NCBI GenBank assembly: GCA_945878405.1
Contig: CAMCTJ010000007.1
Coordinates: 74,779 to 138,778 of the forward strand
Direction: 5' to 3'
DNA: 64,000 nt
Source: Bdellovibrio sp. ZAP7
GTDB lineage: Bacteria > Bdellovibrionota > FAC87 > UBA2466
A program made the position numbers and the translations under genes. The notes beneath the pieces were generated by a model. The model was not told the DNA's origin. It made no database searches and was given only the letters and a program-made list of their open reading frames with translations. Below, one piece after another: positions 1 through 64,000 of this stretch (within the stretch, counting starts at the first letter, position 1; every line of letters begins with the position of its first letter).

Positions 1-2
1 AA

Positions 3-719
3 TTGCTCCACTACGCGGAACAAGACGTGGCTCACTTGGTTTCCCTCGGTACAAAAATGAAAGAAATTTTGGATGGGCACGAACGCTGGGAGTGGGCTCT
101 GGAAGAGAGTGAAACAGAACCCTCGCATTTTGATATCTCGCCCAAGGATTTAGCCACAAAAATGGCTAAAGGAGCACATCTTGAAAAAGAGCAACCAGTT
201 CTCACCGAATTGGTGAGTTGGCGTGAAAGTCGAGCTAAAGAAGCCAACTTGCCGCGCGGGTGGATTGCAGACAATGAAGTGTTGATTGCCCTGGCTAGGA
301 GCCAACCTAAGAGCTTAGAAGAGCTAAAAACATTCCGTGGCATTCATTCTAAAGAAGTTGAACGAAGCGGAGGAGTTATTCTGGAGGCGATCAAAAAGGG
401 GCAGAAAGTAGAGGTTGAAAAAGCTCCTGAGCCGCGAAAAGAGATTCCACGAATCGATTCACACGCCGTAAACCTGATTGAAACCTACCTGACTTTTTTA
501 GCTTCTCGAGCAGAAATCATGCCTCGATTTTTGATGAATAACCACCAGACGACTCAGATCCTTTATCATCTTGATAAATCAAAAGAGCAGTGGGTCGAGA
601 TGGGGATTCTGACTGCACAGGCTGCTAAGCTTATCGGGGATGATTTGAAAGCCCTTTTTTCCGGTAAAAGAGCTCTTCGGATTGAAAACAAGCGTTTATC
701 TATCGTTGATTTAGACTAA
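3..719 (+). CDS. rnd: Ribonuclease D, C-terminal part (5' end lies outside the window); exonuclease motif III-like YAEQDV..L followed by an HRDC domain
   Basis: ORF runs off the left edge. 'HYAEQDVAHL' resembles the DEDDy exonuclease motif III. 'LVSWRESRAKEANLPRGWIADNEVLIALARSQP..LEELKTFRGI' is a typical HRDC helicase/RNaseD C-terminal domain. Confidence 0.6.
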   Translation: MLHYAEQDVAHLVSLGTKMKEILDGHERWEWALEESETEPSHFDISPKDLATKMAKGAHLEKEQPVLTELVSWRESRAKEANLPRGWIADNEVLIALARSQPKSLEELKTFRGIHSKEVERSGGVILEAIKKGQKVEVEKAPEPRKEIPRIDSHAVNLIETYLTFLASRAEIMPRFLMNNHQTTQILYHLDKSKEQWVEMGILTAQAAKLIGDDLKALFSGKRALRIENKRLSIVDLD

Positions 720-783
720 GCGAAACCCTCTTCGATGTCGCTTGGCGATAAGTTTTTTTCGCATTTGTGTCGAAAATAAGAAT

Positions 784-1293
784 GTGAAAAAACTCTTATT
801 ATCCTTTTTCTTCATTTTTCCTTTAGTCGGCCATACGACTGATTTTCAATTCCCTGAGGATTTAGGGGGCGCTAAGTCGGAAATCACGGTAATGGAGGCT
901 CTCGAATTCGCAAATCCCGATAATTCTTCCAAAGAAGAATCTGGACCTGTTGATCCGGCTGAGGAAGCTAATGAACCGGAGAGCTACGTATTAAGTCAAA
1001 AATTGGTGGAAGGCGTTGGGGATCCCACTCGCATTGATGCCTTTGAAAAGGGACTCTATGTAGAAGAAAACCTGCTTGAGGGAGATTTTGAGAAAAGAAC
1101 CGGGGAAGAAAAAGATAAAGAGAAGAAACAAAAAGAAAATGACCTATGGTTTGGTAGTGCCGCGAGCTCTGATGTTTTGAGTATTCCCGATCCGCTTGCA
1201 GAAAATGATTCCCTTCTCAGTAACTCTCCTTTCGATGAAGAAGCTACAGAGACTTGGGGAGATGAGTCCTCTTTTGAAGAAAGCCCTCTTTGA
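784..1293 (+). CDS. Acidic secreted hypothetical protein (likely GTG start giving signal peptide MKKLLLSFFFIFPLVG)
   Basis: ORF 742-1293. An in-frame GTG at 784 yields a classic signal peptide. The mature part is highly acidic (E/D-rich). No recognisable family. Confidence 0.35.
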   Translation: MKKLLLSFFFIFPLVGHTTDFQFPEDLGGAKSEITVMEALEFANPDNSSKEESGPVDPAEEANEPESYVLSQKLVEGVGDPTRIDAFEKGLYVEENLLEGDFEKRTGEEKDKEKKQKENDLWFGSAASSDVLSIPDPLAENDSLLSNSPFDEEATETWGDESSFEESPL

Positions 1294-2053
1294 AAAGACA
1301 GACAACTGGGGCGTGGTCTGAGGGCTGAGTCCCCTTTCTTTCATTCCTGTCGACATAAGCATCTTCAATAAAAGAAACCGCTTTCGACGAGCCCAAAATA
1401 AAATCAATTCGTAATCCATGATTTTTAGGAAAAGAAATGTTGCGGTAGTCCCACCAAGTAAATGCCTCCCCTGTAGGATGTATTTCTCGATAAAGGTCCG
1501 TTAACCCCAGTCCCATTATCGTTTTAAGTGATTCTTTCTCAGGATCAGAAAAGAGAACTTGATTTTCCCAAGCCTTAGGATCGAATACATCTTCTTCCGT
1601 GGGCGCGATGTTAAAGTCACCACAGACGAGAACTGGAGAATTTAAATCCACTTCTTCTTTCAAAAACGCTCGGAGATGTTCAAGCCATTTAAGTTTATAG
1701 CGGTACTTATCTGATCCGACTTCCTGGCCATTGGGAACATAAACGCAGATAACCGTAACCCCATCAATTTGCGCTCCAATCAATCGGGCTTCAGTGTCTG
1801 TTGGAGCAGTTTCAAAGCCTTTCCAGATTTTGCTTGGTTTAACTTTTGAAAGAATGGCGACCCCATTATAGGTTTTTTGACCTAAGACGATTGATTCAAA
1901 TCCCTTTTCCCGTAGTGCCTCAAAAGGAAATTTGTCTTCAGTGCATTTAAGTTCCTGTAAACAAACGACGTCAGGATCTTCTCTTTTTAGGAGTTTGCTC
2001 AGACGGTCGAGCCGCACATTGATTGAGTTTACGTTCCAGGTAACAACTTTCAT
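1244..2053 (-). CDS. xthA: Exodeoxyribonuclease III (AP endonuclease, EEP family)
   Basis: 269 aa. Starts 'MKVVTWNVNSINVRLDRL..' and contains 'VVCLQELK', 'VCGDFNIAP' and C-terminal 'SDHAPV', the canonical Xth/APE1 motifs. Confidence 0.85.
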   Translation of the reverse strand: MKVVTWNVNSINVRLDRLSKLLKREDPDVVCLQELKCTEDKFPFEALREKGFESIVLGQKTYNGVAILSKVKPSKIWKGFETAPTDTEARLIGAQIDGVTVICVYVPNGQEVGSDKYRYKLKWLEHLRAFLKEEVDLNSPVLVCGDFNIAPTEEDVFDPKAWENQVLFSDPEKESLKTIMGLGLTDLYREIHPTGEAFTWWDYRNISFPKNHGLRIDFILGSSKAVSFIEDAYVDRNERKGTQPSDHAPVVCLFKEGFLQKRTHLPKSL

Positions 2054-2068
2054 TTAAAAATCCAGGTT

Positions 2069-2422
2069 ATGATAAAATGTTCAGTCATGGAGATGGTTTT
2101 AGCCTACGTGACAGCCAAAGACAAAGCCGAAGCCCAAAGACTAGCTCAGGGCCTTTTGGAGCAGCGTCTGGTGGCCTGTGTCAACGTTTTAGAGGGAATG
2201 AATTCTTTCTACTGGTGGAAGGGAAGGATTGAGCAGGGGCAAGAAACTGTGTTGTTACTTAAAACTCGATCCGACAAGACCCAACACATCAATGAATGGA
2301 TAAAATCATTTCATAGCTATGAAACCCCCTGTGTGCTTTTTTTGCCAATCACGGGAGGTAATCCAGCTTATCTTCAGTGGTTGAATTCGGAACTGAGTTT
2401 GAAAACAAGTGAGGAACTATGA
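2069..2422 (+). CDS. cutA: Divalent-cation tolerance protein CutA
   Basis: 117 aa with 'AQRLAQGLLEQRLVACVN...FYWWKGRIEQGQE..LLLKT', the conserved CutA1 core. Overlaps the next gene by 4 nt. Confidence 0.75.
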   Translation: MIKCSVMEMVLAYVTAKDKAEAQRLAQGLLEQRLVACVNVLEGMNSFYWWKGRIEQGQETVLLLKTRSDKTQHINEWIKSFHSYETPCVLFLPITGGNPAYLQWLNSELSLKTSEEL

Positions 2423-4149
2423 GTAAAACAAACGGAAGCTTTATGCGCGCTTTGTGCATGGGAAAAATTGCTGAAGACATCATTTTCCCGTATCCAAAAA
2501 TGAAAACGGATGAGAAGGAAACTTTAAAAACCATCTTTTCGTCATTTTCCTCGTGGCTAAAAGGGAAAGATTCAGATTTTCGAAAGTGGGACAAACAAGG
2601 GGAAATGCCTAAAGAGTTTCTCCAAGAAATGAAAGAGTTCGGTCTTTTTAGCTTCATAGTTCCCGAAGAGTTTGGAGGCTTGGGACTTTCGGTGACTGGA
2701 TATTCGCGGGTTTTGCAGGAGTTAAGTCGATATGAGGCTTCAGTCGCAATCACCGCAGGAGCCCATAGTTCGATCGGAATGAAAGGCCTCATCTTATTCG
2801 GAACCGACGAGCAGAAGAAAAAATATCTTCCAAAATTAGCTACTGGTGAAATGGTCGCCTGTTTCTGTCTGACGGAGCCCAGTGCAGGCTCAGATGCCGC
2901 GGGAATCAAATGCAAAGCCGTGAGAGAGGGAGATTCCTGGGTACTCAACGGAGAGAAAATTTGGATCACCAATGGAGGTCTAGCTGATTTTTTCACCGTC
3001 TTCGCTAGAACAGACTCCCCTGAGGGACAAATTACTGCTTTCATTGTTACTCGAGAGATGGCGGGAGTATCAACGGGTCCTCATGAAGATAAAATGGGGT
3101 TAAGAGCAAGTTCAACGGTTACGGTCAGCTTCGAAAATGTCCGCGTCCCCAATGACCATGTGCTTGGGGAAGTAGGAAAGGGTTTTAAAGTTGCGATGAA
3201 AATCCTAAACAGTGGTCGTAGTGGCCTGGGCGGGGGCTGCATTGGAGGAATGAAGCGAGCTATCGCTCTGAGTACCCATCAGGCAAAAAGTCGCCAGCAA
3301 TTTGGAAAACCGATCGCTGACTTCGGGCTCGTTAAACAGAAAATCGGGCACATGGTAGTCGAATGTTACGCAACTGAATCCGTGGTCAATTTAGTGGCCG
3401 GACTAGTGGATCAAGGACACGAGGACTATGCAGTAGAAGCTGCGATTAGTAAGGTGTTTGGAACGGAATGTCTCTGGCGAACTCTCGATGAAGCTCTTCA
3501 AATTGCAGGAGGAGGGGGCTATATGTGCGAGCTTCCCTATGAGCGAATGCTTCGAGATGCCAGAATTAATCGGATTTACGAGGGAACTAACGATATTTTA
3601 AGACTCTTCATTGCACTCACAGCAATGCACGATGTGGGGCAACAGTTAAAAGAATTGGCTGGAAGTCTGGGGAAAGTATTTCTAGATCCCATCAAGGGAT
3701 TTGGCATCTTCTCGGATTACGCCAAAAAACAAGTTTCTCTTACGACGGGACTGGGGAAAGCCACCTTCACAATGGCACATCCGAGTCTCAAGGAAGAAAC
3801 AGAGATTTTTGAGGAGTGCGCTAAAGATCTCGCTAGTTTTGCAGACCGAATCCTTCGCAAACACGGAAAAAAGATTGTGGACTTACAATTTCCCACAAGA
3901 CGTCTTGCGGATGCCATGATCGATCTGTTTGCACTTGCTTGTGTGATCTCCCGAGTGACCTCCAGCATCGAGGAAAAGGGGCCAGAAAAAGCCGCTAAAG
4001 AGAAAGAAATCCTCCATGTTTTTGCGGGACAGGTTCGAAGACGGGTTAAAAGTAATTTTGGCAAAATCGACGAAAATGATGACGAGCAAATTATTTCGCT
4101 GGCCGATTATGCATTAGAGACTGAAGGGTTTGGTTGGGATAATCTTTAG
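2419..4149 (+). CDS. Acyl-CoA dehydrogenase, long form with C-terminal extension
   Basis: 576 aa. Contains '[18 protein letters not shown]', 'WITNGG' and 'YEGTNDI', the hallmark ACAD motifs. ATGA overlap with cutA. Confidence 0.85.
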
Positions 4150-5743
4150 AGTAAATCCTTTGGTACCAAAAATAATTGTTCAAAACAAAACCGGTATAAT
4201 CTCTCGTTTCTCGATAAGGGATAAGATCCAAGAAAAGCAAGGGGTCTGATACTGGATAACGCTTTAGCCAACGACTAACCACTTCATCCCCGGCATTGTA
4301 GGCAGCTATTGCTAAGGGAAGACGATCATCAAAACGAGACAAATCCATTTGAATATGTCTTGCTCCTAATTCGATGCTTGTCTGGGGATTAAAAAGATCC
4401 GTCTGGTCTTTTCCCATCATTCGTTTTGCAGTGTTTGGATTAATCTGCATGAGTCCTTGTGCATCAGCCCACGATACTGCTTTTGGATTAAAACGACTTT
4501 CCTTTCTCGCAATCGCCATCAGCAGATAGGCGTCTACGCCTTCATTATTGCGAACAAAGAGTTCAAAAAATGGCCGCGGATACATTTGTTCGAGAGTCAT
4601 CTTATTCGCTAGGTGAGGTTGTGCTAATAAGACAGCAGGAATTTGGGTAATGGCGGTAGGGGGATCTGCAAGCGAAGCGAGATGCAACCTTACTTCACCT
4701 TCGAGACGTTGGTATTTTTTAAAACTCCATTCCGCAATAATGGCTGCCGAAAAATCAAACCCAAACTGCTTTAATATTTCAGCTTGTTTAATAAACGCAT
4801 TTGCTTTGGGGGATCGTGCACTTCGTGATTTTTTAATGGGAACTGTGTTCTGCCATCCAATCAAGGGCTCTGTTCCGACCTCCTGAGATGCTATGAGGGA
4901 ATGAAATGAGAGCGGGTGTTTAGCTAAAAGACGAGTGAGGGTTAATTCCGCTGCAACTTTATTTCCAGACAATTTCTGCGCTTGCGCAAGCCAGTAGAAA
5001 GCTCTTCCAGAAAAAGCGTCCATCGGCTGCACTTTTCTCAAAACCGACGCCGCTTTTTTGTATTCAGTGGCCCAAAACAAAAACAGTCCAGCTCGAGTGT
5101 AATAATGTTCCTGATCGATAGGATCGCGACGCGCACATTTTGCTCCCGCCTGGTACAAATCTGAAATTAAAACCTGGTGATTTCGTGTGGGCAGAAAGTC
5201 TTCGAGCATGGCAGCGACCGCTACTGCAAATCTGTTTGGGCATTTAGATTCTTTTAGGGTTTTCTCAGCAAGTAACAAGAGGTCTTGTTCGGAAGAGCCC
5301 GAGAGGCCTTTAAGAAGAGGTTCCATCTCAGAATGACGGAGTGCTTTTAAATTTACGATTTGGCCGCTCTCAATTTGGGGACGCACAGGAATAACCTCTC
5401 GTCTAGGAGGGGCAGTCGGGGTAATCGTTTTGTCCGCTACCAAGCGCAGCAGTTTTTGTCTTTGAAAAAAACCAGAACAAAAGGGGTTTGCTTTTTCCGC
5501 GTTTAAGCAATTCTTCACAATAGTCTTTTGTTCGTCCTCGGTTAGTTTTCCTCGAAGCATTCGATCAAAATTTTGTGCCTGACTAAAAAGAAGACTGCCA
5601 TCTCCCAAAATTGAGTCGGGGGGGCGATCACTGAAAAATTCATCCGCTGGGAGAACTGGGGAAGAGGGGACAGATATCGTTGAACACTGAGCCAAAACCA
5701 AAAAAAGGCAGATGCCCAAAACGAATTGGTGAAAAAGATTCAT
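4091..5743 (-). CDS. slt: Soluble lytic murein transglycosylase (Slt70-like; superhelical N-domain plus SLT catalytic domain)
   Basis: 550 aa with N-terminal signal peptide. Catalytic signature '[28 protein letters not shown]' and 'AYNAG'. Confidence 0.8.
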
Positions 5744-6219
5744 ACTTCGTTGCCTCTTTGAGGATCTTCTCTGTCCTCCTGCTCTTCTTCATCTTCCTGT
5801 TCTTCTTCGGTAGACACTGAATCGGGCTCACCATGTCGGATAAGCGCGCCATAATGGTTGGTTAGGGACAGTGAAAACAAGGTTAAAAGAGCTGTAATGA
5901 GCCCAAGCTTTTTAGTCCAACTTGAAACCTGGGTTTGACGAAAGGTAAGTGAAATAATCAGAAGAATAGAGGTCAGAATCGCAATAATGATAGAAATCTT
6001 AGCTAATTTTTCATGTTCCGACGAAAAAGATGCCTCGAGTAAACTTCCAGATAAATAAGTTGGGATGACTAGGAGGCACGCGATAATAGTCCAGATAAGA
6101 CCGATAGTTTCCCAATCCTTCTGTTTTTTTTTCCAGGCTAATCCAAAAAGAATCAAGGCAGCTAAGAGAAACAAGAGAGGAGAACGACTCAAGAATAGGT
6201 GGATTTGCGTTCCGGTCAT
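5740..6219 (-). CDS. Small polytopic membrane protein with acidic C-terminal tail, co-oriented with and overlapping slt
   Basis: 159 aa with about 4 predicted TM helices. C-terminus '[15 protein letters not shown]'. ATGA overlap with the slt start. Confidence 0.4.
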
Positions 6220-6337
6220 TAATCTTAAAATATGGGTTTAGGAGCGGGCTGTAAACCCCTAAAATTACATAAAAATAGCGCTAAACGTTCTCGTTGCCAT
6301 GAGAGGGATGGTTCGGTAGGTTTAGAGGCTAAATTTC

Positions 6338-7516
6338 ATGCAGCATTTTGATTACGACATTTTGTTAGTTGGGGGCGGGTTAGTTAACGGGTTACTAGCC
6401 TGGCAACTAAAGCGGATAAAACCGTGGTTGAAGTTTTTAGTAATTGAGCGAGGGATTTCTTTTGGGGGAAGAAGTACGTGGTCTTTTCATGAGAAGGACC
6501 TTACTCCTGAGAGCCTGAATTGGATCCGGCCACTGGTGTCAGCTTCTTGGCCGTTTTACCAGGTGGTGTTTCCGGAATACGAACGCCAATTGGATAGTCG
6601 GTACTACAGTATTCGATCACGGAAATTCCATGAAGTGCTCTTTCAAGAGTTATCTGAGAATGTGAGATTTAATACGGATGTTCTTGCGGTTTCTGAGAAC
6701 CAAGTTGTTTTAAAAGATGGTAACATTCTTTCCGCTAAGGTGGTCATTGACGGGCGCGGAAAGCTTGAGCTCGAAGAAGGCGCTTGTGGATTTCAAAAAT
6801 TCTTTGGTCTGGAAATAGAACTGAATCATCCTCATGGCCTGAAGGCTCCGATTTTGATGGATGCTACTGTTGAGCAAAAAGAGGGTTACCGCTTTTTGTA
6901 CTGTCTCCCTTGGAGCGAAAACCGACTTCTCATTGAAGATACTCGATATAGTGAGACTCCCGAGGTTGATTCCGAGCAGTTCCGAAAAGAAATTTTGGAA
7001 TATAGTGCAGAAAAAAATTGGCAAGTCAGAGAAGTGTTTTACGAAGAGACAGGCTGCTTGCCCCTCCCACTAAAAAAACAGTTTTGTTTAGGGGGGCGAT
7101 CTCCGGAAAGCCTGAGAGAAACGCCACTGACCGTGGGAATGAGAGCGGGATTGTTTCATCCGACCACCGGATATAGTTTGCCGATGGCAGTTCAAACGGT
7201 TGACCTGTTGTTAAAAACACATGATGAGTCGAGTTGGGCTCAGACGTTAGAACATTTTTCCGAGAGTATCTATCGTCGTCAGTGGTTTTTTATTTTGCTT
7301 AATCGGGTAATGTTTTTATCCAAATGTCCAGAACAACGTTTTCAATTTTTGCAGCATTTTTACCGGTTACCGATTGACTTAATAGAAAGTTTTTACGCAA
7401 ATCGATTGAGTCTTTTTGAAAAAGCTCGATTTTTTCTTCGAACACCCCCAGTGCCAGTGAGAGCCGCTTTGTCAGCACTGAGAAAGGAGCTAGCACATGA
7501 ACTCTCATCAGAGTAA
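6338..7516 (+). CDS. crtY: Lycopene beta-cyclase (CrtY/CrtL family flavoprotein)
   Basis: 392 aa. N-terminal FAD fold 'YDILLVGGGLVNGLLAWQL'. Overall layout matches the CrtY family. First gene of the overlapping crt operon. Confidence 0.7.
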   Translation: MQHFDYDILLVGGGLVNGLLAWQLKRIKPWLKFLVIERGISFGGRSTWSFHEKDLTPESLNWIRPLVSASWPFYQVVFPEYERQLDSRYYSIRSRKFHEVLFQELSENVRFNTDVLAVSENQVVLKDGNILSAKVVIDGRGKLELEEGACGFQKFFGLEIELNHPHGLKAPILMDATVEQKEGYRFLYCLPWSENRLLIEDTRYSETPEVDSEQFRKEILEYSAEKNWQVREVFYEETGCLPLPLKKQFCLGGRSPESLRETPLTVGMRAGLFHPTTGYSLPMAVQTVDLLLKTHDESSWAQTLEHFSESIYRRQWFFILLNRVMFLSKCPEQRFQFLQHFYRLPIDLIESFYANRLSLFEKARFFLRTPPVPVRAALSALRKELAHELSSE

Positions 7517-8501
7517 TTGGCTACCGACTGCTAGGGCACTTGAAGAGTGGCTCGATCTGACGGAAAAAAGAGGCATTGAGGATCTTATTGGTAAGAGTCT
7601 TCTCGCGCCTCTCAATGAGTTTTTAAATCGGCCCAGTAAACACTTTCGTGGGCAACTAGTCAGAAGTGGTTTTGATCTGGTGAGTAACGGCGAAAGCCCC
7701 GGAAAATACGTTGAAGAGGCTATGCAGGTTCTCGAAGCCATTCATGCAGCTTCGCTAGTAGTGGATGATATTCAGGACAATAGCGAATTACGTCGAGGGC
7801 AGCCGGCACTTCATAGAACCTACGGTCTTGCCGTTGCCTTAAACAGTGCCAACTGGCTTTATTTTTGGCCTTTGGAAACGATTGAGCAATGGAGTGTTTC
7901 CGCTCAAACCAAGTTCGAATTAACGCGGGTTTGTCACCGCGCCCTTATTAGAGCTCATTCGGGTCAAGCGCTAGATGTGGGAACTCCGGTTTCTGAGTTG
8001 CCTCAAGAGCGAGTGAAATCAGTTTGTCTTGCTTCCCTTGAATTAAAGACCGGAGCCTTAACAGCTCTTGCGTTCGAGTTGGGAGCTGTGCTTGCTGGAG
8101 CGACTTCTGAACAAGTTTCTGAACTGTCTCGGGTAGGATGCGACTTTGGAACGGCTCTTCAAATGTTTGATGACTTAGGCAACATCAAGGAAAAGACTCC
8201 CCCAGATCCAAAACGGTTTGAAGATTTAAAAGGGAAACGTCCCTCGTGGGTTTGGGCTTCAGCAGCGGAGCTCCTCTCGAGCGACGAATACAGTCGGTTT
8301 AAAGAGGTGGTAAGCAGGCTGCCTGAAGAAGTAGAACTGAATCATTACTTTCAGAAAGCAGAGTGGATAGGTAAGGCGAAAAGGAACGCTCAGGAGTTTT
8401 TAGATGGGACTCTGGCGAGACTTGATCGCAAAATATGGAATGCAGCTGCAGTAGATAAAATGTTTATAATGGGTGAAACCCTAAAGAGGTCTTATGAGTA
8501 A
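7497..8501 (+). CDS. crtE: Polyprenyl diphosphate synthase (GGPP synthase-like, CrtE)
   Basis: 334 aa. First Asp-rich motif 'VVDDIQDNSELRRG' and second 'QMFDDLGN'. Overlaps crtY by 20 nt. Confidence 0.7.
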   Translation: MNSHQSNWLPTARALEEWLDLTEKRGIEDLIGKSLLAPLNEFLNRPSKHFRGQLVRSGFDLVSNGESPGKYVEEAMQVLEAIHAASLVVDDIQDNSELRRGQPALHRTYGLAVALNSANWLYFWPLETIEQWSVSAQTKFELTRVCHRALIRAHSGQALDVGTPVSELPQERVKSVCLASLELKTGALTALAFELGAVLAGATSEQVSELSRVGCDFGTALQMFDDLGNIKEKTPPDPKRFEDLKGKRPSWVWASAAELLSSDEYSRFKEVVSRLPEEVELNHYFQKAEWIGKAKRNAQEFLDGTLARLDRKIWNAAAVDKMFIMGETLKRSYE

Positions 8502-10941
8502 AAAAACACAGGCAATCGTCATCGGAAGTGGCTTTGGAGGTCTTGCTTGCGCCATTCGGCTGCAATCAGCTGGAGTCCAAGTCACCCTCTTGGAAAAACG
8601 TGATAAACCCGGGGGCCGAGCTTACGTTTATAAAGATAATGGATTTACTTTCGATGCTGGTCCAACGGTGATCACCGCCCCGCCTTGTTTAGAAGAACTG
8701 TTTGAACTGTCCACTCGAAACATTAAGGACTATGTCGAATTGGTTCCTGTTACCCCCCTCTATAAGCTGTTCTGGGAAGATGGATATGTTTTTGATTACA
8801 CCAACGACCATGAAAAAACTCTTGAGCAAATCCAAAAGCTCAATCCAGAAGATGCTAAAAATTACACCGAGTTTTTAAAGTACACGGAAGAGGTTTTCGA
8901 AGAGGGCTACACCAAATTGGCTCATGTTCCGTTTTTGGATTGGTGGAGCATGATTCGGGTGTCGCCTCAACTGATGCGTCTTGAGGCCTATCGTTCTGTG
9001 TACGGGATAGTGTCCAAGTACATCCAAGATCCCCATCTTCGTCAGGCTTTTAGCTTTCATTCACTCTTGGTGGGAGGCAATCCGTTTAGTACCTCCAGCA
9101 TCTACACGCTGATACATTTTCTTGAGAGAAAATGGGGGGTCTACTTTCCTATAGGGGGAACGGGAGCTCTCATTCAGGGGCTCGTTAAGCTTTTTGAGGA
9201 TTTAGGCGGCAAGTTGGAGTGCAATACAGAGGTGCATGAAATTGTAACTGAAAACGATCGCGTAAAAGGTGTCGTCACTAAAAAAGGGGAGACGCTCTTG
9301 GCCGATTTGGTTGTCAGTAACGCGGATGTCTTTCACACCTATCACCATCTCCTTAAACGAGAACCGAAGCTAGATAGTTCTCGAAAGAAGCTTGAGCGTA
9401 GTCGCTTTAGCATGTCTTTGTTCGTGATTTATTTTGGCACCAATAAACAGTTTCCACAGTTTGAGCATCACAACATCGTGTTTGGGCCTCGATACAAAGA
9501 GCATCTGGCGGATATTTTCAAACGAGGTGAACTGGCAGAGGATTTCTCACTCTATGTACACCGACCAACAGTGACGGATCCCAGCTTGGCGCCCGAGGGG
9601 TGCGATGCCTTCTACGCGCTTTCACCGGTCCCACATCTAGAAAAATGTGATGTTGATTGGACCGTAGAAGGTCCCCGTTATGCCAAGTCAATCATTGATT
9701 ACCTGGATGAGAGATACTTGCCGGGCCTTTCGGAATCTATTGTTACCCAACGAATCTTTACGCCACTAGACTTTGAAAGCGAACTCAATGCACGTTGGGG
9801 ATCGGCATTTTCATTGGAGCCAGTCCTTCATCAAAGTGCCTATTTTAGAACCCATAACCGAGACGACCAGTTTTCTAACCTCTATTTTGTGGGGGCCGGA
9901 ACCCACCCCGGAGCAGGGATTCCTGGAGTAGTCGGCTCGGCAAAAGCAACAGCTGGTTTAGTACTTGAGGATATAAAAAAAAAAAGATCTGTAACGACCG
10001 AGAGCCAGACCGAAGACCTAGCGAAACAGTGTCAGACCATCATTGAGAAAGGGTCTAAGAGCTTTTCGTTAGCCAGTCGTCTGTTTGATGAAAAAACTCG
10101 AGATGCCGCTTGTTTTCTCTATGGCTGGTGTCGTTACGTGGATGACGCAATCGATGAAGTTGAAGATCCCTCAAAACAAAAAACAGTTCTGGAGCAATTA
10201 AAAACCGAGACGCAACAAGCTTTTGACGGAACGCCTACTGATAATGTTGTTTTTCAGGCGCTCGGCAAAGTTGCAAAGGATTATGAAATTCCCAGCTACT
10301 ATGCTTTGGAACTTCTCAAAGGCATGGAGATGGATGTAGAAAATAAGCGCTATCCTGAAATGAAAGACCTCAGCCTCTATTGTTACCGTGTTGCCGGTTG
10401 CGTGGGCCTTATGATGAGTCACATCATGGGTGTTTCCGAAGAGGGAGCGCTTAAACACGCTTCTGACTTAGGAATTGCAATGCAGCTTACCAATATTTCA
10501 AGAGATGTGATGACAGATGCGAGAATGGGAAGAGTTTATTTGCCTCTCGGCTGGCTTCAAGAAATGGGGATGGAAGAAAAAGACGTTTTGAATCCTGCCT
10601 TTCGTACTTCAATAGCTTATTTTGTTCGAAAGCTTTTGAGAGAGGCTGAAGCCCGTTATGAATTGGGGATTCAGGGGCTTAAATTTCTCCCTTGGAGATC
10701 GGCTTTGGCAGTTTCAATGGCCATCTGTGTCTACCGAAAGATTGGAAGAAAAGTTGAGGAGCGACGGGAAAAAGCCTGGGATTCTCGCACAGTAGTCACA
10801 AAAACGGAGAAGCTACTTTGTGTCTTTAAAGCGGTTGGGTATGTCGCTCGAACGTTACGATATCGACTTTTAAAGCCGTGGAAAAAAGTAGATAATTTAC
10901 AACTCTGGAGACATCAGTGGAACACAGCCGAACTTTCTTAG
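8494..10941 (+). CDS. crtIB: Fused phytoene desaturase (CrtI, N-terminal ~495 aa) and phytoene synthase (CrtB, C-terminal ~310 aa)
   Basis: 815 aa. N-terminus 'AIVIGSGFGGLACAIRL..GGRAYVY' is the CrtI Rossmann fold. The C-terminal half has 'SKSFSLASRLF..YGWCRYVDDAIDE..ARMGRVYLP', the squalene/phytoene synthase motifs. The linker contains an A11 run at 9975-9985. Confidence 0.8.
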   Translation: MSKKTQAIVIGSGFGGLACAIRLQSAGVQVTLLEKRDKPGGRAYVYKDNGFTFDAGPTVITAPPCLEELFELSTRNIKDYVELVPVTPLYKLFWEDGYVFDYTNDHEKTLEQIQKLNPEDAKNYTEFLKYTEEVFEEGYTKLAHVPFLDWWSMIRVSPQLMRLEAYRSVYGIVSKYIQDPHLRQAFSFHSLLVGGNPFSTSSIYTLIHFLERKWGVYFPIGGTGALIQGLVKLFEDLGGKLECNTEVHEIVTENDRVKGVVTKKGETLLADLVVSNADVFHTYHHLLKREPKLDSSRKKLERSRFSMSLFVIYFGTNKQFPQFEHHNIVFGPRYKEHLADIFKRGELAEDFSLYVHRPTVTDPSLAPEGCDAFYALSPVPHLEKCDVDWTVEGPRYAKSIIDYLDERYLPGLSESIVTQRIFTPLDFESELNARWGSAFSLEPVLHQSAYFRTHNRDDQFSNLYFVGAGTHPGAGIPGVVGSAKATAGLVLEDIKKKRSVTTESQTEDLAKQCQTIIEKGSKSFSLASRLFDEKTRDAACFLYGWCRYVDDAIDEVEDPSKQKTVLEQLKTETQQAFDGTPTDNVVFQALGKVAKDYEIPSYYALELLKGMEMDVENKRYPEMKDLSLYCYRVAGCVGLMMSHIMGVSEEGALKHASDLGIAMQLTNISRDVMTDARMGRVYLPLGWLQEMGMEEKDVLNPAFRTSIAYFVRKLLREAEARYELGIQGLKFLPWRSALAVSMAICVYRKIGRKVEERREKAWDSRTVVTKTEKLLCVFKAVGYVARTLRYRLLKPWKKVDNLQLWRHQWNTAELS

Positions 10942-11501
10942 AAGACACAGTTCACTACGCTAGCCGGATGAAGCTCTTCAATCGTGAGGATTGGAAGGTT
11001 TATTTCGCTTGGATTGGGTTGATGCTTGGGCTCTTGGGATCTGTTACCGGATTTCTCGTATTTGGTTTTCTGAGTGGCGTGCAATACCCCGCCTATGTGT
11101 GGAATGTACCTATTGGGATTTTTATTTTCGTTGGAGCTATCGCTTTCGATACCATTGGCCACCGAACCGCCTACAAGCAAGCCTTGAAGACCGGAGAAGA
11201 TCTGGTTCACCACATTACGATTTTTGCCGGCATCACCAGTGTCTTCACGCTTTGTCTGGCCTATTCTCACCGGGAGTTTTTAAGAATTCCGGCCCTCGTT
11301 CTGACGGTCCTCTCTGTGTTTTACAGCGTTATTGACGAAGCAATGCATTGGGTTCGGTACATGGCCGGAAACTCCGATCGGATTGAAATGTGGAGCCATT
11401 TTTTCATTTTTGTGGGGCACCTTATCATGGTGATCGGTTGGTGGCATTGGTTCGAACAGGGGTACCCTGGAGTTTTTGAAACCCTTAAATTAATAAAATG
11501 A
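10917..11501 (+). CDS. Hypothetical polytopic membrane protein, translationally coupled to crtIB
   Basis: 194 aa with about 5-6 TM segments and several His/Trp clusters (HHITIF, HWVRYM, GWWHW). Overlaps the crtIB end by 25 nt and the next gene by 4 nt. Family not recognised. Confidence 0.45.
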   Translation: MEHSRTFLEDTVHYASRMKLFNREDWKVYFAWIGLMLGLLGSVTGFLVFGFLSGVQYPAYVWNVPIGIFIFVGAIAFDTIGHRTAYKQALKTGEDLVHHITIFAGITSVFTLCLAYSHREFLRIPALVLTVLSVFYSVIDEAMHWVRYMAGNSDRIEMWSHFFIFVGHLIMVIGWWHWFEQGYPGVFETLKLIK

Positions 11502-13603
11502 AAAAACTTACTTTCGGTCTCTTGGCGGTTCTTTTAGTCCTCCTCCTGGGAATAGTAACTATTCCGTTTTTTGTCGATGTAGATCGGTTTCGACCCGAAA
11601 TATTGGAATTGGTAAACTCGAAAATCAATGGGCATTTCAACCTGGGTAAGCTCAAGCTGACTCTTTGGGGGGAACTAGCAGTTGAAGCGGATGAAGCTAT
11701 CTTGACCGATTCGAATAAGGCTCAAATTTTATCAGTGGGAAAATTCAAGTTGCGAGTACCCCTTCGGTCATTACTCGCCATGAAACCGGAAATTCAAGTT
11801 GTGATGCAGAAGCCCAGGGTGCAGGTCAAAAGAGACCAACGGGGGGAATGGAATGTACTCACTCTTATAAAGCAAGAGAAAGCTCAGGGAGTGGTCGGGG
11901 CTCAAGTCCCAGAAGCCAAAAGCCCTGAAGTTCCCAAAGCCGCGATAGAGGCAAAAGCTCCAGTGACAGAAGTCGGTCCTTCTTGGGCCCAGCAGGCTAC
12001 CGTTTCAATTTCAATCGAAGAGGCGGCTCTTAAGGTTGAGGATTCGAAATCACATTCTCACTATGAATTGGATCGGTTGAATTTAAAAACCGGATCCTTG
12101 TCCCTTGATTCTCTTCCCATGTTTAAGCTTTCTGGAATTTTAGGGGCTTTAACTGAAGGGCAAGGAGAGATTACTGGTCCGTTCGAAATTAACGGCGAGA
12201 GCAAAGATAAGGCCCTTAATCTTTCAGCGAACTTTGACAAGGTTTCTTTGGCCCTGGGTGCTTTTCAAAAAAAGAGTGGTTCTCCCGCTCGCCTTCGCAT
12301 GTCCATTAAAAAGACGAACGATACCTACTTGGCTGAAGGTGAGTTAGAGCCAGTCAAAGTAGGAGGAAACTATCTTAAGCAAGACGTTGAAGTAACGGCC
12401 CAATGGAAGGCTACAACTGATGCAGTTGAAAAGGCAGTTCTAAAATTAAAGGCAAAGGCTTTTGATTGCGAAGTCTCCACTCAAGTTAAATCCTTTGAAA
12501 ATCCTAAAATCATGGTGAATGTCCTTTCGAATGAAATGAACCTAGATGAGTTAGTGGATTGGGTAAAAATGAAAAACGCTTCTCCACCAGCCCGAAAAAC
12601 AATCGATAAGGGGGAGGCGCCGGTCCCGGTTATGCCACAATCGACAAAGGCGGCCTCGGCAACTCCAGCGACCACGGCCCCATCAACTCCCAGTGCACCC
12701 GCTAAGACTGCCTCTGGGGAAATTGTTTTCAATGCAAGGGTTATAAAACTTTATCAAATGCAGCTTGAACCAGTCAGAGGAAAGTTCCTTTTGAGAGACC
12801 AAAAACTCGCTGGTACTTTCGATGAGATTCGCCTGTGGGGCGGGAAAATCAAGGGAACAACTCAAGTAGATCTAACAATGAAAGCTCCTAAATATGCTTT
12901 TCAAGTGCAATTGGATGGATTGAGCCTTGGAGAGGCCGTCGCTTCGAAAATGGAGTTTTTCAAAAATACGATCAGGGGATCACTCAGCGGGGAAATGTCT
13001 GGCAAAGGAGAGGGAGCGGACGCTAACTCGGCAAAAAAGAGTTTAAACGCGAATGGAAAAATGTTTATCGCCGGAGCAAAGCTGAACACGTTTGATATTC
13101 ATAAAATGGTGGCCGGAGGGATTAAAGGAGCTTACGAAAAAGTCTCGGAAAAAATTCCTGCTCTTAAAGGGAAAGAGCTGAAGATGGGAGATGTTTCATC
13201 AGAGTTTAAAAAAATTACCGCTACCTTCACCATAAAAGAGGGGGAATTTCAGTCGCCCGATTTTTTTGCTGAGGCCATTCCCCAAAAAGGAGTGGACATC
13301 AAAGGAAATATGAAAGTTGGACTTTTGGATTTTGCGCTCAAAGCAGATTGGGAAGTTTACGATACTTATAATCTTTTGCATGTCGACCCGATTTTAATCG
13401 AGCGTGGAAAGCCCTTCCGAATTCCTATTTCAGTCGGGGGAACGTTGCTCAGTCCGGAATACAGTTACCTCCAGATTCCAGAAGCTTTGGTTCAAGTCGC
13501 GCTAAAAAACCTGGGAGCTGCAGCTCAAGAAAAAGCCACTCAGGAAATAAAGAAGCAGGCCGAAGGACAAATCAAAAATATTCTCAAAGGGATTTTTAAG
13601 TAA
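11498..13603 (+). CDS. AsmA-family outer-membrane biogenesis/lipid-transport protein
   Basis: 701 aa. N-terminal TM anchor 'MKKLTFGLLAVLLVLLLGIVTIPFFVDVDRFRPEI' is typical of AsmA/TamB-like proteins. Long beta-rich periplasmic region. Confidence 0.65.
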   Translation: MKKLTFGLLAVLLVLLLGIVTIPFFVDVDRFRPEILELVNSKINGHFNLGKLKLTLWGELAVEADEAILTDSNKAQILSVGKFKLRVPLRSLLAMKPEIQVVMQKPRVQVKRDQRGEWNVLTLIKQEKAQGVVGAQVPEAKSPEVPKAAIEAKAPVTEVGPSWAQQATVSISIEEAALKVEDSKSHSHYELDRLNLKTGSLSLDSLPMFKLSGILGALTEGQGEITGPFEINGESKDKALNLSANFDKVSLALGAFQKKSGSPARLRMSIKKTNDTYLAEGELEPVKVGGNYLKQDVEVTAQWKATTDAVEKAVLKLKAKAFDCEVSTQVKSFENPKIMVNVLSNEMNLDELVDWVKMKNASPPARKTIDKGEAPVPVMPQSTKAASATPATTAPSTPSAPAKTASGEIVFNARVIKLYQMQLEPVRGKFLLRDQKLAGTFDEIRLWGGKIKGTTQVDLTMKAPKYAFQVQLDGLSLGEAVASKMEFFKNTIRGSLSGEMSGKGEGADANSAKKSLNANGKMFIAGAKLNTFDIHKMVAGGIKGAYEKVSEKIPALKGKELKMGDVSSEFKKITATFTIKEGEFQSPDFFAEAIPQKGVDIKGNMKVGLLDFALKADWEVYDTYNLLHVDPILIERGKPFRIPISVGGTLLSPEYSYLQIPEALVQVALKNLGAAAQEKATQEIKKQAEGQIKNILKGIFK

Positions 13604-13608
13604 GAATT

Positions 13609-13683
13609 TGGTTGGGGCGCCAGGATTCGAACCTGGGAATGCTGGAATCAAAATCCAGTGACTTACCGCTTGTCTACGCCCCA
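13609..13683 (-). tRNA. tRNA-Gln (anticodon UUG)
   Basis: Reverse complement reads UGGGGCGUAGACAAGCGGUAAGUCACUGGAUUUUGAUUCCAGCAUUCCCAGGUUCGAAUCCUGGCGCCCCAACCA. It has a cloverleaf with a GGUUCGAAUCC T-loop and anticodon loop UUUUGAU. Very close to the E. coli tRNA-Gln sequence as I recall it. Confidence 0.85.
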
Positions 13684-13743
13684 CCAGGGACAAGCCCGGA
13701 AAACACTATTTCTAACGAAATTTCTGCTGTTTGTCTCTGAGAT

Positions 13744-15540
13744 TTAAAGAGATTTCTGTGGTGCGGCGAGTCGCAACCCTTCATGGATGAGTTTCGCGAT
13801 ATCGGAGGGGCTCTGTTTTGCTTGGACAAGAAGCCTTTCTTGTAAGTGTTCTCCCAAGGCCCGGCTTCCCTCAGCTTGAAGCAGAGAGGAGTTCAGGAGC
13901 TCTAAAATTTCCACATTTAAAAGCCATTCTTCAGGAGTTTGCGAAAGGATTTGGCCGCTCATCTTCTTTAGCTCGGTCACAGAGGCTTTGGCTTCATCTC
14001 GCATTTTTCGAAGGCTGTCGTAGAAAACGGACACTTTATTTTCTAAAGCAGAGTAGGGAGAAGCCCTTCCCGGAGAGGTACTGACTTTTCCCAGCTCGTA
14101 CTCACCATAAAGTTCTCTCTCGGCGGGGCCTGCATGAACCGAAACTGCTTTTTCACCTACGACTTGATCAAAGTCTCCCCATTCGGGCTGATAAAATACT
14201 TCACTGCCTCGGCTCACCCGACAGTTTTTCCATTGAATCAAAACTAGTTTGGCTTCAGAGCGGACCCAATCCATTAACTCGCCTTCAATCACAAATCCCG
14301 ACACAAACTCCAATCGGCAGCGAGCCCCTTTTTTAAGTCCGATTCGTGTGAGTTCATCATCATTCAACTCACTTGCGGGTTTTTGGGGAGCCGCCTTCCA
14401 TCTTCCCACTGGGGAACTAAATCCTTCAGGGTGTCTCTCCCGGCCTTGACCGGGGAGTTCTTTTTCAGCACAAGCAATCTGAACAGGGCCTTGATACTTT
14501 ACGAAATGCAGCTCATTTTTCTCTTCAATGAGTTGACAGAGATCTCCGCTGATAGAAGCCCCTTGCTCAAAGACACAAGTTGTAATCGTTCCCGAGCGCA
14601 GTGCTTTTTTCACAGACTCCACGCCGCCCACACGATAGCTTAAAGTTTCTTCGAGCTCGACCAATACAGCCGGCAGGTGCTCGAGAGATTCCGCCACAAA
14701 AAGTTGGGGTTGGGGCTCTGTAATATCATAGGTCTGATGCACGCAATCGATTGATAGCCGAATTTTTTTAACTTCCGGGCTCAAGCAATGTTTACTTTCA
14801 GCCACCGAAGAAAGAAGTCCAGCCCCGTAAATTTTGGGGTGTTTTAAATCTCCCACCAGCCCATATTCGGCAGTCCACCAATTCATGCGGGCAACCCTAT
14901 TGAGCTCGCTGATTTCAGAAATAGCTTTGATTTTTAGTTCTAAGTTATTTTCAGCTTCTTTTAGTTGCTCTTGCGTAGTGTCGGGATTTTCTTTGATATC
15001 CGACATCACTCGCACAGCTTCGTAGAGTGAAATATCTTCTTTGGTTTGCAGGGCCTTTTTTGCCATCCTTGCATACTGCTTGAAATAATCTCGGTAGAGG
15101 GGATCGGCCAAAATCGGTAAGTGGCCAGCAGCTTCATGAACAATATCGGGAGCCGGAGTATAACCAACATGTTCTAGCGTGCGCATATCCATCGCAATGG
15201 GCATGATCCCGCGAGCTTGAAAATCCAGAAATGCCGATGGGGGAATAAATCCGCTCACGCCGACTGCGCCCCACCCGAAATCTCGTAAACATTTATCAAT
15301 GTCATCAATTTTCGGAATTTTCTCTAAGCTAATCCCCGTTTTCTTGAGACCTTCCCTATAAATCGGAACCGCATGGTCTTTAAAAAAATCTCGGGCTTGT
15401 CTTAAGATATATCTCCAAGTGGATTGTTCGCGGGCAGTATAGCGAGCATAGTCTTGCCCTTTACAATACTTTTTTAAATAACCCGGAATGCGTTCTGAGG
15501 CTGGCATGGGTCCAATATACAATGACCTTTTCCTTTTCAC
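13744..15540 (-). CDS. Aromatic amino-acid (phenylalanine-4-) hydroxylase-like protein with ~300-aa C-terminal extension
   Basis: 598 aa. 'FGWGAVGVSGF...YTPAPDIVHEAAGHLPILADP' matches the biopterin-dependent hydroxylase iron-binding core (PDIxHExxGHxP). The C-terminal half is unassigned. Confidence 0.65.
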   Translation of the reverse strand: MKRKRSLYIGPMPASERIPGYLKKYCKGQDYARYTAREQSTWRYILRQARDFFKDHAVPIYREGLKKTGISLEKIPKIDDIDKCLRDFGWGAVGVSGFIPPSAFLDFQARGIMPIAMDMRTLEHVGYTPAPDIVHEAAGHLPILADPLYRDYFKQYARMAKKALQTKEDISLYEAVRVMSDIKENPDTTQEQLKEAENNLELKIKAISEISELNRVARMNWWTAEYGLVGDLKHPKIYGAGLLSSVAESKHCLSPEVKKIRLSIDCVHQTYDITEPQPQLFVAESLEHLPAVLVELEETLSYRVGGVESVKKALRSGTITTCVFEQGASISGDLCQLIEEKNELHFVKYQGPVQIACAEKELPGQGRERHPEGFSSPVGRWKAAPQKPASELNDDELTRIGLKKGARCRLEFVSGFVIEGELMDWVRSEAKLVLIQWKNCRVSRGSEVFYQPEWGDFDQVVGEKAVSVHAGPAERELYGEYELGKVSTSPGRASPYSALENKVSVFYDSLRKMRDEAKASVTELKKMSGQILSQTPEEWLLNVEILELLNSSLLQAEGSRALGEHLQERLLVQAKQSPSDIAKLIHEGLRLAAPQKSL

Positions 15541-15568
15541 CAGGACTGAACTGGGTTACACCCCTGGT

Positions 15569-15958
15569 ATGTTTCCGCAAAAGATTTGGACCCTGGTCGT
15601 TCTACCGAATTTGCTTTTGGTCATGAGCCACGCTTTTCCGAGAACAGATCGGAAGCAATTTGATGAGGGATATTTAGCAAAAGACCAACAGCTGTGGATC
15701 AAATATGAGGGTCCAGGAACTTCCCGATTTCAGGGTGTCTGGGCGAACTCTCTCAATCAAAAAAACATCACTGGGATTCGGGAAGGAAATGAATGGGTGT
15801 TTCAATCAGGACACACTTGGTGGAAAGCCCAACTCAGTGAGGGCGGCTCACGGTGCGAGCCAGTGCTGCAGATTCAAAACATTACCAGTCAAGAAAAACC
15901 TATCCAGTTAAGAGCCAATTATTGTGGTCGCAACTCAAAAAGGAACGTCTTTTTTTGA
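15569..15958 (+). CDS. Small secreted hypothetical protein
   Basis: ORF 15488-15958. The internal Met at 15569 gives signal peptide MFPQKIWTLVVLPNLLLVMSHA. The 5' part overlaps the divergent hydroxylase start. No homology recognised. Confidence 0.3.
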   Translation: MFPQKIWTLVVLPNLLLVMSHAFPRTDRKQFDEGYLAKDQQLWIKYEGPGTSRFQGVWANSLNQKNITGIREGNEWVFQSGHTWWKAQLSEGGSRCEPVLQIQNITSQEKPIQLRANYCGRNSKRNVFF

Positions 15959-16081
15959 GTTGGCAACTTGTTTTTTGAAAAATAAAAAAGATTTTTGTTT
16001 GACCCTTTGTGGTGGGATTTGCTAAAAATCGTGCTCTTGTTAAACATGTAGTTTTGTCCCTATTGAGGAGGAAAAGAAGTC

Positions 16082-16354
16082 ATGAATAAAGCGCAACTTG
16101 TTGAACAACTAGCAACTGAATTGGAAATGACCAAAGCAGATTGCGAAAGAGTTATTGATGGAACCTTAGACATCATTCGCAAATCAGTAAAAAAAGGTGA
16201 CGATGTGACTATGGTTGGTTTTGGAACATTCACTCGTTCCAAAAGAAAAGCTCGTACAGGACGAAATCCTCAAACTGGCGCAAGCATCAAAATTCCTGCT
16301 TGCACAGTACCTAAATTCCGTCCTGGAAAAGCATTCAAAGATTATCTGAACTAA
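16082..16354 (+). CDS. hup: HU/IHF-family nucleoid DNA-binding protein
   Basis: 90 aa. 'MNKAQLVEQLA...GFGTF..R..R.GRNPQTG..I.IPA...P.F.PGKA' is the canonical HU fold signature. A GGAGG RBS lies about 8 nt upstream. Confidence 0.9.
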   Translation: MNKAQLVEQLATELEMTKADCERVIDGTLDIIRKSVKKGDDVTMVGFGTFTRSKRKARTGRNPQTGASIKIPACTVPKFRPGKAFKDYLN

Positions 16355-16387
16355 GAGATCTTTGGTTTATAGCTTTTTATATAAAGA

Positions 16388-16429
16388 CCCTGCTTGTTTA
16401 AGAATCTTCTTAGCAAGCAGGGTTTTTTA
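16388..16429 (+). terminator. Rho-independent terminator after hup
   Basis: Perfect 9-bp stem CCCTGCTTG / CAAGCAGGG (16388-16396 and 16414-16422) followed by TTTTTTA. Confidence 0.6.
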
Positions 16430-16583
16430 TTGACGGAGGAGTCACGATGTTGACGCTTCTGTCTTGAGACTTCTGGTTACTCAGGCAGTGAGAAACCATA
16501 CTGAGGAAATAATTTCCTGCTAGAAAAGGAAAAAATAGGTCCTTAACTCACCCAGTCTGCCGGAGCACCGCCTCTCAAATCTT

Positions 16584-16598
16584 TGGCACAAGAGATGC
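16584..16598 (+). promoter_or_regulatory. Candidate sigma-54 (-24/-12) promoter TGGCAC-N5-aTGCt immediately upstream of flgF
   Basis: TGGCACaagagATGCT with GG/GC spacing of 12. The -12 element ends only about 14 nt before the flgF ATG, which implies a leaderless or very short leader. Low confidence. Confidence 0.25.
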
Positions 16599-16611
16599 TT
16601 CTTCTACCTTT

Positions 16612-17487
16612 ATGGACAAAGGTATATACACAGCATTATCGGGCGGATTAGCCAAATCTCGCGAAGTAGAACTGATCGCCAATAATTTAGCTAATGCAAC
16701 CACACCGGGTTTCAAAAGAGACACCGGAACCTTCAACGAGTACCTCACTGAGTTGCGCCGAGGGGATTCGGTAGATGGCCTTCAAAGAGAAATTCAAAGC
16801 CTTTCTGATCCTGATGCACGTCCCACCGGTGATAAAAGTTTTGTGGAATTAGACGGGGTTTACACCGATTTTAAACAAGGGACGCTTCAAAAATCGGGTC
16901 GGGCACTCGATGTTGCGATTGAAGGAACAGGTTTTTTTGAGGTCCTCACTCCAGCTGGGATTCGTTACTCGCGCCAGGGAAATTTTAGCATCGATAGCGA
17001 GGGCAGACTCGTAACGACAAGTGGCTTTCCGGTTTTAAGCAAGGCAACTCAAGGTCAAGCAGCAGTTTCCCAACTTGAGGTACGAGGAGCGCCTCCCGTG
17101 ACGGGACAAGTTCCTGATCGGCAGCCGGATGCTCAAGCCAGAGTCATTCAACTGGGGCAGGGCCCTATTCAAATTACTGAAGACGGAAGAATTTTGCAGA
17201 ATGGAGCTGAAGTAGCTTCTCTGAGTGTTGAAGAATTTCAAGAATCACAGTGGTTAGAAAAAATGGGGAACAGTTATTATCGAAACACCCATCCTGGAAA
17301 TCTTAAAAACGGAGTGACTACAAGCAAGCTCCACCAAGGCTTTATTGAAGGATCAAACGTAAATCCCGTGACGGAGATGACAAGACTCATTGAAGCCACG
17401 CGTGCCTATGAGTCTCATATGCAGGCCGTAAAAACGTATCAGGATATTGATAGCAAAAGCGTAAACGACATCGTCAAAGATAGATAA
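16612..17487 (+). CDS. flgF: Flagellar basal-body rod protein FlgF
   Basis: 291 aa. 'MDKGIYTALSGGLAKSREVELIANNLANATTPGFKRD' is the rod-protein N-terminal motif, with a conserved C-terminal rod domain. Confidence 0.85.
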   Translation: MDKGIYTALSGGLAKSREVELIANNLANATTPGFKRDTGTFNEYLTELRRGDSVDGLQREIQSLSDPDARPTGDKSFVELDGVYTDFKQGTLQKSGRALDVAIEGTGFFEVLTPAGIRYSRQGNFSIDSEGRLVTTSGFPVLSKATQGQAAVSQLEVRGAPPVTGQVPDRQPDAQARVIQLGQGPIQITEDGRILQNGAEVASLSVEEFQESQWLEKMGNSYYRNTHPGNLKNGVTTSKLHQGFIEGSNVNPVTEMTRLIEATRAYESHMQAVKTYQDIDSKSVNDIVKDR

Positions 17488-17498
17488 AGGAGCGAACC

Positions 17499-18281
17499 AT
17501 GATTAGCGCCCTCAATAGTGCAGCATCAGGTATGGAAGCCCAGATGGCACAGATCGATAGCATTTCAAACAATCTCGCTAACGTAAATACAACTGGATAC
17601 AAAAAGAGCCGAGCTGAATTTCAAGACCTGCTTTATGAAACGCTTCAAGAACCAGGAGCTAATACTTCTGCCCAAACCCAAGCGCCCGTTGGGATTCAAA
17701 GAGGAATGGGAGTCAAGGTTTCGGGAACTCAAAGAAACTTTGAAATCGGAAGCCCCGTATCTACTTCTCGAGACCTAGATATGATGGTCCGGGGAGAAGG
17801 TTTTTTTATGGTTCAACTCCCTACAGGTGAAACCGGCTACAAAAGAGATGGATCTTTCTATCAATCTTCCGTGGGCCGTGTTGAAACCATTGATGGATAT
17901 CCCCTTCAACCAGAAATAACGGTGCCTCAGAGCGCAAAAAGAATTGAAATCACAGATGATGGAGTCGTCTGGGCGATCATGAGTGAAACGGAAAGGCAAC
18001 AGCTTGGCCAGCTTCAATTAGCTACTTTTCTGAACAATGGTGGTTTGAAAGCAATGGGGAAAAATATTTTCCTCGCAACAGAAGGCAGTGGTCCGGCTAA
18101 CATTTCTGTCCCCAATCAAGCTCCCGTGGGCGGAATCATGCAAAGGTATTTGGAGTCATCCAATGTCGACGTCGTGAAAGAGATGACAGATATGATTTCT
18201 ACTCAGAGAGCTTTTGAAATGAATTCGAAAGTAATCCAAACCGTAGATCAAATGCTCCAGAACACGACTGGGATAAGGTAA
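17499..18281 (+). CDS. flgG: Flagellar distal rod protein FlgG
   Basis: 260 aa. 'MISALNSAASGMEAQMAQIDSISNNLANVNTTGYKKSRAEFQDLLY' and C-terminal 'SNVDVVKEMTDMISTQRAFEMNSKVIQT'. Confidence 0.9.
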   Translation: MISALNSAASGMEAQMAQIDSISNNLANVNTTGYKKSRAEFQDLLYETLQEPGANTSAQTQAPVGIQRGMGVKVSGTQRNFEIGSPVSTSRDLDMMVRGEGFFMVQLPTGETGYKRDGSFYQSSVGRVETIDGYPLQPEITVPQSAKRIEITDDGVVWAIMSETERQQLGQLQLATFLNNGGLKAMGKNIFLATEGSGPANISVPNQAPVGGIMQRYLESSNVDVVKEMTDMISTQRAFEMNSKVIQTVDQMLQNTTGIR

Positions 18282-18285
18282 CCAA

Positions 18286-18966
18286 GTGAAAAAAATATTT
18301 GTTTCATTTCTCTTCGGTAGCTTGTTAGGGGCAGCACCCGGTCCGATAAGATCTCAGGTTCCCTCAAAGCTCGAGCAGGCCATTCAAGAAAGTGCACGAC
18401 GGGATTGGCCAAATGCTAGTCGAGTTGAAGTGAGCCAAATCAATAATCGAGGAAAAGTACCGGAAAAAGCTGCGCTCATGAGTTTACAGCCTCGTCCCGC
18501 ACTGGGAGCAGTAAGTTTTGAGCTTGCTTGGGAAGAGAAGGGCGAACCCAAGAGCACGTTTGGTACTGCAATCATCCGAGTCGAAGAGCCCGTGGCAATT
18601 GCAACTAAAAATCTGAACCCCGGTGATCCCCTAGATGAAGAAGGGATTCGATTTGAAAACCGAGAAGTCTCTCGTTTCTCAAAGAACGGTATTTTTACCC
18701 AGACTCATGAGCTAGAGAATAAGATAGCAAGAACCTTCATTCGGTCAGGCAGCATTGTGAATCCGACTCAAGTCGAAACCCCGTCTGAAATCAAGCGAGG
18801 GGAAATGGTGGATTTACTCTTCGAGAACACACAACTGTCGATTAAGGCTCGAATGAAAGCTTTGGATAATGGTCGAACAGGGCAGTGGATTCGAGTTGAA
18901 AATCAGAACAACAAAAGAATTGTTCGAGCTAAAGTAATTGATCAAGGTCGAGTAGCACTTAAGTAA
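18286..18966 (+). CDS. flgA: Flagellar P-ring assembly chaperone FlgA
   Basis: 226 aa with signal peptide and a C-terminal SAF-like region. Sits between flgG and flgH as in many flg operons. Confidence 0.6.
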   Translation: MKKIFVSFLFGSLLGAAPGPIRSQVPSKLEQAIQESARRDWPNASRVEVSQINNRGKVPEKAALMSLQPRPALGAVSFELAWEEKGEPKSTFGTAIIRVEEPVAIATKNLNPGDPLDEEGIRFENREVSRFSKNGIFTQTHELENKIARTFIRSGSIVNPTQVETPSEIKRGEMVDLLFENTQLSIKARMKALDNGRTGQWIRVENQNNKRIVRAKVIDQGRVALK

Positions 18967-18980
18967 GTCAAGGAGAGAGA

Positions 18981-19673
18981 ATGAGAATCGCTTTTTACGG
19001 AATCGTTCTGGTTTTATTAGGGGGATGTTCTTGGTTTACCCCTTCCAAAAATGAAGTGGAAATTCAACCTCCGCCAAAAGTAACTCACTATCCTCAACAA
19101 AAACCGAAGAAAATCCAAAGAGAGTTAGGTTCTCTTTGGAGTGAAGATTCCAGCTGGAACCAAATGTATTCCCCCACGCAAACGCGAGCTCCAGGCGATA
19201 TCGTAACAATCAAACTTGATAAAAAATTTATGGCCCGTTTAGAGCAGGCTATCAAACGACCTATTCCTGAGCCACTGGCTGAAACGGAAAATAAAGACGG
19301 TAAGAAGGATAATAAAAAGGATGCAAAAGGAGCGAAGGCCACGCCCGCAGAAGTGGCTAGCGCTCCTGTTGCTCCAGCGGAAGCTGCCTCCGAGGGTCGC
19401 GGACCGGCCTCTGCCAAAGCGCCTTTAAAAATTCCTGAAACAGTTGAAGTCACTATCATCGAGGCTTTGCCCAGAGGAGGCTACCGGGTCGCAGCTAATC
19501 ATGGGTTTAAACCAGCTGATGACTCACCCTTCGTTTACATTCAAGGCGTCTTAAGAGAGCGAGAAATTGCATCTGATGATACAGCCACCTCTGATGCTCT
19601 GTTAGATCTTAAATTTGAAAGTATTAAGCGAGACATGAAAGTGACTACCTACGATGAAGGGGATGCGCAATGA
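18981..19673 (+). CDS. flgH: Flagellar L-ring lipoprotein FlgH
   Basis: 230 aa. Lipobox 'LLGGCS', 'SLWSEDS' and the conserved 'GDIVTIKL' motif of FlgH. Confidence 0.8.
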   Translation: MRIAFYGIVLVLLGGCSWFTPSKNEVEIQPPPKVTHYPQQKPKKIQRELGSLWSEDSSWNQMYSPTQTRAPGDIVTIKLDKKFMARLEQAIKRPIPEPLAETENKDGKKDNKKDAKGAKATPAEVASAPVAPAEAASEGRGPASAKAPLKIPETVEVTIIEALPRGGYRVAANHGFKPADDSPFVYIQGVLREREIASDDTATSDALLDLKFESIKRDMKVTTYDEGDAQ

Positions 19674-20746
19674 AGAAAGTCTTTTTAACTCTGCTAGTAT
19701 TAGGCGCCTCTGCTCCTAGCTTTGGTGCGCGCTTAAAAGACATTGCGACTTTAAAAGGGGCAAGAGCAAATCAGTTGTTTGGATATGGCATTGTCGTCGG
19801 TCTCGCCGGTTCGGGAGATAAATCCAATGAATTAACGGAAAACTCACTTGGCCTTGTCTTAAGAGGGCTGGGAGTAGATGTTAAAAACCAAAAGATGGAA
19901 ACCAAAAACGCCGCTGCGGTTATTGTAACGGCAACTCTTCCCCCTTACGCAAAAGGTGGGACACGATTAGACGTTCAAGTTTCGAGTGTAGGCAGTGCGA
20001 GTTCATTGGAAGGGGGGACACTGATGATGTCTTCGCTCAGAGGCGCTGATGGAAAAGTATACGCGATGGCAAGTGGTAAAGTCCTTGCGCTTAAAAAGAT
20101 GGCTGCTTCTGGAGGAGCAGGAGGCGGTGGAGGTTCTAATTCACAAAACTTGGTGACTGGACTGATTCCAGGAGGCGCTTCTCTTGAAAGAGAAATCCCC
20201 CAAAATTTTGCGTCCATGAAAGAGTTTCGATATCAGTTGTTGAATCCAGATTTCACAACTTCTGTAAGAATGGCCAGAAGAATCAACGAAGAGCTAGGAG
20301 GAAAATATGCCACTGCTGTTGATGCAGGAACCGTTGATGTTTTGCCGCCCTACCATTACGAAGCAAATCCAGTGGAGTTATTAGCTCAAATCGAAGTGAT
20401 AGATGTAGAAGCGGATACTCGATCCAAAGTAGTTATTAACGCTAAAACGGGAACAGTTGTTTTGGGAGATCAAGTTCGCATCGCACCCGTTGCGATAGCA
20501 CAAGGAAATCTCAAGATTGAAATTCGAGACGAAAGAGCCCCCGCAGCTGAAGGTGGTGCCGCAGCGGCTGCTGAAGGCGAATCAACTAAAAAAGATCAAA
20601 AACTGATTGTCATGAAAAAAGGCGCCAGCATTGCGGATATTGCTTCGTCGCTTAACGAGATGGGAGCCAGCTCTGAGGATCTCATTTCACTTCTCCAGGC
20701 GTTAAAAGCTTCAGGAGCTTTAATGGCCGAAATAGAAATGCAATAA
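19670..20746 (+). CDS. flgI: Flagellar P-ring protein FlgI
   Basis: 358 aa. Signal peptide, 'RLKDIATLKGARANQLFGYGIVVGLAGSGD', conserved C-terminus. Confidence 0.85.
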   Translation: MKKVFLTLLVLGASAPSFGARLKDIATLKGARANQLFGYGIVVGLAGSGDKSNELTENSLGLVLRGLGVDVKNQKMETKNAAAVIVTATLPPYAKGGTRLDVQVSSVGSASSLEGGTLMMSSLRGADGKVYAMASGKVLALKKMAASGGAGGGGGSNSQNLVTGLIPGGASLEREIPQNFASMKEFRYQLLNPDFTTSVRMARRINEELGGKYATAVDAGTVDVLPPYHYEANPVELLAQIEVIDVEADTRSKVVINAKTGTVVLGDQVRIAPVAIAQGNLKIEIRDERAPAAEGGAAAAAEGESTKKDQKLIVMKKGASIADIASSLNEMGASSEDLISLLQALKASGALMAEIEMQ

Positions 20747-20749
20747 AAT

Positions 20750-21046
20750 ATGAAAATTAATCCAAATCCAAATCCTGTGCTTCCTTCGCAGGGGGAAAAT
20801 CAGCCTCCCGAAAATAAGGAATTGAAAAAAGTCGCAAAGCAGTTTGAAGCGGTTTTTATAAATCAAATGATAGGCGCGATGCGCAAGACGGTTACTCCTG
20901 GTGGATTAATTCCCGAGAGCAACGCAGAGCGTGTTTTTAAGGGAATGCTAGATAGTGAAAATGCTGAGAGAATGGCTGACAGCGAGCAGCTAGGCCTCTC
21001 GAATATCGTCTATGAGCATTTATTGCGCACTTCTCAGGGAAGATGA
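20750..21046 (+). CDS. flgJ: FlgJ-like rod-binding protein (N-terminal rod-binding domain only; no glucosaminidase domain)
   Basis: 98 aa. 'QFEAVFINQMIGAMRKT' is the Rod-binding domain motif. Position after flgI. Confidence 0.6.
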   Translation: MKINPNPNPVLPSQGENQPPENKELKKVAKQFEAVFINQMIGAMRKTVTPGGLIPESNAERVFKGMLDSENAERMADSEQLGLSNIVYEHLLRTSQGR

Positions 21047-21074
21047 TAAACTATATTTAAACGAGGAGTGGATT

Positions 21075-21401
21075 ATGAAAGTTTCAAACCAAGTTCCGAT
21101 GCAGCCCACCGTGGTTGATAAATCAAAAGAATCCACCCCTTCGTCAAGGGCCACCACCGATACTTCAAATTTACAGGTAGGTCGGGGCAGTAGTGGTGCC
21201 TCCGTGGAAATTTCTGAACACGCTCAACTGATGAAGCAAGCGAGTGAAATTGCCAGAAACACTCCAGATATCAGACGAGATAAAGTCGAAATGCTTAAAA
21301 AGAGCATCAAAGACGGAACTTACCAAGTTGAAAGTTCAAAGATCGCTGATCGATTAGTGGATGAGCATATGCGAACTGATTTTGGTAAGAATCTTCTTTA
21401 G
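21075..21401 (+). CDS. flgM: Anti-sigma-28 factor FlgM
   Basis: ORF 21012-21401. The internal ATG at 21075 is preceded by GAGGAG. The C-terminus 'RRDKVEMLKKSIKDGTYQVESSKIADRLVDEHM' matches the FlgM sigma-28-binding region. Confidence 0.6.
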   Translation: MKVSNQVPMQPTVVDKSKESTPSSRATTDTSNLQVGRGSSGASVEISEHAQLMKQASEIARNTPDIRRDKVEMLKKSIKDGTYQVESSKIADRLVDEHMRTDFGKNLL

Positions 21402-21437
21402 TTTTTTAGTGTCATTCACACTTAATTCGGGGCCTCA

Positions 21438-21917
21438 ATGTCTATCCGTTCCCAGGAACTTTTGCTTACTTGGAGCCAGGAGTGTATCGAATTGGCTGAA
21501 CAAGTTTTGAAAGTATTAGAAAAAGAACGACAAGGGCTGATTGCTTTCGATATTGAAAAGATTACCAGCAGTACTATCGAAAAAACGGCCTTAGTAAATC
21601 AGCTCAAAGAAAAACGAGAATCTCTCAAAAGACTTTCGCAAGTTCGCTTTGGAAAAAGTGTAGCAGAAGTAGAATCTGAATTTTCCGAAGCATTGATTGA
21701 TAAGTGGAGAGCTCAAGAGTCTAAATGGAGAATGTCTTGGATGCATCTTTCAAAAAGAGCTCAGTCCAATCAAAGTCTTTTGAAGCACTCACTTAAGAAT
21801 GTTGATCTTTTACTGGGAAATTTAAAAAGCCTTTTCGGAAATCCAGGTGTCTACAATCAATCTGGTAAACGTCAGGATCTTTCTACGTCAGGAAAAGTCT
21901 TGGAAGGAAGGTTTTAA
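21438..21917 (+). CDS. flgN: FlgN-like flagellar export chaperone (candidate)
   Basis: 159-aa helical protein immediately upstream of and abutting flgK, the position FlgN usually occupies. Sequence similarity is weak. Confidence 0.4.
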   Translation: MSIRSQELLLTWSQECIELAEQVLKVLEKERQGLIAFDIEKITSSTIEKTALVNQLKEKRESLKRLSQVRFGKSVAEVESEFSEALIDKWRAQESKWRMSWMHLSKRAQSNQSLLKHSLKNVDLLLGNLKSLFGNPGVYNQSGKRQDLSTSGKVLEGRF

Positions 21918-23344
21918 TGGCCGTCAACGATATTTTAGATGTTGGACAGCGCGGGCTTCAAGCCCAGAGGCAAGCTCTCACCACCACTTCCAGTAACATC
22001 GCAAACGCAAACACTCCAGGTTACAGCAGACAAAGAGCCCAATTAGCAAACCAGCCCCCTCAGACAGTTCACGGTCTTCCTACTGGCACAGGAGTAGAAG
22101 TAAAAAAAGTTATCCGCGTTCACGACGATTTTGTTCAAAAGCAATTAGTCGATGAAAATCAAAGTCTCGGAAATGTTAAAATTAAAGCAGAGACCCTCTC
22201 CCGATTCGAAGCTCTTGCTACACAGGAGGGATCAAACCTCAACGAGTCATTGAATCGATTTTTCAATGACTTTCGAGAGCTATCTACAAACGCAGAAAAT
22301 CCATCACTGAGAAATGTAGTCAAGGGCTCAGCAGAAAGTCTTGCTCGAGCTTTCAATCAGATGAGCAGTTCGCTTGAAAATGGAAGACGAGAGTTGGATC
22401 TGAGAGTAGGGGATGCCGTTAATCAGATCAATATAGATGCAAAAGAAATTGCGGAACTCAATAACTCTATCGTTCAGGCCCAATCTCGTGGAGAAGCACC
22501 AAACGAACTCATGGATAGAAGAGATATGCTGGTGCGGGATTTATCACAAAAAGTGGATCTCCAAGTTACTGAAGATCAACGCGGGCAAGTGACCTTAGTT
22601 GCAGGAAATGCCGTCGTAGTACAGGGATCAGACCATTTCGATTTGAGCGTGAGAAGGTCTGCAGCTGAAGGAGAAAAAGCTGCTGGCAGTATGAGTATCT
22701 TTGTGAACTCAACTGGTGTACCTCGCGAAATAACTAAAAGTATCAAGAACGGAGAGCTAGCGGGTCTGATGCAGGCTCGCGATAAAGTCATTAATCCAGC
22801 GATGCAGCATTTGGACAAAATCGCCTTTAGCGTAGCTCAGAAAGTAAATGAAGCTCACAGCGAAGGAACGGGTCTGGATGGAGTTTCAAACCGAAAGTTT
22901 TTTAAGGAGCTTGGGGATAAAGAAGAGCATGCTGCTTTCCAGTTTGGTTTGAGTGACGACATTAAACAAAACCACGAGCTAATTGCTGCCGGCCAATCAG
23001 ATGCTCCGGGAGACAATCGAGTTGCTCTTGCGATATCAGAAATTCAAAATGAAAAGATATTACCAGCCAATGAGCTAGGCGGATCTGTTAATTTTACGGT
23101 GAACGAATCGGTAAACAATCTTGTTTCGCAGGTCGGAATTAATACCCAGCATGAGACCCAGATGTTTGAGCATCAACGAGCTATTGTAGATCAACTGGAA
23201 AACTATCGGCAGTCTTTTTCAGGAGTGAACCTCGAAGAAGAAGCTCTTGATATGATCAAGTACCAAACAGTTTTTAATGCCTCGGCCAAAGCTATGAAAG
23301 TAGGAGAGAGCCTTTTAGAAACCATCCTGACTCTAAAGGACTAA
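21917..23344 (+). CDS. flgK: Flagellar hook-associated protein 1 FlgK
   Basis: 475 aa. N-terminal 'LQAQRQALTTTSSNIANANTPGYSRQ' and the C-terminal flagellin-like rod domain. Confidence 0.8.
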   Translation: MAVNDILDVGQRGLQAQRQALTTTSSNIANANTPGYSRQRAQLANQPPQTVHGLPTGTGVEVKKVIRVHDDFVQKQLVDENQSLGNVKIKAETLSRFEALATQEGSNLNESLNRFFNDFRELSTNAENPSLRNVVKGSAESLARAFNQMSSSLENGRRELDLRVGDAVNQINIDAKEIAELNNSIVQAQSRGEAPNELMDRRDMLVRDLSQKVDLQVTEDQRGQVTLVAGNAVVVQGSDHFDLSVRRSAAEGEKAAGSMSIFVNSTGVPREITKSIKNGELAGLMQARDKVINPAMQHLDKIAFSVAQKVNEAHSEGTGLDGVSNRKFFKELGDKEEHAAFQFGLSDDIKQNHELIAAGQSDAPGDNRVALAISEIQNEKILPANELGGSVNFTVNESVNNLVSQVGINTQHETQMFEHQRAIVDQLENYRQSFSGVNLEEEALDMIKYQTVFNASAKAMKVGESLLETILTLKD

Positions 23345-23347
23345 TTT

Positions 23348-24250
23348 ATGCCTAGCCGAATTTCTACATCGCAATTATTTTCGAATGCACAAAATCATAT
23401 TGCGACCGCAAGAGAGCGCGAAGTGAGTTCGGCTACGAAAGCCGCTACTCAAAAAGAAGTAACCAAGCCTTCTCAAGCTCCAGCGCAATGGACGGTTGCC
23501 GCTAATCTCAAAGATGATTTATCTATCAGAGAAACCATTGCTAAGAATGCCAAATTTGCGAATAGTTTTTTAACAGCCTCAGATAATACGTTAGCCCAGT
23601 TGCAAGAATTGGTCGGAAGGACTCATGAGCTTGCGATTGAAGCCAGTGGAAGTGCCTCGGTGAATCCTGAGCAATACTATCGTGTGCTTCCTGAAGTTGA
23701 GGGTTTATTTCAGAACGTGCTTCAAGCCCTCAATACAGAGTTTGGCCATAGGCCTGTCTTCGGAGGATATCAGAGCCATCAAAAAGCTTTCGATGCTGAC
23801 GGCCGTTTCATGGGCGATAACGGAAAAATTGAAGTCGAAATCGATCGCAATCTCAAAGTGCCTGTGAACTTATCGGGCTCCCAGATCGTCCTCGGCGAAG
23901 GACTGCAACGAGGGGTAAATTTGATTGATACTTATCAATCCCTTCTTTCCGGACTGAGAGAGGGAGATGTCGAACAGGTTCGTGCAAGCTTGGAAGGTTT
24001 GACTGGGGTAGTCGACCAATTTTCATTGGGTCGAACTCAAATAGCTGGAGCAATGACCGAAATTCAGAAGGCTCTAGATTCCCATCAAATTCAACAGGAG
24101 CAGGGCCTGAAAGTGATTTCCGAGTTAGAGGATGCTGACCCCATAAAAGTGTTTTCCGACCTCACCAGAGACCAAACAGTCCTCCGCGCAGCTATCGAGA
24201 CCAACCGTAAAGTGCTGAATGAAGATCCAGTCGGCACGCTGCTAAAGTAG
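23348..24250 (+). CDS. flgL: Flagellar hook-associated protein 3 FlgL
   Basis: 300 aa with the 'RISTSQLF' N-terminal flagellin-like motif. Position after flgK. Confidence 0.65.
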   Translation: MPSRISTSQLFSNAQNHIATAREREVSSATKAATQKEVTKPSQAPAQWTVAANLKDDLSIRETIAKNAKFANSFLTASDNTLAQLQELVGRTHELAIEASGSASVNPEQYYRVLPEVEGLFQNVLQALNTEFGHRPVFGGYQSHQKAFDADGRFMGDNGKIEVEIDRNLKVPVNLSGSQIVLGEGLQRGVNLIDTYQSLLSGLREGDVEQVRASLEGLTGVVDQFSLGRTQIAGAMTEIQKALDSHQIQQEQGLKVISELEDADPIKVFSDLTRDQTVLRAAIETNRKVLNEDPVGTLLK

Positions 24251-24335
24251 CCCCGCGTCAAAAACTTCACAATTCCTCTTTCAAGTTATCATCGCCTAGA
24301 ACCGAAAGTATCTTTGAAGCAGGTGCCGACGTTCT

Positions 24336-24566
24336 ATGCTCGTATTAACTAGAAAATTAGGTGAAAGCATCGCGATCGACGACGATATCAAAATCGTTGT
24401 TGTTCAAATCAAAGGCAAACAAGTCCGATTGGGAATTGAAGCGCCGCGCGATACAAAAATCCACCGAGAAGAAGTCTACATCGCTATCCAAGACTCCAAT
24501 AAAGCAGCTGCAGAGAGCTCTATTCCTGTCCTAAAAACTCTTGCTAAGACATCCCGAGCCAGTTAG
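24336..24566 (+). CDS. csrA: Carbon storage regulator CsrA
   Basis: 76 aa. '[48 protein letters not shown]' is near-canonical. Confidence 0.9.
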
Positions 24567-24622
24567 CATTTTGATATAACAGGTTTTCCCAATAAAATCA
24601 TTTTCCTAGGAGCGATGAGCCC

Positions 24623-25171
24623 ATGATGATTGAAACATCACGCTTTGGTAGCATTGCTGTATCTGAAAACGACATCATCACTTTCCCAGAAGGGATGTTG
24701 GGGTTTTCTAAAATTGACCAGTATGTCTTAGTAGAAAGAGCGGATGATTCTTTGTTCATCTGGTTACAAGCTCTCAAAAAGCCAACGGTTGCGTTTCCAC
24801 TTCTTGAGCCACAGATTCTTGAAAGAAATTATCGAGTAGAGATGATTGATGAAGATCTGAAGACGATCCGCATGAAGGATTTAAAGCACTCTAAAGTGTT
24901 TTCAATTATCACTATCCCGACGGATCCCACAAAGATGACAGCTAATTTGAAAGCACCAGTGGTCATTAACGTAAAAGATAAATTGGCTAAACAAGTTATT
25001 CTTCATAATCAGGATTATCCGATTCGCAAGGCGATCTTCTCTGAGCTGCAACAGTATTGTTTAAGTTCTGAAAGAACCATTTTTCCGACTGAGGATAATT
25101 CAACCTACCATGCGATTCCTATTTCAGAGCAAGGAATCAGTCAGGCGAGAAAACTTACCGAGAATCTGTAA
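24623..25171 (+). CDS. fliW: Flagellar assembly factor FliW (CsrA antagonist)
   Basis: 182 aa. 'ETSRFGSIAVSENDIITFPEGMLGF' and 'LKAPVVIN' are FliW motifs. Confidence 0.8.
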   Translation: MMIETSRFGSIAVSENDIITFPEGMLGFSKIDQYVLVERADDSLFIWLQALKKPTVAFPLLEPQILERNYRVEMIDEDLKTIRMKDLKHSKVFSIITIPTDPTKMTANLKAPVVINVKDKLAKQVILHNQDYPIRKAIFSELQQYCLSSERTIFPTEDNSTYHAIPISEQGISQARKLTENL

Positions 25172-25622
25172 CAGATTCTTGGGACCCTTTCTTGAGTCTT
25201 TGGTAGATATTTAAAACCTTCTTAACGTACAGTTGAGTTTCCTTGAATGGCGGGATCCCGCCATATCGATCTACATTGCCAGGGCCAGCATTATAAGCGG
25301 CTAAAGCCCATTTTATATTGCCTCGGTAACGGTTAATCAAAGTCCTTAGATAATCACAGGCCCCCATTAAATTTTCAGTCGCATGGTAAGGTTGGCGGAT
25401 CCCTTGAGCTTCCGCTGTTTTGGGCATTACTTGCATTAATCCCATCGCTCCCTTAAGTGAAGTCGCATGGGATTCAAAATTGGATTCTACTTGTACCATA
25501 GCCTTGATCAGAGAGGGATCGAGTGATGAGCGTAAAGCGGCATCTTTAATTCGTTGATTAAGGTCGTGAGGCGCAGAAAAAAGGGGAGTGCCCAAAAGGA
25601 ATAAAAGAATAATGGAAAACAT
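25155..25622 (-). CDS. Small SLT-domain lytic transglycosylase (candidate flagellar SltF-like enzyme)
   Basis: 155 aa. Signal peptide, 'AMVQVESNFESHATSLKGAMGLMQVMPKTAEAQGI' and 'AAYNAGPGNVDRYGGIPP'. Convergent with the flagellar operon. Confidence 0.7.
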   Translation of the reverse strand: MFSIILLFLLGTPLFSAPHDLNQRIKDAALRSSLDPSLIKAMVQVESNFESHATSLKGAMGLMQVMPKTAEAQGIRQPYHATENLMGACDYLRTLINRYRGNIKWALAAYNAGPGNVDRYGGIPPFKETQLYVKKVLNIYQRLKKGSQESVTDSR

Positions 25623-25624
25623 GA

Positions 25625-26650
25625 TTAGAGATAATAAACTAAACCGTACGTCCCCACGATGATGGTTCCCGTACCCGTGTAGAAACGTAAATCTCCTCGG
25701 AGAGTTGCTCCTAGGAGAGGAATATCAAAAAATATCCCGGGACCAACAAAGAATGTTCCTCTCGTCAGTGGAGGGGAGTTGTAAGTGAGATTAGGTGAGC
25801 CGTAGCCATAATTTTGAGTGATTGAAAAAAGAACAGAAGCGACATCCAGTCCAACCGAAAGTTTTACAAATTCTTCTTTAAAGGGAAGGGCGTAACGACC
25901 CCCAATACTTCCAATCAAATAGGTTGAAGCTGAGAGACCGCCTTCAATTGAAACACGAGGCTTGATCTGATAACCGGCTGAAAGACCAAAAGTCACGGTG
26001 CTTGCGGAAGTGCCATCACTACCAAAGCGAGACATTCCTAGACTTGCGCCAATATAGGTATTGGAATCGGTGAGACTGGAGAGCTCTCTAAACAATACTC
26101 GAGACTCTTCGGCGACTCTGGGATCTCGATTGGCTCTTTGTGAGGAACTTGCCAACTTCTCAGATCTCGCTCCAGGAAGCTCCTGATACTTTTCTTCCTT
26201 ATGCGAAACAATAACCTCATTAAAAGCAGATCTAAATTTAGATTCTATAAAAGTGGAATTAAGAGCAGTTCGTGGAGCGTCGTTGAAGTTTTTTGAGCTC
26301 ACAATAAATTCAAGAGGGTGATTTTTATCAAAGAGAAAAACGGAAATACGTTCTTGTTCTAACAAAACAAAAGACACCGCATCCACGCTGGAATTTCGCA
26401 TCGCGCGGCTGATTTCGATTGGAGTGAAGCCGGGAAGGGCTTCCTCAGAAGTAGAAGGTGCGTACGACCCAGTCTCTTTGTAAAGTCTAACCAGAGCTTG
26501 TTGCAGCGGGTTTCCCAAATTGTAATTGGAGGAATCAGTGGACGGGAGTACCGACACTTTAACCGGTTGCTCTTCGGCCTGAATTAAAGCGGGAAAGAGC
26601 GACATCCCGAGAATCAAAGAAGCTAAAAGGCCAAAGGATATGTTTTTCAT
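25625..26650 (-). CDS. Secreted/outer-membrane hypothetical protein (possible beta-barrel)
   Basis: 341 aa. Signal peptide MKNISFGLLASLILGMSLFPALIQA and a Gly/Tyr/Thr-rich C-terminal half with alternating hydrophobics. 2-nt spacing to the SLT gene. Confidence 0.4.
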   Translation of the reverse strand: MKNISFGLLASLILGMSLFPALIQAEEQPVKVSVLPSTDSSNYNLGNPLQQALVRLYKETGSYAPSTSEEALPGFTPIEISRAMRNSSVDAVSFVLLEQERISVFLFDKNHPLEFIVSSKNFNDAPRTALNSTFIESKFRSAFNEVIVSHKEEKYQELPGARSEKLASSSQRANRDPRVAEESRVLFRELSSLTDSNTYIGASLGMSRFGSDGTSASTVTFGLSAGYQIKPRVSIEGGLSASTYLIGSIGGRYALPFKEEFVKLSVGLDVASVLFSITQNYGYGSPNLTYNSPPLTRGTFFVGPGIFFDIPLLGATLRGDLRFYTGTGTIIVGTYGLVYYL

Positions 26651-26678
26651 GGATACCCTTATTTTAACACAAGAGTTA

Positions 26679-28814
26679 TTAAGCTGCTAATCGGGGAGGC
26701 ACTACTTTCTTTTTGGAGAAGTAGTAGTTCGATGCACGTTTATTTGCGCCGCTCAATCGGACACAGTTAAGTGCAATCCCCACTGGTGCTTTAGAGAAAA
26801 CCTTACAGGTTTGAATAGCTTCTTGAATATCTTTTGGCCGCGTTGAGAAAATTCTGGCCACAAGAATAATCAGATCTCCTAATCCAGCCCATTGGTGAGC
26901 CAAATTAGAGGCAAAGAGAGGAGGCGTATCAATAAAGATCATGTCGTATTCACTTCGAAGCTCTTTCAGAAGCTGTTCCATGGGCTTTAAGAAATGGGGA
27001 AGAGCTACAGTTTCCATACGTTGACCACGAGGCATGAAGTCAATTCCGCCATATTCCGTCTTCAAAATAAGGTCACGCCAATTGGATAAACTTGTAGAGC
27101 CTTGTAAGAAGCTTCCCAGACCTTTGGTCGCATCTTCGGAGAAACCAAAGAATTTGTTGGGGTGCGCAGTTAACAAGTCACCGTCAATGAGCAGGGTCTT
27201 GCGCTCTGGATTTTGAGAGGCAATAGACAAGAAGTGAGTCAGCGTGCTCTTTCCTTCGCGAGCATGAGGAGAGCTAACAATTACCACCGGACACTTTAAG
27301 TCCTTTGTCTCTCTCACAATTCGGTAAATCATGATCTTTAAGTGTTCGAGACCATAACCGGGGATATCATCTTGAACCGTTCTGAATCGTTTCACCAAGG
27401 GTACTTTTCCCAAGACAGGGAGACTCAGTCTATGAACTTCAGCTTCCGAGTCAAGTCGTGGGAAGATAGCCATGAGAAGGACTGAAGTGATCGCTATCAC
27501 AAAAAGACTCATCGAAAAAGCGCCATACAAGTACTTAGTGAACTGCGGCGAACTTCGGTGATTTGGGAGCGAAGGATTTGCAAGTTTGAAGATTTCAGCA
27601 CTACCAGCTGATAACTCAACTTCTGTTTCTTGTTCTTTTTGATACAAATTAGTCATGAGCTTTTTACGATGAGAAAGCTCGGCGAGCATTCTCTCATAGT
27701 CTAGCTTCATTTGACCAAAACGGCGTTCTTTGCCTTGAAGTTCTTCGATCTGAGTTTCAAGATTTTTCAATTGAAGTTTGCTGCTGCGGTATTCAATTTC
27801 TAAATTTGCTAGCTTTTTACTGACTTCAGCTGGAGGAATTGGCGTCTTCATAGAGGCCATGACTTCCTCTTCATTTACTTTTGCAAGTTGTTCTGAGGCT
27901 TCTAAAAGTTGTAGTTTTATCGATTCGGCACGTTCTTTAGCATCAGCTGCAGCGGAAGCTTCTACGAGCTCTAATTGATATTGGAGTTCGCCTACTTTTT
28001 GAGTAAGAGCTGCAATCGTACCCGTTCTCGCAGTGAGCTCACCTTTGGCAGCTCGAGGGACTTCCAAAAGAAGAGAGCGGATAGCGCGATTATTAGCAAT
28101 CTTTTGCATCAATGAATGGCGACGCAATCGAAGTCTTTGAAGACCTTTTTCTTCCACGCTCTGTACAATGTAATTGAAGAATTCTTCATTGTTTTGTTGG
28201 AAATCAACGATCTGCTTTTCTCTTTCTTTAATTTGGGAAAGGAAACTTGAAATTTGGCGGGAGAGAAAATCACGTTTCATCATGATGTCTCGTTGACCAA
28301 TTTCAGGGTAGTACTGCTCTATAGTGTTCATGTAAACCAAGCAAAGATCATGGGCGGCTTGGGCTACTTGAGAAGTACAATGAATATTGTAGATATCGCT
28401 GTTTTTATCGTATCCTAGATTAACAAACGCACGGAATCGCTCGGCTGGCAGTGGGCTACCACCAGGGAAGTAAGGTCGTAAATGGGGAGGACGGCCTTCA
28501 TTACTATAAAACTCAGTTAGAGCGATCTGAAATCGCTCCATCATTTCAGCGCTGCTAAGTAAGTTAGCTAAATTTTGTTTTCTCGATAAACTATTGTTAG
28601 AGAGCCCAGGAACGATTGCTTGATAGAGACTTCTTTTAGATGAGTCGATCAAGATACGTGCGTGAGAATCAAAAACTGGGGGAGATTTACTGAAATTATG
28701 AATGGCAACAGAATAGATCGCAGCGATTTCGAGAATAAAGAGCCACCAATGCGTTCTGAAATAGGTGAGCGCCTTATAAAGAATCTGAAATTCATTTACA
28801 GGATTTTGAATCAT
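26679..28814 (-). CDS. Polysaccharide co-polymerase / tyrosine autokinase (Wzc/GumC/EpsB-like)
   Basis: 711 aa. Two TM segments flank a long coiled-coil periplasmic domain. The C-terminus has Walker A 'SSPHAREGKSTLTHFLS' and Walker B 'LLIDGDL'. Confidence 0.7.
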   Translation of the reverse strand: MIQNPVNEFQILYKALTYFRTHWWLFILEIAAIYSVAIHNFSKSPPVFDSHARILIDSSKRSLYQAIVPGLSNNSLSRKQNLANLLSSAEMMERFQIALTEFYSNEGRPPHLRPYFPGGSPLPAERFRAFVNLGYDKNSDIYNIHCTSQVAQAAHDLCLVYMNTIEQYYPEIGQRDIMMKRDFLSRQISSFLSQIKEREKQIVDFQQNNEEFFNYIVQSVEEKGLQRLRLRRHSLMQKIANNRAIRSLLLEVPRAAKGELTARTGTIAALTQKVGELQYQLELVEASAAADAKERAESIKLQLLEASEQLAKVNEEEVMASMKTPIPPAEVSKKLANLEIEYRSSKLQLKNLETQIEELQGKERRFGQMKLDYERMLAELSHRKKLMTNLYQKEQETEVELSAGSAEIFKLANPSLPNHRSSPQFTKYLYGAFSMSLFVIAITSVLLMAIFPRLDSEAEVHRLSLPVLGKVPLVKRFRTVQDDIPGYGLEHLKIMIYRIVRETKDLKCPVVIVSSPHAREGKSTLTHFLSIASQNPERKTLLIDGDLLTAHPNKFFGFSEDATKGLGSFLQGSTSLSNWRDLILKTEYGGIDFMPRGQRMETVALPHFLKPMEQLLKELRSEYDMIFIDTPPLFASNLAHQWAGLGDLIILVARIFSTRPKDIQEAIQTCKVFSKAPVGIALNCVRLSGANKRASNYYFSKKKVVPPRLAA

Positions 28815-28929
28815 AAGTTGCCAGCTTCAAGATGCTTAACGGTAAAAGTTGGATAAAGCATGAAGGAAAAATGAACTTTTCTTCATTTTTTTTAAGGGCA
28901 CCGAGTCAGATCTGAAAGGGAGCGTCTCT

Positions 28930-29262
28930 ATGGGCAGGGTTAAATTAGACGATGTTGTTATTTCCCACCTTAAAGGGAGTGGCCCAGGGGGCCAGAATCG
29001 GAATAAACGAATGAGCGGGGTGAGAGTCCAACATTTGCCCACGGGATTAACAGTTACAGCAACGGAGAGGCGATCTCAAAAGCAAAACTTAGAGGCCGCC
29101 CTAATAAGGTTAGAGGAGAAGCTCCAGAAGTTGTTCCATCGACCGGCTCCCAGAAAAAAAACAGCGCCTTCTAGGGGCAGCGTACGAGAGCGTCTTTCGG
29201 TAAAGCGAGCTCAAAGCTCTAAAAAGAAGCTTCGCAGCAATAAAAACAATGAATGGGATTAA
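28930..29262 (+). CDS. arfB: Release-factor-like GGQ protein (ArfB/YaeJ-type peptidyl-tRNA hydrolase)
   Basis: 110 aa. 'SGPGGQNRNKRMSGVRVQH' contains the GGQ motif. Basic C-terminal tail 'KRAQSSKKKLRSNK'. Confidence 0.55.
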   Translation: MGRVKLDDVVISHLKGSGPGGQNRNKRMSGVRVQHLPTGLTVTATERRSQKQNLEAALIRLEEKLQKLFHRPAPRKKTAPSRGSVRERLSVKRAQSSKKKLRSNKNNEWD

Positions 29263-29299
29263 GCTGGGTGCCGATAGAAAGAGCAAAGGATATACTTAA

Positions 29300-29869
29300 A
29301 TGATGGAACCGGTTTCATCGCCTCTTCAGGGGGCACTAGGCTACTTACTGATTGGAGAGATTGTCGGTGTTACTTCTTTGTCATGGGCTTGTATTGGAAT
29401 GATGTTGAGAAAGCTTCGTCATGAGGCAGTAGAGATTTCTGAGCCCGTCGCTGAAGCGCCTCCCCTGGTAAAAGTGGAAGAAAGCCCGGAATACATGGCT
29501 TTGTTGGAAAAAATCAGCCAACTGGAAGCTGAAAAGTTGAAGGTTCAAGAAGCACAATCAGGAACAGCTGAATTAGAAAAACTGCAGAAGACGATTGCAT
29601 ATTTAGAGAACAAATTACTGGAATATGAAATTGTTCAAGAAGAGATCAGTATTCTAGGCGAACTTAAAGCAGAGAATGAAAAACTGAAATTAGAATTGAA
29701 TTCCTTGCGGAGTGCGCAAGGAGTCGCCCCTGGGGCAGAGGAGTTGATTAAAAAGCAGTTTTCAGAGTTCTCAGAGGCAGAGCCCAAAAAAGATGCGATG
29801 CCCGAAGACATCCAAACCCTATTATCTGATATAGAATCTCTTTCTAAAGATAAACCGGCAAAACCTTAG
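29300..29869 (+). CDS. Membrane-anchored coiled-coil hypothetical protein
   Basis: 189 aa. One N-terminal hydrophobic segment, then heptad-rich 'LEAEKLKVQE..LEKLQKTIAYLENKLLEYE'. Confidence 0.3.
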   Translation: MMEPVSSPLQGALGYLLIGEIVGVTSLSWACIGMMLRKLRHEAVEISEPVAEAPPLVKVEESPEYMALLEKISQLEAEKLKVQEAQSGTAELEKLQKTIAYLENKLLEYEIVQEEISILGELKAENEKLKLELNSLRSAQGVAPGAEELIKKQFSEFSEAEPKKDAMPEDIQTLLSDIESLSKDKPAKP

Positions 29870-30396
29870 TCTTGGCCTTTTCGCTTGCCTCTTTTTTCAA
29901 GAGCTTTGGTGAGTGCTTTTTCCATGCCCAAAACCTGTTCAATCCGATAGAGCAGAATCTTTTCTTCGATACCGTCAGCTGGATAGCTTAGCCACCCCGT
30001 GTAAAAATCCTGAAATTGCTCCAACTCCTTAATTATCCGAACTCTGACTAGCGGCTTATTCGTTCTTTCTGAAACAAGCCTCGCAAAACTCAATTTTAAG
30101 CTATACCGAAATCTTTCTGGCTGCTCCAAAGGTCCTGGATAGGTGAGGACCAATTCGTTGTAAGGCCCGTTTACCGTCTCCGTGATGATTCGGCCCGAGT
30201 CTTTATTTGAAACCCGTAACGGGTAGTCATTCAAAGATTTTAGTGCAGCGAGCCATACGTCGTCATAAGTTCCTTCGTAAAGCCGAGTCCGAAAAGCCTC
30301 ATCTGCTGGATGTTGTGACGCGCACCCACCAAACAGAAAAGCAGTGCCGACAAAAACCCCAAAAACCATTGAATTTAAAGACTTCCAAAACGCCAT
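29866..30396 (-). CDS. Hypothetical lipoprotein
   Basis: 176 aa. Signal peptide with lipobox 'LFGGCAS'. No family recognised. Confidence 0.4.
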   Translation of the reverse strand: MAFWKSLNSMVFGVFVGTAFLFGGCASQHPADEAFRTRLYEGTYDDVWLAALKSLNDYPLRVSNKDSGRIITETVNGPYNELVLTYPGPLEQPERFRYSLKLSFARLVSERTNKPLVRVRIIKELEQFQDFYTGWLSYPADGIEEKILLYRIEQVLGMEKALTKALEKRGKRKGQD

Positions 30397-30469
30397 TTGT
30401 TGTTTATAATTTTAGTTATCAATAATAATATTAGCCAATAAACGGTTAAAATCAGGAGCGTCGCAGCAA

Positions 30470-31672
30470 ATGTTAACGCAGCAGGTAAACAAAGCTCTTT
30501 TTTGGGTCCTTTTTCAGCTTTCGAAATCGCTAAAAAAGCGTTCTCAAAAAGACTGGGAAAAGTTCGTGCATCGCTCGATTGATTTAGAACCCTCTAGGGT
30601 CCATCGGCAGAATCCAAACGTTTATAAAGCATTTAAACAGACGACCCCGGAAAGCCTTGCTGGAAAGGGCTCTTGGGTGGAGGCGCTGCAGCCAGAAAAA
30701 CCGCAGGTTTCGTTGCCTCGATGGGCTCAAGAAATTCAGCCGTTTCTTCAGAATCAATTAAGTGACCACACGCGGCGAGCTTATGAAGGAGATCTGAAGC
30801 AGTTCTTTTTGTTTTTAGAAGGTCGGATTAGCCCAGAGGATCTCAAAGCACTCAAGCCGGAACACATTATTTTATTTAGAAAGTCCCTGGAAGAGGGCCG
30901 GCTTACGGGAAAAGTACTTGAGAAAACGACCGTGAATCGAAAGCTGGCCGTCGTGAAGAGCTTTTTAAGCTGGCTTAAACTTAACCAGTTGATTTCAGAG
31001 AATCCGGCTGAACTAGTAAAAGGCTTTCCGCAAAATCAGGAATCGAGTCTGAAGGGTTTTTCAGATGAAGAAGCGAGAAGGATCCTCTTGTTGCCCAAAT
31101 TAAACTCAAAAGCGGGAGCTCTTCATTCGGCTATTCTTCATATGCTTTTTTATATGGGGCTTCGGAAAGCTGAGCTGATGTCCCTTCGCATGGGGGATAT
31201 CAGTGAAGAGCGGGGAGTTCCGGTTTTAAAAGTAAGAGGGAAGGGGCATCGAATTAGAACGCTGCCGTTAGTACCCATAGTGAGAGCAAGCCTTGAACAT
31301 TATTTTAATGTTTGTAGACGAAATCTGACCCAAACTGAGAGCTTCGTATTCGCTCCAACTAAGAATCCTCTAAATGGAAACTTAGAAAAGCCTTTGGGGC
31401 CAAATGCCATTACTTATATTGTTACCCATTACGCCAAAAAAGCAGGAGTCTTGCAGAAAGTATCTCCCCATTCTTGCCGAGCGACTTGTATTTCAAACGC
31501 CCTCGATAAAAAAGCCACTCATCGCAGCGTTCAGTACTTAGCAGGTTGGTCCACACCCCTTATGATCCAGCGGTATGATAAACGCCGAGAAGAGCTGAAA
31601 AACTCAGCGGCTTTTGTTGTAGATTATTCTAGCGAGGAAGCAAAAAGTACTTCATCTGATTTTCGAAGTTAG
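30470..31672 (+). CDS. Tyrosine site-specific recombinase/integrase with ~100-aa N-terminal extension
   Basis: 400 aa. SAM-like core-binding region 'RRAYEGDLKQF', catalytic region 'LRKAEL..HSCRATCISNALD...VQYLAGWSTPLMIQRYDKR' (R..HxxR..Y). Confidence 0.7.
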   Translation: MLTQQVNKALFWVLFQLSKSLKKRSQKDWEKFVHRSIDLEPSRVHRQNPNVYKAFKQTTPESLAGKGSWVEALQPEKPQVSLPRWAQEIQPFLQNQLSDHTRRAYEGDLKQFFLFLEGRISPEDLKALKPEHIILFRKSLEEGRLTGKVLEKTTVNRKLAVVKSFLSWLKLNQLISENPAELVKGFPQNQESSLKGFSDEEARRILLLPKLNSKAGALHSAILHMLFYMGLRKAELMSLRMGDISEERGVPVLKVRGKGHRIRTLPLVPIVRASLEHYFNVCRRNLTQTESFVFAPTKNPLNGNLEKPLGPNAITYIVTHYAKKAGVLQKVSPHSCRATCISNALDKKATHRSVQYLAGWSTPLMIQRYDKRREELKNSAAFVVDYSSEEAKSTSSDFRS

Positions 31673-32840
31673 CGTTGCTCAACTTAGCACCTGCAGGAGC
31701 ATAGGAGATTGAAACCAAGCAATCGCCGGCTTCTAGATTTACAGAAGACTTGAGTTCTTGACTGACTGTTTCTTGAATAAGTCCGGCGAAGCCATGTGAA
31801 GTTTTTTTATCGATGGTATGAACAAGTTGTGTATCGGCAGGGAGGTAGCGTAATAAGGTTGCTCTCGAACCTTGATGCTTGAGAACGCGGGCCGCTTGTT
31901 TTTGGGGAAATGTGCCACATCCCCCTTTTGCAACATAAAATTCTGTGATCGAATGATTTGCTCCTAAGTTACTATAGTTGCCATAAATGGATTTTAATTC
32001 ACTCTTAAAACCAATGGGTTGCAGATAGGCCATCGCTGTCCCAATTGATGGAGCTGGAAAGAACTCGTGGCCGGTGCTCAAGAGAACTGGTGCTCGTGTA
32101 TGCTTTGCAGATTCGCTTTGATCAAACTCCAGCGTTACGTCCGCGGACATGGTGAAAGTAGAGGTGCCAGAAAGGGGTCCCCCGTCAAAAATAAAGACGA
32201 GACATCCACTTACTGGAATGGGGGACGGAAAAGAATAGTTCAGATTAGCATCACTTGTTCCCCTTAAAATAAATTGCGCTAAATTGTGTCTTACTGGACC
32301 GAGGAAATCGTAAAACTGTTTGTCGTAGTAGAGAAAAGGGCCATGATTTTCATTAGGGCATTTATCAGCCACCATTAGGGAATTGAGAGAAAGAGTATAA
32401 TCTCCACTTTGAAGAAGTCGGACTTTTCCGGAGAGTTTCGAAAGGTAACTTGTTCCTGCGGGAAGAGGAGCGGTTTTAATAAACTTGTAATAACGAATAG
32501 AGCTGGAAGCTGTGTAGGTAACGGCTTTTTTTACCGTCATTTTAGAGCCGTCGGCCGAAAACTCTGGCGCTTGGGTGTGTTGGGGACGTCTGTTCCGGCA
32601 AGCTTCTAAATCACTTGTATCAACTACCGGAAGGCCAAGCTTAGCCCCAGCGGGTTGTCTAACTCCTTGGACGAGGGGATTAATACAATGGGCCCATAAA
32701 CCAATCCCTTTAGCCCAAGCCCCTGATATAAAACCAGCATTAAGACAGGCTCTCTTGATTTTCGCACAGCTACCAGCAAAAGAGGGGACGCTGAAAAAGG
32801 TGATGAGAAGAATGTTTAAGTATAAAAATGTTTTGTTCAT
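31629..32840 (-). CDS. Secreted hypothetical protein
   Basis: ORF 31629-32870. The Met at 32840 gives signal peptide MNKTFLYLNILLITFFSVPSFA. Cys-containing, no family recognised. Confidence 0.4.
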   Translation of the reverse strand: MNKTFLYLNILLITFFSVPSFAGSCAKIKRACLNAGFISGAWAKGIGLWAHCINPLVQGVRQPAGAKLGLPVVDTSDLEACRNRRPQHTQAPEFSADGSKMTVKKAVTYTASSSIRYYKFIKTAPLPAGTSYLSKLSGKVRLLQSGDYTLSLNSLMVADKCPNENHGPFLYYDKQFYDFLGPVRHNLAQFILRGTSDANLNYSFPSPIPVSGCLVFIFDGGPLSGTSTFTMSADVTLEFDQSESAKHTRAPVLLSTGHEFFPAPSIGTAMAYLQPIGFKSELKSIYGNYSNLGANHSITEFYVAKGGCGTFPQKQAARVLKHQGSRATLLRYLPADTQLVHTIDKKTSHGFAGLIQETVSQELKSSVNLEAGDCLVSISYAPAGAKLSNANFENQMKYFLLPR

Positions 32841-33162
32841 GGGCTTTTCCTTAAGCAAAACCCAATCCAAATCTAGACAGCCGTAAACTCGATAAGCAGG
32901 TGTCTAACTTTTTTGGGACTACACCAGGAAGATTAAAAAACCACAATGAGAGCAGCCTCTTAGAATGTCTAATTCCTATACACCATTAAGTTCCTACAAA
33001 TTCCAATGCACAAACGAGGGCTTAGCCAAAAGGTACGGCTTTACTTTAGGCGGTTTTTTAATATCCTAGAAGATATCCCAAGGAGCGCTGCGAGGCACCT
33101 TCTGCCCTAGGCTTGGAATTTATAACGGCGCTCAATCCAATAAAATTTTTAAGGAGCCAGAC

Positions 33163-34563
33163 ATGCACAGCGTAAGAGATTTTGTCGTTGCCGATATGGG
33201 ATTAGCCGATTGGGGTCACAAAGAAATAAAAATTGCGGAAACAGAAATGCCTGGCCTTATGGCAATTCGCGAAGAGTATGCAGCTTCTCAGCCCCTCAAA
33301 GGAGCTCGGATTACTGGCTCCCTTCACATGACGATTCAAACGGCGGTTCTGATTGAAACGCTTACTGCCCTGGGAGCAAAAGTTCGTTGGGCTTCTTGTA
33401 ACATTTTCTCAACGCAAGATCATGCGGCAGCAGCAGTTGCCGATTGGGGAGTGCCGGTATTTGCAGTGAAAGGCGAAACTTTAGCTGACTACTGGGAATA
33501 TACCCATCGAATTTTTGAGTGGACTGATGGCGGGTACACCAACATGATTTTGGATGATGGCGGGGACGCTACTCTTTTACTTCACTTAGGTGCCAAAGCT
33601 GAAAAAGATATCTCTGTGCTAGCGAAACCCACTTCAGAAGAAGAAACTGTTTTATTTGCAGCGATTAAGAAAAAACTATCTACAGACCCCAAGTGGTATT
33701 CTACTCGCCTGTCTCATGTAAAAGGCGTGACGGAAGAAACCACCACGGGAGTGAATCGCCTCATTCGTATGCATGAGCGAGGTGAATTAAAGTTCCCCGC
33801 GATCAATGTGAATGATTCAGTAACGAAATCCAAATTTGATAATCTCTATGGATGCCGTGAATCTCTCGTCGACGGAATTAAGCGCGCTACCGATGTGATG
33901 GTGGCTGGAAAAGTAGCTGTCGTCGCTGGCTACGGAGATGTAGGAAAAGGCTCAGCTCAAGCTTTAAGAGCGTTATCGGCTCAAGTATGGGTGACGGAAA
34001 TCGATCCCATCTGCGCACTTCAGGCAGCGATGGAAGGTTACCGAGTGGTCACAATGGATTATGCGGCTGATCAAGCCGATATCTTTGTGACTGCCACTGG
34101 GAATTTCAATGTAATCACTCATGAGCACATGGCTAAAATGAAAGACCAAGCGATTGTCTGTAATATCGGACACTTTGATAATGAAATCGATGTGGCTTCG
34201 CTTGAAAAATATAAGTGGGAAGAGATTAAGCCCCAAGTCGATCATGTGATTTTCCCCAATGGAAAAAGAATTATTCTTCTCGCAAAGGGCCGGTTAGTTA
34301 ACTTAGGTTGCGGGACAGGCCATCCTAGTTATGTGATGTCTTCTTCTTTTGCGAATCAAACGATTGCTCAAATTGAGCTATTTACGCAAACGGCGAAATA
34401 TCCAGTGGGCGTCTACACATTGCCAAAACACCTTGATGAAAAAGTCGCTCGGTTGCAGCTTAAGAAGCTCAATGCTGAATTGACAGTACTAAGAGACGAT
34501 CAAGCGAAGTACCTGGGAGTTTCCTTGCAAGGTCCCTACAAGCCGAATACTTATCGGTACTAG
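33163..34563 (+). CDS. ahcY: Adenosylhomocysteinase
   Basis: 466 aa. '[10 protein letters not shown]', '[20 protein letters not shown]' (NAD fold) and C-terminal '[21 protein letters not shown]'. Confidence 0.9.
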
Positions 34564-34564
34564 A

Positions 34565-36439
34565 ATGGCTATTCACCAGCTTACTGAAGAACAGATCCGA
34601 TCCATGACCCTTGAGGAAAAGGATCGCTGGTGGCTCAAAAACTGTTTTAAAGGCGATATGCCTCAGCTGACTATCCGTTCGGCTCTCACTGGTATGCTCA
34701 TTGGTGGCATTTTGAGCATTACCAACATTTACGTGGGAGTGAAAACGGGTTGGACTCTGGGAGTGGGTATTACGTCAGTTGTGTTGGCTTTTGCTGTGTT
34801 TAAAGTGTTTTCAAGGTTTGGCATCGGCTCGGAAATAAGCGTTCTTGAAAACAATGCCATGCAATCCATCGCTACTTCTGCTGGCTACATGACGGCACCT
34901 TTGGTGTCTTCCATTGCCGCCTACATGGTCATTACGGGAACCATGATTCCCCAATACCAGACGATGGTGTGGATCTCTCTTCTTTCGTTGCTGGGAGTGT
35001 TCTTTGCTTTTCCTCTGAAGAAAAGATTTATTAATGACGAACAACTGCCTTTTCCAGAAGGGCGAGCGGCTGGTGTTGTCATGGATAGTCTTCACTCTGA
35101 TGTCGGCGGAAAAGAAGGGGTTTTAAAAGCCAAGATTCTCGTTTTTGGGGCAGCACTGAGCGCACTGGTTGAGTTTTTTCGAAGCGACAAACTTCTCAGT
35201 CATCTCAAATTAGACAAGGTTCGACTCCCTGAGCACTGGGATGACTTTATTTATTCATTTAATGGCTTTGTTCCCAAAATTATGGGGACACCGCTTAAAG
35301 ATCTGTCAGTCCGTTGGGATTCCTCTTTAGTGATGGTGGCCACCGGGGGCCTCATGGGAACCAAAGTTGGGTGCAGTCTTTTGCTCGGAGCTATTTTTAA
35401 TTACTGTTTTCTGGTGCCGTGGGCTATTTCCGATGGACTCATTGGCAAAGTAGCTTGGAAAGAAATCAACATGTGGCTTCTCTGGGGAGGGGTGGCCATG
35501 ATGACGACCTCATCGCTGTACTCATTTTTTGCTAAGCCTGAATTTATTTTGGCGGCCTTTAAGAAGCGAAAAGAACCCAAACAAAAAGATATTCTTTCCC
35601 ACATTGAAGTCCCTTTGTGGTGTTCGTTGGTTGGTATTCCCGTCACGGGTCTGCTCCTCTTAGTTCTAGGAAAAGCTTGGTTTAATATCGAGTGGTGGGT
35701 CACTGTGGTGGCGATTCCTTTGGTTTTTGTCTTTACTTTGATTGCTGTAACTTCCACGGGATTAACCGCGATTACTCCTGGGGGAGCTTTGGGGAAATTA
35801 ACCCAATTGACGTTTGCTATTTTAAAGCCCGGTGACATGGGAACCAATATTATGACAGCCGGGATTAACGGCGAAGTGGCTCTGAACGCTTCCAATTTGT
35901 TGATGGATATAAAGCCAGGATACATGTTGGGGGGGAAGCCCAGACATCAAGCGATTGGCCATTGCCTCGGAATCATTGCGGGGGCCTTAGTTTCGGTGCC
36001 CATTTTTTATCTGTTAATCCAAAATGATATTTCTAAAATTACTTCGGAAGAGTTACCGATGCCGGGAGCACAAATTTGGATTGCAGTGGCAAAAGTATTA
36101 TCCTCAGGACTCAGTGTTTTGCCTCAGTCCACACGTGTGGCGGTCTTGATTGGCGGCTTTCTGGGAGTTTTGATTGAGTTTATGAATCGAAGAACGCGCG
36201 GGAAGTTTCCTGTTTCTGCGATGGGATTAGGCCTATCTTTTGTTTTGAAATTTTCTGATTGCTGGTCGATGGCGTTAGGCAGTTTGATCTTTTGGGCGCT
36301 CGGCCGAAGTTTAAAGAACCGAGAAACTACTGCTTCCAAAATATTTGTAGATAATCAGGAAACTGCATGCGCTGGGGTGATTGCCGGCGGTTCCATCATG
36401 GGAATTGTTATCATTATTATTGAGCAAATCGTATTGTAG
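34565..36439 (+). CDS. OPT-family oligopeptide transporter
   Basis: 624 aa. About 15 TM segments. N-terminus 'LTIRSALTGMLIGGILSITNIYVGVKTGWT' is typical of OPT/YSL transporters. Confidence 0.75.
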   Translation: MAIHQLTEEQIRSMTLEEKDRWWLKNCFKGDMPQLTIRSALTGMLIGGILSITNIYVGVKTGWTLGVGITSVVLAFAVFKVFSRFGIGSEISVLENNAMQSIATSAGYMTAPLVSSIAAYMVITGTMIPQYQTMVWISLLSLLGVFFAFPLKKRFINDEQLPFPEGRAAGVVMDSLHSDVGGKEGVLKAKILVFGAALSALVEFFRSDKLLSHLKLDKVRLPEHWDDFIYSFNGFVPKIMGTPLKDLSVRWDSSLVMVATGGLMGTKVGCSLLLGAIFNYCFLVPWAISDGLIGKVAWKEINMWLLWGGVAMMTTSSLYSFFAKPEFILAAFKKRKEPKQKDILSHIEVPLWCSLVGIPVTGLLLLVLGKAWFNIEWWVTVVAIPLVFVFTLIAVTSTGLTAITPGGALGKLTQLTFAILKPGDMGTNIMTAGINGEVALNASNLLMDIKPGYMLGGKPRHQAIGHCLGIIAGALVSVPIFYLLIQNDISKITSEELPMPGAQIWIAVAKVLSSGLSVLPQSTRVAVLIGGFLGVLIEFMNRRTRGKFPVSAMGLGLSFVLKFSDCWSMALGSLIFWALGRSLKNRETTASKIFVDNQETACAGVIAGGSIMGIVIIIIEQIVL

Positions 36440-36459
36440 GTCTGAGACTGAGAAAAAGA

Positions 36460-36535
36460 GTGGTAGCTGGGGAGGGATTCGAACCCCCGACCAAAGGATT
36501 ATGATTCCCTTGCTCTACCGACTGAGCTACCCAGC
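36460..36535 (-). tRNA. tRNA-Met elongator-type (anticodon CAU; could alternatively be tRNA-Ile2 if C34 is lysidinylated)
   Basis: Reverse complement reads GGCUGGGUAGCUCAGUCGGUAGAGCAAGGAAUCAUAAUCCUUUGGUCGGGGGUUCGAAUCCCUCCCCAGCUACCA. The G1 pairing excludes initiator tRNA. Confidence 0.8.
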
Positions 36536-36653
36536 CACAAAGAAACGACTCTAATCAGAGCCCCTAACCCTATAAAACCTTAAGGGATTTGTCTAGGGGT
36601 CCTTTCGTAATCAACCGCTTAGAATTTGGAGAAAATAAGCCGAAAAGAGGCTT

Positions 36654-38717
36654 ATGGAAAAGAAAAAAGACTGGGCTTACCAGCTCTTAGGACTTTTGCT
36701 CATTGTGGGGTTGGGGATAGCTCTGCATCTCACGTGGCACCACGAAAATAGCTATTACGGCGACTCTCAAGCCAAGCTTGGGTTTTGTCCTGAGAACGCA
36801 GTGATTAACTGCGATGTCGTCAATACCAGTCGGTTTTCGGAAGTTTTGGGAATTCCCATCGCCGTCTTTGCCATTCCCACTTATCTTTTTCTTTTGATTC
36901 TTCTCTTGGTTAGAAGACGCTTCTCACAGGTCCCGTTGGCCATTTTCCTGATTGGCCTCGCAACCACTGCGTATTCCGTTTTTTTAGCAGGGGTGTCCTA
37001 TTTCGAAATTGGTTATGGATGTCTTTGGTGCATGGGGCTTTACGCAATCAACGGATTAACTGCAGTTATCGGCTACAGTGCCTATAAACAGAGTCAGGCA
37101 GTTCCTCCTGCCATCTCTGGGGCCTTCTATCGATTTGCTATTCCGAGTTTTTTAGTATTAGCCGCACTCTCACTTTCAGGACAAAGAATCTATCGAGTCA
37201 TGTTGCAAAAACGTTTTGTGGCACAAAATGATTTGAGAAAGAGGACTGCAGCGGAGCTTTGGAAACCAAAGGCGTTTCGATTTGCCACAAGCTTTTACAA
37301 GCCGGACTTTACAGCAGACAAACGGGTAAGAGTAGACCCACAAGATCTGCAGCCGCTGGTCGGGAATGGAAAGCCTGTGGCGCTTATCTACCACATCCCC
37401 GGACTTTTCCAGTCTGATACGTTTGCGCCTCAGATTTTAAAGGTAATTCAGAAGCAACTTCCCGAAGCCCAAGTATTTCTGGTAATCGCCGTAAGAGATG
37501 CCAATCGATTGGAAGGGATTATAGAAGATGTCGCTAACTCTCATGAGCTGAAGAAGATTCCTCTCTTGTTTGACCTCGATTCGGCAAACTTACGAATGCT
37601 AGGTTTCCCTCCCAACCAAGGGGCCTTGCTTTTGATCGGAAAAGAGGGGTCCTTATTATCTAACCAACTAACGGACGTCGCTCGAAAGATCACTCTGGGC
37701 AATCAAGAGATAGCTATTTCAGAATATCTTTCCCGTGTTGCTCGAGGGGATTCCGATTTGTCACTTTCACAGATGCAATCCTCTTTAGGAGGCGAAAATC
37801 TGATTGGAAAATGTGCTCCCGCCTTTAACTTAAAAGATTTAGCAGGGCATAAAACGTTTTCTTTCAACCCCAGCAAACTCAAAAAACCTACGCTCCTAGT
37901 TTTCTGGAGTCCGACGTGTTCTCATTGTCGTGAGGAACTTCCAAAACTTGTGAAGTATCACAACACACGAAAAAAAGAATTAGACATTGTCAGCATCACT
38001 CGAACTCGACCTCAAAGATATGTCAGCGGAAAAGACCCAGTGGTTTTCACTCTGGACTATGCGAAAAGCATCGGTCTTAATTGGCCTATTTTGAGTGATT
38101 CTGGCCTTGCTTCCAATCTCTATCGAGCAGACTCAACCCCGACGTCTATTCTCATTTCCTCCTCAGGGAAAGTGGAGCGCTTCTGGAAGGGATCGGTGCC
38201 GGGCCTGGAGACAGTGTATGACAATGCTCTTCGAGGGGTTTCGTTACCTTCAAAAGAGTCCTGTGAGCCTTTGGGAACGATTGAAAAGCCTCAACTAACT
38301 TTGTCTTTGAGCACTTCAGATTCTCGAAAAGTTCTGAGCAGTGAAATAATTAAAAAGCCTACCTTGGTTCATTTCTGGGCGACTTGGTGCTTGCCTTGTC
38401 AGGAAGAGCTTCCTCACTTTATAAAATTTGCAAAAGAAATAAAATCTCAGGGAGTTGACACGCTTCTTGTAACTGTGGAATCAGTGAGCGATAAAGGCAA
38501 AGTTACCGACTTTCTAAAGCCCTATGGGTGGGCAGGGGCGGTCTATTATTCGCCCAGGGGTGGTATTTACGATATGATCAATACTGCTTACAGTGTGCCG
38601 AGAACTTATTTGGTGAATGCTAAAGGCGAAGTACTTAAAAAGTACCTCGGGTCCCAAGAATGGCAAAACGAAAATTTTCAGGAGTTAGTAAACACATGGT
38701 TTCAAAACACTCTCTAA
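36654..38717 (+). CDS. VKOR (vitamin K epoxide reductase)-domain membrane protein fused to two thioredoxin/TlpA-like domains
   Basis: 687 aa. N-terminal 4-5 TM with loop Cys pair 'CPENAVINCD' and TM CxxC 'GCLWCMG'. Two periplasmic Trx folds with 'WSPTCSHCREELP' and 'WATWCLPCQEELP'. Confidence 0.7.
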   Translation: MEKKKDWAYQLLGLLLIVGLGIALHLTWHHENSYYGDSQAKLGFCPENAVINCDVVNTSRFSEVLGIPIAVFAIPTYLFLLILLLVRRRFSQVPLAIFLIGLATTAYSVFLAGVSYFEIGYGCLWCMGLYAINGLTAVIGYSAYKQSQAVPPAISGAFYRFAIPSFLVLAALSLSGQRIYRVMLQKRFVAQNDLRKRTAAELWKPKAFRFATSFYKPDFTADKRVRVDPQDLQPLVGNGKPVALIYHIPGLFQSDTFAPQILKVIQKQLPEAQVFLVIAVRDANRLEGIIEDVANSHELKKIPLLFDLDSANLRMLGFPPNQGALLLIGKEGSLLSNQLTDVARKITLGNQEIAISEYLSRVARGDSDLSLSQMQSSLGGENLIGKCAPAFNLKDLAGHKTFSFNPSKLKKPTLLVFWSPTCSHCREELPKLVKYHNTRKKELDIVSITRTRPQRYVSGKDPVVFTLDYAKSIGLNWPILSDSGLASNLYRADSTPTSILISSSGKVERFWKGSVPGLETVYDNALRGVSLPSKESCEPLGTIEKPQLTLSLSTSDSRKVLSSEIIKKPTLVHFWATWCLPCQEELPHFIKFAKEIKSQGVDTLLVTVESVSDKGKVTDFLKPYGWAGAVYYSPRGGIYDMINTAYSVPRTYLVNAKGEVLKKYLGSQEWQNENFQELVNTWFQNTL

Positions 38718-39193
38718 TTATTTTGTCATTGATGCTTGTTACGAATTTGGCCATGGCCACTGGGAGAGGTCACCGGGGGGTTGGCGAAGTTGAGCCAATC
38801 AAGAGAAAAAAAGTATTCGGTTCCGACCGAGAGCCAGCCATTCTCAACCTAAACGATGAACTGGAAGCTTTAAGTGAATTGAATGTTGCTCCTCAAGAAA
38901 TCTTCTTTAATAAGTTTCTGGTCGTAGATGACAAAATACTTCTTTTTGGCGAGAAGCTAACCGGTGTCTTAACGTGTTCTGGAAGGGCTGGGGCAAGTCT
39001 GGTGATTAGTGAGTCCCGTCAGATCAATACGAAATCTCTTAAGATGCCACCGGGGGCACGTTCATTAAGTTTTAAAGACGGTGAGCTCTGTCAATCAGCT
39101 CTCACCGTCTTTAAGAACGATCCGAAGGGAGAAAGTCGCCTTATCGTCGCCGAAGTTCTTTCTGAAAAAGTCGTTCGGCTCGATATTCGCTAG
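38696..39193 (+). CDS. Secreted hypothetical protein
   Basis: ORF 38660-39193. The Met at 38696 gives signal peptide MVSKHSLIILSLMLVTNLAMA. No family recognised. Confidence 0.3.
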   Translation: MVSKHSLIILSLMLVTNLAMATGRGHRGVGEVEPIKRKKVFGSDREPAILNLNDELEALSELNVAPQEIFFNKFLVVDDKILLFGEKLTGVLTCSGRAGASLVISESRQINTKSLKMPPGARSLSFKDGELCQSALTVFKNDPKGESRLIVAEVLSEKVVRLDIR

Positions 39194-39194
39194 A

Positions 39195-40112
39195 CTATTC
39201 TCGTCTTAAATCTGGACCTTGATGTCTGGTGCAATTAGCAGTGAACTGATTCTTTGAACTGGGGGAAGAATCAATCAAATCAAAGTACCTGGCGATCGCC
39301 GGGACTGTTCCCGCTACATCTTTTGCAGAACCGTTTCGAAGTTCCAACAAGAGCGACCAGCTTCCGTGTTTCCAATAGACATAGTCTTCATATGTGCCGT
39401 TTGCGGGATAAATCGCATCTCCGGCATTTCCATAAGAGTAACCATTTACTTCAGCTACTTTTTTAAAGACTTCGCGATATCGGTTTTCATCTAAGGTGTT
39501 ATTGTTATCGGTGTAGAAACCCCAGGGATAAGTGAAATTACCGATATAGCCGTGAGCAGTAACCGCAGCAGCGAAGGGACGAGTTCCCATGAACTCCATC
39601 AGCGTACGAATACTTTTTAGTTTGCCAGTCGATTTATCTTGGCAAGGACCTGGGTAGTCTCGGTTAGGGTCTTGGCCATGTTCGTAACGGCTGTTTCGAT
39701 TAAATCCAGAGACGTTCAAAACAGGGAGAACCGTAAATTCCATTTGAGCTAAATTAGATTTATAAAGCTCATCTGTTTGATATCTCTTGAGGAGATCTTT
39801 TAAAAATTCCATCGCAAACAGAGTAGAGCCACCTTCGTTTCCATGGTGTGTGGCCACGACGAAATGGCCGACTTTAGAAGGATCCATTGATTGAGGGGAG
39901 GTGCTTACTCGTAAAGCGTAGAGTTCAGTCCCTTCATCGTTTGTCCCAATAGAGAAAAATTTTGCCAAACCGGGATGGTTGGTCTCCATGGCTTTTAGTT
40001 CTTTTACGATTTTTGAATACCGGCTTGCATCTTCATCCGAATTTGCTGCTAAACTCACAGAAGACAAAGCGACTAGAAGTAGTCCTAAAACAAGTTTCAT
40101 AAGCTCCCCCAA
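39195..40112 (-). CDS. Zinc carboxypeptidase, M14 family
   Basis: 305 aa. Signal peptide. 'ATHHGNEGGS' (HxxE zinc ligands) and 'AAVTAHGY' (third His). Confidence 0.65.
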   Translation of the reverse strand: MGELMKLVLGLLLVALSSVSLAANSDEDASRYSKIVKELKAMETNHPGLAKFFSIGTNDEGTELYALRVSTSPQSMDPSKVGHFVVATHHGNEGGSTLFAMEFLKDLLKRYQTDELYKSNLAQMEFTVLPVLNVSGFNRNSRYEHGQDPNRDYPGPCQDKSTGKLKSIRTLMEFMGTRPFAAAVTAHGYIGNFTYPWGFYTDNNNTLDENRYREVFKKVAEVNGYSYGNAGDAIYPANGTYEDYVYWKHGSWSLLLELRNGSAKDVAGTVPAIARYFDLIDSSPSSKNQFTANCTRHQGPDLRRE

Positions 40113-40256
40113 AGTTAGTTAGACGCTCGGCGCCAAAAGGTTTCCGAACTTTTTATATTGTAAAAGAAAAACAGGCATCCGCCTTGTAAAAACTGTGTGC
40201 CTCTTAACAATTGTGCCGAAAGAGGGTAGGGTTTCGTCCTTTGAAGGAGAAAAACT

Positions 40257-40799
40257 ATGCGCCTGATGGTTCTAGTCGCCCTTTTTGGAGTCTTCCTGTC
40301 TCAAAGTTTTGCAGTGACCTTTCATGAGCCGGTGAGCAAAATCAGTTTTACTTATGACGAAAATCTGTGGGAGGTCGTTCCTACCAAGGCGAATGAAAAA
40401 GAAACACTCGTGAATCTTCAAAGAAAAGTTGCCGACAAAGACGGCGACACGACTTATTTTTCTCGAATCAGTATTGTAAAAGAAGACACAACCCAAGTGA
40501 AAAAAGTTAAATCCAGCAAACTGCCAAAACTCCAAGCTTACCAAATTCATGCAGTCGAATTTTTAAGAAGCCAGCGTTTCGATATTCTTTCTTCTGAAAT
40601 GAAGAAAGTTGAGGGAATTACCGCAGGTGCTTTTGAGATTTTAGCGAATCAAAGAGATTTCGGACTATCATTTCAACAGCTGGGCTTTTTAGATGGAGAT
40701 ACGGCTTACCTAATGACGGCTACGGTCCGAACCAAGAAGCTTGGTGAATACAAAGTTGAGCTGGAAAAAATGTTTCAATCGGTTCGGCTTGCTCCGTAA
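40257..40799 (+). CDS. Secreted hypothetical protein
   Basis: 180 aa. Signal peptide MRLMVLVALFGVFLSQSFA. Its 3' end overlaps a convergent gene. Confidence 0.35.
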   Translation: MRLMVLVALFGVFLSQSFAVTFHEPVSKISFTYDENLWEVVPTKANEKETLVNLQRKVADKDGDTTYFSRISIVKEDTTQVKKVKSSKLPKLQAYQIHAVEFLRSQRFDILSSEMKKVEGITAGAFEILANQRDFGLSFQQLGFLDGDTAYLMTATVRTKKLGEYKVELEKMFQSVRLAP

Positions 40800-42014
40800 T
40801 CCCAGGAAATCTTCCTGACATTTTAAGTAAGCGCGTAAAGTCTGTTGCAGATGTTGAGCTGGAGAGTAGGATCGTTCCATCTTCTCAGGTCCTTTTTCTC
40901 CCAAGCGTTTTGACAGTTCAGGCTTTTCTAAAATCTCTCGAATAATTTCGGATAATCCCGTTTCGGGATGAAGAGGGACGAGAAGTCCATTTTCCCCAGA
41001 TGTGATGAGATCATTCAAAGCTGGTACATCATAGGCAAGAACGGGAACCCCTAACGCAGAAGCCTCGGCTACCGCCATTCCAAAGCCCTCGGGGCCGCGG
41101 TTGGGTTGGATTAAAGCTTTTGCACTCAAGAGCGCTCTTTGAATATCCAACGAACCCGTTTTTCCCTTAAATAAAACTCGCTGGGTGAGGTTTAACTTCG
41201 CAGTGAGAGCTTGAAGCTCTTCTCGTTGGGGTCCATCTCCAAAAATCCAACACGTCCAAGTGAGATCTCGCAGATGGTTTAAGCAAAGAAGAAGAGAAGC
41301 GATGCCTTTTAAAGACACGAGCCGTGAAGCAACTACTAAAAGATTTTCAGGAGCGTTGCTGAGGGAAAGGACGGCATGTTTTCTGACCAATACTGGGTTG
41401 TAGATAGGGACTATTTGGTTTTCTGAGTACCCGTCTGATTTTAAGCATTTTTCCATGTAAGGGCTAATAGCACCTATCACGGGAAAGCGCTTGAGCGCTT
41501 GTTTTTTTCGGTAGAATTCAAAGAGCGCGTGGGCTCGATGAAAAACACTTTTAAAATGCCCGAGACAACCTTCTTGTTGATGAACTTTTAAACAGGACCA
41601 ACCGCTTTTAAATTGGCAGACGCCGCCTCCCTGGGGAAAAAAACGTTGGCTCGAAGGACAAGTCGGAGCAACGGTGTGCGCAGTGAGAAGACAAGGATAA
41701 AGCCGAGAGATAAATCGCATGATTCGCGCATCGAACTGATCTATCAAATGAATCACATCGGGATCGATTTCGCGGAGTGTGTGCTTTAGTTTTCTCTTAA
41801 CTTGAAAAACTTTCCAAGGAGAACTCAAAGAATTGATTTCGGAAAGCCCGGGCAACGTAAATGAAGCGTCGCAGGCCGGTAAAGCGCCCACTAAATGATC
41901 TGCTAGAAAAAAAGTTTGGTGGCTGCTGGACCGCAGCAGCGTGTTGGTATCACGGACGATTCGTTCTTGTCCGTATGCATCACCCAAAGTGGGACTCAAA
42001 AACAAAATTCTCAT
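40710..42014 (-). CDS. Glycosyltransferase family 1 (GT4-type)
   Basis: ORF 40710-42038. Likely start MRILFLSP. C-terminal 'EGFGMAVAEASALGVPVLAYDVPALNDLI..GENGLLV' is the GT-B E-x7-E sugar-donor motif. Confidence 0.7.
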   Translation of the reverse strand: MRILFLSPTLGDAYGQERIVRDTNTLLRSSSHQTFFLADHLVGALPACDASFTLPGLSEINSLSSPWKVFQVKRKLKHTLREIDPDVIHLIDQFDARIMRFISRLYPCLLTAHTVAPTCPSSQRFFPQGGGVCQFKSGWSCLKVHQQEGCLGHFKSVFHRAHALFEFYRKKQALKRFPVIGAISPYMEKCLKSDGYSENQIVPIYNPVLVRKHAVLSLSNAPENLLVVASRLVSLKGIASLLLCLNHLRDLTWTCWIFGDGPQREELQALTAKLNLTQRVLFKGKTGSLDIQRALLSAKALIQPNRGPEGFGMAVAEASALGVPVLAYDVPALNDLITSGENGLLVPLHPETGLSEIIREILEKPELSKRLGEKGPEKMERSYSPAQHLQQTLRAYLKCQEDFLGLRSKPNRLKHFFQLNFVFTKLLGSDRSRH

Positions 42015-42024
42015 GTTAGAATAA

Positions 42025-43269
42025 GTGTACCACCTCATGATTCAAACAAAAGATTCAGTTTTAGTTTTGCGGGTCTCCCGCCTAGGGAGAATTCCACCTG
42101 CTTTATTCTCAACGGAGTTGATCCAGGAATCTGGACTGCCTACACTCGTCGTTGAGTTTGGGAATCTCAAAGAACAACAAAAAATCGTCAAAGAGAAAAT
42201 TACTAAACTTCGCATCGATGCCCCTTGGGCAAAGTGGCTTCCCAAAAAAGCACAGTTCCCCGCAATGACTGCCTGGACTCTCTTGAAACTTTCCTTCCTG
42301 TTTATGACTCGGGGAAGGCCCAAGATTTTAATTGCTCACGGATTGGTTGAGCAATTTGTTTCCTGGGTGCTTTCAAAGTTGTTTTGGGTGCCTGTGGTTA
42401 TTCACGCTCACGAAATTTATAATCCAGAAGATGTTCAAGGCCCCTTTAGTCAGTTTCTTCTAAGAAGGGAAAAATCAGTCTTTCGGTCTTCAGCTTTTTC
42501 CATTTTCCCTGAAAAAAAACGAGCGCAGATCTATCGAGAGCGGTATCAATTCAACAGTCCAATTTTTATTTCGGCCAATGCCCCCAGAATGGTTCCTCCT
42601 CCCAAGCCAAGAGATTTAAGAAAAGCTTATCAGTTAAGCTCCGGAAGCATGATTATGGGTTATATCGGTGGCATTGGGCCTACCAATCTTTTTGAAATAG
42701 CGATTCAAGCGTTGAGTTTTAATCCTTCAGTTGTATTTTTAGTTTGGGGCTGGGGTGAGCGAGATTATCTTGATCAATTGAATTCATTAGCTCATTGCTT
42801 GGGAGTCTCGGAGCGTTTTATTCATTTAGGGCAACTCAGCGACGAAAAATTAGAAACTCTGGCTGGCTGTGATTTTAGTTACTGCATGTACCAGACAAAT
42901 CTTCTTCGAGCTCAACACGAAGCCACTGCTTCGAACAAGTTTTTTGAAGCGATGGCAGCAGGCATTCCCAGCCTGATTTCATCGCACCCTGATTTTTACC
43001 AATTCAATCGAAAGCATCCCGTCGGCATCTGTGCTCCTAGCCCTACTACAGAAGGGGTAAGCGCCGCTATGAAGGCTTTGGTTGAAAACCCAGTGCTGCG
43101 AAAGAATCTGGGGAAGAATGGTCGAAAACTTTTTGAATCTCAATTCAACTACGAGCAACAGTTTTTCAAGCCTGCTCAAGCTTATCAGGACCTGTACTTT
43201 GGCTATCCTGAGATTTGGTCTTTCAACGAAGTCTACCTGCCTCCCGAAGAGCTTCCCAAAGCCGCCTAG
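42025..43269 (+). CDS. Glycosyltransferase family 1-like
   Basis: 414 aa. C-terminal 'NKFFEAMAAGIPSLIS' resembles the GT-B donor-binding helix. Divergent from the previous GT. Confidence 0.55.
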   Translation: MYHLMIQTKDSVLVLRVSRLGRIPPALFSTELIQESGLPTLVVEFGNLKEQQKIVKEKITKLRIDAPWAKWLPKKAQFPAMTAWTLLKLSFLFMTRGRPKILIAHGLVEQFVSWVLSKLFWVPVVIHAHEIYNPEDVQGPFSQFLLRREKSVFRSSAFSIFPEKKRAQIYRERYQFNSPIFISANAPRMVPPPKPRDLRKAYQLSSGSMIMGYIGGIGPTNLFEIAIQALSFNPSVVFLVWGWGERDYLDQLNSLAHCLGVSERFIHLGQLSDEKLETLAGCDFSYCMYQTNLLRAQHEATASNKFFEAMAAGIPSLISSHPDFYQFNRKHPVGICAPSPTTEGVSAAMKALVENPVLRKNLGKNGRKLFESQFNYEQQFFKPAQAYQDLYFGYPEIWSFNEVYLPPEELPKAA

Positions 43270-43375
43270 TTTCGTATCTCCCCAAAATCTGTTAAGTCTG
43301 TCTGCATAACCCAGGGATAAAAGGCCCCCCAAAAAGGGACCTGCTAAAAAACCCAATAATATAGGCTGGTTGTGT

Positions 43376-43993
43376 GTGTTTACGGGGATAGTACAAGAAG
43401 TCGGTCAAGTGAAGGCCATTAAGGCTCTGAAGGCTGGTTTGAGTTTAGAGATCAGCTGCCAAATGGGCTCTCTCGAATTAGGTGAGAGTATTGCCGTGGA
43501 TGGAGTCTGTCTGACCGTGACCGAAGCCCACCCCCAGGCATTCTCCTGTGAGCTCTCTCCAGAGACCTTGGCCCTGACTTTAGCAAACCAGTACCAAGTC
43601 GGATCTCCTGTAAATTTAGAACGAGCCCTCGCGCTTGGGGATCGCATGGGGGGCCATTGGGTCACTGGCCATGTGGACACTCTGATTCAGCTGACCAAAA
43701 AAGAAATACTCAAAGAATTCTGGAAACTCGAGTTTTCGAAAGTGCCTGATGCTGTTTTGAATCATTTGGTGCATAAAGGAAGCATTGCTCTCAACGGAGT
43801 GAGTTTGACGTTAAATGCCGTCTCGCCTTTGGGTTTTGAAGTGATGATCATTCCGCATACTTTGGAAAAAACGAATTTAAAACTCCTTGAAGAGGGCGAT
43901 TCGGTGAACGTGGAAGTCGACTGGATGAGTAAGCTCATCGTCCAAACCGTTGATCGAATCATGAAAGGGAAATATGAACCCACACTGGCTTAA
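43376..43993 (+). CDS. ribE: Riboflavin synthase alpha subunit
   Basis: The GTG at 43376 gives the canonical '[10 protein letters not shown]'. Two lumazine-binding repeats. The ORF track's TTG at 43370 would add Cys-Val. Confidence 0.85.
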
Positions 43994-45182
43994 AATTGAA
44001 GCAGCTTTGGAAGATCTTCGTCAGGGAAAAATGATCATTCTCGTTGACGATGAAGATCGCGAAAATGAAGGCGACCTGGTCATGGCTGCTGAAAAAGTAA
44101 CTGAGCAGGCCATTAATTTTATGGCGAAGCACGGACGAGGTCTGATTTGCCTTACCATGACAGGAAAAGATCTCGATCGCATGAAAATTCCCATGATGGT
44201 GGAAAAAAATGGGACGCGAATGGGAACTGCTTTTACGGCTTCTATTGAAGCCGCTACGGGTGTGACGACTGGTATTTCTGCAGCCGATCGCGCACGGACC
44301 ATTCAAGTGGCAGTTTCTCCAAACTCTGGTCCATCCGACCTCGTGATGCCGGGGCATATTTTTCCGTTGAGAGCCAGGGACGGAGGGGTTCTGGTGAGAG
44401 CGGGGCAAACAGAAGGCAGCGTTGATTTAGCGAAGCTCGCGGGCCTTAATCCCAGTGGGGTTATTTGTGAAATCATGAATGACGATGGCACTATGTCTCG
44501 CATGAACGACTTGGTCCCATTTGCAGAACAGCATGGTCTTCGAATCGTGAGTATTGCCGATCTCATTGCTTATCGAATGCAACAGGAATTATTGGTTACG
44601 GAAGTGGCAGCGGCTGAACTTCCCCTCAAACCTTTTGGCGATTTTGAAATTAAAGTATTTGAGAGCAAAATAGACGGCACCCAACACATTGCTTTGGTTC
44701 GTGGAGAAATTAATTCGGAAACCCCTACGCTGGTGCGGGCACATTCGGAGTGTTTAACCGGAGATGCGTTTGGTTCGGCTCGTTGTGATTGCGGAGCTCA
44801 ACTGCAAGCAAGTCTGAAGCAAATCGGCAGAGAGGGCGGCGTGCTTTTATACATGCGGCAAGAAGGAAGAGGCATTGGACTCGCCAATAAAATCAAAGCC
44901 TATGCACTTCAAGATACTGATGGACTGGATACGGTAGAAGCAAATCATAAACTAGGTTTTAAGGCAGACCAGCGCGATTACGGAATTGGAGCGCAGATCC
45001 TCCGGAGTTTAGGGGTTCGGAAAATGCGGCTTCTTACGAATAATCCCAAGAAGATTTACGGGCTCGATGGCTTTGGCATTGAGATAGTAGAGAGAGTTTC
45101 CATTGAAAGTGAGCCGCACTCTGAAAACCTGCACTATCTGATGACGAAAAAAGAAAAAATGGGGCACTGGTTAAAGCTGTAG
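43974..45182 (+). CDS. ribBA: Bifunctional 3,4-dihydroxy-2-butanone-4-phosphate synthase / GTP cyclohydrolase II
   Basis: 402 aa. '[11 protein letters not shown]' (RibB) and '[18 protein letters not shown]' (RibA zinc site). Confidence 0.9.
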
Positions 45183-45194
45183 GAGACGATATTC

Positions 45195-45656
45195 ATGCGA
45201 CGGTTTAATGCAAAAGATAAGAAAGTAACTTTTCCAGTGGCTCTAGTGGTGAGTCGCTTTAATGAAGAAGTCACTTCAAAACTTCTGGAAGGAGCTCATG
45301 CCCGTCTTCAGGAGCTGGGGTTTGACGAAGGGCAAATCACAGTGGTGGATGTACCCGGGGCAGTTGAGATTCCCCTCGCCTTGCAGCGTCTCGCAGGACT
45401 CAAAGAGTTTGATGCTTTGATTGCCTTGGGAGCTGTCATTCGCGGCGAGACGAGCCACTATGATTATGTTTGCAATCTGGTAAGCCAAGGTTGCCAGGAG
45501 ATAAGTCTACAATTCAAATTACCCGTGATTTTCGGAGTGCTCACAACGGAAAATGAGGAACAGGCCTTTGACCGATGTGGGGGAAAACACGGCCACAAAG
45601 GGAAAGATGCGGTAGATGCCGCTTGTGAGATGGTGGCTCTTCTTCGTTCATTGTGA
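45195..45656 (+). CDS. ribH: 6,7-dimethyl-8-ribityllumazine synthase
   Basis: 153 aa. 'FPVALVVSRFNEEVT', 'GAVEIPLA', 'ALGAVIRGETSHYDYV'. Confidence 0.9.
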   Translation: MRRFNAKDKKVTFPVALVVSRFNEEVTSKLLEGAHARLQELGFDEGQITVVDVPGAVEIPLALQRLAGLKEFDALIALGAVIRGETSHYDYVCNLVSQGCQEISLQFKLPVIFGVLTTENEEQAFDRCGGKHGHKGKDAVDAACEMVALLRSL

Positions 45657-45670
45657 AGAAATCTTCACAA
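45651..45670. repeat. 20-bp 8-4-8 palindrome TTGTGAAGaaatCTTCACAA (copy 1), overlapping the ribH stop codon
   Basis: Perfect 8-bp inverted arms. Two further copies at 46084 and 50422, all followed by ...T(n)TCT. Confidence 0.7.
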
Positions 45671-45750
45671 TCTCTGCAAAAACGCATGCGTGAGGCCCCG
45701 TAGATTCGGGCAGGGAGCCTATGTTAAGATGTTTGTATAAGGTGGTACGT

Positions 45751-46083
45751 ATGCGGTTAAGTCTCTCAAGGAAAGCTCTGCGTGGTTTTCTCTGCGCTGT
45801 GGTTGGATTAAACCTAGTTGCTTGCAACGCAACTAAATCATCGTCAGTCAGTTCTCCTTCAGTAATCATTGGCGGGAGTAGCTCTACAAATTCCCAAACG
45901 AGTAGTAGTTCCCAAAGTTCTTCTAGTTCAGGTAGCGGCTCTTCCAGTAATACTCCAGCAGTTGCGAGTGTGGCTCCTGCTTCTCAGGCTCTTCCTCCAC
46001 TCACAGTCTCTGGAATAAAAGTTTCATCCGTCTATTCTGGAATTGAAGCTAGCGGAGTTACGTACAACGGCATGTCAGACTGA
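45751..46083 (+). CDS. Small Ser-rich hypothetical lipoprotein bracketed by palindrome copies 1 and 2
   Basis: ORF 45721-46083. The internal Met gives 'MRLSLSRKALRGFLCAVVGLNLVAC' (lipobox LVAC). The rest is poly-Ser 'SSSTNSQTSSSSQSSSSSGSGSSS'. Confidence 0.35.
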   Translation: MRLSLSRKALRGFLCAVVGLNLVACNATKSSSVSSPSVIIGGSSSTNSQTSSSSQSSSSSGSGSSSNTPAVASVAPASQALPPLTVSGIKVSSVYSGIEASGVTYNGMSD

Positions 46084-46103
46084 TTGTGAAGAAACCTTCA
46101 CAA
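46084..46103. repeat. 20-bp palindrome TTGTGAAGaaacCTTCACAA (copy 2), starting immediately after the stop of the small lipoprotein ORF
   Basis: Same arms as copy 1. The central 4 nt differ by 1. Confidence 0.7.
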
Positions 46104-46154
46104 TGTCTTTATAATCTCTTACGCCTAAGAGCACATTGATTGAAGTATTGAAGC

Positions 46155-47348
46155 TTAGGTGGGCGTCTTTGGTATTAAAGCTTTGGTTTTTTCCCAAAAG
46201 CGATTCAACCCAACTGTCGGGTTTAGCTCACCTTGATAGTAGCGGTACGCGTTTTCGCTAAAAAGCGAATAAGAAGAATCAATTTGAGCAATAGCAGAGC
46301 CGATATCAGTCCACTCGTTGAGAGCTATTCCAAATGAGTAATTTGAAAGAGCTTCCTGCAGGCTAGGTAAAGGAGTCGTGATCACCGGTTTTTTTCGAGA
46401 GCAATAGTAAGCTATTTTGGTGGAAGCTTTCCCGATATGAAAAAGCGTTTGATTCACCATCCAAGAGGAAGGCTGAGGAAAATAAGGAGCAAGGCCGATA
46501 TAACTCTCATCTATTAAATCCACTAAGCCCTTCTCATCTAGAAAATCAAAAGTGAAATGGAGCCCCTGATTTTTTTCAAGGCGTCGAATCCTCTTCAGTA
46601 GTTTCGAAGGGGGTTTAAAATGTGTGTGTACTCTTAAGTAAAATGTTGGCGGGATATTCAAAGCAATTGTGTCGAGCATTTCCTCCAAGTTCCATTTTTC
46701 TAAGTTCCCGCAATAGAGAATCATTTTCCCGGTTTTATTAGGGGAGACGTTTGAGGGGAGAGGAAAGCGCTCTTCTGGAGCTACTGCAATGCAATCAATC
46801 GGTTTTCTCCCAATATTTAGTTCTTTTGAGATTAAATCCTTTCTGTTTTTATCCTGACTCAAAACTAAGACAACGGAAGGTAAGCTAGCGGTTTCTTTTC
46901 GAGCAAGCGCCCTCTCATTAGCGGTTCTTAATTCAGTTCTAAATAAAATATGAAAAGATAAGTAAACTACCGGAACCTTTTTGGGAATCTCCATGCGACT
47001 TAAAAGACTCAACCCAGTGGCATCGCAGGTTACTATCAATGAATAATGGCTTTGATGAATGAGGTCTTTCAGTCGGAAAAAATGAATCACACTCCGCCAA
47101 ATCGTTTTTAATTTCCAGGGGCGCCGAAAACTTTGTTTAAAAGCTGAAGGAATGATTCGCCTCACCAACCATACCCACTCAGCAATTTCTTTTCCTTCGC
47201 CTAGACAATTGGAGCGGCTCGGGCAAACCAGATCAAAAGAGAGGTTGTCCGCTTGGCACCTCTCGACCAGAGAATCACAATTAGGATTGGCTCGCCAATA
47301 GCCGTAGGGATATAAAAAAAGAATCTTTTTTTGAGCGCTCAGGTCCAT
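46155..47348 (-). CDS. Hypothetical protein, possibly GT-B-fold glycosyltransferase-like
   Basis: 397 aa with no strong motif. First of a run of co-oriented, overlapping genes in a glycosyltransferase cluster. Confidence 0.35.
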   Translation of the reverse strand: MDLSAQKKILFLYPYGYWRANPNCDSLVERCQADNLSFDLVCPSRSNCLGEGKEIAEWVWLVRRIIPSAFKQSFRRPWKLKTIWRSVIHFFRLKDLIHQSHYSLIVTCDATGLSLLSRMEIPKKVPVVYLSFHILFRTELRTANERALARKETASLPSVVLVLSQDKNRKDLISKELNIGRKPIDCIAVAPEERFPLPSNVSPNKTGKMILYCGNLEKWNLEEMLDTIALNIPPTFYLRVHTHFKPPSKLLKRIRRLEKNQGLHFTFDFLDEKGLVDLIDESYIGLAPYFPQPSSWMVNQTLFHIGKASTKIAYYCSRKKPVITTPLPSLQEALSNYSFGIALNEWTDIGSAIAQIDSSYSLFSENAYRYYQGELNPTVGLNRFWEKTKALIPKTPT

Positions 47349-48052
47349 TTTTTTAATTTGCCTAACAGTTGTTCGTCGAAGTCCCGATGGGAGCGTCGAA
47401 GCATTTCATGATTGAGATGGAGTCCGAGAGCTTTTTGAGGGGGCCGCCATAAGCTTTCAGAATTTGTGAGGAGTTCTGTTTCATCCCATCCCAAAGCGCA
47501 AAACTCCCAGGACGGACGAATATATGAAGCGAGACCAAATCGCTGTACTGCTTGATTGAGAAGCCTCGGCCCGATCTGGCCCCATTCCAAATGATCCGGT
47601 GAGATCTTAATAGACTCTTCCCAACAATATTTCATAACTGGAGACTGGGGGGGAGTTTTGATGACACAGCTAGCAGTGATTCTATCTGTTTCTGTAGTGA
47701 GTGTTTCGCTCGCAAAAACATATGGGACAGAATCAAAATTCCACTCAGCGAGACAAAAAACATCCGTGTCTATCCAAACCCCCCCTTTTTTTAAAAGAAG
47801 AGCATAACGAAAGATATTAGAAAAAGCCGAAAAGCTTCCCTTTCCGGGCCCCTTTTTATATTGGAAAATGTTTTCTTTGGGAAGGATCTCGGTGGCATCC
47901 TTAATAACGACGCCCTCCGGCACCGCTTCTACCAACTCATAGCAATAAAGCTCAACCTGGTGATGGTATTTCACAAAGCTTTTTAATGCCTCTGTGTGTA
48001 GGGGTTTTAATTGCGGGCCAACCCATAAAGTCTGTAAAGCTGTAGCTGACAT
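47339..48052 (-). CDS. DXD-motif glycosyltransferase (sugar-binding region, GT32-like)
   Basis: 237 aa. 'KKGGVWIDTDVFCL' matches the Gly_transf_sug DxD region. 10-nt overlap with the downstream gene. Confidence 0.5.
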   Translation of the reverse strand: MSATALQTLWVGPQLKPLHTEALKSFVKYHHQVELYCYELVEAVPEGVVIKDATEILPKENIFQYKKGPGKGSFSAFSNIFRYALLLKKGGVWIDTDVFCLAEWNFDSVPYVFASETLTTETDRITASCVIKTPPQSPVMKYCWEESIKISPDHLEWGQIGPRLLNQAVQRFGLASYIRPSWEFCALGWDETELLTNSESLWRPPQKALGLHLNHEMLRRSHRDFDEQLLGKLKKWT

Positions 48053-48084
48053 AAAACAGACTTTATCCTACACTTAGAACTTCG

Positions 48085-48200
48085 ATGAAAAAACTCATAA
48101 TTCAAATACCCTGTTGGAATGAGGCGGAGACGGTTAGTGAGACCATTTTAGCGCTCCCCACCAGGGTAGAGGGTTTTGATTCAGTTGAGGTCTTAGTCAT
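48085..48200 (+). pseudogene. Remnant of a GT2 polyprenol-phosphate glycosyltransferase (N-terminal ~38 codons only)
   Basis: 'MKKLIIQIPCWNEAETVSETILALPTRVEGFDSVEVLVI' aligns with 'LKLIIQIPCFNEEKSLPLALAALPREVPGFETVEWLVVDDGS' of the intact GT2 at 60795-61736. Homology is lost after about 38 codons. Confidence 0.5.
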
Positions 48201-48205
48201 TATTT

Positions 48206-49174
48206 TTAAAACGACTCGGGCTTTAGCGCTGTCTTATTTCCGATATGCAATAAAGCCAAAACTCCTCCCCAAATTCGCCCCAACAAGAGCTGGCCTTGAA
48301 GAGCAAGCTTGAATTTACCAGGGCCGCGACAAGGTCTAAAGGCCATCCAGATTAAAATCGGGTTTTTTAAAATAGCGTAAACATTCGGCCAAATAACTTT
48401 GTGAAAAATGGAGTTTTTCCCTGATAAGTAGAGTTCCATTTCAGCGTCAGAACGCCCCTGCCACCAGGCTCTTCTTCTAAAGTAGCCTTGTGTTAATCTA
48501 TCAGTGCTAATCTGATGAAAACCTTTTATTGCGGGGTCATAAAAAAACCTAGCTCCCAGAGCTTCTAGTTTAAGTAGAGTCAGAGTTTCATCATTACTTC
48601 TCAAGTTGCCCGTTTGTCGGTTAATACGTTCGTCAAAGCCACCGATTTTTCTTAGTAAATGAGCTGGGAGAACCAAATTCGCAGAACAAAGTGCCTTAGC
48701 TTGCACAGGAATAAAATCAGGTCCTAACTGAATAGAGCTGAGATAGTTTTCAAGAAAAGGGCCATACCAACGGGGAAGAGGACTGTGAAAGTTTAGTTGT
48801 ACTTTTCCGCCCAAACAATCCGTTGACGTATCGAGAGTTAAATATCTTTCAAAAATTCGTTCTAGCCATTGGGGATGAGGTAACGTGTCATCATCAAGAA
48901 AGGCGATCAAACTACCTGCAGCCGCTTTAAACCCTCTGTTTCTCGAAAAATTTGAGCCCACTCTCAATTCTTTAAGCATTCTCAGGTTCGGCAATCGGCC
49001 TTTCCATTTTTCCAAAACATCTTGAGTGTTATCGGAGGAAGCATTGTTGACTATGATAGCCTCCCAAAACTGAGAGGGTAAACTTTGAGAGGCTAGCTCC
49101 ATTAAAAGTCTTTCCAGTTGGTTTTGTCGATCCCTCGTGGGAACGACTACTGAAATGAAACGATCGGAAATCAC
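48206..49174 (-). CDS. Glycosyltransferase family 2
   Basis: 322 aa. 'ISVVVPTRDRQNQLERLL', 'AFLDDDTLPHPQWL' (DxD). Confidence 0.7.
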   Translation of the reverse strand: MISDRFISVVVPTRDRQNQLERLLMELASQSLPSQFWEAIIVNNASSDNTQDVLEKWKGRLPNLRMLKELRVGSNFSRNRGFKAAAGSLIAFLDDDTLPHPQWLERIFERYLTLDTSTDCLGGKVQLNFHSPLPRWYGPFLENYLSSIQLGPDFIPVQAKALCSANLVLPAHLLRKIGGFDERINRQTGNLRSNDETLTLLKLEALGARFFYDPAIKGFHQISTDRLTQGYFRRRAWWQGRSDAEMELYLSGKNSIFHKVIWPNVYAILKNPILIWMAFRPCRGPGKFKLALQGQLLLGRIWGGVLALLHIGNKTALKPESF

Positions 49175-50310
49175 ACCATCTTCCCCTTGGTTTGGAGTGA
49201 AGACTTTAAGAGCTCAAACAGCCGATTTCCCAATTGCCCCCATTCGTAACTAGCAAGTTCTTTGGAGTCGGGGTGGCTCCATTTATCTTGGTCCATTAAT
49301 CGATTTCTAAAAAGCTCGAGCGGGGCGATATGAAGTCCCTTTAGATTCTGGTTAAATCCCCGAACTCCAAAGGGAGTAGTGAGAACAGCGAGCCCATTTC
49401 CCAAACATTCTATGAGCTTTACATTACTTCCGGAACCCGAACAAACGGGGTTCAGCGCCACGTCACTTTCCTTAAAAAACGGGAATAAATGATTCTGAAC
49501 ACCGCAGGAAATGATGTTTTCCGGAAGAGACTCTGATAATTGAACATTTCCAACAACGAGTAATGACCATCGATGTTTTATTTCTGGATGAACAAAAAGA
49601 TGGGCGAGGGCTTGCAACCCCCTTTGATTGTGAATTGAGTCGCTAGCAACATACAACGCAATACGGTGGTTTTCAGCAATGCCCCATGCTTTTTTAAACT
49701 TTGGGGTGCTCTCTCTCGAATTGAGATGTTCTGTTGAGGTGTTGTGAAATCCATTGGGGAGGCTCTGTATCAATTTTCCGGGCCTTAGTTTTTCAAAAAT
49801 AAGTTTATCTTCTTCTGAAACACAAACGACTAAATCTGCTTCTTTAATTGCTCTTTGTTCATTTCTTTTTAAAAGTGCAACTGCCCGAGGTGAAAAACCG
49901 TCGTGATACATGGCTTCGTGGTTATGTGCTGAGAGCACTTTGACTTTACCTGTGACACGCTTTGCAATTTGCCAGAGAAAGGGAGACTCAGAAATGACGA
50001 TATCAAAAGTTTCTTTTAAAGGGCGTGGAAGCGGCAGAAAAGTATTGAGACTGCTGGTAAGTGAATAAGAGGGGAAACCCAAACGTGAACTCAGGCCATC
50101 TAACCATTGTATTTGATTTTGTGACTCATAATGGCTACAGCGAGGAACAAGCTCTTGGGATTCAAGAGGTGAGAGCCTGGGTGAGATAAAAGACCAAACG
50201 GTGACTTGAGCCCCCTGATGGGCCAATTGCTCTGCCAAACTACGAATTCGGGTCACCGCTCCATTGAAATTATTGATAAGACGATGGTGAGTGAGAACCA
50301 GAACCTTCAT
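49171..50310 (-). CDS. Glycosyltransferase family 1 (GT4-type)
   Basis: 379 aa. 'MKVLVLTHHRLINNFNGAVTRIRSLAEQL' and C-terminal GT-B donor region. Confidence 0.65.
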   Translation of the reverse strand: MKVLVLTHHRLINNFNGAVTRIRSLAEQLAHQGAQVTVWSFISPRLSPLESQELVPRCSHYESQNQIQWLDGLSSRLGFPSYSLTSSLNTFLPLPRPLKETFDIVISESPFLWQIAKRVTGKVKVLSAHNHEAMYHDGFSPRAVALLKRNEQRAIKEADLVVCVSEEDKLIFEKLRPGKLIQSLPNGFHNTSTEHLNSRESTPKFKKAWGIAENHRIALYVASDSIHNQRGLQALAHLFVHPEIKHRWSLLVVGNVQLSESLPENIISCGVQNHLFPFFKESDVALNPVCSGSGSNVKLIECLGNGLAVLTTPFGVRGFNQNLKGLHIAPLELFRNRLMDQDKWSHPDSKELASYEWGQLGNRLFELLKSSLQTKGKMV

Positions 50311-50421
50311 GAAAGCCTATTTCAAGTCGTAAAACATAAAAAGTAAAGTTTGATATATTGGATGCCCATCACCCATGATCTCAGATTAAAAAAGTGAGCG
50401 GTCTTGGTTAGCCCCAATCAA

Positions 50422-50441
50422 TTGTGAAGATATCTTCACAA
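50422..50441. repeat. 20-bp palindrome TTGTGAAGatatCTTCACAA (copy 3), in the divergent intergenic region about 180 nt upstream of the giant ORF
   Basis: Same 8-bp arms as copies 1 and 2. Sits between the GT cluster start (50310, minus strand) and the giant gene start (50621, plus strand). Confidence 0.7.
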
Positions 50442-50620
50442 TTTCTCCACAATGTTCAAGCTGAGCCCCCAATAATTGCGTCAAGTTAAAATGATACCCT
50501 GAAAGGTAAGGCGGAACGTATGTGTATTTGGAAACCACATTTAGCTTCGATGAGGAATCTTGCGCCACGCGTAAACATCAAGAGTAAAAGGAAAAAAACC
50601 GAAAAGGAGCGTGAAACCAA

Positions 50621-53600
50621 GTGAAACGCTTCCTTCCATTTCATGCTGTCCTTTTATTCTTCGCGGTTTGCTTTGCTTCTTTTGCAGAAGAAAAAGGTCG
50701 GCTGAGTGCGAGTGATTTGGCGCCTGGTGCATCGGATGGTTTCGTCTTTAGTAATTCCGCAACTCCAGATACTCAGTGCGATGAGGGCAGTGGGGGTGAC
50801 TGCTGCGATGGAACTCTTCAAGAAACGTTTGCCGGGGTAACGAAATTCACAACAAGTTACTGCAAAGGCCGATATGCCGGAAAAGCAAGCTCCACTCGTT
50901 ACGGAATTCGGTTTGATACGTTTCACGCTTTTCGAAGTATCCTCAACGAAAATCAGTTAGTACTTGTGAATTCGAATGCTGGATGCACGAGCGGCGACTG
51001 CTGCCCCACCGGCGGAAGTAAGACCTATAACTGGCTCCTAGTAAGAGCGAGACCTTTTGATAATTACAGCTCGCCGATGGATATGTCGCTGGATACGACT
51101 TACGTTGGGGGAACCATCACCTATGACCATTCGCAAACTGTAAAGTGGTCCGGATCTTCAAAATTTAGTTTAAATGCCCTAGATGCTGAAACGAAGACTA
51201 ACTCCTCTGCTTATGGAGCCCGGCTTTTTGGAACTTCTACCTGCAGCGCGGGAGAATTTAAAGCAAGCGCAGTCACAGATTTTACTGCCGCCAATAGGCC
51301 TCTTGGAAATTATGGGTACTGGCTCTTTGGTAAGAACGTAGCTTTCTACCGACAGGTAAGTGCAGATCCTGTCATTGCCGTTGCTTTTCCAAGGCCAGCG
51401 CAGAGTCTGAGTTCTTCTGGAGTAATGGCTAGTAAGAACAAACAAGTTTTTACTGGAAATTATACCGGCTTCACGACGAGGGGAGTTCAGGTTCAAAGAA
51501 ATGTCATGCTGATTCCTGATGTCGCGGGAACAACTTTTACGATTTCGGAAGTAGCAGATCCCTCCAATCCCTTCTCAGTCAGCACTCTGGGGACTTTAGC
51601 TTGCACGAATTTAGATGAGCCGAGCCAAGGTTTCTGCCGAGGCACCCTGACCCTGACTGCAGTTCCTGGATTTTCAGGAAAAGCCACTTGCATGATGGCT
51701 TACGATATCGGTAATCGGGATCTTGTTTTTTGTAGCGCGCAGAATCCCTCCGCTGATAGCAATCACCAACGAGCGCTCGTCACCATTGCGGCAGTTTCAT
51801 CGCACAAGAGCGTTCTTGCGATGACTGCGTCGCCAGTACACTTAGATGCCAATACCTCCAGTGGGCAAATGTGTGCAACCGTGGAAAATATGACGTCGCG
51901 AGCAGTCGACACATTAACGCTTACTGGAAACTTAAGTGGTGACTTCTCGGCGGTTTCTCTCTCAGGTTCTGTCACAGCGCCGTTCAGTGGCCTTACTGGT
52001 TCAGTGTCAGCTTGTGGCACTTCTTTGCCAGCTTTTTCAAAATGTAAATTGTGTTCGAATGTTACTTTAACGACTCAAAAAGTAAGTGCCCACGCTTTAA
52101 CCCTGACTTTTGGAGATACACCGAGTTCGACAAAAAGCATGTCAGACACAGCGGTTGCGACTCGTGGGGTTTCGAACCTTCAATATGAAGTGGGGAAAGT
52201 AACCCAGAACAAGACTCCCTCGGTTAAAGCCGTCTTTGCCAATGGCACTACCCAAAACATTGATGCAATTAAGGAAAAGCTACAGTGTTCAGGAGTTTGT
52301 ACTTCAGCCACTGGAACCCGATCGCTTGCCTATACCTTGGAAGGCCTTGAGAGCGCTCCCGCAGTGGGCGATGTGCTCGTAAGCACTGAAGAAGAGCTTT
52401 GTTACAACGAAGAAGACGACGACAACGACGGAACCACCGACTGCCAAGATAACGACTGCGATTCCGAAAGAGCAGATATCAGTCACACCGATATTCTATG
52501 TAATTATAATAGCGAGCGAGATTGTGCAGACTCTTTTGATAATGATCGAGATGGGAATACCGATTGTGATGATGGAGATTGTGCCCTTGCATGTAATGTT
52601 TGGGAAACCGCTTGTAACAATAGTCTCGACGATGATTCTGACGGAAACACAGATTGTGCCGATTCAGATTGCAACGGACAAGTAAATGCTGACTTTAGAT
52701 ACTGTGGTCTCGAGACTCACTCCTATGGTGGGTGTGTGCTCGATGGAGTTGACGATGACAGCGACGGTTATACCGATTGCGCCGATCCGGATTGTTACGG
52801 CGGTTATGTTGGTTGGGGACCCTATGGAGGAACTTGTGACTCTGGAACTGAAACTAATTGCAGCGATGGATACGATTTCGACGGCGATGGTTTAACTGAC
52901 GCCAATGATCCAGATTGTGTGGTCTGCCTTGATTCTGACGGCGATACGTTTGGTGACGGTTGCTCTGCTGGCTCCGATTGCGATGATAACTTCAGCGACG
53001 CTTCCAACAATTGCTCCGACAACGTGGTTTTAGATTTGCGTTTCGATACAGATACGAGCGATTCCTCGAACTATCATCACGCGGTTGGAGCTAATGGAAG
53101 CCCCGCTATTTCCACGAGCAACGCGAAGTTTGGTGGAGGGAGTGCAAACTTTAATGGTAACGGCGACAGAATCGATATTTCCTCAAGCACAGATTTTGAT
53201 CTGGAAGACGGGGACTACACTATTGAGTTCTGGACTTTTGTACGAAGCGTAGCAGGGTCAGATGCTGCTAGATTGTTTACTTTAGAAAATAACGATGAGG
53301 CGTGGGGAATAATTCTTGCCAACGATGGTAGCAACAGTCTTTACGTGAATCATTATGGAATTGGTGAGGGTTTTGAAGTCAGTGGCGCACTCAACGGGAA
53401 ATTGAACCAGTGGGTGCATCTGGCCTTGGTGAAGAACGGCACAACTAGAACTCTTTATATTGATGGGGTAGCTGGAGGCTCGACCAACTCAAGAGTGTTG
53501 CCGGCTAATGCTGCGCAATTATCAATTGGTGGCAGTACCATTTGGTATCCTTATACACAGTTTGACGGTCTTATCGACGAACTGAAAATCACCAAAGGCT

Positions 53601-56600
53601 ATGCACGCTACACCACAAACTTCACACCTCCCACTTGCGCATCGATGAGCGAATCCGATGCCGATAGCGATGGTATCTGTAATAGCGCGGATACTGAAAG
53701 CTGCAGTGATTCGATTGATAACAACGGTAATGGCCAGACGGATGAAGAATGTTCTTCTTGCAACAGTAGCGATTCCTCCTCGGCAATTTGTAACCAAACT
53801 GGCACTTGCTGGAATCAAAGCGGTTGTCAGTGTGGAGTCTATGATTCAGTTAGCTACGGGCAATCCTGTACGATGGGCGGTGGCGGATCAACCGAAAACT
53901 GTTCTGATTCATTAGATAATGATTCCGATGCTTCAACCGATTGCCAAGATGCGGATTGTGATGGGGTGTCAGGCGGTAGCGGTATCTGTCACAACAATTC
54001 TGAAACTTGTAGTGATAGCTTTGATAATAATGGCAATGGCCAGACAGATGAAAATTGTTATCCCTGCATGGACAACGACGGCGATGGATATGGTTATTAT
54101 TGTGCGATCGGTGAAGATTGCGACGATTGGGCTAATTGGATAAACCCCGGTGCTTCAGAAATCTGGAATGGGTACGATGACAACTGTAACGGCCAGGCCG
54201 ATGAAGGACTTGGCAATCCCTTTGACTGGGACGGAGATGGGTGGCTATCTTACATGGGAGATTGGTTTGATTGCAATGATGCCGATGGGTCCATAAACCC
54301 CGGTGCTTCCGAAACCTGCAGCGACTCAGTCGACAACAACTGCGATGGCCAGACAGATGAAAATTGTTATCCCTGCATGGACTACGACGGTGACGGGTAT
54401 GGTTACTACTGTGTTCCCGGCGAAGATTGTCAGTGGAATATGGGAGAGGGGAATTCCGCTATTCACCCCGGAGCTGCAGATGACCAAAGCGATGGTACCG
54501 ACAATGATTGCGACGGTCAGATCGATGAAGATTATACAGTTCCGTGCACAGATTCGGACACTGATGGCGTGTGCAGTGGATCTGACTGTGACGACAGCAA
54601 CGCAATCTTCAGCACAGATTGCAGCAGCAACGTGGTTTTAGATTTGCATTTTAATAGCGACTTCAGTGATTCTTCGGGTCACAATCACAATGGGACTCCA
54701 AATGGAAATGCGGAAATCAGCTCTGATGTTGCCAAGTTCGGGGGAGGCAGTGCGCATTTTGATGGAAGTTCTTGGTTAACAGTAACGGCGTCTTCAGCTC
54801 TCGCTGTGGGAACGGGTGATTTTACCTTGGAAGCCTGGGCTTATCCGACACAAGTTAATGACTTTAGCGATTTGGCTGCCGTACTAGATACACGGCCCTA
54901 TGGCGCGGGAACTGGCTTACTGATTTGGTTGGATTCTGCTTCTGGAAAATGGGTAGGGTATACCTCTACAAACGGAAATGAGGATCAACTTGTTATTAGT
55001 TCCCCTACAACAGCAACCCTCAATGCGTGGACTCATTTAGCATTGGTGCGTTCCGGAACAAGTCTTAGGTTCTTTGTAAATGGAGAACTTGCCGGAACCG
55101 AAACTTTAAATGCTAACTGGAATTTTACTCAGGACACTACGGCACCGGGTTTTGTGGGAACTGCAGCCGATGCCCCTGGATACTTCCGCAACTTCTATGG
55201 CTATATCGATTCAGTAAAAATCACCAAAGGCGCAGCGCTCTACACAACCACCTTCACGCCCGCTACTTGCGCATCGATGAGCGAATCTGATGTCGATAGC
55301 GATGGCATCTGTGATAGCGCGGATACTGAAAGCTGCAGTGATTCAATTGATAACGATGGCGATAGTCAGACAGATGAAGAATGTTCTTCTTGCAACAGTA
55401 GCGATTCCTCCTCGGCAATTTGTAACCAAACTGGCACTTGCTGGAATCAAAGCGGTTGTCAGTGTGGAGTCTTTGATTCAGTTAGCTACGGGCAATCCTG
55501 TACGATGGGCGGTGGCGGATCAACCGAAAACTGTTCTGATTCAGTAGATAATGATTCCGATGCTTCAACCGATTGCCAAGATGCGGATTGTGATGGGGTG
55601 TCAGGCGGTAGCGGTATCTGTCACTACAGTTCAGAAACGTGCAGTGATAGCTTTGATAATAATGGCAATGGTCAAACAGATGAGAACTGCAATTCTGACG
55701 TAAGCGGCGGCGATCCGTACTTTGATGATGTGAGAGTGCTTGTTCATGCGGACGAAAACATTACGAATCATGCAAACGGGGGAACGCCCACAGTAACTTT
55801 CGTTGGCGGAGCGAATTACTCGACCTCCGACAAGAAGTTTGGATCAGCTTCCGCGCAGTTCTCACCGCAGATAACCCAGTACTGCGATGGGTGGTGGGGT
55901 TGTTATGACCAGTTAGTAGTTCCCAATTATTTAAAGATAAACGACACCTCAAGAACGATTCCTGCGAATTACACTGCTGAGTTCTGGGTAAAACCCGATT
56001 CCGATTGGAGTGGCGCAGTCTCAAGAAGATTATATCAACGAGGCGTTAGCGATATGGGGATGTATGGTATCGATGTTTATTACAATAACAATCGAATCTA
56101 TTTTAGTTTTTACAATAGCAATTATTACTATGATGGGTCTGGTGAGGGGGGGTGCGATCAATCGGGTAGCACTTATGGAGATGTTGGTACTTTGAGTGCG
56201 AACACTTGGTACCACGTAGCGATTGTGAGAGAGGGTAGTGCGATCAGAATTTATTTCAACGGAAACCGAATTGGGACGGGCACACTAAGCGCTAATTCCT
56301 ACACGTATTGGGGCACAATTCCCTCATGTACTGCCACAGAAGCTATCACACTTAGCGATTGGGGAAATGTAAACGAAGGTTTCGGAGTATCTTTTGACTA
56401 CGGTGACAATATTTACGATAACGTCACCGCTAAGTTTGACGAAATCCGAATCAGCAACAGAGCTCGTTACTCAGATACAAGCTTTACTCTTCCCACTTCG
56501 CCGTATCCCAATACCAAGCAAGCGGTAGCTCCCGAAATCAGTATTTCGCCCTCGAGCTACACGTTAACAGCTGGCACAGCGATGACAGCGATTGTTCCAA

Positions 56601-59299
56601 GCCTCACCATGGGCACGATTGATTCTTGCGTTGTATCGCCTTCGCTCCCCGCAGGATTGTCGTTAAATAGTTCCACTTGCGGTATTTCTGGAACTCCGAC
56701 TTATGGTGGAGGCTCGCAGTCTTATACGATTACTCCTTCGAACTCGGTCGGTACTGGTAATAGTGTCACCGTATCATTGACCATTAACGGTGCGGATGCT
56801 GGCGGCAATTATTACACCGGTGGTTCATTGGCTAGTGGAGTTGTTAATAACGCCGCGGGGCTTTCTGTCGAGTTCAGTAATTCAAATGATTTCACATCAA
56901 ACTTCGCAATCACAACACCAGCTGACGGAACGGCAACTGTCACGAACGGACAACTAGAATTTAGAAACCCAAATCCCGACAGACTTCCTGGTTATCATTT
57001 CAAGAACCCCGTATCTGCTTCGGCTATCGAAATCAAATTTACTCATCCAAGCCTCTATCCAAATTGGCATTGCCCAACTATTGCATTCTCCAATGGACTG
57101 GGTACTTTCACTGTTGCTTATGATCCGAAATATTCGGATGGCGGTTGGTGCGATGCAAACTCAATCAAGACTTCATTTGGCAGCTTCCCCATGGGTCATT
57201 TAGCCGGTGGCCAAGCTCATATCATTAAGCTTGAGGTCAATACACAAACACAAACTGCTACCCTCACGATTGATGGAACCTCACAGACCTATACGAATGC
57301 GATGTTTGCACAAAAACTCACCAACTTTGAACATGTACCAAATTATTCGTGGTACTGCGGCAGTTACACTACTTACATTGATTATGTCAGAGCCTACGAT
57401 TATGGTTGCTACTCAAATGGCTCGGCTGACAGTAGTTTCAACGCAAACGGAACGGGTTTCTGCAGCGGCACTTACTACATCGGTGGAGTAGCCTACGCAG
57501 GATTAGATTCCAACGGAAATGGAACGTCTGGTGGATTGCTTTACTCAAGTGGTTCACTCTTTACCGGAATGTACTCGGATTGGAACTGCTACGTTAATGG
57601 CGCCAATACTGGTGGCGTCGTGAGTGGTACCGGCTGGTGTAGTGCGGATAGTGTTTATTACGTAAGCTACAGCGGAACGAGTCTTCCCTCCAGCGGCACT
57701 GGAAACTACATGGGCAACTATTACAGTAGCGGCACATTGGTAGGCACAACGGCTTCGATATCGATTATGAGTCAGCCGTCCGATCAAACGGCTTCAAGCG
57801 GCAGCGCTACTTTCAGTATTGGTGCAAACATCACGGCTCCCGCTTCACTGAGTTACCAATGGCAGAAACAAGAAAGCGGCACGGGAAGCTTTAGCGATAT
57901 CAGCGGGGCAACGAGTGATTCACTTGTGCTTTCAAATCTGACCTATTCTTCAGATAATGGAGATGTGTATCAAGTCGTGTTGAGCGGAACACAAGGGGCC
58001 TCGAGTATTACCAGTAGCTCTGCAACGTTGAGTGTTCCTGTTTACGCTCCCGATGTACCGACTTCTGTAAGTGGAGCCGCTGGCAATGCCGAAGTGGAAG
58101 TAACGTGGACTGCCCCTAGCAATAATGGTGGAAGCGCGATTACGGATTATGTGATTCAGATTTCATCTGATAGCGGAAGCTCTTGGACAACTTACAGTGA
58201 TAGCGCTTCTACTTCAACGAGTGCTTCAGTAACCGGATTAACCAATGGCACAAGCTATGTCTTCCGAGTTGCCGCAGTAAATATTGGAGGTACAGGAGAT
58301 TTCAGTCTTGCTTCGACTTCAGTCTCTCCGAGTGCCAATGCAGGGGATCCTTATTTCAGTGACGTAAGAGTACTTGTGAACGCGGACGAAAACATTACGA
58401 ATCATGCAAACGGGGGAACGCCCACAGTAACTTTCGTTGGCGGAGCGAATTACTCGACGTCCGACAAGAAGTTTGGATCAGCTTCTGCACAGCTCTCACC
58501 GCAGATAACCCAGTACTGCGATGGTTGGGGTTGTTATGACCAGTTAGTAGTTCCCAATTATTTAAAGATAAACGACACCTCAAGAACGATTCCTGCAAAT
58601 TACACTGCTGAGTTCTGGGTAAAACCCGATTCCGATTGGAGTGGCGAAACCTCAAGAATGTTATATCAAGGGGGCGTGTTTGATCCTGGAGTAAGCGGGC
58701 TTCAGCTTTATCATTACAACGGTCGTCTGTACCTCAGTCTGAATAGCTATAACTATGGCTATTATTCGGGTCAGGGCGACTGGAGTTGCAATCATTCTGG
58801 TTACAACTATGCGGATGTGGGTACTTTGAGCGCGAGTACTTGGCACCACATAGCGATTGTGAGAGAGGGCAATGCACTCAGACTTTATTTCAACGGAAAC
58901 CGAGTCGGTAATTCAACGATTAGCGCCAGCTTCGAATCTTATGATGGCTCTTCGCCTGCCGGTGGATGTACAGCTTCGGGCGCTATCTCTTTGAGTAGTT
59001 GGGGTGAAACAAAGGCGGTCTTCGGCGTGGAGTCGGACTACAGTGATTATGTTTTCAGCAACGTCACCGCTAAGTTTGACGAAATCCGAATCAGCAACAG
59101 AGCTCGTTACTCCAGCGCTACTTATACTGTTCCAACCGCAGCATTCCCAAAAAGTGCAGCGCCTGTCTCTTGCAATAGTGAGACTTATGCGGGAGATACT
59201 TGTAACCAGGTTGGAACCTGTTACAGCCCTACGGGCTGTTCGTGTGGCATTTACAGTACTATCTCCTATGGAGATACCTGCTCCAATCCCGGCCAGTAA
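50621..59299 (+). CDS. Giant secreted multidomain surface protein (2892 aa)
   Basis: Domains in order: signal peptide (MKRFLPFHAVLLFFAVCFASFA), TSP3-like Asp/Cys Ca-binding repeats, MopE-like Cys/Asp repeats, four concanavalin-A/LamG-like modules, a He_PIG-type Ig domain, an Ig-like domain, FN3, and a C-terminal Cys-rich knot. It is a single uninterrupted 8.7-kb ORF, and all large opposite-strand ORFs lie inside it. Domain motifs include 'DNDxDGxTDCxDxDC', 'INPGASExC.D.VDNNCDGQTDE', 'DFTIEAW...WHHVAIVREG..LRLYFNG', 'LPAGLSLNSSTCGISGTP' and the FN3 'VEVTWTAPSNNGGSAITDYVIQ'. Confidence 0.85.
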   Translation: MKRFLPFHAVLLFFAVCFASFAEEKGRLSASDLAPGASDGFVFSNSATPDTQCDEGSGGDCCDGTLQETFAGVTKFTTSYCKGRYAGKASSTRYGIRFDTFHAFRSILNENQLVLVNSNAGCTSGDCCPTGGSKTYNWLLVRARPFDNYSSPMDMSLDTTYVGGTITYDHSQTVKWSGSSKFSLNALDAETKTNSSAYGARLFGTSTCSAGEFKASAVTDFTAANRPLGNYGYWLFGKNVAFYRQVSADPVIAVAFPRPAQSLSSSGVMASKNKQVFTGNYTGFTTRGVQVQRNVMLIPDVAGTTFTISEVADPSNPFSVSTLGTLACTNLDEPSQGFCRGTLTLTAVPGFSGKATCMMAYDIGNRDLVFCSAQNPSADSNHQRALVTIAAVSSHKSVLAMTASPVHLDANTSSGQMCATVENMTSRAVDTLTLTGNLSGDFSAVSLSGSVTAPFSGLTGSVSACGTSLPAFSKCKLCSNVTLTTQKVSAHALTLTFGDTPSSTKSMSDTAVATRGVSNLQYEVGKVTQNKTPSVKAVFANGTTQNIDAIKEKLQCSGVCTSATGTRSLAYTLEGLESAPAVGDVLVSTEEELCYNEEDDDNDGTTDCQDNDCDSERADISHTDILCNYNSERDCADSFDNDRDGNTDCDDGDCALACNVWETACNNSLDDDSDGNTDCADSDCNGQVNADFRYCGLETHSYGGCVLDGVDDDSDGYTDCADPDCYGGYVGWGPYGGTCDSGTETNCSDGYDFDGDGLTDANDPDCVVCLDSDGDTFGDGCSAGSDCDDNFSDASNNCSDNVVLDLRFDTDTSDSSNYHHAVGANGSPAISTSNAKFGGGSANFNGNGDRIDISSSTDFDLEDGDYTIEFWTFVRSVAGSDAARLFTLENNDEAWGIILANDGSNSLYVNHYGIGEGFEVSGALNGKLNQWVHLALVKNGTTRTLYIDGVAGGSTNSRVLPANAAQLSIGGSTIWYPYTQFDGLIDELKITKGYARYTTNFTPPTCASMSESDADSDGICNSADTESCSDSIDNNGNGQTDEECSSCNSSDSSSAICNQTGTCWNQSGCQCGVYDSVSYGQSCTMGGGGSTENCSDSLDNDSDASTDCQDADCDGVSGGSGICHNNSETCSDSFDNNGNGQTDENCYPCMDNDGDGYGYYCAIGEDCDDWANWINPGASEIWNGYDDNCNGQADEGLGNPFDWDGDGWLSYMGDWFDCNDADGSINPGASETCSDSVDNNCDGQTDENCYPCMDYDGDGYGYYCVPGEDCQWNMGEGNSAIHPGAADDQSDGTDNDCDGQIDEDYTVPCTDSDTDGVCSGSDCDDSNAIFSTDCSSNVVLDLHFNSDFSDSSGHNHNGTPNGNAEISSDVAKFGGGSAHFDGSSWLTVTASSALAVGTGDFTLEAWAYPTQVNDFSDLAAVLDTRPYGAGTGLLIWLDSASGKWVGYTSTNGNEDQLVISSPTTATLNAWTHLALVRSGTSLRFFVNGELAGTETLNANWNFTQDTTAPGFVGTAADAPGYFRNFYGYIDSVKITKGAALYTTTFTPATCASMSESDVDSDGICDSADTESCSDSIDNDGDSQTDEECSSCNSSDSSSAICNQTGTCWNQSGCQCGVFDSVSYGQSCTMGGGGSTENCSDSVDNDSDASTDCQDADCDGVSGGSGICHYSSETCSDSFDNNGNGQTDENCNSDVSGGDPYFDDVRVLVHADENITNHANGGTPTVTFVGGANYSTSDKKFGSASAQFSPQITQYCDGWWGCYDQLVVPNYLKINDTSRTIPANYTAEFWVKPDSDWSGAVSRRLYQRGVSDMGMYGIDVYYNNNRIYFSFYNSNYYYDGSGEGGCDQSGSTYGDVGTLSANTWYHVAIVREGSAIRIYFNGNRIGTGTLSANSYTYWGTIPSCTATEAITLSDWGNVNEGFGVSFDYGDNIYDNVTAKFDEIRISNRARYSDTSFTLPTSPYPNTKQAVAPEISISPSSYTLTAGTAMTAIVPSLTMGTIDSCVVSPSLPAGLSLNSSTCGISGTPTYGGGSQSYTITPSNSVGTGNSVTVSLTINGADAGGNYYTGGSLASGVVNNAAGLSVEFSNSNDFTSNFAITTPADGTATVTNGQLEFRNPNPDRLPGYHFKNPVSASAIEIKFTHPSLYPNWHCPTIAFSNGLGTFTVAYDPKYSDGGWCDANSIKTSFGSFPMGHLAGGQAHIIKLEVNTQTQTATLTIDGTSQTYTNAMFAQKLTNFEHVPNYSWYCGSYTTYIDYVRAYDYGCYSNGSADSSFNANGTGFCSGTYYIGGVAYAGLDSNGNGTSGGLLYSSGSLFTGMYSDWNCYVNGANTGGVVSGTGWCSADSVYYVSYSGTSLPSSGTGNYMGNYYSSGTLVGTTASISIMSQPSDQTASSGSATFSIGANITAPASLSYQWQKQESGTGSFSDISGATSDSLVLSNLTYSSDNGDVYQVVLSGTQGASSITSSSATLSVPVYAPDVPTSVSGAAGNAEVEVTWTAPSNNGGSAITDYVIQISSDSGSSWTTYSDSASTSTSASVTGLTNGTSYVFRVAAVNIGGTGDFSLASTSVSPSANAGDPYFSDVRVLVNADENITNHANGGTPTVTFVGGANYSTSDKKFGSASAQLSPQITQYCDGWGCYDQLVVPNYLKINDTSRTIPANYTAEFWVKPDSDWSGETSRMLYQGGVFDPGVSGLQLYHYNGRLYLSLNSYNYGYYSGQGDWSCNHSGYNYADVGTLSASTWHHIAIVREGNALRLYFNGNRVGNSTISASFESYDGSSPAGGCTASGAISLSSWGETKAVFGVESDYSDYVFSNVTAKFDEIRISNRARYSSATYTVPTAAFPKSAAPVSCNSETYAGDTCNQVGTCYSPTGCSCGIYSTISYGDTCSNPGQ
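53581..54061 (+). repeat. Intragenic direct repeat A, copy 1 (~480 bp; second copy at 55211-55690, ~95% identical with >100-bp exact runs)
   Basis: Both copies encode 'TCASMSESD.DSDGIC.SADTESCSDSIDN.G..QTDEECSSCNSSDSSSAICNQTGTCWNQSGCQCGV.DSVSYGQSCTMGGGGSTENCSDS.DNDSDASTDCQDADCDGVSGGSGICH..SETCSDSFDNNGNGQTDENC'. Confidence 0.85.
55211..55690 (+). repeat. Intragenic direct repeat A, copy 2
   Basis: See copy 1. The two copies are about 1.63 kb apart. Confidence 0.85.
55701..56480 (+). repeat. Intragenic direct repeat B, copy 1 (~780 bp LamG-like module; second copy at 58341-59115)
   Basis: The first ~300 bp and last ~60 bp are near-identical between copies: 'GDPYF.DVRVLV.ADENITNHANGGTPTVTFVGGANYSTSDKKFGSASAQ.SPQITQYCDGW' and '..NVTAKFDEIRISNRARYS'. 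The middle is diverged but homologous. A 3-nt indel distinguishes WWG from WG. Confidence 0.8.
58341..59115 (+). repeat. Intragenic direct repeat B, copy 2
   Basis: See copy 1. The two copies are about 2.64 kb apart. Confidence 0.8.
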
Positions 59300-59317
59300 T
59301 TCCGCAAGTACAGATAC

Positions 59318-60805
59318 TCAGTGTGTCCGCGTCCACAAACAAAGATCCTGAGCAAACCCTTCCTTGAGGTAATTGCGTTCCACAGTGCTCAGTTTTGTAA
59401 AAAAGAAGTCATCAATTGCAACGTAGAGGATGTTTTCTTCCTCAAGGCGATTCTTTTCAAACAAGCGACTCTCCTGTGCTCTACTGCCAGACACAGGAAA
59501 CCCGGGGAGAACCTGATCCACTTCATCCATGCTTCGGGGAGACCGCAGCCATTGCGCTTGGGAGTCTTCGTTGAACACATAAGCAGGGCATCGACTAAAC
59601 CAAACGTAAAAGACAGGATCGGTTCTCCTAAGCTTGTATAAGGCTGTGCTCAAAACTTCAATTTGTTCTCTTCTCTTTTGGGTTTCGTTTCTCATTTCTA
59701 AGGGCAGTGCCAAAGCGGTATTGAGGAGTGCTACCGCTAAAAGCCCCCCCAGGACGACGGGTTCAAATTTTCCCCAGGGAATCTCAAGTAGTATCTGAAA
59801 AACAAAAACCACCATCAGGGGGAGAATCAGCAACAGAGCATATTCGTGAATGGGGCTCAGGAGAAACAATCCACAGCTGAGAGCTGCAATTAACAATAAG
59901 TATCTCAGAGGTGTTCGCGTTTTTTTATTGAGGATTGCCGAGACGATACTCCCCACGAAGAGGGCCAGAAACAACAACAAAAGAACAGGGTCGCTCTTCC
60001 AGAGCTTAAAAAACAAGTCGGCAACGACTTCCGTTTTTTCAACCACTCGTTTTGAGATGAGGTTGAGGTTCATCAAGAACATATGATCAATCGCAGCGTA
60101 AAGGGCTCCTTGAATAGCCAGCACAAGCCCGATAATACCCAAAGAGATTATCTCTCCCCAAACCAGTGAAAACCGTCTTTTGATTGGTACCTTAAATCCT
60201 AAAGCCACTTGATCAGCTATTAGGAATCCTAAATTTAAAGGCAAAAACTTAGGGTGAAACCCAAGCGCAAGCCCCAAACACATTCCGGCGAGCAGTCTTT
60301 TTTCCCGAGATAGAAGAAATAGAAAAAGGACACATAAGAAACCAACCGTGATATCCGGGCGTGTCTGAAATGCAGTTCCTTGAACTATCCTGAGACTCAG
60401 AAAGAGGGCCCCGGCCACAGTCCCCTTGGCTATCTTTCGAGAGCCCTGAGTTAACGTCGAAACTGTGATGCCTACCATCATGGCAGTTACTCCTGCCATC
60501 AGAAGGGGAAACAAACGTAAATAAGTCAGGGTTTCAGCAGACTCAACCGCTCCGGGCTTTATCCAGAGCAACAAAGCATTCAGCCACGCAAAGACAGGTC
60601 CGTGGTGTTCAAAAAAGTCTTTGAAAATAATTTTGCCTCTAAAAACATTCCAAGCAATATGCGTGTGCTGGAGGTCGTCCTGGCCAAAAGAATAGGCAAA
60701 GGCTCTCGCTCCCAAGGCATATAAGTGGTACCCGAACACCAAGACAGATCCGAGGATCAAAAGTACTCCCCACCACTCAACCGTTTTTTTCTTTTTAGAA
60801 TCCAT
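59318..60805 (-). CDS. Polytopic membrane glycosyltransferase of the PMT/ArnT (GT39/GT83-like) family (candidate)
   Basis: ORF 59318-60868. Likely start 'MDSKKKK'. About 12 TM helices. The first loop 'YHLYALGARAFAYSFGQDDLQH' resembles the 'LRLYGLG..DE' loop of GT39/83 enzymes. Overlaps the upstream GT2 by 11 nt. Confidence 0.5.
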   Translation of the reverse strand: MDSKKKKTVEWWGVLLILGSVLVFGYHLYALGARAFAYSFGQDDLQHTHIAWNVFRGKIIFKDFFEHHGPVFAWLNALLLWIKPGAVESAETLTYLRLFPLLMAGVTAMMVGITVSTLTQGSRKIAKGTVAGALFLSLRIVQGTAFQTRPDITVGFLCVLFLFLLSREKRLLAGMCLGLALGFHPKFLPLNLGFLIADQVALGFKVPIKRRFSLVWGEIISLGIIGLVLAIQGALYAAIDHMFLMNLNLISKRVVEKTEVVADLFFKLWKSDPVLLLLFLALFVGSIVSAILNKKTRTPLRYLLLIAALSCGLFLLSPIHEYALLLILPLMVVFVFQILLEIPWGKFEPVVLGGLLAVALLNTALALPLEMRNETQKRREQIEVLSTALYKLRRTDPVFYVWFSRCPAYVFNEDSQAQWLRSPRSMDEVDQVLPGFPVSGSRAQESRLFEKNRLEEENILYVAIDDFFFTKLSTVERNYLKEGFAQDLCLWTRTH

Positions 60806-61736
60806 GAGAGGAAAGTCGATAACGAATGTCTTCTGCGAGTTTTCTATTCGCTGCCAGGACTTCAGCAATCAGTGCTAACAATAAAGTGCCAAACCCAAAG
60901 AGTAATAACACGGCAGCTAAGATCAAACTCTGAATATGGCCTGCATTTTCGTCTCCGCTTTGGAGGTAGTAGTACAAAAAGCGCAATCCAAGCACCGTTC
61001 CTAGTACTAAAAAAACGCTCGCAATCGAGCTGAGAAACTTAAACGGTCGGTAGATAAGAAAGATGCGAAAAAGGGTGATGATACTTTGTCTGATGTAGTT
61101 GGGAATGCTTTTAACCAACCGGGAGGGCCGTAACTCACCATTGGTTTGAATAGGCACTGAGGCAATTGCCATGTTCAACTGACCCGCTTGAATGATTGTT
61201 TCTAGAGTATAAGTATAATCATTGTAAACCATGAGGTGACTCGCCATGGTTTTACTAAAAGCCCGAAATCCACTGGGGGCATCTGGAATGTCTGTGCCGC
61301 TCACAACGCGAACCACCCAACTCCCCAGCCTTTGAAGTTTTTTCTTCAGAAACGAGAAGTGGGCGATGTTATCAATGGGTCGAGCCCCCACGACTAAGTC
61401 CGCTTTTCGTTTAATAATTGGTTCTGTTAGCTGAGGGATATAAGAAGCATCATACTGATTATCAGCATCCGTATTTAAAATAACATCCGCGCCTTCTCTT
61501 AAGCAGGCTGAGATGCCCGTCATAAAAGCTCGAGCAAGTCCCTGGTTGCGAATATGGCGTACGACATGATCTACGCCATGCGCTTTAGCAACCGCCGAAG
61601 TACCGTCTGTGCTTCCATCGTCAACTACCAACCACTCAACCGTCTCAAATCCTGGGACCTCTCGCGGAAGTGCAGCCAAAGCTAAGGGCAGACTTTTTTC
61701 TTCATTAAAACAAGGTATTTGAATAATGAGTTTCAA
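60795..61736 (-). CDS. GT2 polyprenol-phosphate sugar synthase (DPM1/ArnC-like) with C-terminal TM helices
   Basis: 'KLIIQIPCFNEEKS', 'VVDDGSTDGT', 'DADNQYD'. Two C-terminal TM helices. A probable TTG start at 61736 avoids the head-to-head overlap of the ATG at 61802 with the methyltransferase gene. Confidence 0.65.
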   Translation of the reverse strand: MKLIIQIPCFNEEKSLPLALAALPREVPGFETVEWLVVDDGSTDGTSAVAKAHGVDHVVRHIRNQGLARAFMTGISACLREGADVILNTDADNQYDASYIPQLTEPIIKRKADLVVGARPIDNIAHFSFLKKKLQRLGSWVVRVVSGTDIPDAPSGFRAFSKTMASHLMVYNDYTYTLETIIQAGQLNMAIASVPIQTNGELRPSRLVKSIPNYIRQSIITLFRIFLIYRPFKFLSSIASVFLVLGTVLGLRFLYYYLQSGDENAGHIQSLILAAVLLLFGFGTLLLALIAEVLAANRKLAEDIRYRLSSHGF

Positions 61737-61766
61737 TGTAAAATAGTTTAGGTCAAAAGAAGAAAT

Positions 61767-62414
61767 ATGAAAATAAAATTGTCGCGCGGCGCCCAGCAAC
61801 AAGGAGTGGTTTTTGGAAATGCCTATCCAAAGTACACTTCAAAAAATCCCCTTGTGAAATGGCTCATGAAGAACTTCGAATCTCATATCGAGGATCTCTT
61901 AAAACAAATTTCTCCTGAGACGATTCATGAAGTCGGCTGCGGGGAAGGGTTTTGGGTTCTTCATTGGAGAAAAAAGGGATTTAAGATCAGAGGCTCGGAT
62001 TTCTCTTCGCTCGTTATCGATATTGCAAAAAAAAATGCTGAGCAAATGGGAGCAGATCCAAACCTGTTCTCTGTTCGCTCTATTGAAGAACTCAATACCA
62101 CAGAGGATAGCGCTGAGTGTATCTTATGCTTAGAAGTGTTAGAGCACTTAGAAAAGCCCCAATTCGCTCTTGAAAAATTAAAGGCCCTTGAAGCTCGGCA
62201 CTACGTTTTCAGTGTGCCTCAAGAGCCGGTGTGGCGAATATTAAATGTTCTTCGAGGCAAGTACCTTACGAGCTTTGGAAATACCCCTGGACATCTCCAA
62301 CACTGGTCTCGCGGTCAATTTGTTAAGTTTATTTCTGAGCATTTCAGAGTAGAAAAAACGGTGGGGCCGTTTCCCTGGACTGTTGTCTTGTGTTCGCCAA
62401 AGTCACAAACCTAA
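61767..62414 (+). CDS. Class I SAM-dependent methyltransferase
   Basis: 215 aa. 'IHEVGCGEGFWVLH' (motif I), 'ILCLEVLEHLEKP' (motif III-like). Confidence 0.6.
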   Translation: MKIKLSRGAQQQGVVFGNAYPKYTSKNPLVKWLMKNFESHIEDLLKQISPETIHEVGCGEGFWVLHWRKKGFKIRGSDFSSLVIDIAKKNAEQMGADPNLFSVRSIEELNTTEDSAECILCLEVLEHLEKPQFALEKLKALEARHYVFSVPQEPVWRILNVLRGKYLTSFGNTPGHLQHWSRGQFVKFISEHFRVEKTVGPFPWTVVLCSPKSQT

Positions 62415-62534
62415 CAGCTATTCGGTGAGAATACGGCTTCTGCCAGGCACCTTCAGGCACCTTCTGAGGGGGTCTAATCCTTGCACCTTTAACCTCCTGT
62501 AACAGGAACCGAAGGCTTGTATTCTGGTGGTGTA

Positions 62535-63596
62535 ATGCACTTAAAGTTCTCCAAAAACAGGGTTTATGTAACTCTCGGAGGCCTTCTTTTATCTTTTGGT
62601 TCCGCAGCCACTTTTGCCTTTGAAAAAGACGACTCCAAGAATATTTCCTCACTCAGTGACCTGATCTCTTTTACTGAACTAACAAAAGATTTAAACCGAC
62701 TCTCCCAATATCAAAAAGTGTCGTTCCAAATTCGAGGACTCGATCAAAAACTGATTTTAGTCGCCCAGCCCCAGTTGCCGCTGAGCCCTCAAGTAAAGAC
62801 TAAATCGAAACAGGCTCTGCTACCTGAGCTCAGCACGGATCCGACGAGAATAAATCCGGTTGATCTGGGAGCGTTTGGATTTGCAGCTACAGCTGCGCCC
62901 AAGGAAGCTCAAAGTTCTGGTTTGTTGCCCATTCCACAAGCCCGTGTGGTTTCTCCGCTGGGGGAACAAGACTCAAATAGTCGAGCTGCTCTGGATGCCC
63001 CTATAAAAACTCAGGAACAAGTCAGTAACCCCGATGTTATCACTGGGCTCACGCCTCAGAACACCCGCTTTGGTAAAGACCGATACGATACAAGTCTCTT
63101 TCCCATTAACCCAGGCTCTGGAAGCAACTTGAGTAATTCAGTGGGGGTTGAGACAAGTAATGGGCAGGCGAACAACTCGCTTCAAGCGGGTCTTCCTTTG
63201 AACCCAGCGCCAGAGGATGAAGAGCAAAAGAAAAACAAAGAACAAGAGGCCAGAGAAAACTTTCAAAAAACCATGAAAGAGTTTGCCGAGAGAACAGAGG
63301 AGAAAGAAGCTTTCCAATTAGTGGATTATTACGATCTTAAAAATGTTCTCGCTAAACACGAATCCATTCTTCCTTCCTTTGAGAACGATGAATTTGACGA
63401 TCGGTTCATTCAAAATGCCCAAACTATTTTTGAGCGCTTTTCCGATAAAGATAATGCAGACGATAAAAAGCCCTTTGAGAGATTTCTGAAACGGATGCAG
63501 CCGTCGGAAGTCATCTTTCGCTCTCAAGACCTAAGAAAGAGCGCATTCCCCAAAGCACAAACAGGGCAAACTCACCGGCAACGCACATCAGAGTAA
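62535..63596 (+). CDS. Secreted hypothetical protein (low complexity, Pro/Ser/Gln-rich N-half, acidic/Lys-rich C-half)
   Basis: ORF 62517-63596. The Met at 62535 gives signal peptide 'MHLKFSKNRVYVTLGGLLLSFGSAATFA'. Confidence 0.35.
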   Translation: MHLKFSKNRVYVTLGGLLLSFGSAATFAFEKDDSKNISSLSDLISFTELTKDLNRLSQYQKVSFQIRGLDQKLILVAQPQLPLSPQVKTKSKQALLPELSTDPTRINPVDLGAFGFAATAAPKEAQSSGLLPIPQARVVSPLGEQDSNSRAALDAPIKTQEQVSNPDVITGLTPQNTRFGKDRYDTSLFPINPGSGSNLSNSVGVETSNGQANNSLQAGLPLNPAPEDEEQKKNKEQEARENFQKTMKEFAERTEEKEAFQLVDYYDLKNVLAKHESILPSFENDEFDDRFIQNAQTIFERFSDKDNADDKKPFERFLKRMQPSEVIFRSQDLRKSAFPKAQTGQTHRQRTSE

Positions 63597-63950
63597 AAAC
63601 ACTAAAGACGCAAAGATGTCTGGTGACGAATAGGCAAAGGGATAAGAAGTAACCAGAACATCATTCTTGTTCTGCCATTGTTTATCCAGGAAAATTCGAA
63701 AAGGCATTGCAAACCGAGCCACAAAAGCAGGTGCGCTATATTCAACCCAAGGACTTGCTGCAAAGATCATGTGTTCAGATCTCAAAAACTTATCTGACAA
63801 TGCATTCACTTCGCTTAATCCTTGTTCTTGAGAAAGATGGTAAGTCCACCCAAACATGAGACCGAGTTTTAAAGAAGTTAGATTTCCCTTGGTCACTACA
63901 TGGCCAACATCAATCGAGGAAGTGATGCGGGTATCCGAGTCGCTTTGCAT
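63588..63950 (-). CDS. Hypothetical protein (gene may extend beyond the window's right edge)
   Basis: 120-aa ORF on the minus strand with aromatic-rich composition. No family recognised. Confidence 0.25.
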   Translation of the reverse strand: MQSDSDTRITSSIDVGHVVTKGNLTSLKLGLMFGWTYHLSQEQGLSEVNALSDKFLRSEHMIFAASPWVEYSAPAFVARFAMPFRIFLDKQWQNKNDVLVTSYPFAYSSPDIFASLVFLL

Positions 63951-64000
63951 AGGACGGAATAAATGAAACGACAGTTTGAGTGTCCCAGGCTCAGAGGGGG

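What the first reader, a model, noticed from the sequence alone, without database searches (positions are those of the whole stretch)
50621..59299. 2892-aa secreted giant protein with a lectin-rich, Ca/metal-binding multidomain architecture
This single 8.7-kb ORF has a clean signal peptide. After an N-terminal ~590-aa Cys-containing beta-rich region, it carries the following in order:
- About 8 thrombospondin-type-3-like repeats (DxDxDGxxDCxDxDC).
- MopE-like repeats (..INPGAsExCxDxxDNnCDGQtDE..), a motif I associate with secreted proteins of Myxococcota/Bdellovibrionota.
- Four concanavalin-A/LamG-like modules (…TIEFW…WVHLALV..G…LYIDG…).
- A He_PIG Ig domain (LPAGLSLNSSTCGISGTP), a second Ig-like domain and an FN3.
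- A C-terminal 'CN..CNQ.GTC....GC.CG.Y' knot, which also occurs twice internally.
Its composition is extremely Ser/Thr/Asn/Asp/Gly-rich. This looks like a large surface adhesin or lectin. In a predatory-type bacterium it could act as a prey- or substrate-recognition protein. The exact domain combination is not one I can assign to any described family.
Basis: partly seen in the sequence, partly recalled or inferred. Interest (0 to 1): 0.8.

Follow-up and report, generated by a model that had tools for sequence, protein, structure and literature searches.

The report
Mosaic giant surface protein, new head family
This is a real 2892-residue exported protein whose sugar-binding and calcium-binding modules are ordinary, but it belongs to an undescribed family that shares an N-terminal "head", a small partner lipoprotein gene and a DNA palindrome, and closely related strains carry a sugar-enzyme gene in its place.

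Summary
- Confirmed above Pfam cut-offs: four Laminin_G_3, three MopE motifs, He_PIG and fn3.
- The eight acidic Cys repeats match NCBIfam NF033662, not Pfam TSP_3.
- The 6-Cys "knot" occurs three times and is only a sub-threshold EGF-like match.

The new findings lie elsewhere.
- **Head family.** Residues 24-590 have no Pfam or NCBIfam match. They define a small family: 51 cluster representatives among 1.84 billion proteins, nearly always placed right after a signal peptide. The tails that follow are interchangeable.
- **Shared 5' module.** Family genes carry a TTGTGAAG-N4-CTTCACAA palindrome. About 80 nt downstream sits either a small lipoprotein gene ending V-x-Y/F-x-G-φ-S/T/N-D/N/E or a 34-codon remnant uORF.
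- **Strain-variable cassette.** In strains with 95-98% identical flanks, a 602-aa epimerase/GT2 gene occupies the same slot.

My reading is a cell-surface, Ca2+/disulfide-stiffened, multivalent glycan-binding adhesin. The proposed tether through its head to the lipoprotein is inferred, not shown. I rate it a new variant of a known kind, of moderate interest.

The parts
50621..59299 (+). Giant gene: 2892 codons plus stop, GTG start
   Evidence: The orthologous start is ATG in other copies.
50621..50686 (+). Sec-type signal peptide, aa 1-22, with putative cleavage SFA|EE
   Evidence: Read by eye. Equivalent signal peptides occur in all full-length family members. It is not a lipobox, and the Cys at position 17 is not conserved in P0094.
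50690..51799 (+). Head, beta-barrel-rich part (aa 24-~393), containing the most conserved motif GTLxCTxLNSPxxGFCxGTLTL..GKAVC
   Evidence: - No Pfam or NCBIfam match.
- 51 family representatives.
- All-beta AlphaFold2 model, pLDDT 85.
- Invariant Cys and Gly columns.
51800..52390 (+). Head, two Ig-like domains (aa ~394-590): an ASH/VesB-type followed by a degenerate Big_2-like
   Evidence: - Foldseek matches to VesB and HYDIN/ASH.
- Big_2 in 15 of 27 relatives and HYDIN_VesB Ig in 4 of 27.
52391..53020 (+). First array of acidic double-disulfide repeats (C..D..DND.DG.TDC.D.DC), aa 591-800
   Evidence: NF033662 matches 8 stretches across the protein, the best at 662-687. Motif positions are listed.
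53156..53590 (+). Laminin_G_3 module 1 (aa 846-990)
   Evidence: E 1.9e-20.
53756..53881 (+). 6-Cys EGF-like knot, copy 1 (aa 1046-1087)
   Evidence: Self-similarity to copies 2 and 3. The weak EGF_2 match was obtained on copy 3.
53888..54535 (+). Acidic repeats followed by three MopE-type motifs (aa ~1090-1305)
   Evidence: (PF11617, 3 stretches, 96 bits).
54764..55231 (+). Laminin_G_3 module 2 (aa 1382-1537)
   Evidence: best stretch.
55184..55690 (+). Internal duplicate of aa 978-1146: end of LamG, knot copy 2 (aa 1590-1631) and acidic repeats (aa 1522-1690)
   Evidence: 83-95% protein identity. The DNA repeat is 90% identical.
55706..56536 (+). Laminin_G_3 module 3, long form (aa 1696-1972)
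   Evidence: 4 stretches. It is a paralogue of module 4.
56543..56788 (+). He_PIG Ig-like domain (aa 1975-2056)
56798..57436 (+). Unassigned module X (aa 2060-2272)
   Evidence: No Pfam match. 91% identical to the equivalent module in P0001. Local hhalign shows no relation to the LamG modules.
57437..57772 (+). Gly/Ser/Tyr-rich repeat region (aa 2273-2384)
57773..58054 (+). Ig-like domain (aa 2385-2478)
   Evidence: Similar to the repeats of P0002, which has Ig_3 (PF13927) among its precomputed domains (sequences), and to titin Ig-FN3 pairs.
58067..58318 (+). Fibronectin type III domain (aa 2483-2566)
58340..59170 (+). Laminin_G_3 module 4, long form (aa 2574-2850)
59168..59293 (+). 6-Cys EGF-like knot, copy 3, at the C-terminus (aa 2850-2891)
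   Evidence: EGF_2 E 0.005, below the cut-off.
50422..50441 (.). Perfect palindrome TTGTGAAG-ATAT-CTTCACAA, 79 nt upstream of the uORF start
   Evidence: Three sites in the window against 0.09 expected. It is present upstream of head-family genes in 10 loci, including distant ones. The spacing is constant.
50520..50624 (+). 34-codon uORF with its own Shine-Dalgarno sequence (AAGGCGG); its TGA stop overlaps the GTG start of the giant
   Evidence: The frame is kept in L001, L003 and L006-L008, including an in-frame indel. In L002 it is fused in frame to the giant. In distant relatives the small lipoprotein gene occupies this position.
45751..46083 (+). Small lipoprotein gene (110 aa): lipobox LVAC, Ser-rich linker, C-terminus GVTYNGMSD
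   Evidence: -.
- The same kind of gene lies directly upstream of head-family genes in L001, L009, L010, L016, L018 and L019.
- The C-terminal motif occurs in 10 of 3349 six-frame segments, and all 10 are these genes.
- Indels in the linker are in frame.
- The source pipelines did not call this gene.
45651..45670 (.). Palindrome copy 80 nt upstream of the lipoprotein start, overlapping the ribH stop codon
46084..46103 (.). Palindrome copy immediately after the lipoprotein stop codon, as in L001 where the giant follows directly
50352..59325 (+). Strain-variable cassette: giant gene with its 5' region
   Evidence: Flanks are 95-98% identical to L012 and L014 up to 50351 and from 59326. There the slot holds a 1.87-kb segment carrying a 602-aa epimerase/GT2 gene.

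Best explanation
**What it is.** The ORF encodes a Sec-exported, disulfide-rich, calcium-binding mosaic protein displayed on or near the cell surface. It acts as a multivalent glycan-binding adhesin.

**What defines its family.** The family is defined by a ~570-residue N-terminal head that directly follows the signal peptide, not by the lectin tail. The head is a beta-barrel-rich region followed by two Ig-like domains. Tails are interchangeable arrays. Here the tail holds acidic double-disulfide and MopE repeats, four LamG-type modules, He_PIG, Ig, FN3 and EGF-like knots.

**Proposed mechanism, with the status of each step.**
1. Export by Sec and oxidative folding in the periplasm. This is inferred from the signal peptide and the 112 Cys residues.
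2. The head is the cell-proximal end. It is held by a small outer-membrane lipoprotein encoded in the same 5' module, whose conserved C-terminal V-x-Y/F-x-G-φ-S/T/N-D/N/E strand docks onto the head. This is inferred from gene linkage only.
3. The Ca2+-loaded acidic repeats and the Ig/FN3 domains form an extended stalk. This is inferred from DxDxDG-type motifs and knowledge of those families.
4. The LamG_3 modules bind carbohydrates on a target, which could be prey, particles or algae. This is inferred from the family annotation.
5. A regulator binding the TGTGA-N8-TCACA palindrome sets expression. This is inferred from conservation.

**What is shown rather than inferred.** The gene is an accessory cassette inside an LPS/glycan-biosynthesis island. 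Its tail is reshuffled between paralogues and strains, which fits a surface-exposed product under diversifying selection.
For: - **Real gene with the stated domains:**
- **Head family:** phmmer finds 51 representatives, 30 of them at E<1e-30. In nearly all full-length members the match starts at residues ~30-60, after a signal peptide. The tails vary: Big_2 in 15 of 27, fn3 in 9, Laminin_G_3 in 5, plus NHL, kelch, DUF1554 and TSP_3.
- **Invariant head residues:** Cys, Gly, Pro, Phe and Asn, with no catalytic-type set.
- **No common C-terminal sorting signal** in the family. The giant has no RTX, T9SS-CTD or TPS-domain match.
- **Mosaic tails on conserved heads:** L001, L002 and two tandem genes in L003. 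Two tandem genes with near-identical heads (P0112 and its neighbour) lie in the same MAG as the window.
- **Lipoprotein partner:** directly upstream in 6 divergent loci and 4.5 kb upstream in the window. Its C-terminal motif is found nowhere else in 3349 segments.
- **Palindrome:** 3 sites against 0.09 expected, conserved in loci whose heads are only 45-51% identical, at a constant 75-80 nt from the start codon.
- **Cassette replacement** in sister strains. Contigs of three further strains break inside the gene.
- **Closest precedent:** Bdellovibrio MAT fibres. They have a signal peptide, an invariant N-terminal beta-rich domain thought to bind a predator surface element, swappable C-terminal tips, and glycan binding shown for one member (PMC10769870).
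Against: - There is no experimental or expression evidence of any kind.
- Surface localisation and the route across the outer membrane are unknown.
- The head-lipoprotein contact is a guess from synteny. Four of ten loci lack an adjacent lipoprotein gene (L002, the second gene of L003, L011, L017).
- In the window the lipoprotein gene is separated from the giant by four opposite-strand glycosyltransferase genes.
- The sugar specificity of the LamG_3 modules is unknown.
- Calcium binding is inferred from motifs only.
- The palindrome also lies just after upstream stop codons, so an RNA-hairpin role is not excluded.
Confidence: 0.5

Rival explanations
1. It is a variable, possibly glycosylated surface coat or shield protein. 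Its main role would be to change what phages and grazers see, not to bind a target. Neighbouring glycosyltransferases would modify it, including the GT-C-like membrane protein just downstream.
For: - It sits inside a glycan-biosynthesis island, with GT4, GT2 and Gly_transf_sug upstream and a GT-C-like gene and GT2 downstream.
- It is 22% Ser+Thr.
- It is swapped for a sugar-modifying enzyme gene in sister strains.
- The tail is reshuffled between strains.
Against: - Other family members have no glycosyltransferase neighbours.
- The GT87/GT-C match is below threshold (E 0.0016, 18.7 bits against 25).
- Four lectin-type modules are more easily explained by binding than by shielding.
- The two roles are not mutually exclusive.
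Confidence: 0.2
2. It is a freely secreted matrix or scavenging protein. It would cross-link exopolysaccharide or capture polysaccharide and metal ions away from the cell, with no anchoring role for the head.
For: There is a signal peptide but no recognisable membrane anchor or sorting signal. It has many Ca/metal-type motifs and lectin modules.
Against: The strictly N-terminal, conserved head, the linked lipoprotein gene and the MAT precedent all favour cell attachment. A free 300-kDa protein is costly for a planktonic freshwater bacterium, which is an inference.
Confidence: 0.15
3. The head is the effector, an enzyme or toxin, and the tail merely targets it.
For: The head is the only part conserved across the family.
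Against: - No hydrolase, toxin or other catalytic family matches.
- The invariant columns are Cys, Gly, Pro, Phe and Asn, and the nearly invariant ones add no His, Asp or Glu apart from a Glu at the signal-peptide cleavage site.
- The fold neighbours are binding barrels.
Confidence: 0.08
4. The ORF is an assembly chimera or a decaying pseudogene.
For: Repetitive modular genes are prone to misassembly. Contigs of three related strains end inside the gene.
Against: - The frame is uninterrupted over 8.7 kb.
- Two records carry the same ORF.
- Internal repeats have diverged by 5% or more.
- All junctions are reproduced in P0001 or in L001-L003, which come from other samples.
Confidence: 0.02

Closest known systems
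Bdellovibrio bacteriovorus MAT (mosaic adhesive trimer) fibre proteins (PMC10769870)
   Same: - A signal peptide followed directly by an invariant beta-rich N-terminal domain that has no PDB homologue and is thought to bind the producer's surface.
- Variable, swappable C-terminal binding modules.
- Many paralogues per genome.
- Glycan recognition shown for one member.
   Different: - The MAT N-terminal domain is about 130 aa, whereas this head is about 570 aa.
- MATs are trimeric beta-prism fibres, some with an S74 protease. Nothing of that kind was detected here.
- A linked lipoprotein gene and palindrome did not come up in the MAT passages I read (a term search).
- Sequence relatedness could not be tested, because no MAT sequences were at hand.
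NF033662 acidic double-disulfide repeat proteins, and PF11617 MopE-type 'putative metal-binding motif' proteins of Myxococcota and Bdellovibrionota
   Same: The repeats match both models above their cut-offs. They are acidic, Cys-bracketed D-x-D-x-D-G-like loops.
   Different: These are repeat families, not whole-protein families, so they say nothing about the head or the tail architecture. Copper binding as in MopE itself was not tested.
Thrombospondin type 3 repeats (PF02412)
   Same: The same general logic: D-rich calcium-binding loops stapled by disulfides.
   Different: Pfam TSP_3 does not match this protein. One distant family member does carry true TSP_3.
Giant Ca2+-dependent RTX adhesins exported by type 1 secretion (the LapA and MpIBP type)
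   Same: They are very large, modular and calcium-stiffened, carry sugar-binding modules, and are held at the cell surface by their N-terminal end.
   Different: Those proteins lack a Sec signal peptide and carry C-terminal RTX repeats and a T1SS signal. Here there is a Sec signal peptide and no RTX match.
TbpB, LbpB, HpuA and hemophilin (Slam / type XI substrates)
   Different: - The similarity is weak.
- The giant itself has no lipobox.
- In Slam substrates the barrel is C-terminal, to my knowledge.
- No Slam gene was seen nearby.
Two-partner secretion exoproteins (TpsA, for example FHA)
   Same: A Sec signal peptide, then a conserved N-terminal module, then a giant variable passenger.
   Different: There is no TPS/Haemagg_act domain and no TpsB transporter gene next to any family member examined.

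Membership tests
Laminin_G_3 (PF13385), ConA-like lectin/glucanase superfamily | Profile match above the gathering score | tested here: met
   196.8 bits against 27.6, in 4 stretches. Module 1 alone scores 73.9 bits.
Laminin_G_3 (PF13385), ConA-like lectin/glucanase superfamily | Carbohydrate or other ligand binding | not testable with these tools
   This needs glycan arrays or structures.
Cu-binding_MopE (PF11617) | Profile match above the gathering score | tested here: met
   61.2 bits for the whole protein and 96.2 bits for segment 1161-1340, with 3 stretches, against a cut-off of 27.
Cu-binding_MopE (PF11617) | Copper binding as in MopE of Methylococcus | not testable with these tools
   The Pfam entry itself is described only as a putative metal-binding motif.
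NF033662 acidic double-disulfide repeat | Repeat profile above the NCBIfam cut-off | tested here: met
   82.1 bits against 41, in 8 stretches. The motif is listed.
Thrombospondin type 3 repeat (PF02412) | Profile match | tested here: not met
   No match at E<=0.1 for the whole protein or E<=1 for segment 591-800.
He_PIG (PF05345) and fn3 (PF00041) | Profile match above the gathering score | tested here: met
   He_PIG 34.4 bits against 24. fn3 49.6 bits against 25. PDB FN3 and titin matches.
EGF-like domain (PF07974 EGF_2), proposed for the 'knot' | Profile match, and six Cys with the C-x-C signature | tested here: inconclusive
   17.6 bits against a cut-off of 22.1. The Cys spacing C-x9-C-x5-C-x5-C-x-C-x13-C is compatible by eye.
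MAT fibre superfamily (Bdellovibrio) | Signal peptide, then a conserved N-terminal beta-rich domain, then variable C-terminal modules, in many paralogues | tested here: met
   This concerns the organisation only.
MAT fibre superfamily (Bdellovibrio) | Homology of the N-terminal domain to the ~130-aa MAT domain | not testable with these tools
   No MAT N-terminal sequence or structure was available. To my knowledge the PDB entries cover C-terminal parts only.
MAT fibre superfamily (Bdellovibrio) | Trimeric intertwined beta-prism fibre, with or without an S74 chaperone-protease | not tested
   No S74 match in Pfam. Oligomeric state was not modelled.
T1SS RTX adhesins | No Sec signal peptide, with C-terminal RTX nonapeptide repeats and a secretion signal | tested here: not met
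   A Sec-type signal peptide is present and there is no HemolysinCabind match.
Two-partner secretion TpsA | N-terminal TPS (Haemagg_act) domain and an adjacent TpsB gene | tested here: not met
   No such Pfam match. No TpsB-type gene is in any examined neighbourhood.
T9SS cargo | C-terminal sorting domain | tested here: not met
   There is no CTD match. The C-terminus is a copy of an internal module. Family C-termini are unrelated to one another.
Slam-dependent surface lipoproteins (TbpB-like) | A lipobox on the protein itself, and barrel-plus-handle lobes | tested here: not met

The most novel reading that the evidence does not exclude
The small lipoprotein and the N-terminal head together would form a previously unrecognised two-component display system for diderm bacteria. 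A lipid-anchored tether with a conserved C-terminal strand would capture a universal head domain, in effect a TbpB-like surface lipoprotein split into two genes. Any mosaic tail could then be mounted on the cell surface, with paralogues co-regulated through one palindromic operator and tails exchanged as cassettes.
Probability: 0.25. Interest if true: 0.8.

Novelty: new variant of a known kind. Interest (0 to 1): 0.55.

Why it matters
Large mosaic surface proteins are how many uncultured aquatic and predatory bacteria touch their surroundings. How such proteins are held on a diderm surface without a known sorting signal is mostly unknown.

This locus offers a concrete and testable handle on that question:
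- a compact, well-modelled head domain shared by about 50 protein clusters;
- a co-inherited 70-125-aa lipoprotein with a sharply conserved C-terminal motif;
- a shared operator.

If the head-lipoprotein contact is real, it would explain the anchoring of a whole family. It might also inform the unsolved anchoring of Bdellovibrio MAT fibres.

The clean swap between the giant gene and an epimerase/GT2 gene, in strains that are otherwise 95-98% identical here, is also a neat natural example of surface-structure replacement within a glycan island.

Tried and rejected
- **Single-sequence AlphaFold2 of the head** gave pLDDT 33 and was useless. It was replaced by the run with a 31-sequence alignment.
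- **Foldseek against PDB and BFVD** returned only low-TM Ig, cadherin and HYDIN matches to the C-terminal Ig part of the head. The afdb50 library was not available.
- **Word-indexed homologue searches** were swamped by FN3 and Ig repeats. They found only P0001, and for the head only P0094 and P0095. The exhaustive phmmer search was needed.
- **Module X (aa 2060-2272)** was tested as a fifth ConA-like module. Local hhalign against the LamG modules gave no signal (E 0.26), so it is left unassigned.
- **Taxonomy from AhcY** was inconclusive. Bdellovibrionia MAGs scored 88-89% and betaproteobacteria 87-88%. Cluster look-ups gave only "Proteobacteria bacterium" or no name. Searches for LLD_334 and for "acidic double-disulfide repeat" in the literature found nothing.
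- **Glycosyltransferases as conserved partners** were rejected.
- **Sigma-70 promoter and terminator scans** of the gene region found no more sites than chance.
- **The first palindrome search** used the wrong spacer (N6) and found nothing relevant. It was corrected to N4.
- **Pfam scan of the small lipoproteins** found nothing.
Full report
**1. The observation**

The window holds a single open frame at 50621-59299 (+). It has 2892 codons and a GTG start. An AAGGAG Shine-Dalgarno sequence lies about 10 nt upstream. All related copies have ATG at the same position.

The product is 49% Ser, Gly, Thr, Asp and Asn, and it has 112 Cys. Its N-terminus, MKRFLPFHAVLLFFAVCFASFA|EE, looks like a Sec signal peptide. 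Every full-length relative has an equivalent one.

The same ORF is present in an ENA assembly (ERZ27280281, a 174.6-kb contig) and in NCBI GCA_964203895.1. Its internal DNA repeats are 63-95% identical (the longest pairs 90-95%), none identical. Its module junctions recur in proteins from other samples. It is therefore not an assembly artefact.

**2.

Pfam gives four families above their gathering scores:
- Laminin_G_3, four stretches, E 2.7e-58;
- Cu-binding_MopE, three stretches;
- He_PIG at residues 1975-2056;
- fn3 at residues 2483-2566.

The eight acidic Cys repeats match NCBIfam NF033662, the acidic double-disulfide repeat, at 82 bits. Pfam TSP_3 does not match. Fifteen D-x-[DN]-x-[DN]-[GAS]-x-x-D loops are present. 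From general knowledge these are of the DxDxDG calcium-binding type.

The 6-Cys knot occurs three times. It is at best a sub-threshold EGF-like module.

Recent internal duplications are evident. Residues 978-1146 resemble 1522-1690 at 83-95% identity, and 1696-1970 resemble 2574-2850.

Residues 2060-2272 and 2273-2384 remain unassigned. Residues 2385-2478 form an Ig-like domain.

**3. The family is defined by the head**

Residues 24-590 match nothing in Pfam or NCBIfam. An exhaustive phmmer search of 1.84 billion cluster representatives found 51 relatives, 30 of them at E<1e-30. In nearly all full-length members the match starts at residues ~30-60, after a signal peptide, and these proteins are mostly 1000-2000 aa long.

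The tails of these relatives differ. Big_2 occurs in 15 of 27, fn3 in 9 and Laminin_G_3 in 5, along with NHL, kelch and other propellers, DUF1554 and TSP_3. They share no C-terminal sorting signal.

The invariant columns are Cys, Gly, Pro, Phe and Asn. That pattern suggests a disulfide-bonded binding module and not an enzyme.

**4. Paralogues and mosaicism**

- In the Lake Lanier MAG LLD_334, two paralogues share the head at 88% and 77% identity, but FN3-type tails follow.
- On JGI contig L003, two giants lie in tandem, and both have the head.
- The MAG that contains the window also encodes P0112 and a tandem neighbour. Their heads are near-identical to each other and 29-33% identical to the window's head.
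- P0001 keeps the order LamG, He_PIG, X, Ig, FN3, LamG. It differs in having an extra MopE array, extra LamG and FN3 modules, and a different C-terminus.

**5. A conserved 5' module**

About 215 bp upstream of the gene is conserved among paralogues that sit in different genomic contexts. This region contains two elements.

The first is a perfect palindrome, TTGTGAAG-N4-CTTCACAA (TGTGA-N8-TCACA).
- It occurs three times in the window against 0.09 expected.
- It also lies upstream of family genes whose heads are only 45-51% identical, in L009 and L010.

The second is a Shine-Dalgarno sequence plus ATG, 75-80 nt downstream of the palindrome.
- In L001, L009, L010, L016, L018 and L019 this ATG opens a 72-125-aa lipoprotein gene. 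The lipoprotein has a lipobox, a low-complexity linker and a conserved C-terminus V-x-Y/F-x-G-φ-S/T/N-D/N/E. The gene ends at or overlaps the start of the giant.
- In the window lineage the same position holds a 34-codon uORF. Its stop overlaps the giant's start, and its frame is preserved across copies.

An intact lipoprotein gene lies 4.5 kb upstream at 45751-46083. It is flanked by the other two palindromes. The source pipelines did not call this gene.

The C-terminal motif occurs in 10 of 3349 six-frame segments of all loci, and all 10 are these lipoprotein genes. In-frame indels in the linker support a coding gene. Pfam has no model for it.

**6. Genomic setting**

The gene lies in an LPS/glycan island.
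- Upstream and divergent are GT4, GT2, Gly_transf_sug and a GT-B-like gene.
- Downstream are a multi-pass membrane protein with a sub-threshold GT87 (GT-C) match, a GT2 and a methyltransferase. Further on come WaaA and a heptosyltransferase.

These neighbours are not conserved around other family members.

In at least four sequenced contigs of sister strains (L012-L015), and in a fifth place listed without DNA, the slot between the GT4 gene and the GT-C-like gene holds a 602-aa epimerase/GT2 gene. For L012 and L014 the flanks are 95-98% identical to the window, and the breakpoints fall at window positions 50351 and 59326. Three other strains carry the giant, but their contigs end inside it.

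The giant is therefore an accessory cassette in a flexible surface-glycan island.

**7. Host**

The window encodes flagellar and LPS genes. Relatives are labelled "Proteobacteria bacterium". AhcY is closest to Bdellovibrionia and Bdellovibrionales MAGs, but only marginally closer than to betaproteobacteria. A predatory lifestyle is therefore plausible but unproven.

**8. Interpretation**

The best-supported reading is a Sec-exported, disulfide- and Ca2+-stabilised mosaic surface adhesin whose LamG modules bind glycans. I think the conserved head is the cell-proximal end.

Gene linkage suggests that the small lipoprotein holds the head through its conserved C-terminal strand. Only synteny supports this step, and four of ten loci lack an adjacent lipoprotein gene.

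The closest described analogue is the Bdellovibrio MAT fibre family. MAT proteins have a signal peptide, an invariant N-terminal domain thought to bind a surface element, and swappable glycan-binding tips (PMC10769870). Membership could not be tested, and the head here is four times larger.

Four rivals are listed with refutation tests: a glycosylated shield, a free matrix protein, an enzymatic head and an assembly artefact.

**9. Verdict**

The domains of the tail are ordinary. The combination of head family, lipoprotein, palindrome and cassette is not covered by the Pfam and NCBIfam libraries searched here. I did not find it in the few literature searches I made. I rate it a new variant of a known kind, with interest 0.55.

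Noticed in passing
window 33074-33140 (+), upstream of 33163-34563: An SAH riboswitch (Rfam RF01057, 51.8 bits against 37) lies directly upstream of the adenosylhomocysteinase gene.
   Followed up: no
window 59318-60868 (-): A multi-pass membrane protein lies immediately downstream of the giant. It has a sub-threshold match over the whole GT87 profile, which is GT-C fold (E 0.0016), and a QDD motif in the first loop. It could be a periplasmic-face glycosyltransferase. It is conserved in strains with and without the giant.
   Followed up: partly
window 45721-46083 (+); L004 5028-5249: The source pipelines did not call the small lipoprotein gene. They called a 73-aa antisense ORF instead. The lipoprotein ORF is conserved, with in-frame indels, in L001 and L006-L008.
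   Followed up: yes
L011 6832-7812 (same MAG as the window, contig CAXNOE010000005.1): A 326-aa polytopic membrane protein lies upstream of the P0112 paralogue and contains a GCSGIDG motif. By eye this resembles the exosortase/archaeosortase catalytic Cys motif. Pfam has no hit on record for it.
   Followed up: no
L016 9235-10065 and 12514-13250; L019 8090-9157: Radical SAM/SPASM genes lie next to two distant head-family genes, P0099 and P0109. This may be coincidence, or it may point to a maturation system.
   Followed up: no
L002 ~12200-13100: The tail of the LLD_334 paralogue contains, between FN3 domains, a segment that by eye looks like an FGE-sulfatase / C-type-lectin-like domain (..GFRCV..). 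It was not scanned.
   Followed up: no
window 30470-31672 (+): A tyrosine recombinase (Phage_integrase plus the SAM-like N-terminal domain) lies about 19 kb upstream of the giant. Whether it marks a mobile element was not examined.
   Followed up: no
window 36654-38717 (+): A 687-aa membrane protein is named thiol:disulfide isomerase/thioredoxin by JGI. It is possibly relevant to folding a protein with 112 Cys. No link was tested.
   Followed up: no
window 48201 compared with L012 15501-16029: Sister strains carry an extra ~0.5-kb segment between the GT2 and Gly_transf_sug genes, overlapping an additional opposite-strand GT2 ORF. To the left of window position 46150 their gene content differs entirely, with further glycosyltransferases where the window has the rib operon and the lipoprotein gene.
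   Followed up: partly
window 50001-60000 compared with the flanks: The giant gene has a higher G+C content (0.47-0.48) than the adjacent glycosyltransferase genes (0.43). This could reflect amino-acid composition or a foreign origin of the cassette.
   Followed up: no

Follow-up and report, generated by a model that had tools for sequence, protein, structure and literature searches.

A direct in-frame repeat with mosaic divergence inside a giant modular gene of Bdellovibrio sp. ZAP7

Concerted evolution by gene conversion of intragenic repeats is a general phenomenon in large bacterial surface and adhesin proteins, and homologous pairing between repeats needs a few tens of bases of uninterrupted identity. 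A close experimental system is found in Deinococcus radiodurans, where 438-bp direct repeats located 1,479 bp apart are deleted equally often in recA+ and recA-deleted cells, and where a single mismatch cuts the deletion frequency by about 4.8-fold (PMC4627823). Strain-variable genomic islands of cell-envelope genes, giant surface proteins among them, are described as "metagenomic islands" (for example PMC3458243 and PMC4535781).

Here, we analysed a 64,000-nt stretch of DNA from Bdellovibrio sp. ZAP7 (the window), in which one giant gene carries a long direct repeat, repeat A. Its geometry is nearly identical to that of the Deinococcus assay, with a repeat of 426-486 nt, 1206 nt between the ends of the copies and 1632 nt from start to start. 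However, the natural copies are mismatched at 24 of 426 positions, while the repeats of the assay were identical or singly mutated (PMC4627823). As in the adhesins that evolve in concert, the modules lie in frame in one large, apparently secreted protein, the divergence between copies is mosaic, paralogous segments of a second repeat (B) are closer to each other than to their orthologs, and the module content varies between strains. In contrast to adhesin arrays, there are just two dispersed copies of repeat A separated by unrelated modules, and no long tandem array. With the metagenomic islands, the locus shares the envelope-gene setting and an architecture that differs among close relatives while the flanks remain syntenic. 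By analogy, the locus may be linked to phage or grazer pressure.

Repeat A within the giant gene

The giant ORF (50621-59299, plus strand, as for all features below) starts with GTG and encodes 2892 aa. Its N-terminal leader, read by eye, is hydrophobic and signal-peptide-like, and the gene lies among glycosyltransferase and LPS-core-type genes. We infer a surface-type or adhesin-like role for this apparently secreted protein. From the N-terminus, the modules follow in the order N (residues 1-592), acidic double-disulfide repeats (593-797), LamG1, A1, MopE block, LamG2, A2, B1, He_PIG, X, Y, Ig, FN3, B2 and C-tail. Against Pfam, the protein matched Laminin_G_3 (PF13385; E = 2.7e-58, 196.8 bits against a cut-off of 27.6, four stretches), MopE (1.1e-16), fn3 and He_PIG, and it scored 82.1 bits over seven stretches against the NCBIfam model NF033662 (acid_disulf_rpt; cut-off 41). 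The PF13385 matches correspond to the domains adjoining repeat A, not to repeat A itself.

Self-comparison placed the first copy of repeat A (A1) at 53633-54058 (aa 1005-1146) and the second (A2) at 55265-55690 (aa 1549-1690), both directly oriented in the same ORF and offset by exactly 1632 nt, i.e. 544 codons in frame. The DNA homology extends upstream to about 53572 for A1, inside the last ~20 codons of LamG1, and to about 55204 for A2. When the gene was compared with itself by blastn, 53572-54057 aligned with 55204-55689 at 91.8% identity over 486 nt (E = 0), above the 80% below which the initial annotation would have abandoned the repeat, and a separate repeat search of the DNA recovered the same pair. 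Over the module proper (53633-54058), 402 of 426 positions are identical, leaving 24 mismatches; uninterrupted identity reaches 100 nt at most (53741-53840), and the next stretches measure 80 and 70 nt.

The long direct repeat inside one giant ORF thus stands as initially annotated, while several of its figures need correcting. For the proposed copy at 53581-54061, the in-register partner is 55213-55693 and not 55211-55690, which implies an offset of 1630 nt and an identity of 21%. Instead of a uniform ~95%, identity amounts to 91.9% over this 481-nt span (442 of 481), 94.4% over the 426-nt module and 99.2% over a 252-nt core, and the longest exact run does not exceed 100 nt as had been claimed. 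The shared Cys/Asp-rich unit of ~160 aa corresponds well to 142 aa of unit A plus ~20 residues of the preceding LamG C-terminus, and the ~1.6-kb spacing is in agreement with the measured offset. The block between the copies (54059-55264) does consist of LamG and MopE sequence, namely one block of MopE-type repeats (54059-54625, aa 1147-1335) followed by one LamG domain, LamG2 (54626-55264, aa 1336-1548); this inter-copy block scored 88.4 bits against MopE (3.4e-25). LamG1 (53012-53632), which precedes A1, shares 34% of its residues and 48% of its DNA with LamG2, which precedes A2, and synonymous divergence between the two is saturated (pS 0.75). This is no "tandem-like" array. In a multi-domain protein whose modules have been shuffled, the two copies stand interspersed among other modules; such a repeat, with its probable gene conversion, is ordinary for large modular surface proteins.

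Both unit A copies lie directly 3' of a LamG domain and are 93.7% identical at the protein level, with 142 aa, 16 Cys and no Lys or Arg. Each unit consists of an acidic double-disulfide repeat, a small 6-Cys core and two more acidic double-disulfide repeats, the edges carrying the pattern C-x-D-x-x-D-N-D-x-D-x-x-x-D-C-x-D-x-D-C. Unit A alone scored 40.9 bits over two stretches against NF033662, marginally below the cut-off of 41, and 15.7 bits (E = 0.019) against MopE (PF11617; cut-off 27). It also gave a weak match over 25 residues to the Cys-rich region of teneurin (PDB 7plp_A, E = 0.035). The 6-Cys core matches neither the acidic repeat nor MopE nor teneurin, and the core of A1 gave no match to EGF_2 (PF07974) in Pfam. 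A third, diverged copy of this core forms the 44-aa C-tail (59165-59296), with 45-48% aa identity to residues 42-83 of A1 and A2; it scored 17.5 bits (E = 0.005) against EGF_2, under the cut-off of 22.1. A single-sequence AlphaFold2 prediction of LamG1 plus A1 (349 aa) yielded an unusable model (pLDDT 33, pTM 0.17). Scanning with unit A returned one distant acidic-repeat match among metagenome contigs (L011) and only distant acidic-repeat matches among genome contigs, in Deltaproteobacteria, Desulfobulbaceae and Myxococcota MAGs and in one Croceicoccus isolate; the genome-contig scan recovered neither the window's own species nor the sister lineage L004. A word-index protein homology search with unit A returned nothing and also missed P0001, a known carrier, so absence is not implied by this result. 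The 6-Cys core motif appears to be lineage-restricted and undescribed.

Mosaic divergence of repeats A and B

The mismatches between A1 and A2 are distributed very unevenly. In the core of the unit (53741-53992 in A1, 55373-55624 in A2), 250 of 252 positions agree (99.2%), and when the 24 mismatches were scattered at random 100,000 times, a 252-nt segment with two or fewer never arose (p < 1e-5). This core encodes the 6-Cys motif and one acidic double-disulfide repeat, and its two differences are both non-synonymous (Y1074F, L1098V). Synonymous changes number 0 at 52.5 sites in the core versus 15 at 30.7 sites in the unit edges (Fisher p = 2.5e-8), and third codon positions differ at 0 of 84 versus 15 of 58 (p = 4e-7). 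For the edges, pS is 0.49 and dS about 0.79. Two yardsticks of age are provided by the pair B1-B2, with a dS of 0.77, and by the N-domain compared between the window and L004, with a dS of 0.35. Since the edge value matches that of B1/B2 and exceeds the divergence from the sister lineage, the duplication of unit A is old.

The initial annotation had regarded the repeat as a young duplication. Under this view, a ~480-bp piece or an entire LamG+A block would have arisen by recent copying and would show little divergence. The identity of the copies, 94% across the 426-nt unit and 99.2% across the 252-nt core, together with their in-frame register, is what such an event would leave. However, it would not leave one unit with synonymous changes at its edges and none in its core, nor edges more diverged than the two lineages are from each other, nor adjoining LamG domains sharing just 34% of their residues. 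Moreover, the sister lineage (P0001/L004) carries a single A unit that is a block-wise patchwork, with 13 A1-only sites, 11 A2-only sites and 9 sites where A1 equals A2. As this unit holds variants of both types, the A1 and A2 types are older than the split. A recent paste of the 252-nt core alone into an existing homologous unit would itself be gene conversion. A recent origin of the duplication is thus unlikely.

The mosaic instead argues that the module was duplicated long ago and that gene conversion has recently made the middle of the two copies alike, a reading to which we assign a probability of about 0.7. The duplication would then be at least as old as that of B1/B2 and would predate the split from the L004 lineage. 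More recently, a non-reciprocal homologous exchange would have replaced the central ~252 nt of one copy by those of the other, while both edges kept their old divergence. With three near-identical A sequences to compare (A1, A2 and the L004 unit), the ends of this tract are approximate, and either copy may have been the donor.

Repeat B offers an independent view of this process. B1 (55691-56506, aa 1691-1962) is a LamG-type module directly after A2, and B2 lies at 58325-59164 (aa 2569-2848). The two are 76-78% identical in DNA overall, but 90-98% identical in the 5' part (~55748-56046 versus ~58382-58677), which includes exact runs of 77 and 71 nt. In alignment columns 60-300, B1 and B2 of the window agree at 96-98% of positions, compared to 82-94% for orthologs. 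In the rest of the repeat, B2 is closer to its orthologs (78-92%) than to its paralog (53-78%), whereas for B1 orthologs exceed paralogs only near the 3' end. These alignments show homogenisation of the 5' third of repeat B by concerted evolution, apparently through the same process as in unit A, and gene conversion of the same type would account for it.

Between lineages, too, no other DNA of the gene has diverged as little as the A core, whose dS between the window and L004 is 0.04 against 0.35-1.15 elsewhere (p ~4e-5 against the N-domain at 0.35). The likeness of the core between lineages goes beyond what intragenic conversion alone can produce and needs either recent inter-lineage exchange or constraint at the DNA level. 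Selection on a functional element embedded in the core, whether an overlapping ORF, an RNA structure or a binding site, could in principle hold synonymous sites nearly invariant both between copies (dS 0) and towards the sister lineage, and an 85-codon ORF in another frame does lie in the core of both copies (53658-53915 and 55290-55547). However, the predicted RNA fold of the core does not stand out from those of shuffled sequences (z = 0.05), its base composition and GC3 are unremarkable, and within the core we found no Rfam match and no enrichment of promoter-like or terminator-like sites; the alternative-frame and antisense ORFs gave no match to Pfam. Patchy homogenisation is also present in repeat B, so that general recombination fits better than two hidden elements. 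We therefore give very little credence to such constraint.

Recombination potential, assembly and relatives

A1 and A2 qualify as recombination-prone direct repeats, since they have the same orientation, share uninterrupted stretches of 100, 80 and 70 nt and are nearly identical in the core. Unequal recombination between them is plausible and would remove or add exactly 544 codons (1632 nt), giving products of 2348 or 3436 aa with the reading frame intact; a deletion would take A-unit sequence together with the MopE/LamG2 block. With direct, in-frame copies sharing a 252-nt tract at 99.2%, either unequal crossover or single-strand annealing could delete or duplicate this MopE+LamG+A block. The attribution to RecA in the initial annotation is too narrow, given that the Deinococcus repeats are deleted equally well without recA, and the 24 mismatches in the unit lead us to expect a lower recombination frequency, as a single one has a marked effect in that assay (PMC4627823). 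A second in-frame substrate overlaps the A1 boundary: the 3' end of A1 and the start of the MopE block (54033-54120) recur at 54342-54429, 86% identical over 88 nt and offset by 309 nt or 103 codons.

The direct, in-frame geometry proposed for deletion or expansion is therefore borne out, but neither the window nor two further full-length assemblies show an allele of this gene shortened or lengthened by 544 codons. Both of these, L001 and L002, contain the 2892-aa gene with two A copies; across the gene, L001 is identical to the window and L002 differs by one base. Elsewhere, the three differ mutually at 4-12 sites as scattered SNPs.

The matching ENA contig (ERZ27280281 k141_85286) comes from a metagenome assembly and is accompanied by a MAG; its name suggests a final k of 141. 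In such a source, a two-copy layout could come from fusing co-existing strains or from joining short reads wrongly through shared sequence, the more so as giant repeat-rich genes fragment in short-read assemblies (bioRxiv 10.1101/2023.11.21.568195) and contigs of relatives often end inside the gene, at aa 487-878. However, no k-mer of at least 101 nt is repeated within the 64-kb window, and with a longest exact repeat of 100 nt A1 and A2 never share a graph node at k = 141. Furthermore, copy-specific variants run continuously into the unique flank of each A copy, and three assemblies that differ elsewhere agree on the 2892-aa product. An assembly artefact is thus very unlikely, and the collapse at repeat A that had been feared is unlikely in this assembly. 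A k of 141 suffices to separate the A copies, but a k of 99 or less does not. The fragmentation of other assemblies, which agrees with the short-read trouble that had been expected, would fit this, though those breaks lie upstream of unit A.

Five relatives share syntenic flanking genes and a conserved N-terminus (80-93% identical), but five different architectures follow downstream. In line with the variation between strains that had been expected, architecture thus varies among relatives, one of which has a single A unit. However, the architecture of L004 is not the simple product of an A1 x A2 deletion: the LamG in front of its A unit is only 30-35% identical to either LamG of the window (LamG1 or LamG2) and has the MopE block on its upstream side. 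Crossovers of the above type, together with exchange between strains, would be the likely source of the differing domain orders.

A near-identical repeat pair in a protein of surface type that carries lectin-like domains, and hypervariable LamG types beside a conserved unit, could also bring to mind programmed diversification, either by a diversity-generating retroelement or by cassette antigenic variation with silent donors. The mismatches are not confined to adenines (A in A1 is involved in 13 of 44, and all substitution types are present), and no reverse transcriptase was found among the Pfam-annotated genes within ~10 kb on each side, so a diversity-generating retroelement was rejected. 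Both copies are in frame within one ORF, and tblastn of the 64-kb window found no A, B or LamG cassettes outside the gene. We consider a programmed system exceedingly improbable.

Unit A might act as a conserved homology linker for the exchange of LamG cassettes and not merely as a passive repeat. In the window and L004, three LamG types that are mutually 30-35% identical precede an A unit that is 93-94% identical, and each LamG in the window has a conserved ~60-nt block at its 5' side (53010-53068 and 54618-54676, 75% identical) and unit A at its 3' side. The low divergence of the A core between lineages points in the same direction. We regard this role as a doubtful suggestion.

Nothing in these data suggests that a novel type of mechanism is at work. 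That intragenic repeats are highly identical is no proof of youth; in this gene, the synonymous mosaicism points to an old duplication partly maintained by conversion. As the domain orders of relatives differ, annotation, pangenome and read-recruitment work at this locus needs care, and the gene marks variation between strains of an uncultured lineage. If the linker role were true, A-anchored recombination, both intragenic and between strains, would shuffle lectin-like domains while keeping unit A homogeneous, and would provide a built-in, recombinase-free variation of a surface protein.

The giant gene and its repeat A

The whole repeat region lies within a single open reading frame (50621-59299, + strand), which starts at GTG and encodes 2892 aa, with an N-terminal hydrophobic leader that looks by eye like a signal peptide. 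A Pfam search of the product revealed Laminin_G_3 (four domains), MopE motifs, a He_PIG Ig domain and fn3, and an NCBIfam search found seven NF033662 acidic double-disulfide repeats (82 bits). Segment-wise blastp was used to derive the module order: N (aa 1-592), acidic Cys/Asp repeats (593-797), LamG1 (798-1004), A1 (1005-1146), MopE block (1147-1335), LamG2 (1336-1548), A2 (1549-1690), B1 (1691-1962), then He_PIG, X, Y, Ig and FN3, followed by B2 (2569-2848) and the C-tail (2849-2892).

The two copies of unit A, A1 (53633-54058, +) and A2 (55265-55690, +), each comprise 426 nt and lie in frame in a register of exactly 1632 nt (544 codons), with 94.4% DNA and 93.7% protein identity over the module. 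A repeat search and a blastn comparison of the gene with itself recovered a direct repeat of 53572-54057 with 55204-55689 at 91.8% identity over 486 nt (E = 0). The repeat is real and far above chance, and its structure had been described largely correctly in the initial annotation, with small corrections to identity, coordinates and run length. The identity of about 95% given for the ~480-bp segments becomes 91.9% (53581-54061 versus 55213-55693); a second copy at 55211-55690 is off by 2-3 nt, its implied 1630-nt offset yielding 21% identity; and exact matches reach at most 100 nt, followed by runs of 80 and 70 nt, not more than 100 bp. LamG1 and LamG2, directly before A1 and A2, share 34% protein identity with saturated synonymous sites. 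Their first ~60 nt (53010-53068 and 54618-54676) are 75% identical, compared with ~48% in DNA elsewhere in the domains, so that every LamG has a conserved block at either end, this one at 5′ and unit A at 3′.

Unit A contains 16 Cys, 27-30 Asp plus Glu and no Lys or Arg, and consists of an acidic double-disulfide-type repeat, then a 6-Cys core of ~42 aa (C-N-x..-C-N-Q-x-G-T-C-x4-G-C-x-C-G-[VI]-[YF]-..-S-Y-G-x-x-C), then two further acidic repeats. The whole unit falls just below the cut-off of 41 bits for NF033662 (40.9) and below that of 27 bits for MopE (15.7), and the 6-Cys core matched no Pfam family. A PDB sequence search with unit A gave one weak match, 25 residues of a teneurin-4 chain (7plp_A), and a single-sequence AlphaFold model of LamG1 plus A1 was unusable (pLDDT 33). 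Copies of the 6-Cys motif lie at 53759-53881, 55391-55513 and 59165-59296, the last being a diverged C-terminal copy (45-48% identical) with a sub-threshold EGF_2 match (E = 0.005). When the core profile was searched against 1.84 billion representative proteins, only P0077 (aa 407-452) and P0078 (aa 155-196) matched. P0078 is a piece of another, related giant gene, and P0077 shares an Ig-type repeat with the giant protein, which suggests that it comes from a related organism. The motif is present in two or more distinct large surface-type proteins, one with RCC1 repeats, and appears restricted to this lineage.

Age of the duplication and probable homogenization of its core

A1 and A2 differ at 24 sites, which are strongly clustered. 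The central 252 nt (53741-53992 and 55373-55624) contain only two, both non-synonymous, with 0 changes at ~52.5 synonymous sites, whereas the edges (first 108 and last 66 nt) contain 22, with 15 changes at ~30.7 synonymous sites (pS 0.49, dS ~0.79; Fisher's test, p = 2.5e-8). At third codon positions, the core has 0 differences in 84 and the edges have 15 in 58 (p = 4e-7), and when the 24 mismatches were placed at random 100,000 times, no 252-nt segment with two or fewer was produced. As a yardstick for the edges, the second repeat pair, B1/B2, has a dS of 0.77; between the N-domains of the window and its ortholog on the sister-lineage contig L004, dS is 0.35. The simplest reading of these sequence comparisons is that an old duplication of the module within the giant gene was later patched by gene conversion, which would recently have overwritten up to ~250 nt and left the near-identical core. 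The duplication had been taken as young from this near-identity, an age that the divergence of the edges contradicts.

A similar patch is found in repeat B (55691-56506 and 58325-59164), a LamG-type pair of ~270 aa with 76-78% overall identity, which rises to 90-98% near the 5′ end (~55748-56046 versus 58382-58677). B1 and B2 were aligned with their two orthologs from L004. Across columns 60-300, identity is 96-98% between the two window paralogs and 82-94% between orthologs, whereas over the other ~500 columns the B2 orthologs (78-92%) are more alike than the paralogs (53-78%); for B1 this holds, outside columns 60-300, only near the 3′ end. Judged from this alignment, it is the classical signature of concerted evolution, confined to a patch.

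The L004 protein, P0001, is the sole full-scale homolog found (JGI contig; at least 3637 aa, N-terminally cut; N-domain 93% identical in protein). P0001 contains one A unit, which shares 95% DNA identity with each of A1 and A2 and, like A2 in the window, precedes B1. The LamG ahead of this unit shares just 30-35% identity with LamG1 and with LamG2, and has the MopE block on its upstream side. The sites of this A unit are mixed block-wise, 13 matching A1, 11 matching A2 and 9 where A1 equals A2; both variants are therefore older than the lineage split, and unit A has recombined repeatedly. Between the window and L004, no part of the gene has diverged less than the A core (dS 0.04 versus 0.35 in N and 0.47-1.15 in other modules; p ~4e-5). 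Intragenic conversion alone does not explain this low divergence, which suggests that the lineages recently exchanged DNA here or that the core is under some constraint.

An RNA or reading frame embedded in the core as the source of constraint gained no support: the fold z-score was 0.05, an Rfam search of the giant gene gave no match, and promoter-like and terminator-like sites were not enriched. Both copies carry an 85-codon, ATG-started alternative-frame ORF (53658-53915 and 55290-55547, +) within the homogenized core, probably a by-product of codon composition; the alternative-frame ORFs matched no Pfam family. A diversity-generating retroelement (DGR) was rejected, as the A1/A2 mismatches are not adenine-specific and no reverse transcriptase appears among the annotated genes within ~10 kb. 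Variation from silent cassettes is unlikely within the 64-kb window, which carries no repeat copies outside the giant gene.

Recombination potential and assembly

Since the copies are direct, in frame and share long exact runs, crossover or single-strand annealing between A1 and A2 could delete or duplicate 1632 nt, which would give proteins of 2348 or 3436 aa. Such loss or gain, as initially proposed, is plausible by analogy, but calling it RecA-mediated is too narrow: in Deinococcus, spontaneous deletion between 438-bp direct repeats spaced 1,479 bp apart is equally frequent in recA+ and recA-deleted cells (PMC4627823). In the same assay, one mismatch lowered the deletion frequency ~4.8-fold (PMC4627823), so the 24 mismatches here would be expected to reduce the rate. 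No such deletion or duplication allele was seen among the assemblies compared, and the single-A architecture of L004 is not a simple A1 × A2 deletion product.

The window is matched by L001 (ENA ERZ27280281 contig k141_85286; 4 mismatches over 21 kb), L002 (MAG GCA_964203895.1; 8 mismatches) and L003 (a Logan contig; 0 mismatches). L001 and L002 are distinct assemblies, since each departs from the window at sites of its own. The three full-length versions (window, L001 and L002) all carry the same 2892-aa gene, with no difference in it between L001 and the window and one SNP in L002. In the 64-kb window, all repeated k-mers of at least 55 nt fall inside repeats A and B, and none reaches 101 nt. 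At k = 141, which we infer for L001 from its contig name, the copies would never share a graph node, while at k ≤ 99 the A copies do. The suspected short-read collapse at repeat A is therefore unlikely in this assembly. In six other assemblies, contigs end inside the orthologous giant gene (L015, ERZ28593230, 15372-17168; L017, JGI 3300042957, 8272-9912; L018, ERZ18669848, 6298-8931; L003 3-1673; L012 578-2959; L023) after 372-878 residues of it. Related assemblies in which the gene is interrupted in this way include GCA_009927005.1 and GCA_009920425.1. Such frequent contig ends in relatives, at aa 487-878 of the gene, are consistent with an earlier report on giant repeat-rich genes (bioRxiv 10.1101/2023.11.21.568195). 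The breaks lie upstream of unit A, where the conserved N-terminus passes into the variable, repeat-rich part and architectures diverge.

Related genes and genomic neighborhood

Elsewhere in the window, an SAH riboswitch (33074-33140, +; Rfam RF01057, 51.8 bits) directly precedes an S-adenosyl-L-homocysteine hydrolase gene (33163-34563; AdoHcyase 3.7e-143), the expected arrangement. An 815-aa ORF (8494-10941, +), whose cluster members are named 'phytoene desaturase' or 'phytoene/squalene synthetase', may encode a fusion protein. A 687-aa protein (36654-38717, +), in which VKOR is combined with matches of thioredoxin, AhpC-TSA and Redoxin type, may be a periplasmic enzyme that forms disulfides; a functional link to the 112-Cys giant protein ~12 kb away is speculative.

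Glycosyltransferase genes (GT4, GT2, Gly_transf_sug and a weak GT87-like match) flank the giant gene on both sides (46155-50310 and 59318-62414), and on the longer contig heptosyltransferase and KdtA-type genes are also nearby, placing it in a cell-envelope glycan neighborhood. The related P0076, L018 and P0078 match at 80-90% DNA identity over the N-domain and the two acidic repeats that come first, and then diverge completely: in P0076 an fn3-type domain comes next, and L018 and P0078 both have a diverged A-core-like motif, together with a LamG2-like domain in L018 and a jelly-roll-type domain of a different kind in P0078. The flanking riboflavin and glycosyltransferase genes are syntenic across the relatives' assemblies. 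The process proposed for repeat A is familiar biology, and the shuffling of modules among relatives is plain to see in this gene; the loose ends worth noting are the unusually low A-core divergence between lineages and the lineage-restricted 6-Cys motif. Combined, the divergent downstream modules and syntenic flanks indicate a strain-variable modular gene within this envelope-glycan region.

Follow-up and report, generated by a model that had tools for sequence, protein, structure and literature searches.

In the 64-kb stretch of DNA analysed here (the window), a single open reading frame on the forward strand (50621-59299) encodes a protein of 2,892 aa. The N-terminal signal peptide of this product is followed by a domain of ~600 aa without Pfam match and by Cys/Asp-rich and MopE-type repeats. 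Further parts are four Laminin_G_3 domains (LamG1 to LamG4), a He_PIG Ig domain, an fn3 domain, and a Cys-rich C-terminus. On the whole protein, the Pfam profile PF13385 matches four stretches with 196.8 bits. As part of the explanation proposed below, the product is probably a giant Sec-secreted, adhesin-like protein that carries LamG3 and LamG4, here called modules A and B, as paralogous domains. The neighbouring open reading frames that were scanned encode glycosyltransferases and one methyltransferase.

Module A (55709-56509; aa 1697-1963) and module B (58343-59149; aa 2575-2843) lie on the forward strand, and A extends from the motif GDPYF to a PT..YP end. B is a direct repeat of A. The offsets between aligned positions are 2634, 2631 or 2640 nt, each a multiple of three, so that the modules are in-frame direct repeats with a gap of 878 codons. 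An earlier sequence-only reading had placed a LamG-like repeat at 55701-56480 and 58341-59115; the repeat is real, and its coordinates are slightly shifted relative to the homology found here. This reading had also described ~300 bp at the start and ~60 bp at the end as near-identical, which is right once the outermost 36 nt at the start and 37 nt at the end of the module are left out. Its suggestion to align the copies at the nucleotide level and to follow identity along their length led to a clear result, as the codon-aligned profile of A against B has abrupt discontinuities instead of a uniform divergence.

The profile starts with a segment S1 (55709-55747 in A, 58343-58381 in B), which lies outside the homogenised sequence and is 72% identical at the DNA level. 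Its first 36-39 nt encode GDPYFxDVRVLV, a peptide that is identical or nearly so in both copies. S1 is followed by a first conversion tract of 268 nt in A (55748-56015) and 265 nt in B (58382-58646), which is 97.7% identical and contains 6 substitutions and one 3-nt indel between identical runs of 77, 26, 31, 71, and 49 nt. This tract codes for module residues 14-103, including an EFWVKP strand and a Cys hairpin with the sequence CDGW(W)GCYDQ. The indel, already recognised in the sequence-only reading as CDGWWGCYDQ versus CDGWGCYDQ, is an extra TGG codon (Trp) at 55892-55894 of A. The next segment is a diverged core (core 1, 56016-56161 in A and 58647-58795 in B) with ~60% nucleotide identity, saturated dS and a dN of ~0.36, and it ends at a central island, S5 (56162-56251 and 58796-58885), which is 80% identical, reaches ~85% in its best windows and encodes the family-wide motif TW.H.A.VREG. 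A second diverged core (core 2, 56252-56419 and 58886-59059) is ~58% identical, again with saturated dS, and has a 6-nt indel. It borders on a second conversion tract of 53 nt (56420-56472 and 59060-59112; NVTAKFDEIRISNRARYS) with 53 of 53 nt identical in the two copies. The final 37 nt of the modules are ~60% identical and lie outside the homogenised tracts. The two cores are the segments S4 and S6 of the profile, and no A-B identical run in the diverged middle is longer than 20 nt. The central ~400 bp had been described as homologous and diverged throughout, which applies to 56016-56419 at ~60% identity with the exception of S5.

The breaks in A-B identity are abrupt beyond chance, and neither the run lengths nor the best window were matched by any shuffle. 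The longest identical run of 77 nt compares with a maximum of 55 nt in 20,000 shuffles, and the best 270-nt window contains 9 differences in comparison to a minimum of 39 in 5,000 shuffles. Within the downstream part, a run of 53 nt was reached in none of 20,000 shuffles, the maximum being 34 nt.

Synonymous sites allow homogenisation to be distinguished from constraint on the protein. Codons for identical amino acids differ synonymously in 5 of 78 cases in the first tract compared with 20 of 52 in the cores (Fisher p = 8e-6), and dS is 0.06-0.15 in this tract but saturated (at least 2) in the cores. In the second tract, 1 of 17 such codons differs, compared with 20 of 49 in the cores (p = 0.007). 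As synonymous sites are alike in the tract and unlike in the cores, the pattern points to homogenisation and not to protein constraint. The 5' edge of the first tract is sharp, because 8 of the 11 identical-amino acid codons of S1 differ synonymously despite the conserved protein. The central island with its 80-85% identity was a candidate for a third conversion tract but was rejected, since it is not distinguishable from the cores at synonymous sites (5 of 20 versus 20 of 49, p = 0.28). Its similarity is probably owed mainly to constraint on the family-wide motif W.H.A.VR.G.

A reading without any recombination, in which the module ends remain alike only because the protein is under stronger purifying selection at the ends than in the middle, has to be weighed against these values. 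The protein encoded by the first tract is indeed the best conserved segment of the family, with 70-77% amino acid identity to the related modules C and D compared with 36-60% in core 1, and S5 and part of S7 contain residues that vary little or not at all among 37 LamG_3 domains. A part of the contrast between flanks and cores at the protein level can therefore be regarded as ordinary constraint. However, constraint on a protein leaves synonymous differences, which are rare in the tract and frequent both in the cores and in the first 12 codons. In addition, the tract DNA differs by 25-34% from C and D, so that the DNA itself is not constrained, and A and B are closer to each other in the tract than to their counterparts in a related genome (see below). 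Constraint as the sole cause is thus scarcely credible.

For module A, PF13385 scores 60.7 bits (residues 73-203) and for module B 53.0 bits, well above the Pfam gathering threshold of 27.6 bits. An AF2 model of module A based on a 37-sequence alignment has a pLDDT of 90.4 and a pTM of 0.88, and it is all-beta with 21 strands in one compact jelly-roll; an earlier model from a 3-sequence alignment had a pLDDT of 48 and was not usable. Foldseek finds the best PDB matches in tetanus and botulinum toxins, namely their HCN jelly-roll domains (E 8e-9, TM ~0.5). The modules are accordingly predicted to adopt a two-sheet jelly-roll beta-sandwich and share their fold class with Laminin_G_3 and ConA-like domains, including the clostridial HCN domains. 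In contrast to standard Laminin_G_3 domains, they have an N-terminal extension with the Cys-bracketed hairpin, and with ~266 aa they are longer than the ~150 aa of the Pfam model. In the predicted structure, strands of homogenised and of diverged sequence are interleaved within a single jelly-roll. The notion of identical flanks around a lectin core thus describes the identity pattern but would be misleading in three dimensions.

The module subtype is very rare and has so far been found in a few environmental giant proteins. Among 1.84 billion representative proteins, searched exhaustively, only two scored below E = 1e-30, and a third carrier, P0004, was found only by a separate full-length query. 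When module A was used in a word-index search of proteins, only P0001 and two weak LamG matches were retrieved; the search missed P0004, whose modules are 70% identical, and is thus lossy for domains inside giant proteins. Peptide patterns from the module alignment, scanned against genome and metagenome contigs, yielded no further copy that could be confirmed. At the DNA level, both modules are present only in the window and in the metagenome contig L001, which carries a related gene with counterparts of A and B, named A2 and B2. Single modules are found on the contigs L002 and L083. L001 also holds a second giant paralogue in tandem. Antisense open reading frames lie exactly under the conserved tract of the window (55761-56024 and 58395-58655, reverse strand); they were rejected as genes: in A2, B2, C, and D, the corresponding frame is interrupted by 3-7 stop codons.

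The comparison with L001 separates the history of the tract from that of the remaining module. In the first tract, divergence is 3.1% between A and B, 9.9% between B and B2 and 11.5% between A and A2, and the contrast within versus between genomes is significant (p = 0.002 and 0.0003) for the one related genome fragment, L001, on which this test rests. The informative sites of the tract are split 5:0:1 in favour of (A,B)(A2,B2). In contrast, those of the cores and outer edges are split 15:1:4, 17:2:0, and 15:1:1 in favour of (A,A2)(B,B2), and S1 also groups by position, A with A2 and B with B2. L001 has a mosaic of its own, in which A2 and B2 are 89% identical in S3 and 58-60% identical in the cores. 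The TGG codon found in A is lacking from A2 and B2 as from B, which all have a single Trp. Together with the homogenised synonymous sites, the closeness of A and B strongly supports the gene conversion that the sequence-only reading had put forward. As the A-B difference in the tract is below those of A-A2 and B-B2, conversion would have continued after the lineages split, although timing and direction of conversion rest on few sequences.

An assembly artefact, in which reads from repeats or from co-existing strains are collapsed or chimerically joined, could also produce mosaics. The 268-nt tract exceeds typical short reads, and the comparison loci L001, L002, and L083 are metagenome contigs, in which repeats are prone to chimeric assembly. 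The copies in the contiguous 64-kb window differ, however, by the 6 substitutions and the in-frame indel and have unique flanks, every junction keeps the frame of the 8.7-kb open reading frame, and the independent assembly of L001 has the same mosaic with its own substitutions. An artefact is therefore highly improbable. A diversity-generating retroelement, with one copy as template and the other as variable repeat, can practically be dismissed. Such elements often target lectin-fold binding domains, and a repeat pair is present. However, adenine is the base in copy A at 28% of the mismatches and the base in copy B at 21%, all twelve substitution types are seen, ~400 nt at ~60% identity with indels are unlike a template and variable repeat pair, and both copies lie in frame within the same open reading frame.

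The core types are old. The core of B pairs with that of B2 (81-83% identical), and the core of A pairs with module D of P0029, a distant protein from a distant organism (69-76% identical). Judged by these pairings, both core types predate the split of the window and L001 lineages. A and D show a uniform identity of 0.69-0.83 from one module end to the other. A and A2 are 94-96% identical at the module edges, and they differ synonymously at 23 of 53 codons in the cores compared with 3 of 27 in the outer edges. Sites in S4-S6 are split 32:13:14 for (A,D)(A2,C), whereas S2-S3 favours (A,A2)(D,C) by 21:4:0. A swap of the position-A core between the two related genomes is moderately supported, and since the excess of A-A2 core divergence is also present at synonymous sites, replacement and not selection on amino acids would be the cause. 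In S2, A is 90% identical to B2 compared with 78% to A2. A conversion direction from B to A is suggested only in this segment and only if A2 has kept the ancestral state; a change in A2 would explain S2 equally well.

These data also bear on a recent duplication of the whole module followed by rapid, positively selected divergence of a ligand-binding middle. Conserved ends with a variable middle would fit such a history, and so would the long terminal core branches of A and A2, which have 17 and 19 quartet singleton sites in the cores versus 3 and 4 in B and B2. However, the core dS is saturated, the core types are older than the lineage split, and the A-A2 excess extends to synonymous sites. 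Core dN/dS is 0.12-0.20 for A-B and 0.12-0.45 over all core pairs (S4, S6) with estimable dS, as window-averaged values from few sequences with saturated dS. The diversifying selection that had been proposed for the core is not borne out by these ratios and by the old divergence, and a recent duplication driven by selection is very improbable.

Taken together, A and B are likely to be old LamG paralogues with different middles, in which two stretches have been overwritten by intragenic gene conversion. According to this model, the 268-nt stretch near the 5' end and the 53-nt stretch near the 3' end would have been overwritten repeatedly by non-reciprocal homologous recombination, the latest event postdating the split of the window lineage from the L001 lineage. 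Recombination would start in the long perfect-match runs of up to 77 nt and halt where the heteroduplex would enter the diverged middle. A dependence on RecA and on mismatch repair, the direction of transfer and any effect on ligand binding would be matters of inference. With no identical run above 20 nt, the two middles would be isolated from each other as regards recombination and would evolve apart under purifying selection, which would result in a self-maintaining mosaic. The conserved stretches could serve as homology arms by which a whole middle is replaced from another paralogue or another strain, which seems to have taken place at position A in one of the two related genomes, and they could equally mediate the loss or doubling, in frame, of the 878 codons that separate A from B.

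A more far-reaching version, in which the near-identical stretches are kept as recombination handles and giant LamG proteins of this uncultured group swap the middles of their binding domains among paralogues and strains, is unlikely on present data. If true, the handles would amount to a system by which a free-living bacterium shuffles specificities at the domain level, and recombination between them would also yield length variants in which the 878 codons are missing and the frame is kept. A programmed cassette system resembling those of antigenic variation, in which silent donor modules often replace expressed cores via the conserved ends, is quite improbable. It would agree with variable segments bracketed by near-identical repeats, with a position-A core from different ancient lineages in two close relatives and with the tandem paralogue in L001. 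However, tblastn and blastn searches of the 64-kb window with both modules found, apart from A and B themselves, only the distant LamG1 and LamG2 and thus no further module, intact or truncated. The silent copies for which the sequence-only reading had proposed a search are accordingly absent from the window. Furthermore, A and B are both parts of one open reading frame and not silent donors, only three other proteins of the module subtype were found, and the bacterium is environmental, with no known immune-type pressure. The cassette-like exchange proposed earlier is thus retained in the evolutionary sense suggested by the position-A core, while nothing indicates a programmed system.

If the mosaic is read as gene conversion between old paralogues, conversion keeps ~40% of a jelly-roll fold the same in both copies, and the interleaved remainder comes from lineages that predate the species. 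In modular surface proteins, domain boundaries need not set the limits of recombination, and conserved sub-domain stretches can work as homology arms for exchanging the remainder. On the practical side, both tracts are especially prone to mis-assembly and potentially also to in-frame loss, and they mark a very rare LamG subtype. A second intragenic repeat in the same gene, with one copy in the Cys-rich linker after LamG1 (53572-54057, forward strand) and the other immediately upstream of module A (55204-55689, forward strand), is 91.8% identical and is a segmental homogenisation of the same kind.

A literature search on LamG and gene conversion found no description of the A/B case, and several known systems can be compared with it. 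In the cassette systems pilE/pilS of Neisseria, vlsE of Borrelia, tprK of Treponema and MgPa of Mycoplasma genitalium, conserved flanks guide segmental gene conversion; a paper on MgPa was among the results of the literature search (PMC2169797). A and B resemble these in having variable segments flanked by conserved sequence, but differ in that the 64-kb window holds no silent donors and both copies are part of one open reading frame. Mosaic genes have also arisen in Brucella, in which omp2a and omp2b undergo non-reciprocal exchange (gene conversion) between repeats in one genome, and LigA and LigB of Leptospira have an identical N-terminal Big-domain region in common. Homogenised surface-protein repeats and omp2a/omp2b share with A and B the non-reciprocal intragenomic exchange that leads to mosaics. 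In such cases, homogenisation usually covers entire repeats or long 5' regions, whereas in A and B only ~40% of one domain is affected, in two tracts that interrupt one fold. The omp2a/omp2b porin genes are among the cases returned by the literature search (PMC7050475). In the yeast FLO family, ectopic recombination between paralogous adhesin sequences results in new chimaeric binding domains (PMC3512402). The FLO system is eukaryotic, intergenic, and subtelomeric, and the change in adhesion was demonstrated experimentally, whereas A and B are known from sequence.

The closest likeness is to outer-membrane adhesin paralogues of Helicobacter pylori, babA/babB as well as homA/homB and sabA/sabB, which undergo segmental concerted evolution (PMC3960876). 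In babA/babB, one segment is homogenised within the genome by RecA-type gene conversion while another keeps the type-defining divergence; chimeric forms arise, and the converted segment is more alike within a strain than between strains (PMC3960876). Whereas the H. pylori partners are individual genes at different loci, A and B are domains of a single polypeptide and lie 2.6 kb from each other. They have the fold of a LamG jelly-roll instead of that of a Hop-family outer-membrane protein, their organism is environmental, and they are not known to switch expression or to confer a phenotype. Judged by the pattern of identity, the A/B case can be assigned to segmental concerted evolution as in babA/babB. 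It involves no new mechanism and is a clean but ordinary example of repeated surface-protein domain evolution.

Modules A and B, the two LamG-like (Laminin_G_3) copies, lie wholly within a single open reading frame (50621-59299, + strand; 2,892 aa, GTG start) as direct, in-frame repeats at offsets of 2634, 2631 and 2640 nt. Module A occupies 55709-56509 (+; aa 1697-1963) and module B 58343-59149 (+; aa 2575-2843). In a codon-based alignment, the 5' edge (S1; approximately 55709-55747 and 58343-58381) is 72% identical at the nucleotide level and encodes almost identical protein. It is followed by tract 1 (S2+S3; 55748-56015 and 58382-58646), which is 97.7% identical, with 6 substitutions and the WW/W indel at 55892-55894. 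Core 1 (S4; 56016-56161 and 58647-58795; ~60%) and core 2 (S6; 56252-56419 and 58886-59059; ~58%, with indels) enclose an island of 80% identity (S5; 56162-56251 and 58796-58885). Tract 2 (56420-56472 and 59060-59112) is identical at 53/53 positions, and the tail (56473-56509 and 59113-59149) falls to ~60%.

When the variable sites of the A/B alignment were shuffled, the longest identical run never exceeded 55 nt in 20,000 rounds (observed, 77 nt) and the best 270-nt segment never had fewer than 39 differences in 5,000 rounds (observed, 9); in the downstream part alone, the 53-nt run compares with a maximum of 34. Thus, the repeat with identity discontinuities, the 3-nt indel in its near-identical part and the homologous but strongly diverged middle, all described in the sequence-only reading, were borne out. 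Its near-identical ends hold for the two tracts, but the outermost 36-39 nt at either module end lie outside them.

Tract 1 is also the best conserved protein segment of the module family, so that protein constraint and DNA exchange had to be separated. NG86 dS is 0.06-0.15 in the tract and saturated in the A-B cores, where dN is 0.36-0.41. Among codons for the same residue, 5/78 differ between A and B in the tract versus 20/52 in the cores (p = 8e-6), and tract 2 shows 1/17 synonymous differences versus 20/49 in the cores (p = 0.007). The first 12 codons of the modules are identical at the protein level, yet 8 of 11 differ synonymously. Furthermore, tract 1 is only 66-75% identical at the nucleotide level to modules C and D of other organisms, so the tract DNA itself is not constrained. 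Together, these comparisons point to exchange as the source of tract similarity. For the island, constraint explains most of the similarity: its synonymous differences (5/20) are indistinguishable from those of the cores (p = 0.28), and it holds the W.H.A.VR.G residues, which vary little or not at all among 37 LamG_3 domains. On the opposite strand, each copy of the homogenised tract has an ORF of 86-87 aa exactly beneath it (55761-56024 and 58395-58655, - strand); these were dismissed as chance ORFs, since the same frame contains 3-7 stops in the homologous modules of the related contigs L001, L002 and L083.

An AF2 model of module A, built on a 37-sequence alignment, is a single compact all-beta domain of 21 strands (pLDDT 90.4, pTM 0.88); among PDB entries, it matches the HCN jelly-roll domains of clostridial neurotoxins best (E 8e-9, TM ~0.5). 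In this model, tract 1 (module residues 14-103) forms the first nine strands, including the EFWVKP strand and the hairpin bracketed by both Cys of CDGW(W)GCYDQ, and tract 2 the penultimate strand; the diverged segments are residues 104-151 and 182-237. Within the one predicted fold, homogenised and diverged segments thus alternate, which does not match the earlier picture of flanks around a core. Lectin activity of the modules is a putative, annotation-level assignment.

This LamG subtype (~266 aa, with an N-terminal extension and a Cys hairpin) is extremely rare in public protein collections. In an exhaustive HMMER search of 1.84 billion representative proteins, E values below 1e-30 were reached by two proteins only, P0001 (module C, contig L002) and P0029 (module D, L083). 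The orthologue-like P0004 (3,637 aa), encoded on the 17-kb JGI metagenome contig L001, was found by the full-length query only; it escaped a word-index search that used module A by itself, although its modules A2 (L001 3763-4560) and B2 (7204-8007) are 70% identical. Outside the modules, the L001 and window genes share 88-95% DNA identity and differ in domain content. L001 carries two giant paralogues in tandem (88-11001 and 11682-17063) with a common ~600-aa N-terminal domain; the second is 81% identical to the window at 50420-52287, including ~200 nt upstream of the start. The first lacks a LamG1-type module; it has more MopE repeats, an additional LamG between He_PIG and the following domain, and a long, fn3-rich C-terminal extension. 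Whole modules have evidently been gained and lost between these genes.

The A/B mosaic recurs in L001, an independent assembly. In tract 1, A and B differ by 3.1%, significantly less than B and B2 (9.9%; p = 0.002) or A and A2 (11.5%; p = 0.0003), showing that A and B were homogenised after the window and L001 lineages had split; A2 and B2 differ by 13.9%. Earlier rounds are also indicated by S3, where A, B, A2 and B2 are all 89-92% alike and C and D stand at 66-76%. Parsimony-informative sites favour (A,B)(A2,B2) in the tract by 5:0:1 and orthology, (A,A2)(B,B2), in S1 (4:0:0), core 1 (15:1:4), core 2 (17:2:0) and the tail (15:1:1). Such a pattern is classically left by segmental concerted evolution. 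Gene conversion, as proposed in the sequence-only reading, is supported by the synonymous-site homogenisation and by the greater likeness of the tract within than between genomes.

A second intragenic repeat, the Cys-rich linker after LamG1 and LamG2 (53572-54057 and 55204-55689; 91.8% identical), behaves similarly. Across the central ~250 nt, both window copies and the single L001 copy (3280-3743) share 97-100% identity, well above the 88% identity of the window and L001 in the N-terminal domain.

Identity between the B and B2 cores is 81-83% (dS 0.34-0.64), and A and D show a uniform 69-83% across the whole module, which looks like simple orthology over a larger phylogenetic distance. Judged by these comparisons, the cores are old and not fast-evolving. 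They are under purifying selection, with dN/dS of 0.12-0.20 between A and B and at most 0.45 for every core pair with estimable dS. Given old cores, low dN/dS and mismatches without adenine bias between A and B, neither a diversity-generating retroelement nor the diversifying selection suggested earlier is supported; with saturated dS and few sequences, episodic selection at particular sites may have escaped the window-averaged core dN/dS (0.12-0.45).

At position A, the outer edges of A and A2 are 94-96% identical but core 1 only 58% and core 2 67%, no closer than A and D. Informative sites favour (A,D)(A2,C) in S4-S6 (32:13:14) and (A,A2)(D,C) in S2-S3 (21:4:0). Synonymous differences between A and A2 number 23/53 in the cores versus 3/27 in the outer edges, and 21/81 in the B-B2 cores (p = 0.04). 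The most economical reading, with moderate evidence from two genomes compared through metagenome contigs, is that one of the two lineages exchanged the middle of its position-A module for that of a diverged relative. The suggested cassette-like exchange would thus apply on an evolutionary timescale only, and programmed exchange has no direct support; the 64-kb window holds no module copies besides A and B.

The giant protein begins with a signal-peptide-like segment, and its Pfam matches comprise four Laminin_G_3 stretches, MopE-type Cys-rich repeats, a He_PIG Ig domain and an fn3 domain. Its N-terminal ~600 residues gave no Pfam match; this uncharacterised domain (50621-52600, aa 1-660) is conserved in both L001 paralogues and may be a defining feature of the protein family. 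Cys/Asp-rich short repeats (C.D..DND.DG.TDC.D.DC), distinct from the Pfam MopE matches, are scattered between the LamG domains (52523-52673, 52756-52961, 53900-53960 and 55532-55592). The C-terminal Cys-rich motif CN...C NQ.GTC....GC.CG.Y...SYG..C (59150-59299, aa 2844-2892), following module B, recurs after LamG1 and LamG2 (aa ~1040-1080 and ~1585-1625). Neither an anchor nor a secretion signal (PEP-CTERM, T9SS, RTX) was recognisable by eye at the C-terminus. Neighbouring genes encode glycosyltransferases and a methyltransferase. The window (G+C ~45%) also contains the housekeeping genes ribBA, ahcY, flgK and a crtI-crtB fusion. The ahcY product is 86-87% identical to AhcY of Methylophilaceae and Burkholderiales MAGs, which places the window on a betaproteobacterial chromosome. 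The crtI-crtB fusion is an 815-aa ORF (8494-10941, +) apparently joining a CrtI-family phytoene desaturase (residues 7-503) to a phytoene/squalene synthase (residues 510-785).

Bacterial homologous recombination requires minimal efficient processing segments, in the range of a few tens of identical bases, and is opposed by mismatch repair (anti-recombination). On these general grounds, conversion would start in the long stretches of identity (77, 71, 53 and 49 nt) and abort on reaching the diverged cores, where identical runs do not exceed 20 nt, so that the mosaic would perpetuate itself. Recombination at the tracts could also delete or duplicate the 878 intervening codons in frame, or replace a core with that of a paralogue.

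Brucella omp2a/omp2b is a related case, and the chimaeric FLO adhesins of yeast are another. The closest documented analogues are H. pylori babA/babB and homA/homB, which undergo segmental concerted evolution via intragenomic gene conversion (PMC3960876). Unlike in these systems, the exchange between modules A and B is intragenic, affects merely part of one LamG fold and occurs in an environmental host, placed as a betaproteobacterium from AhcY similarity.
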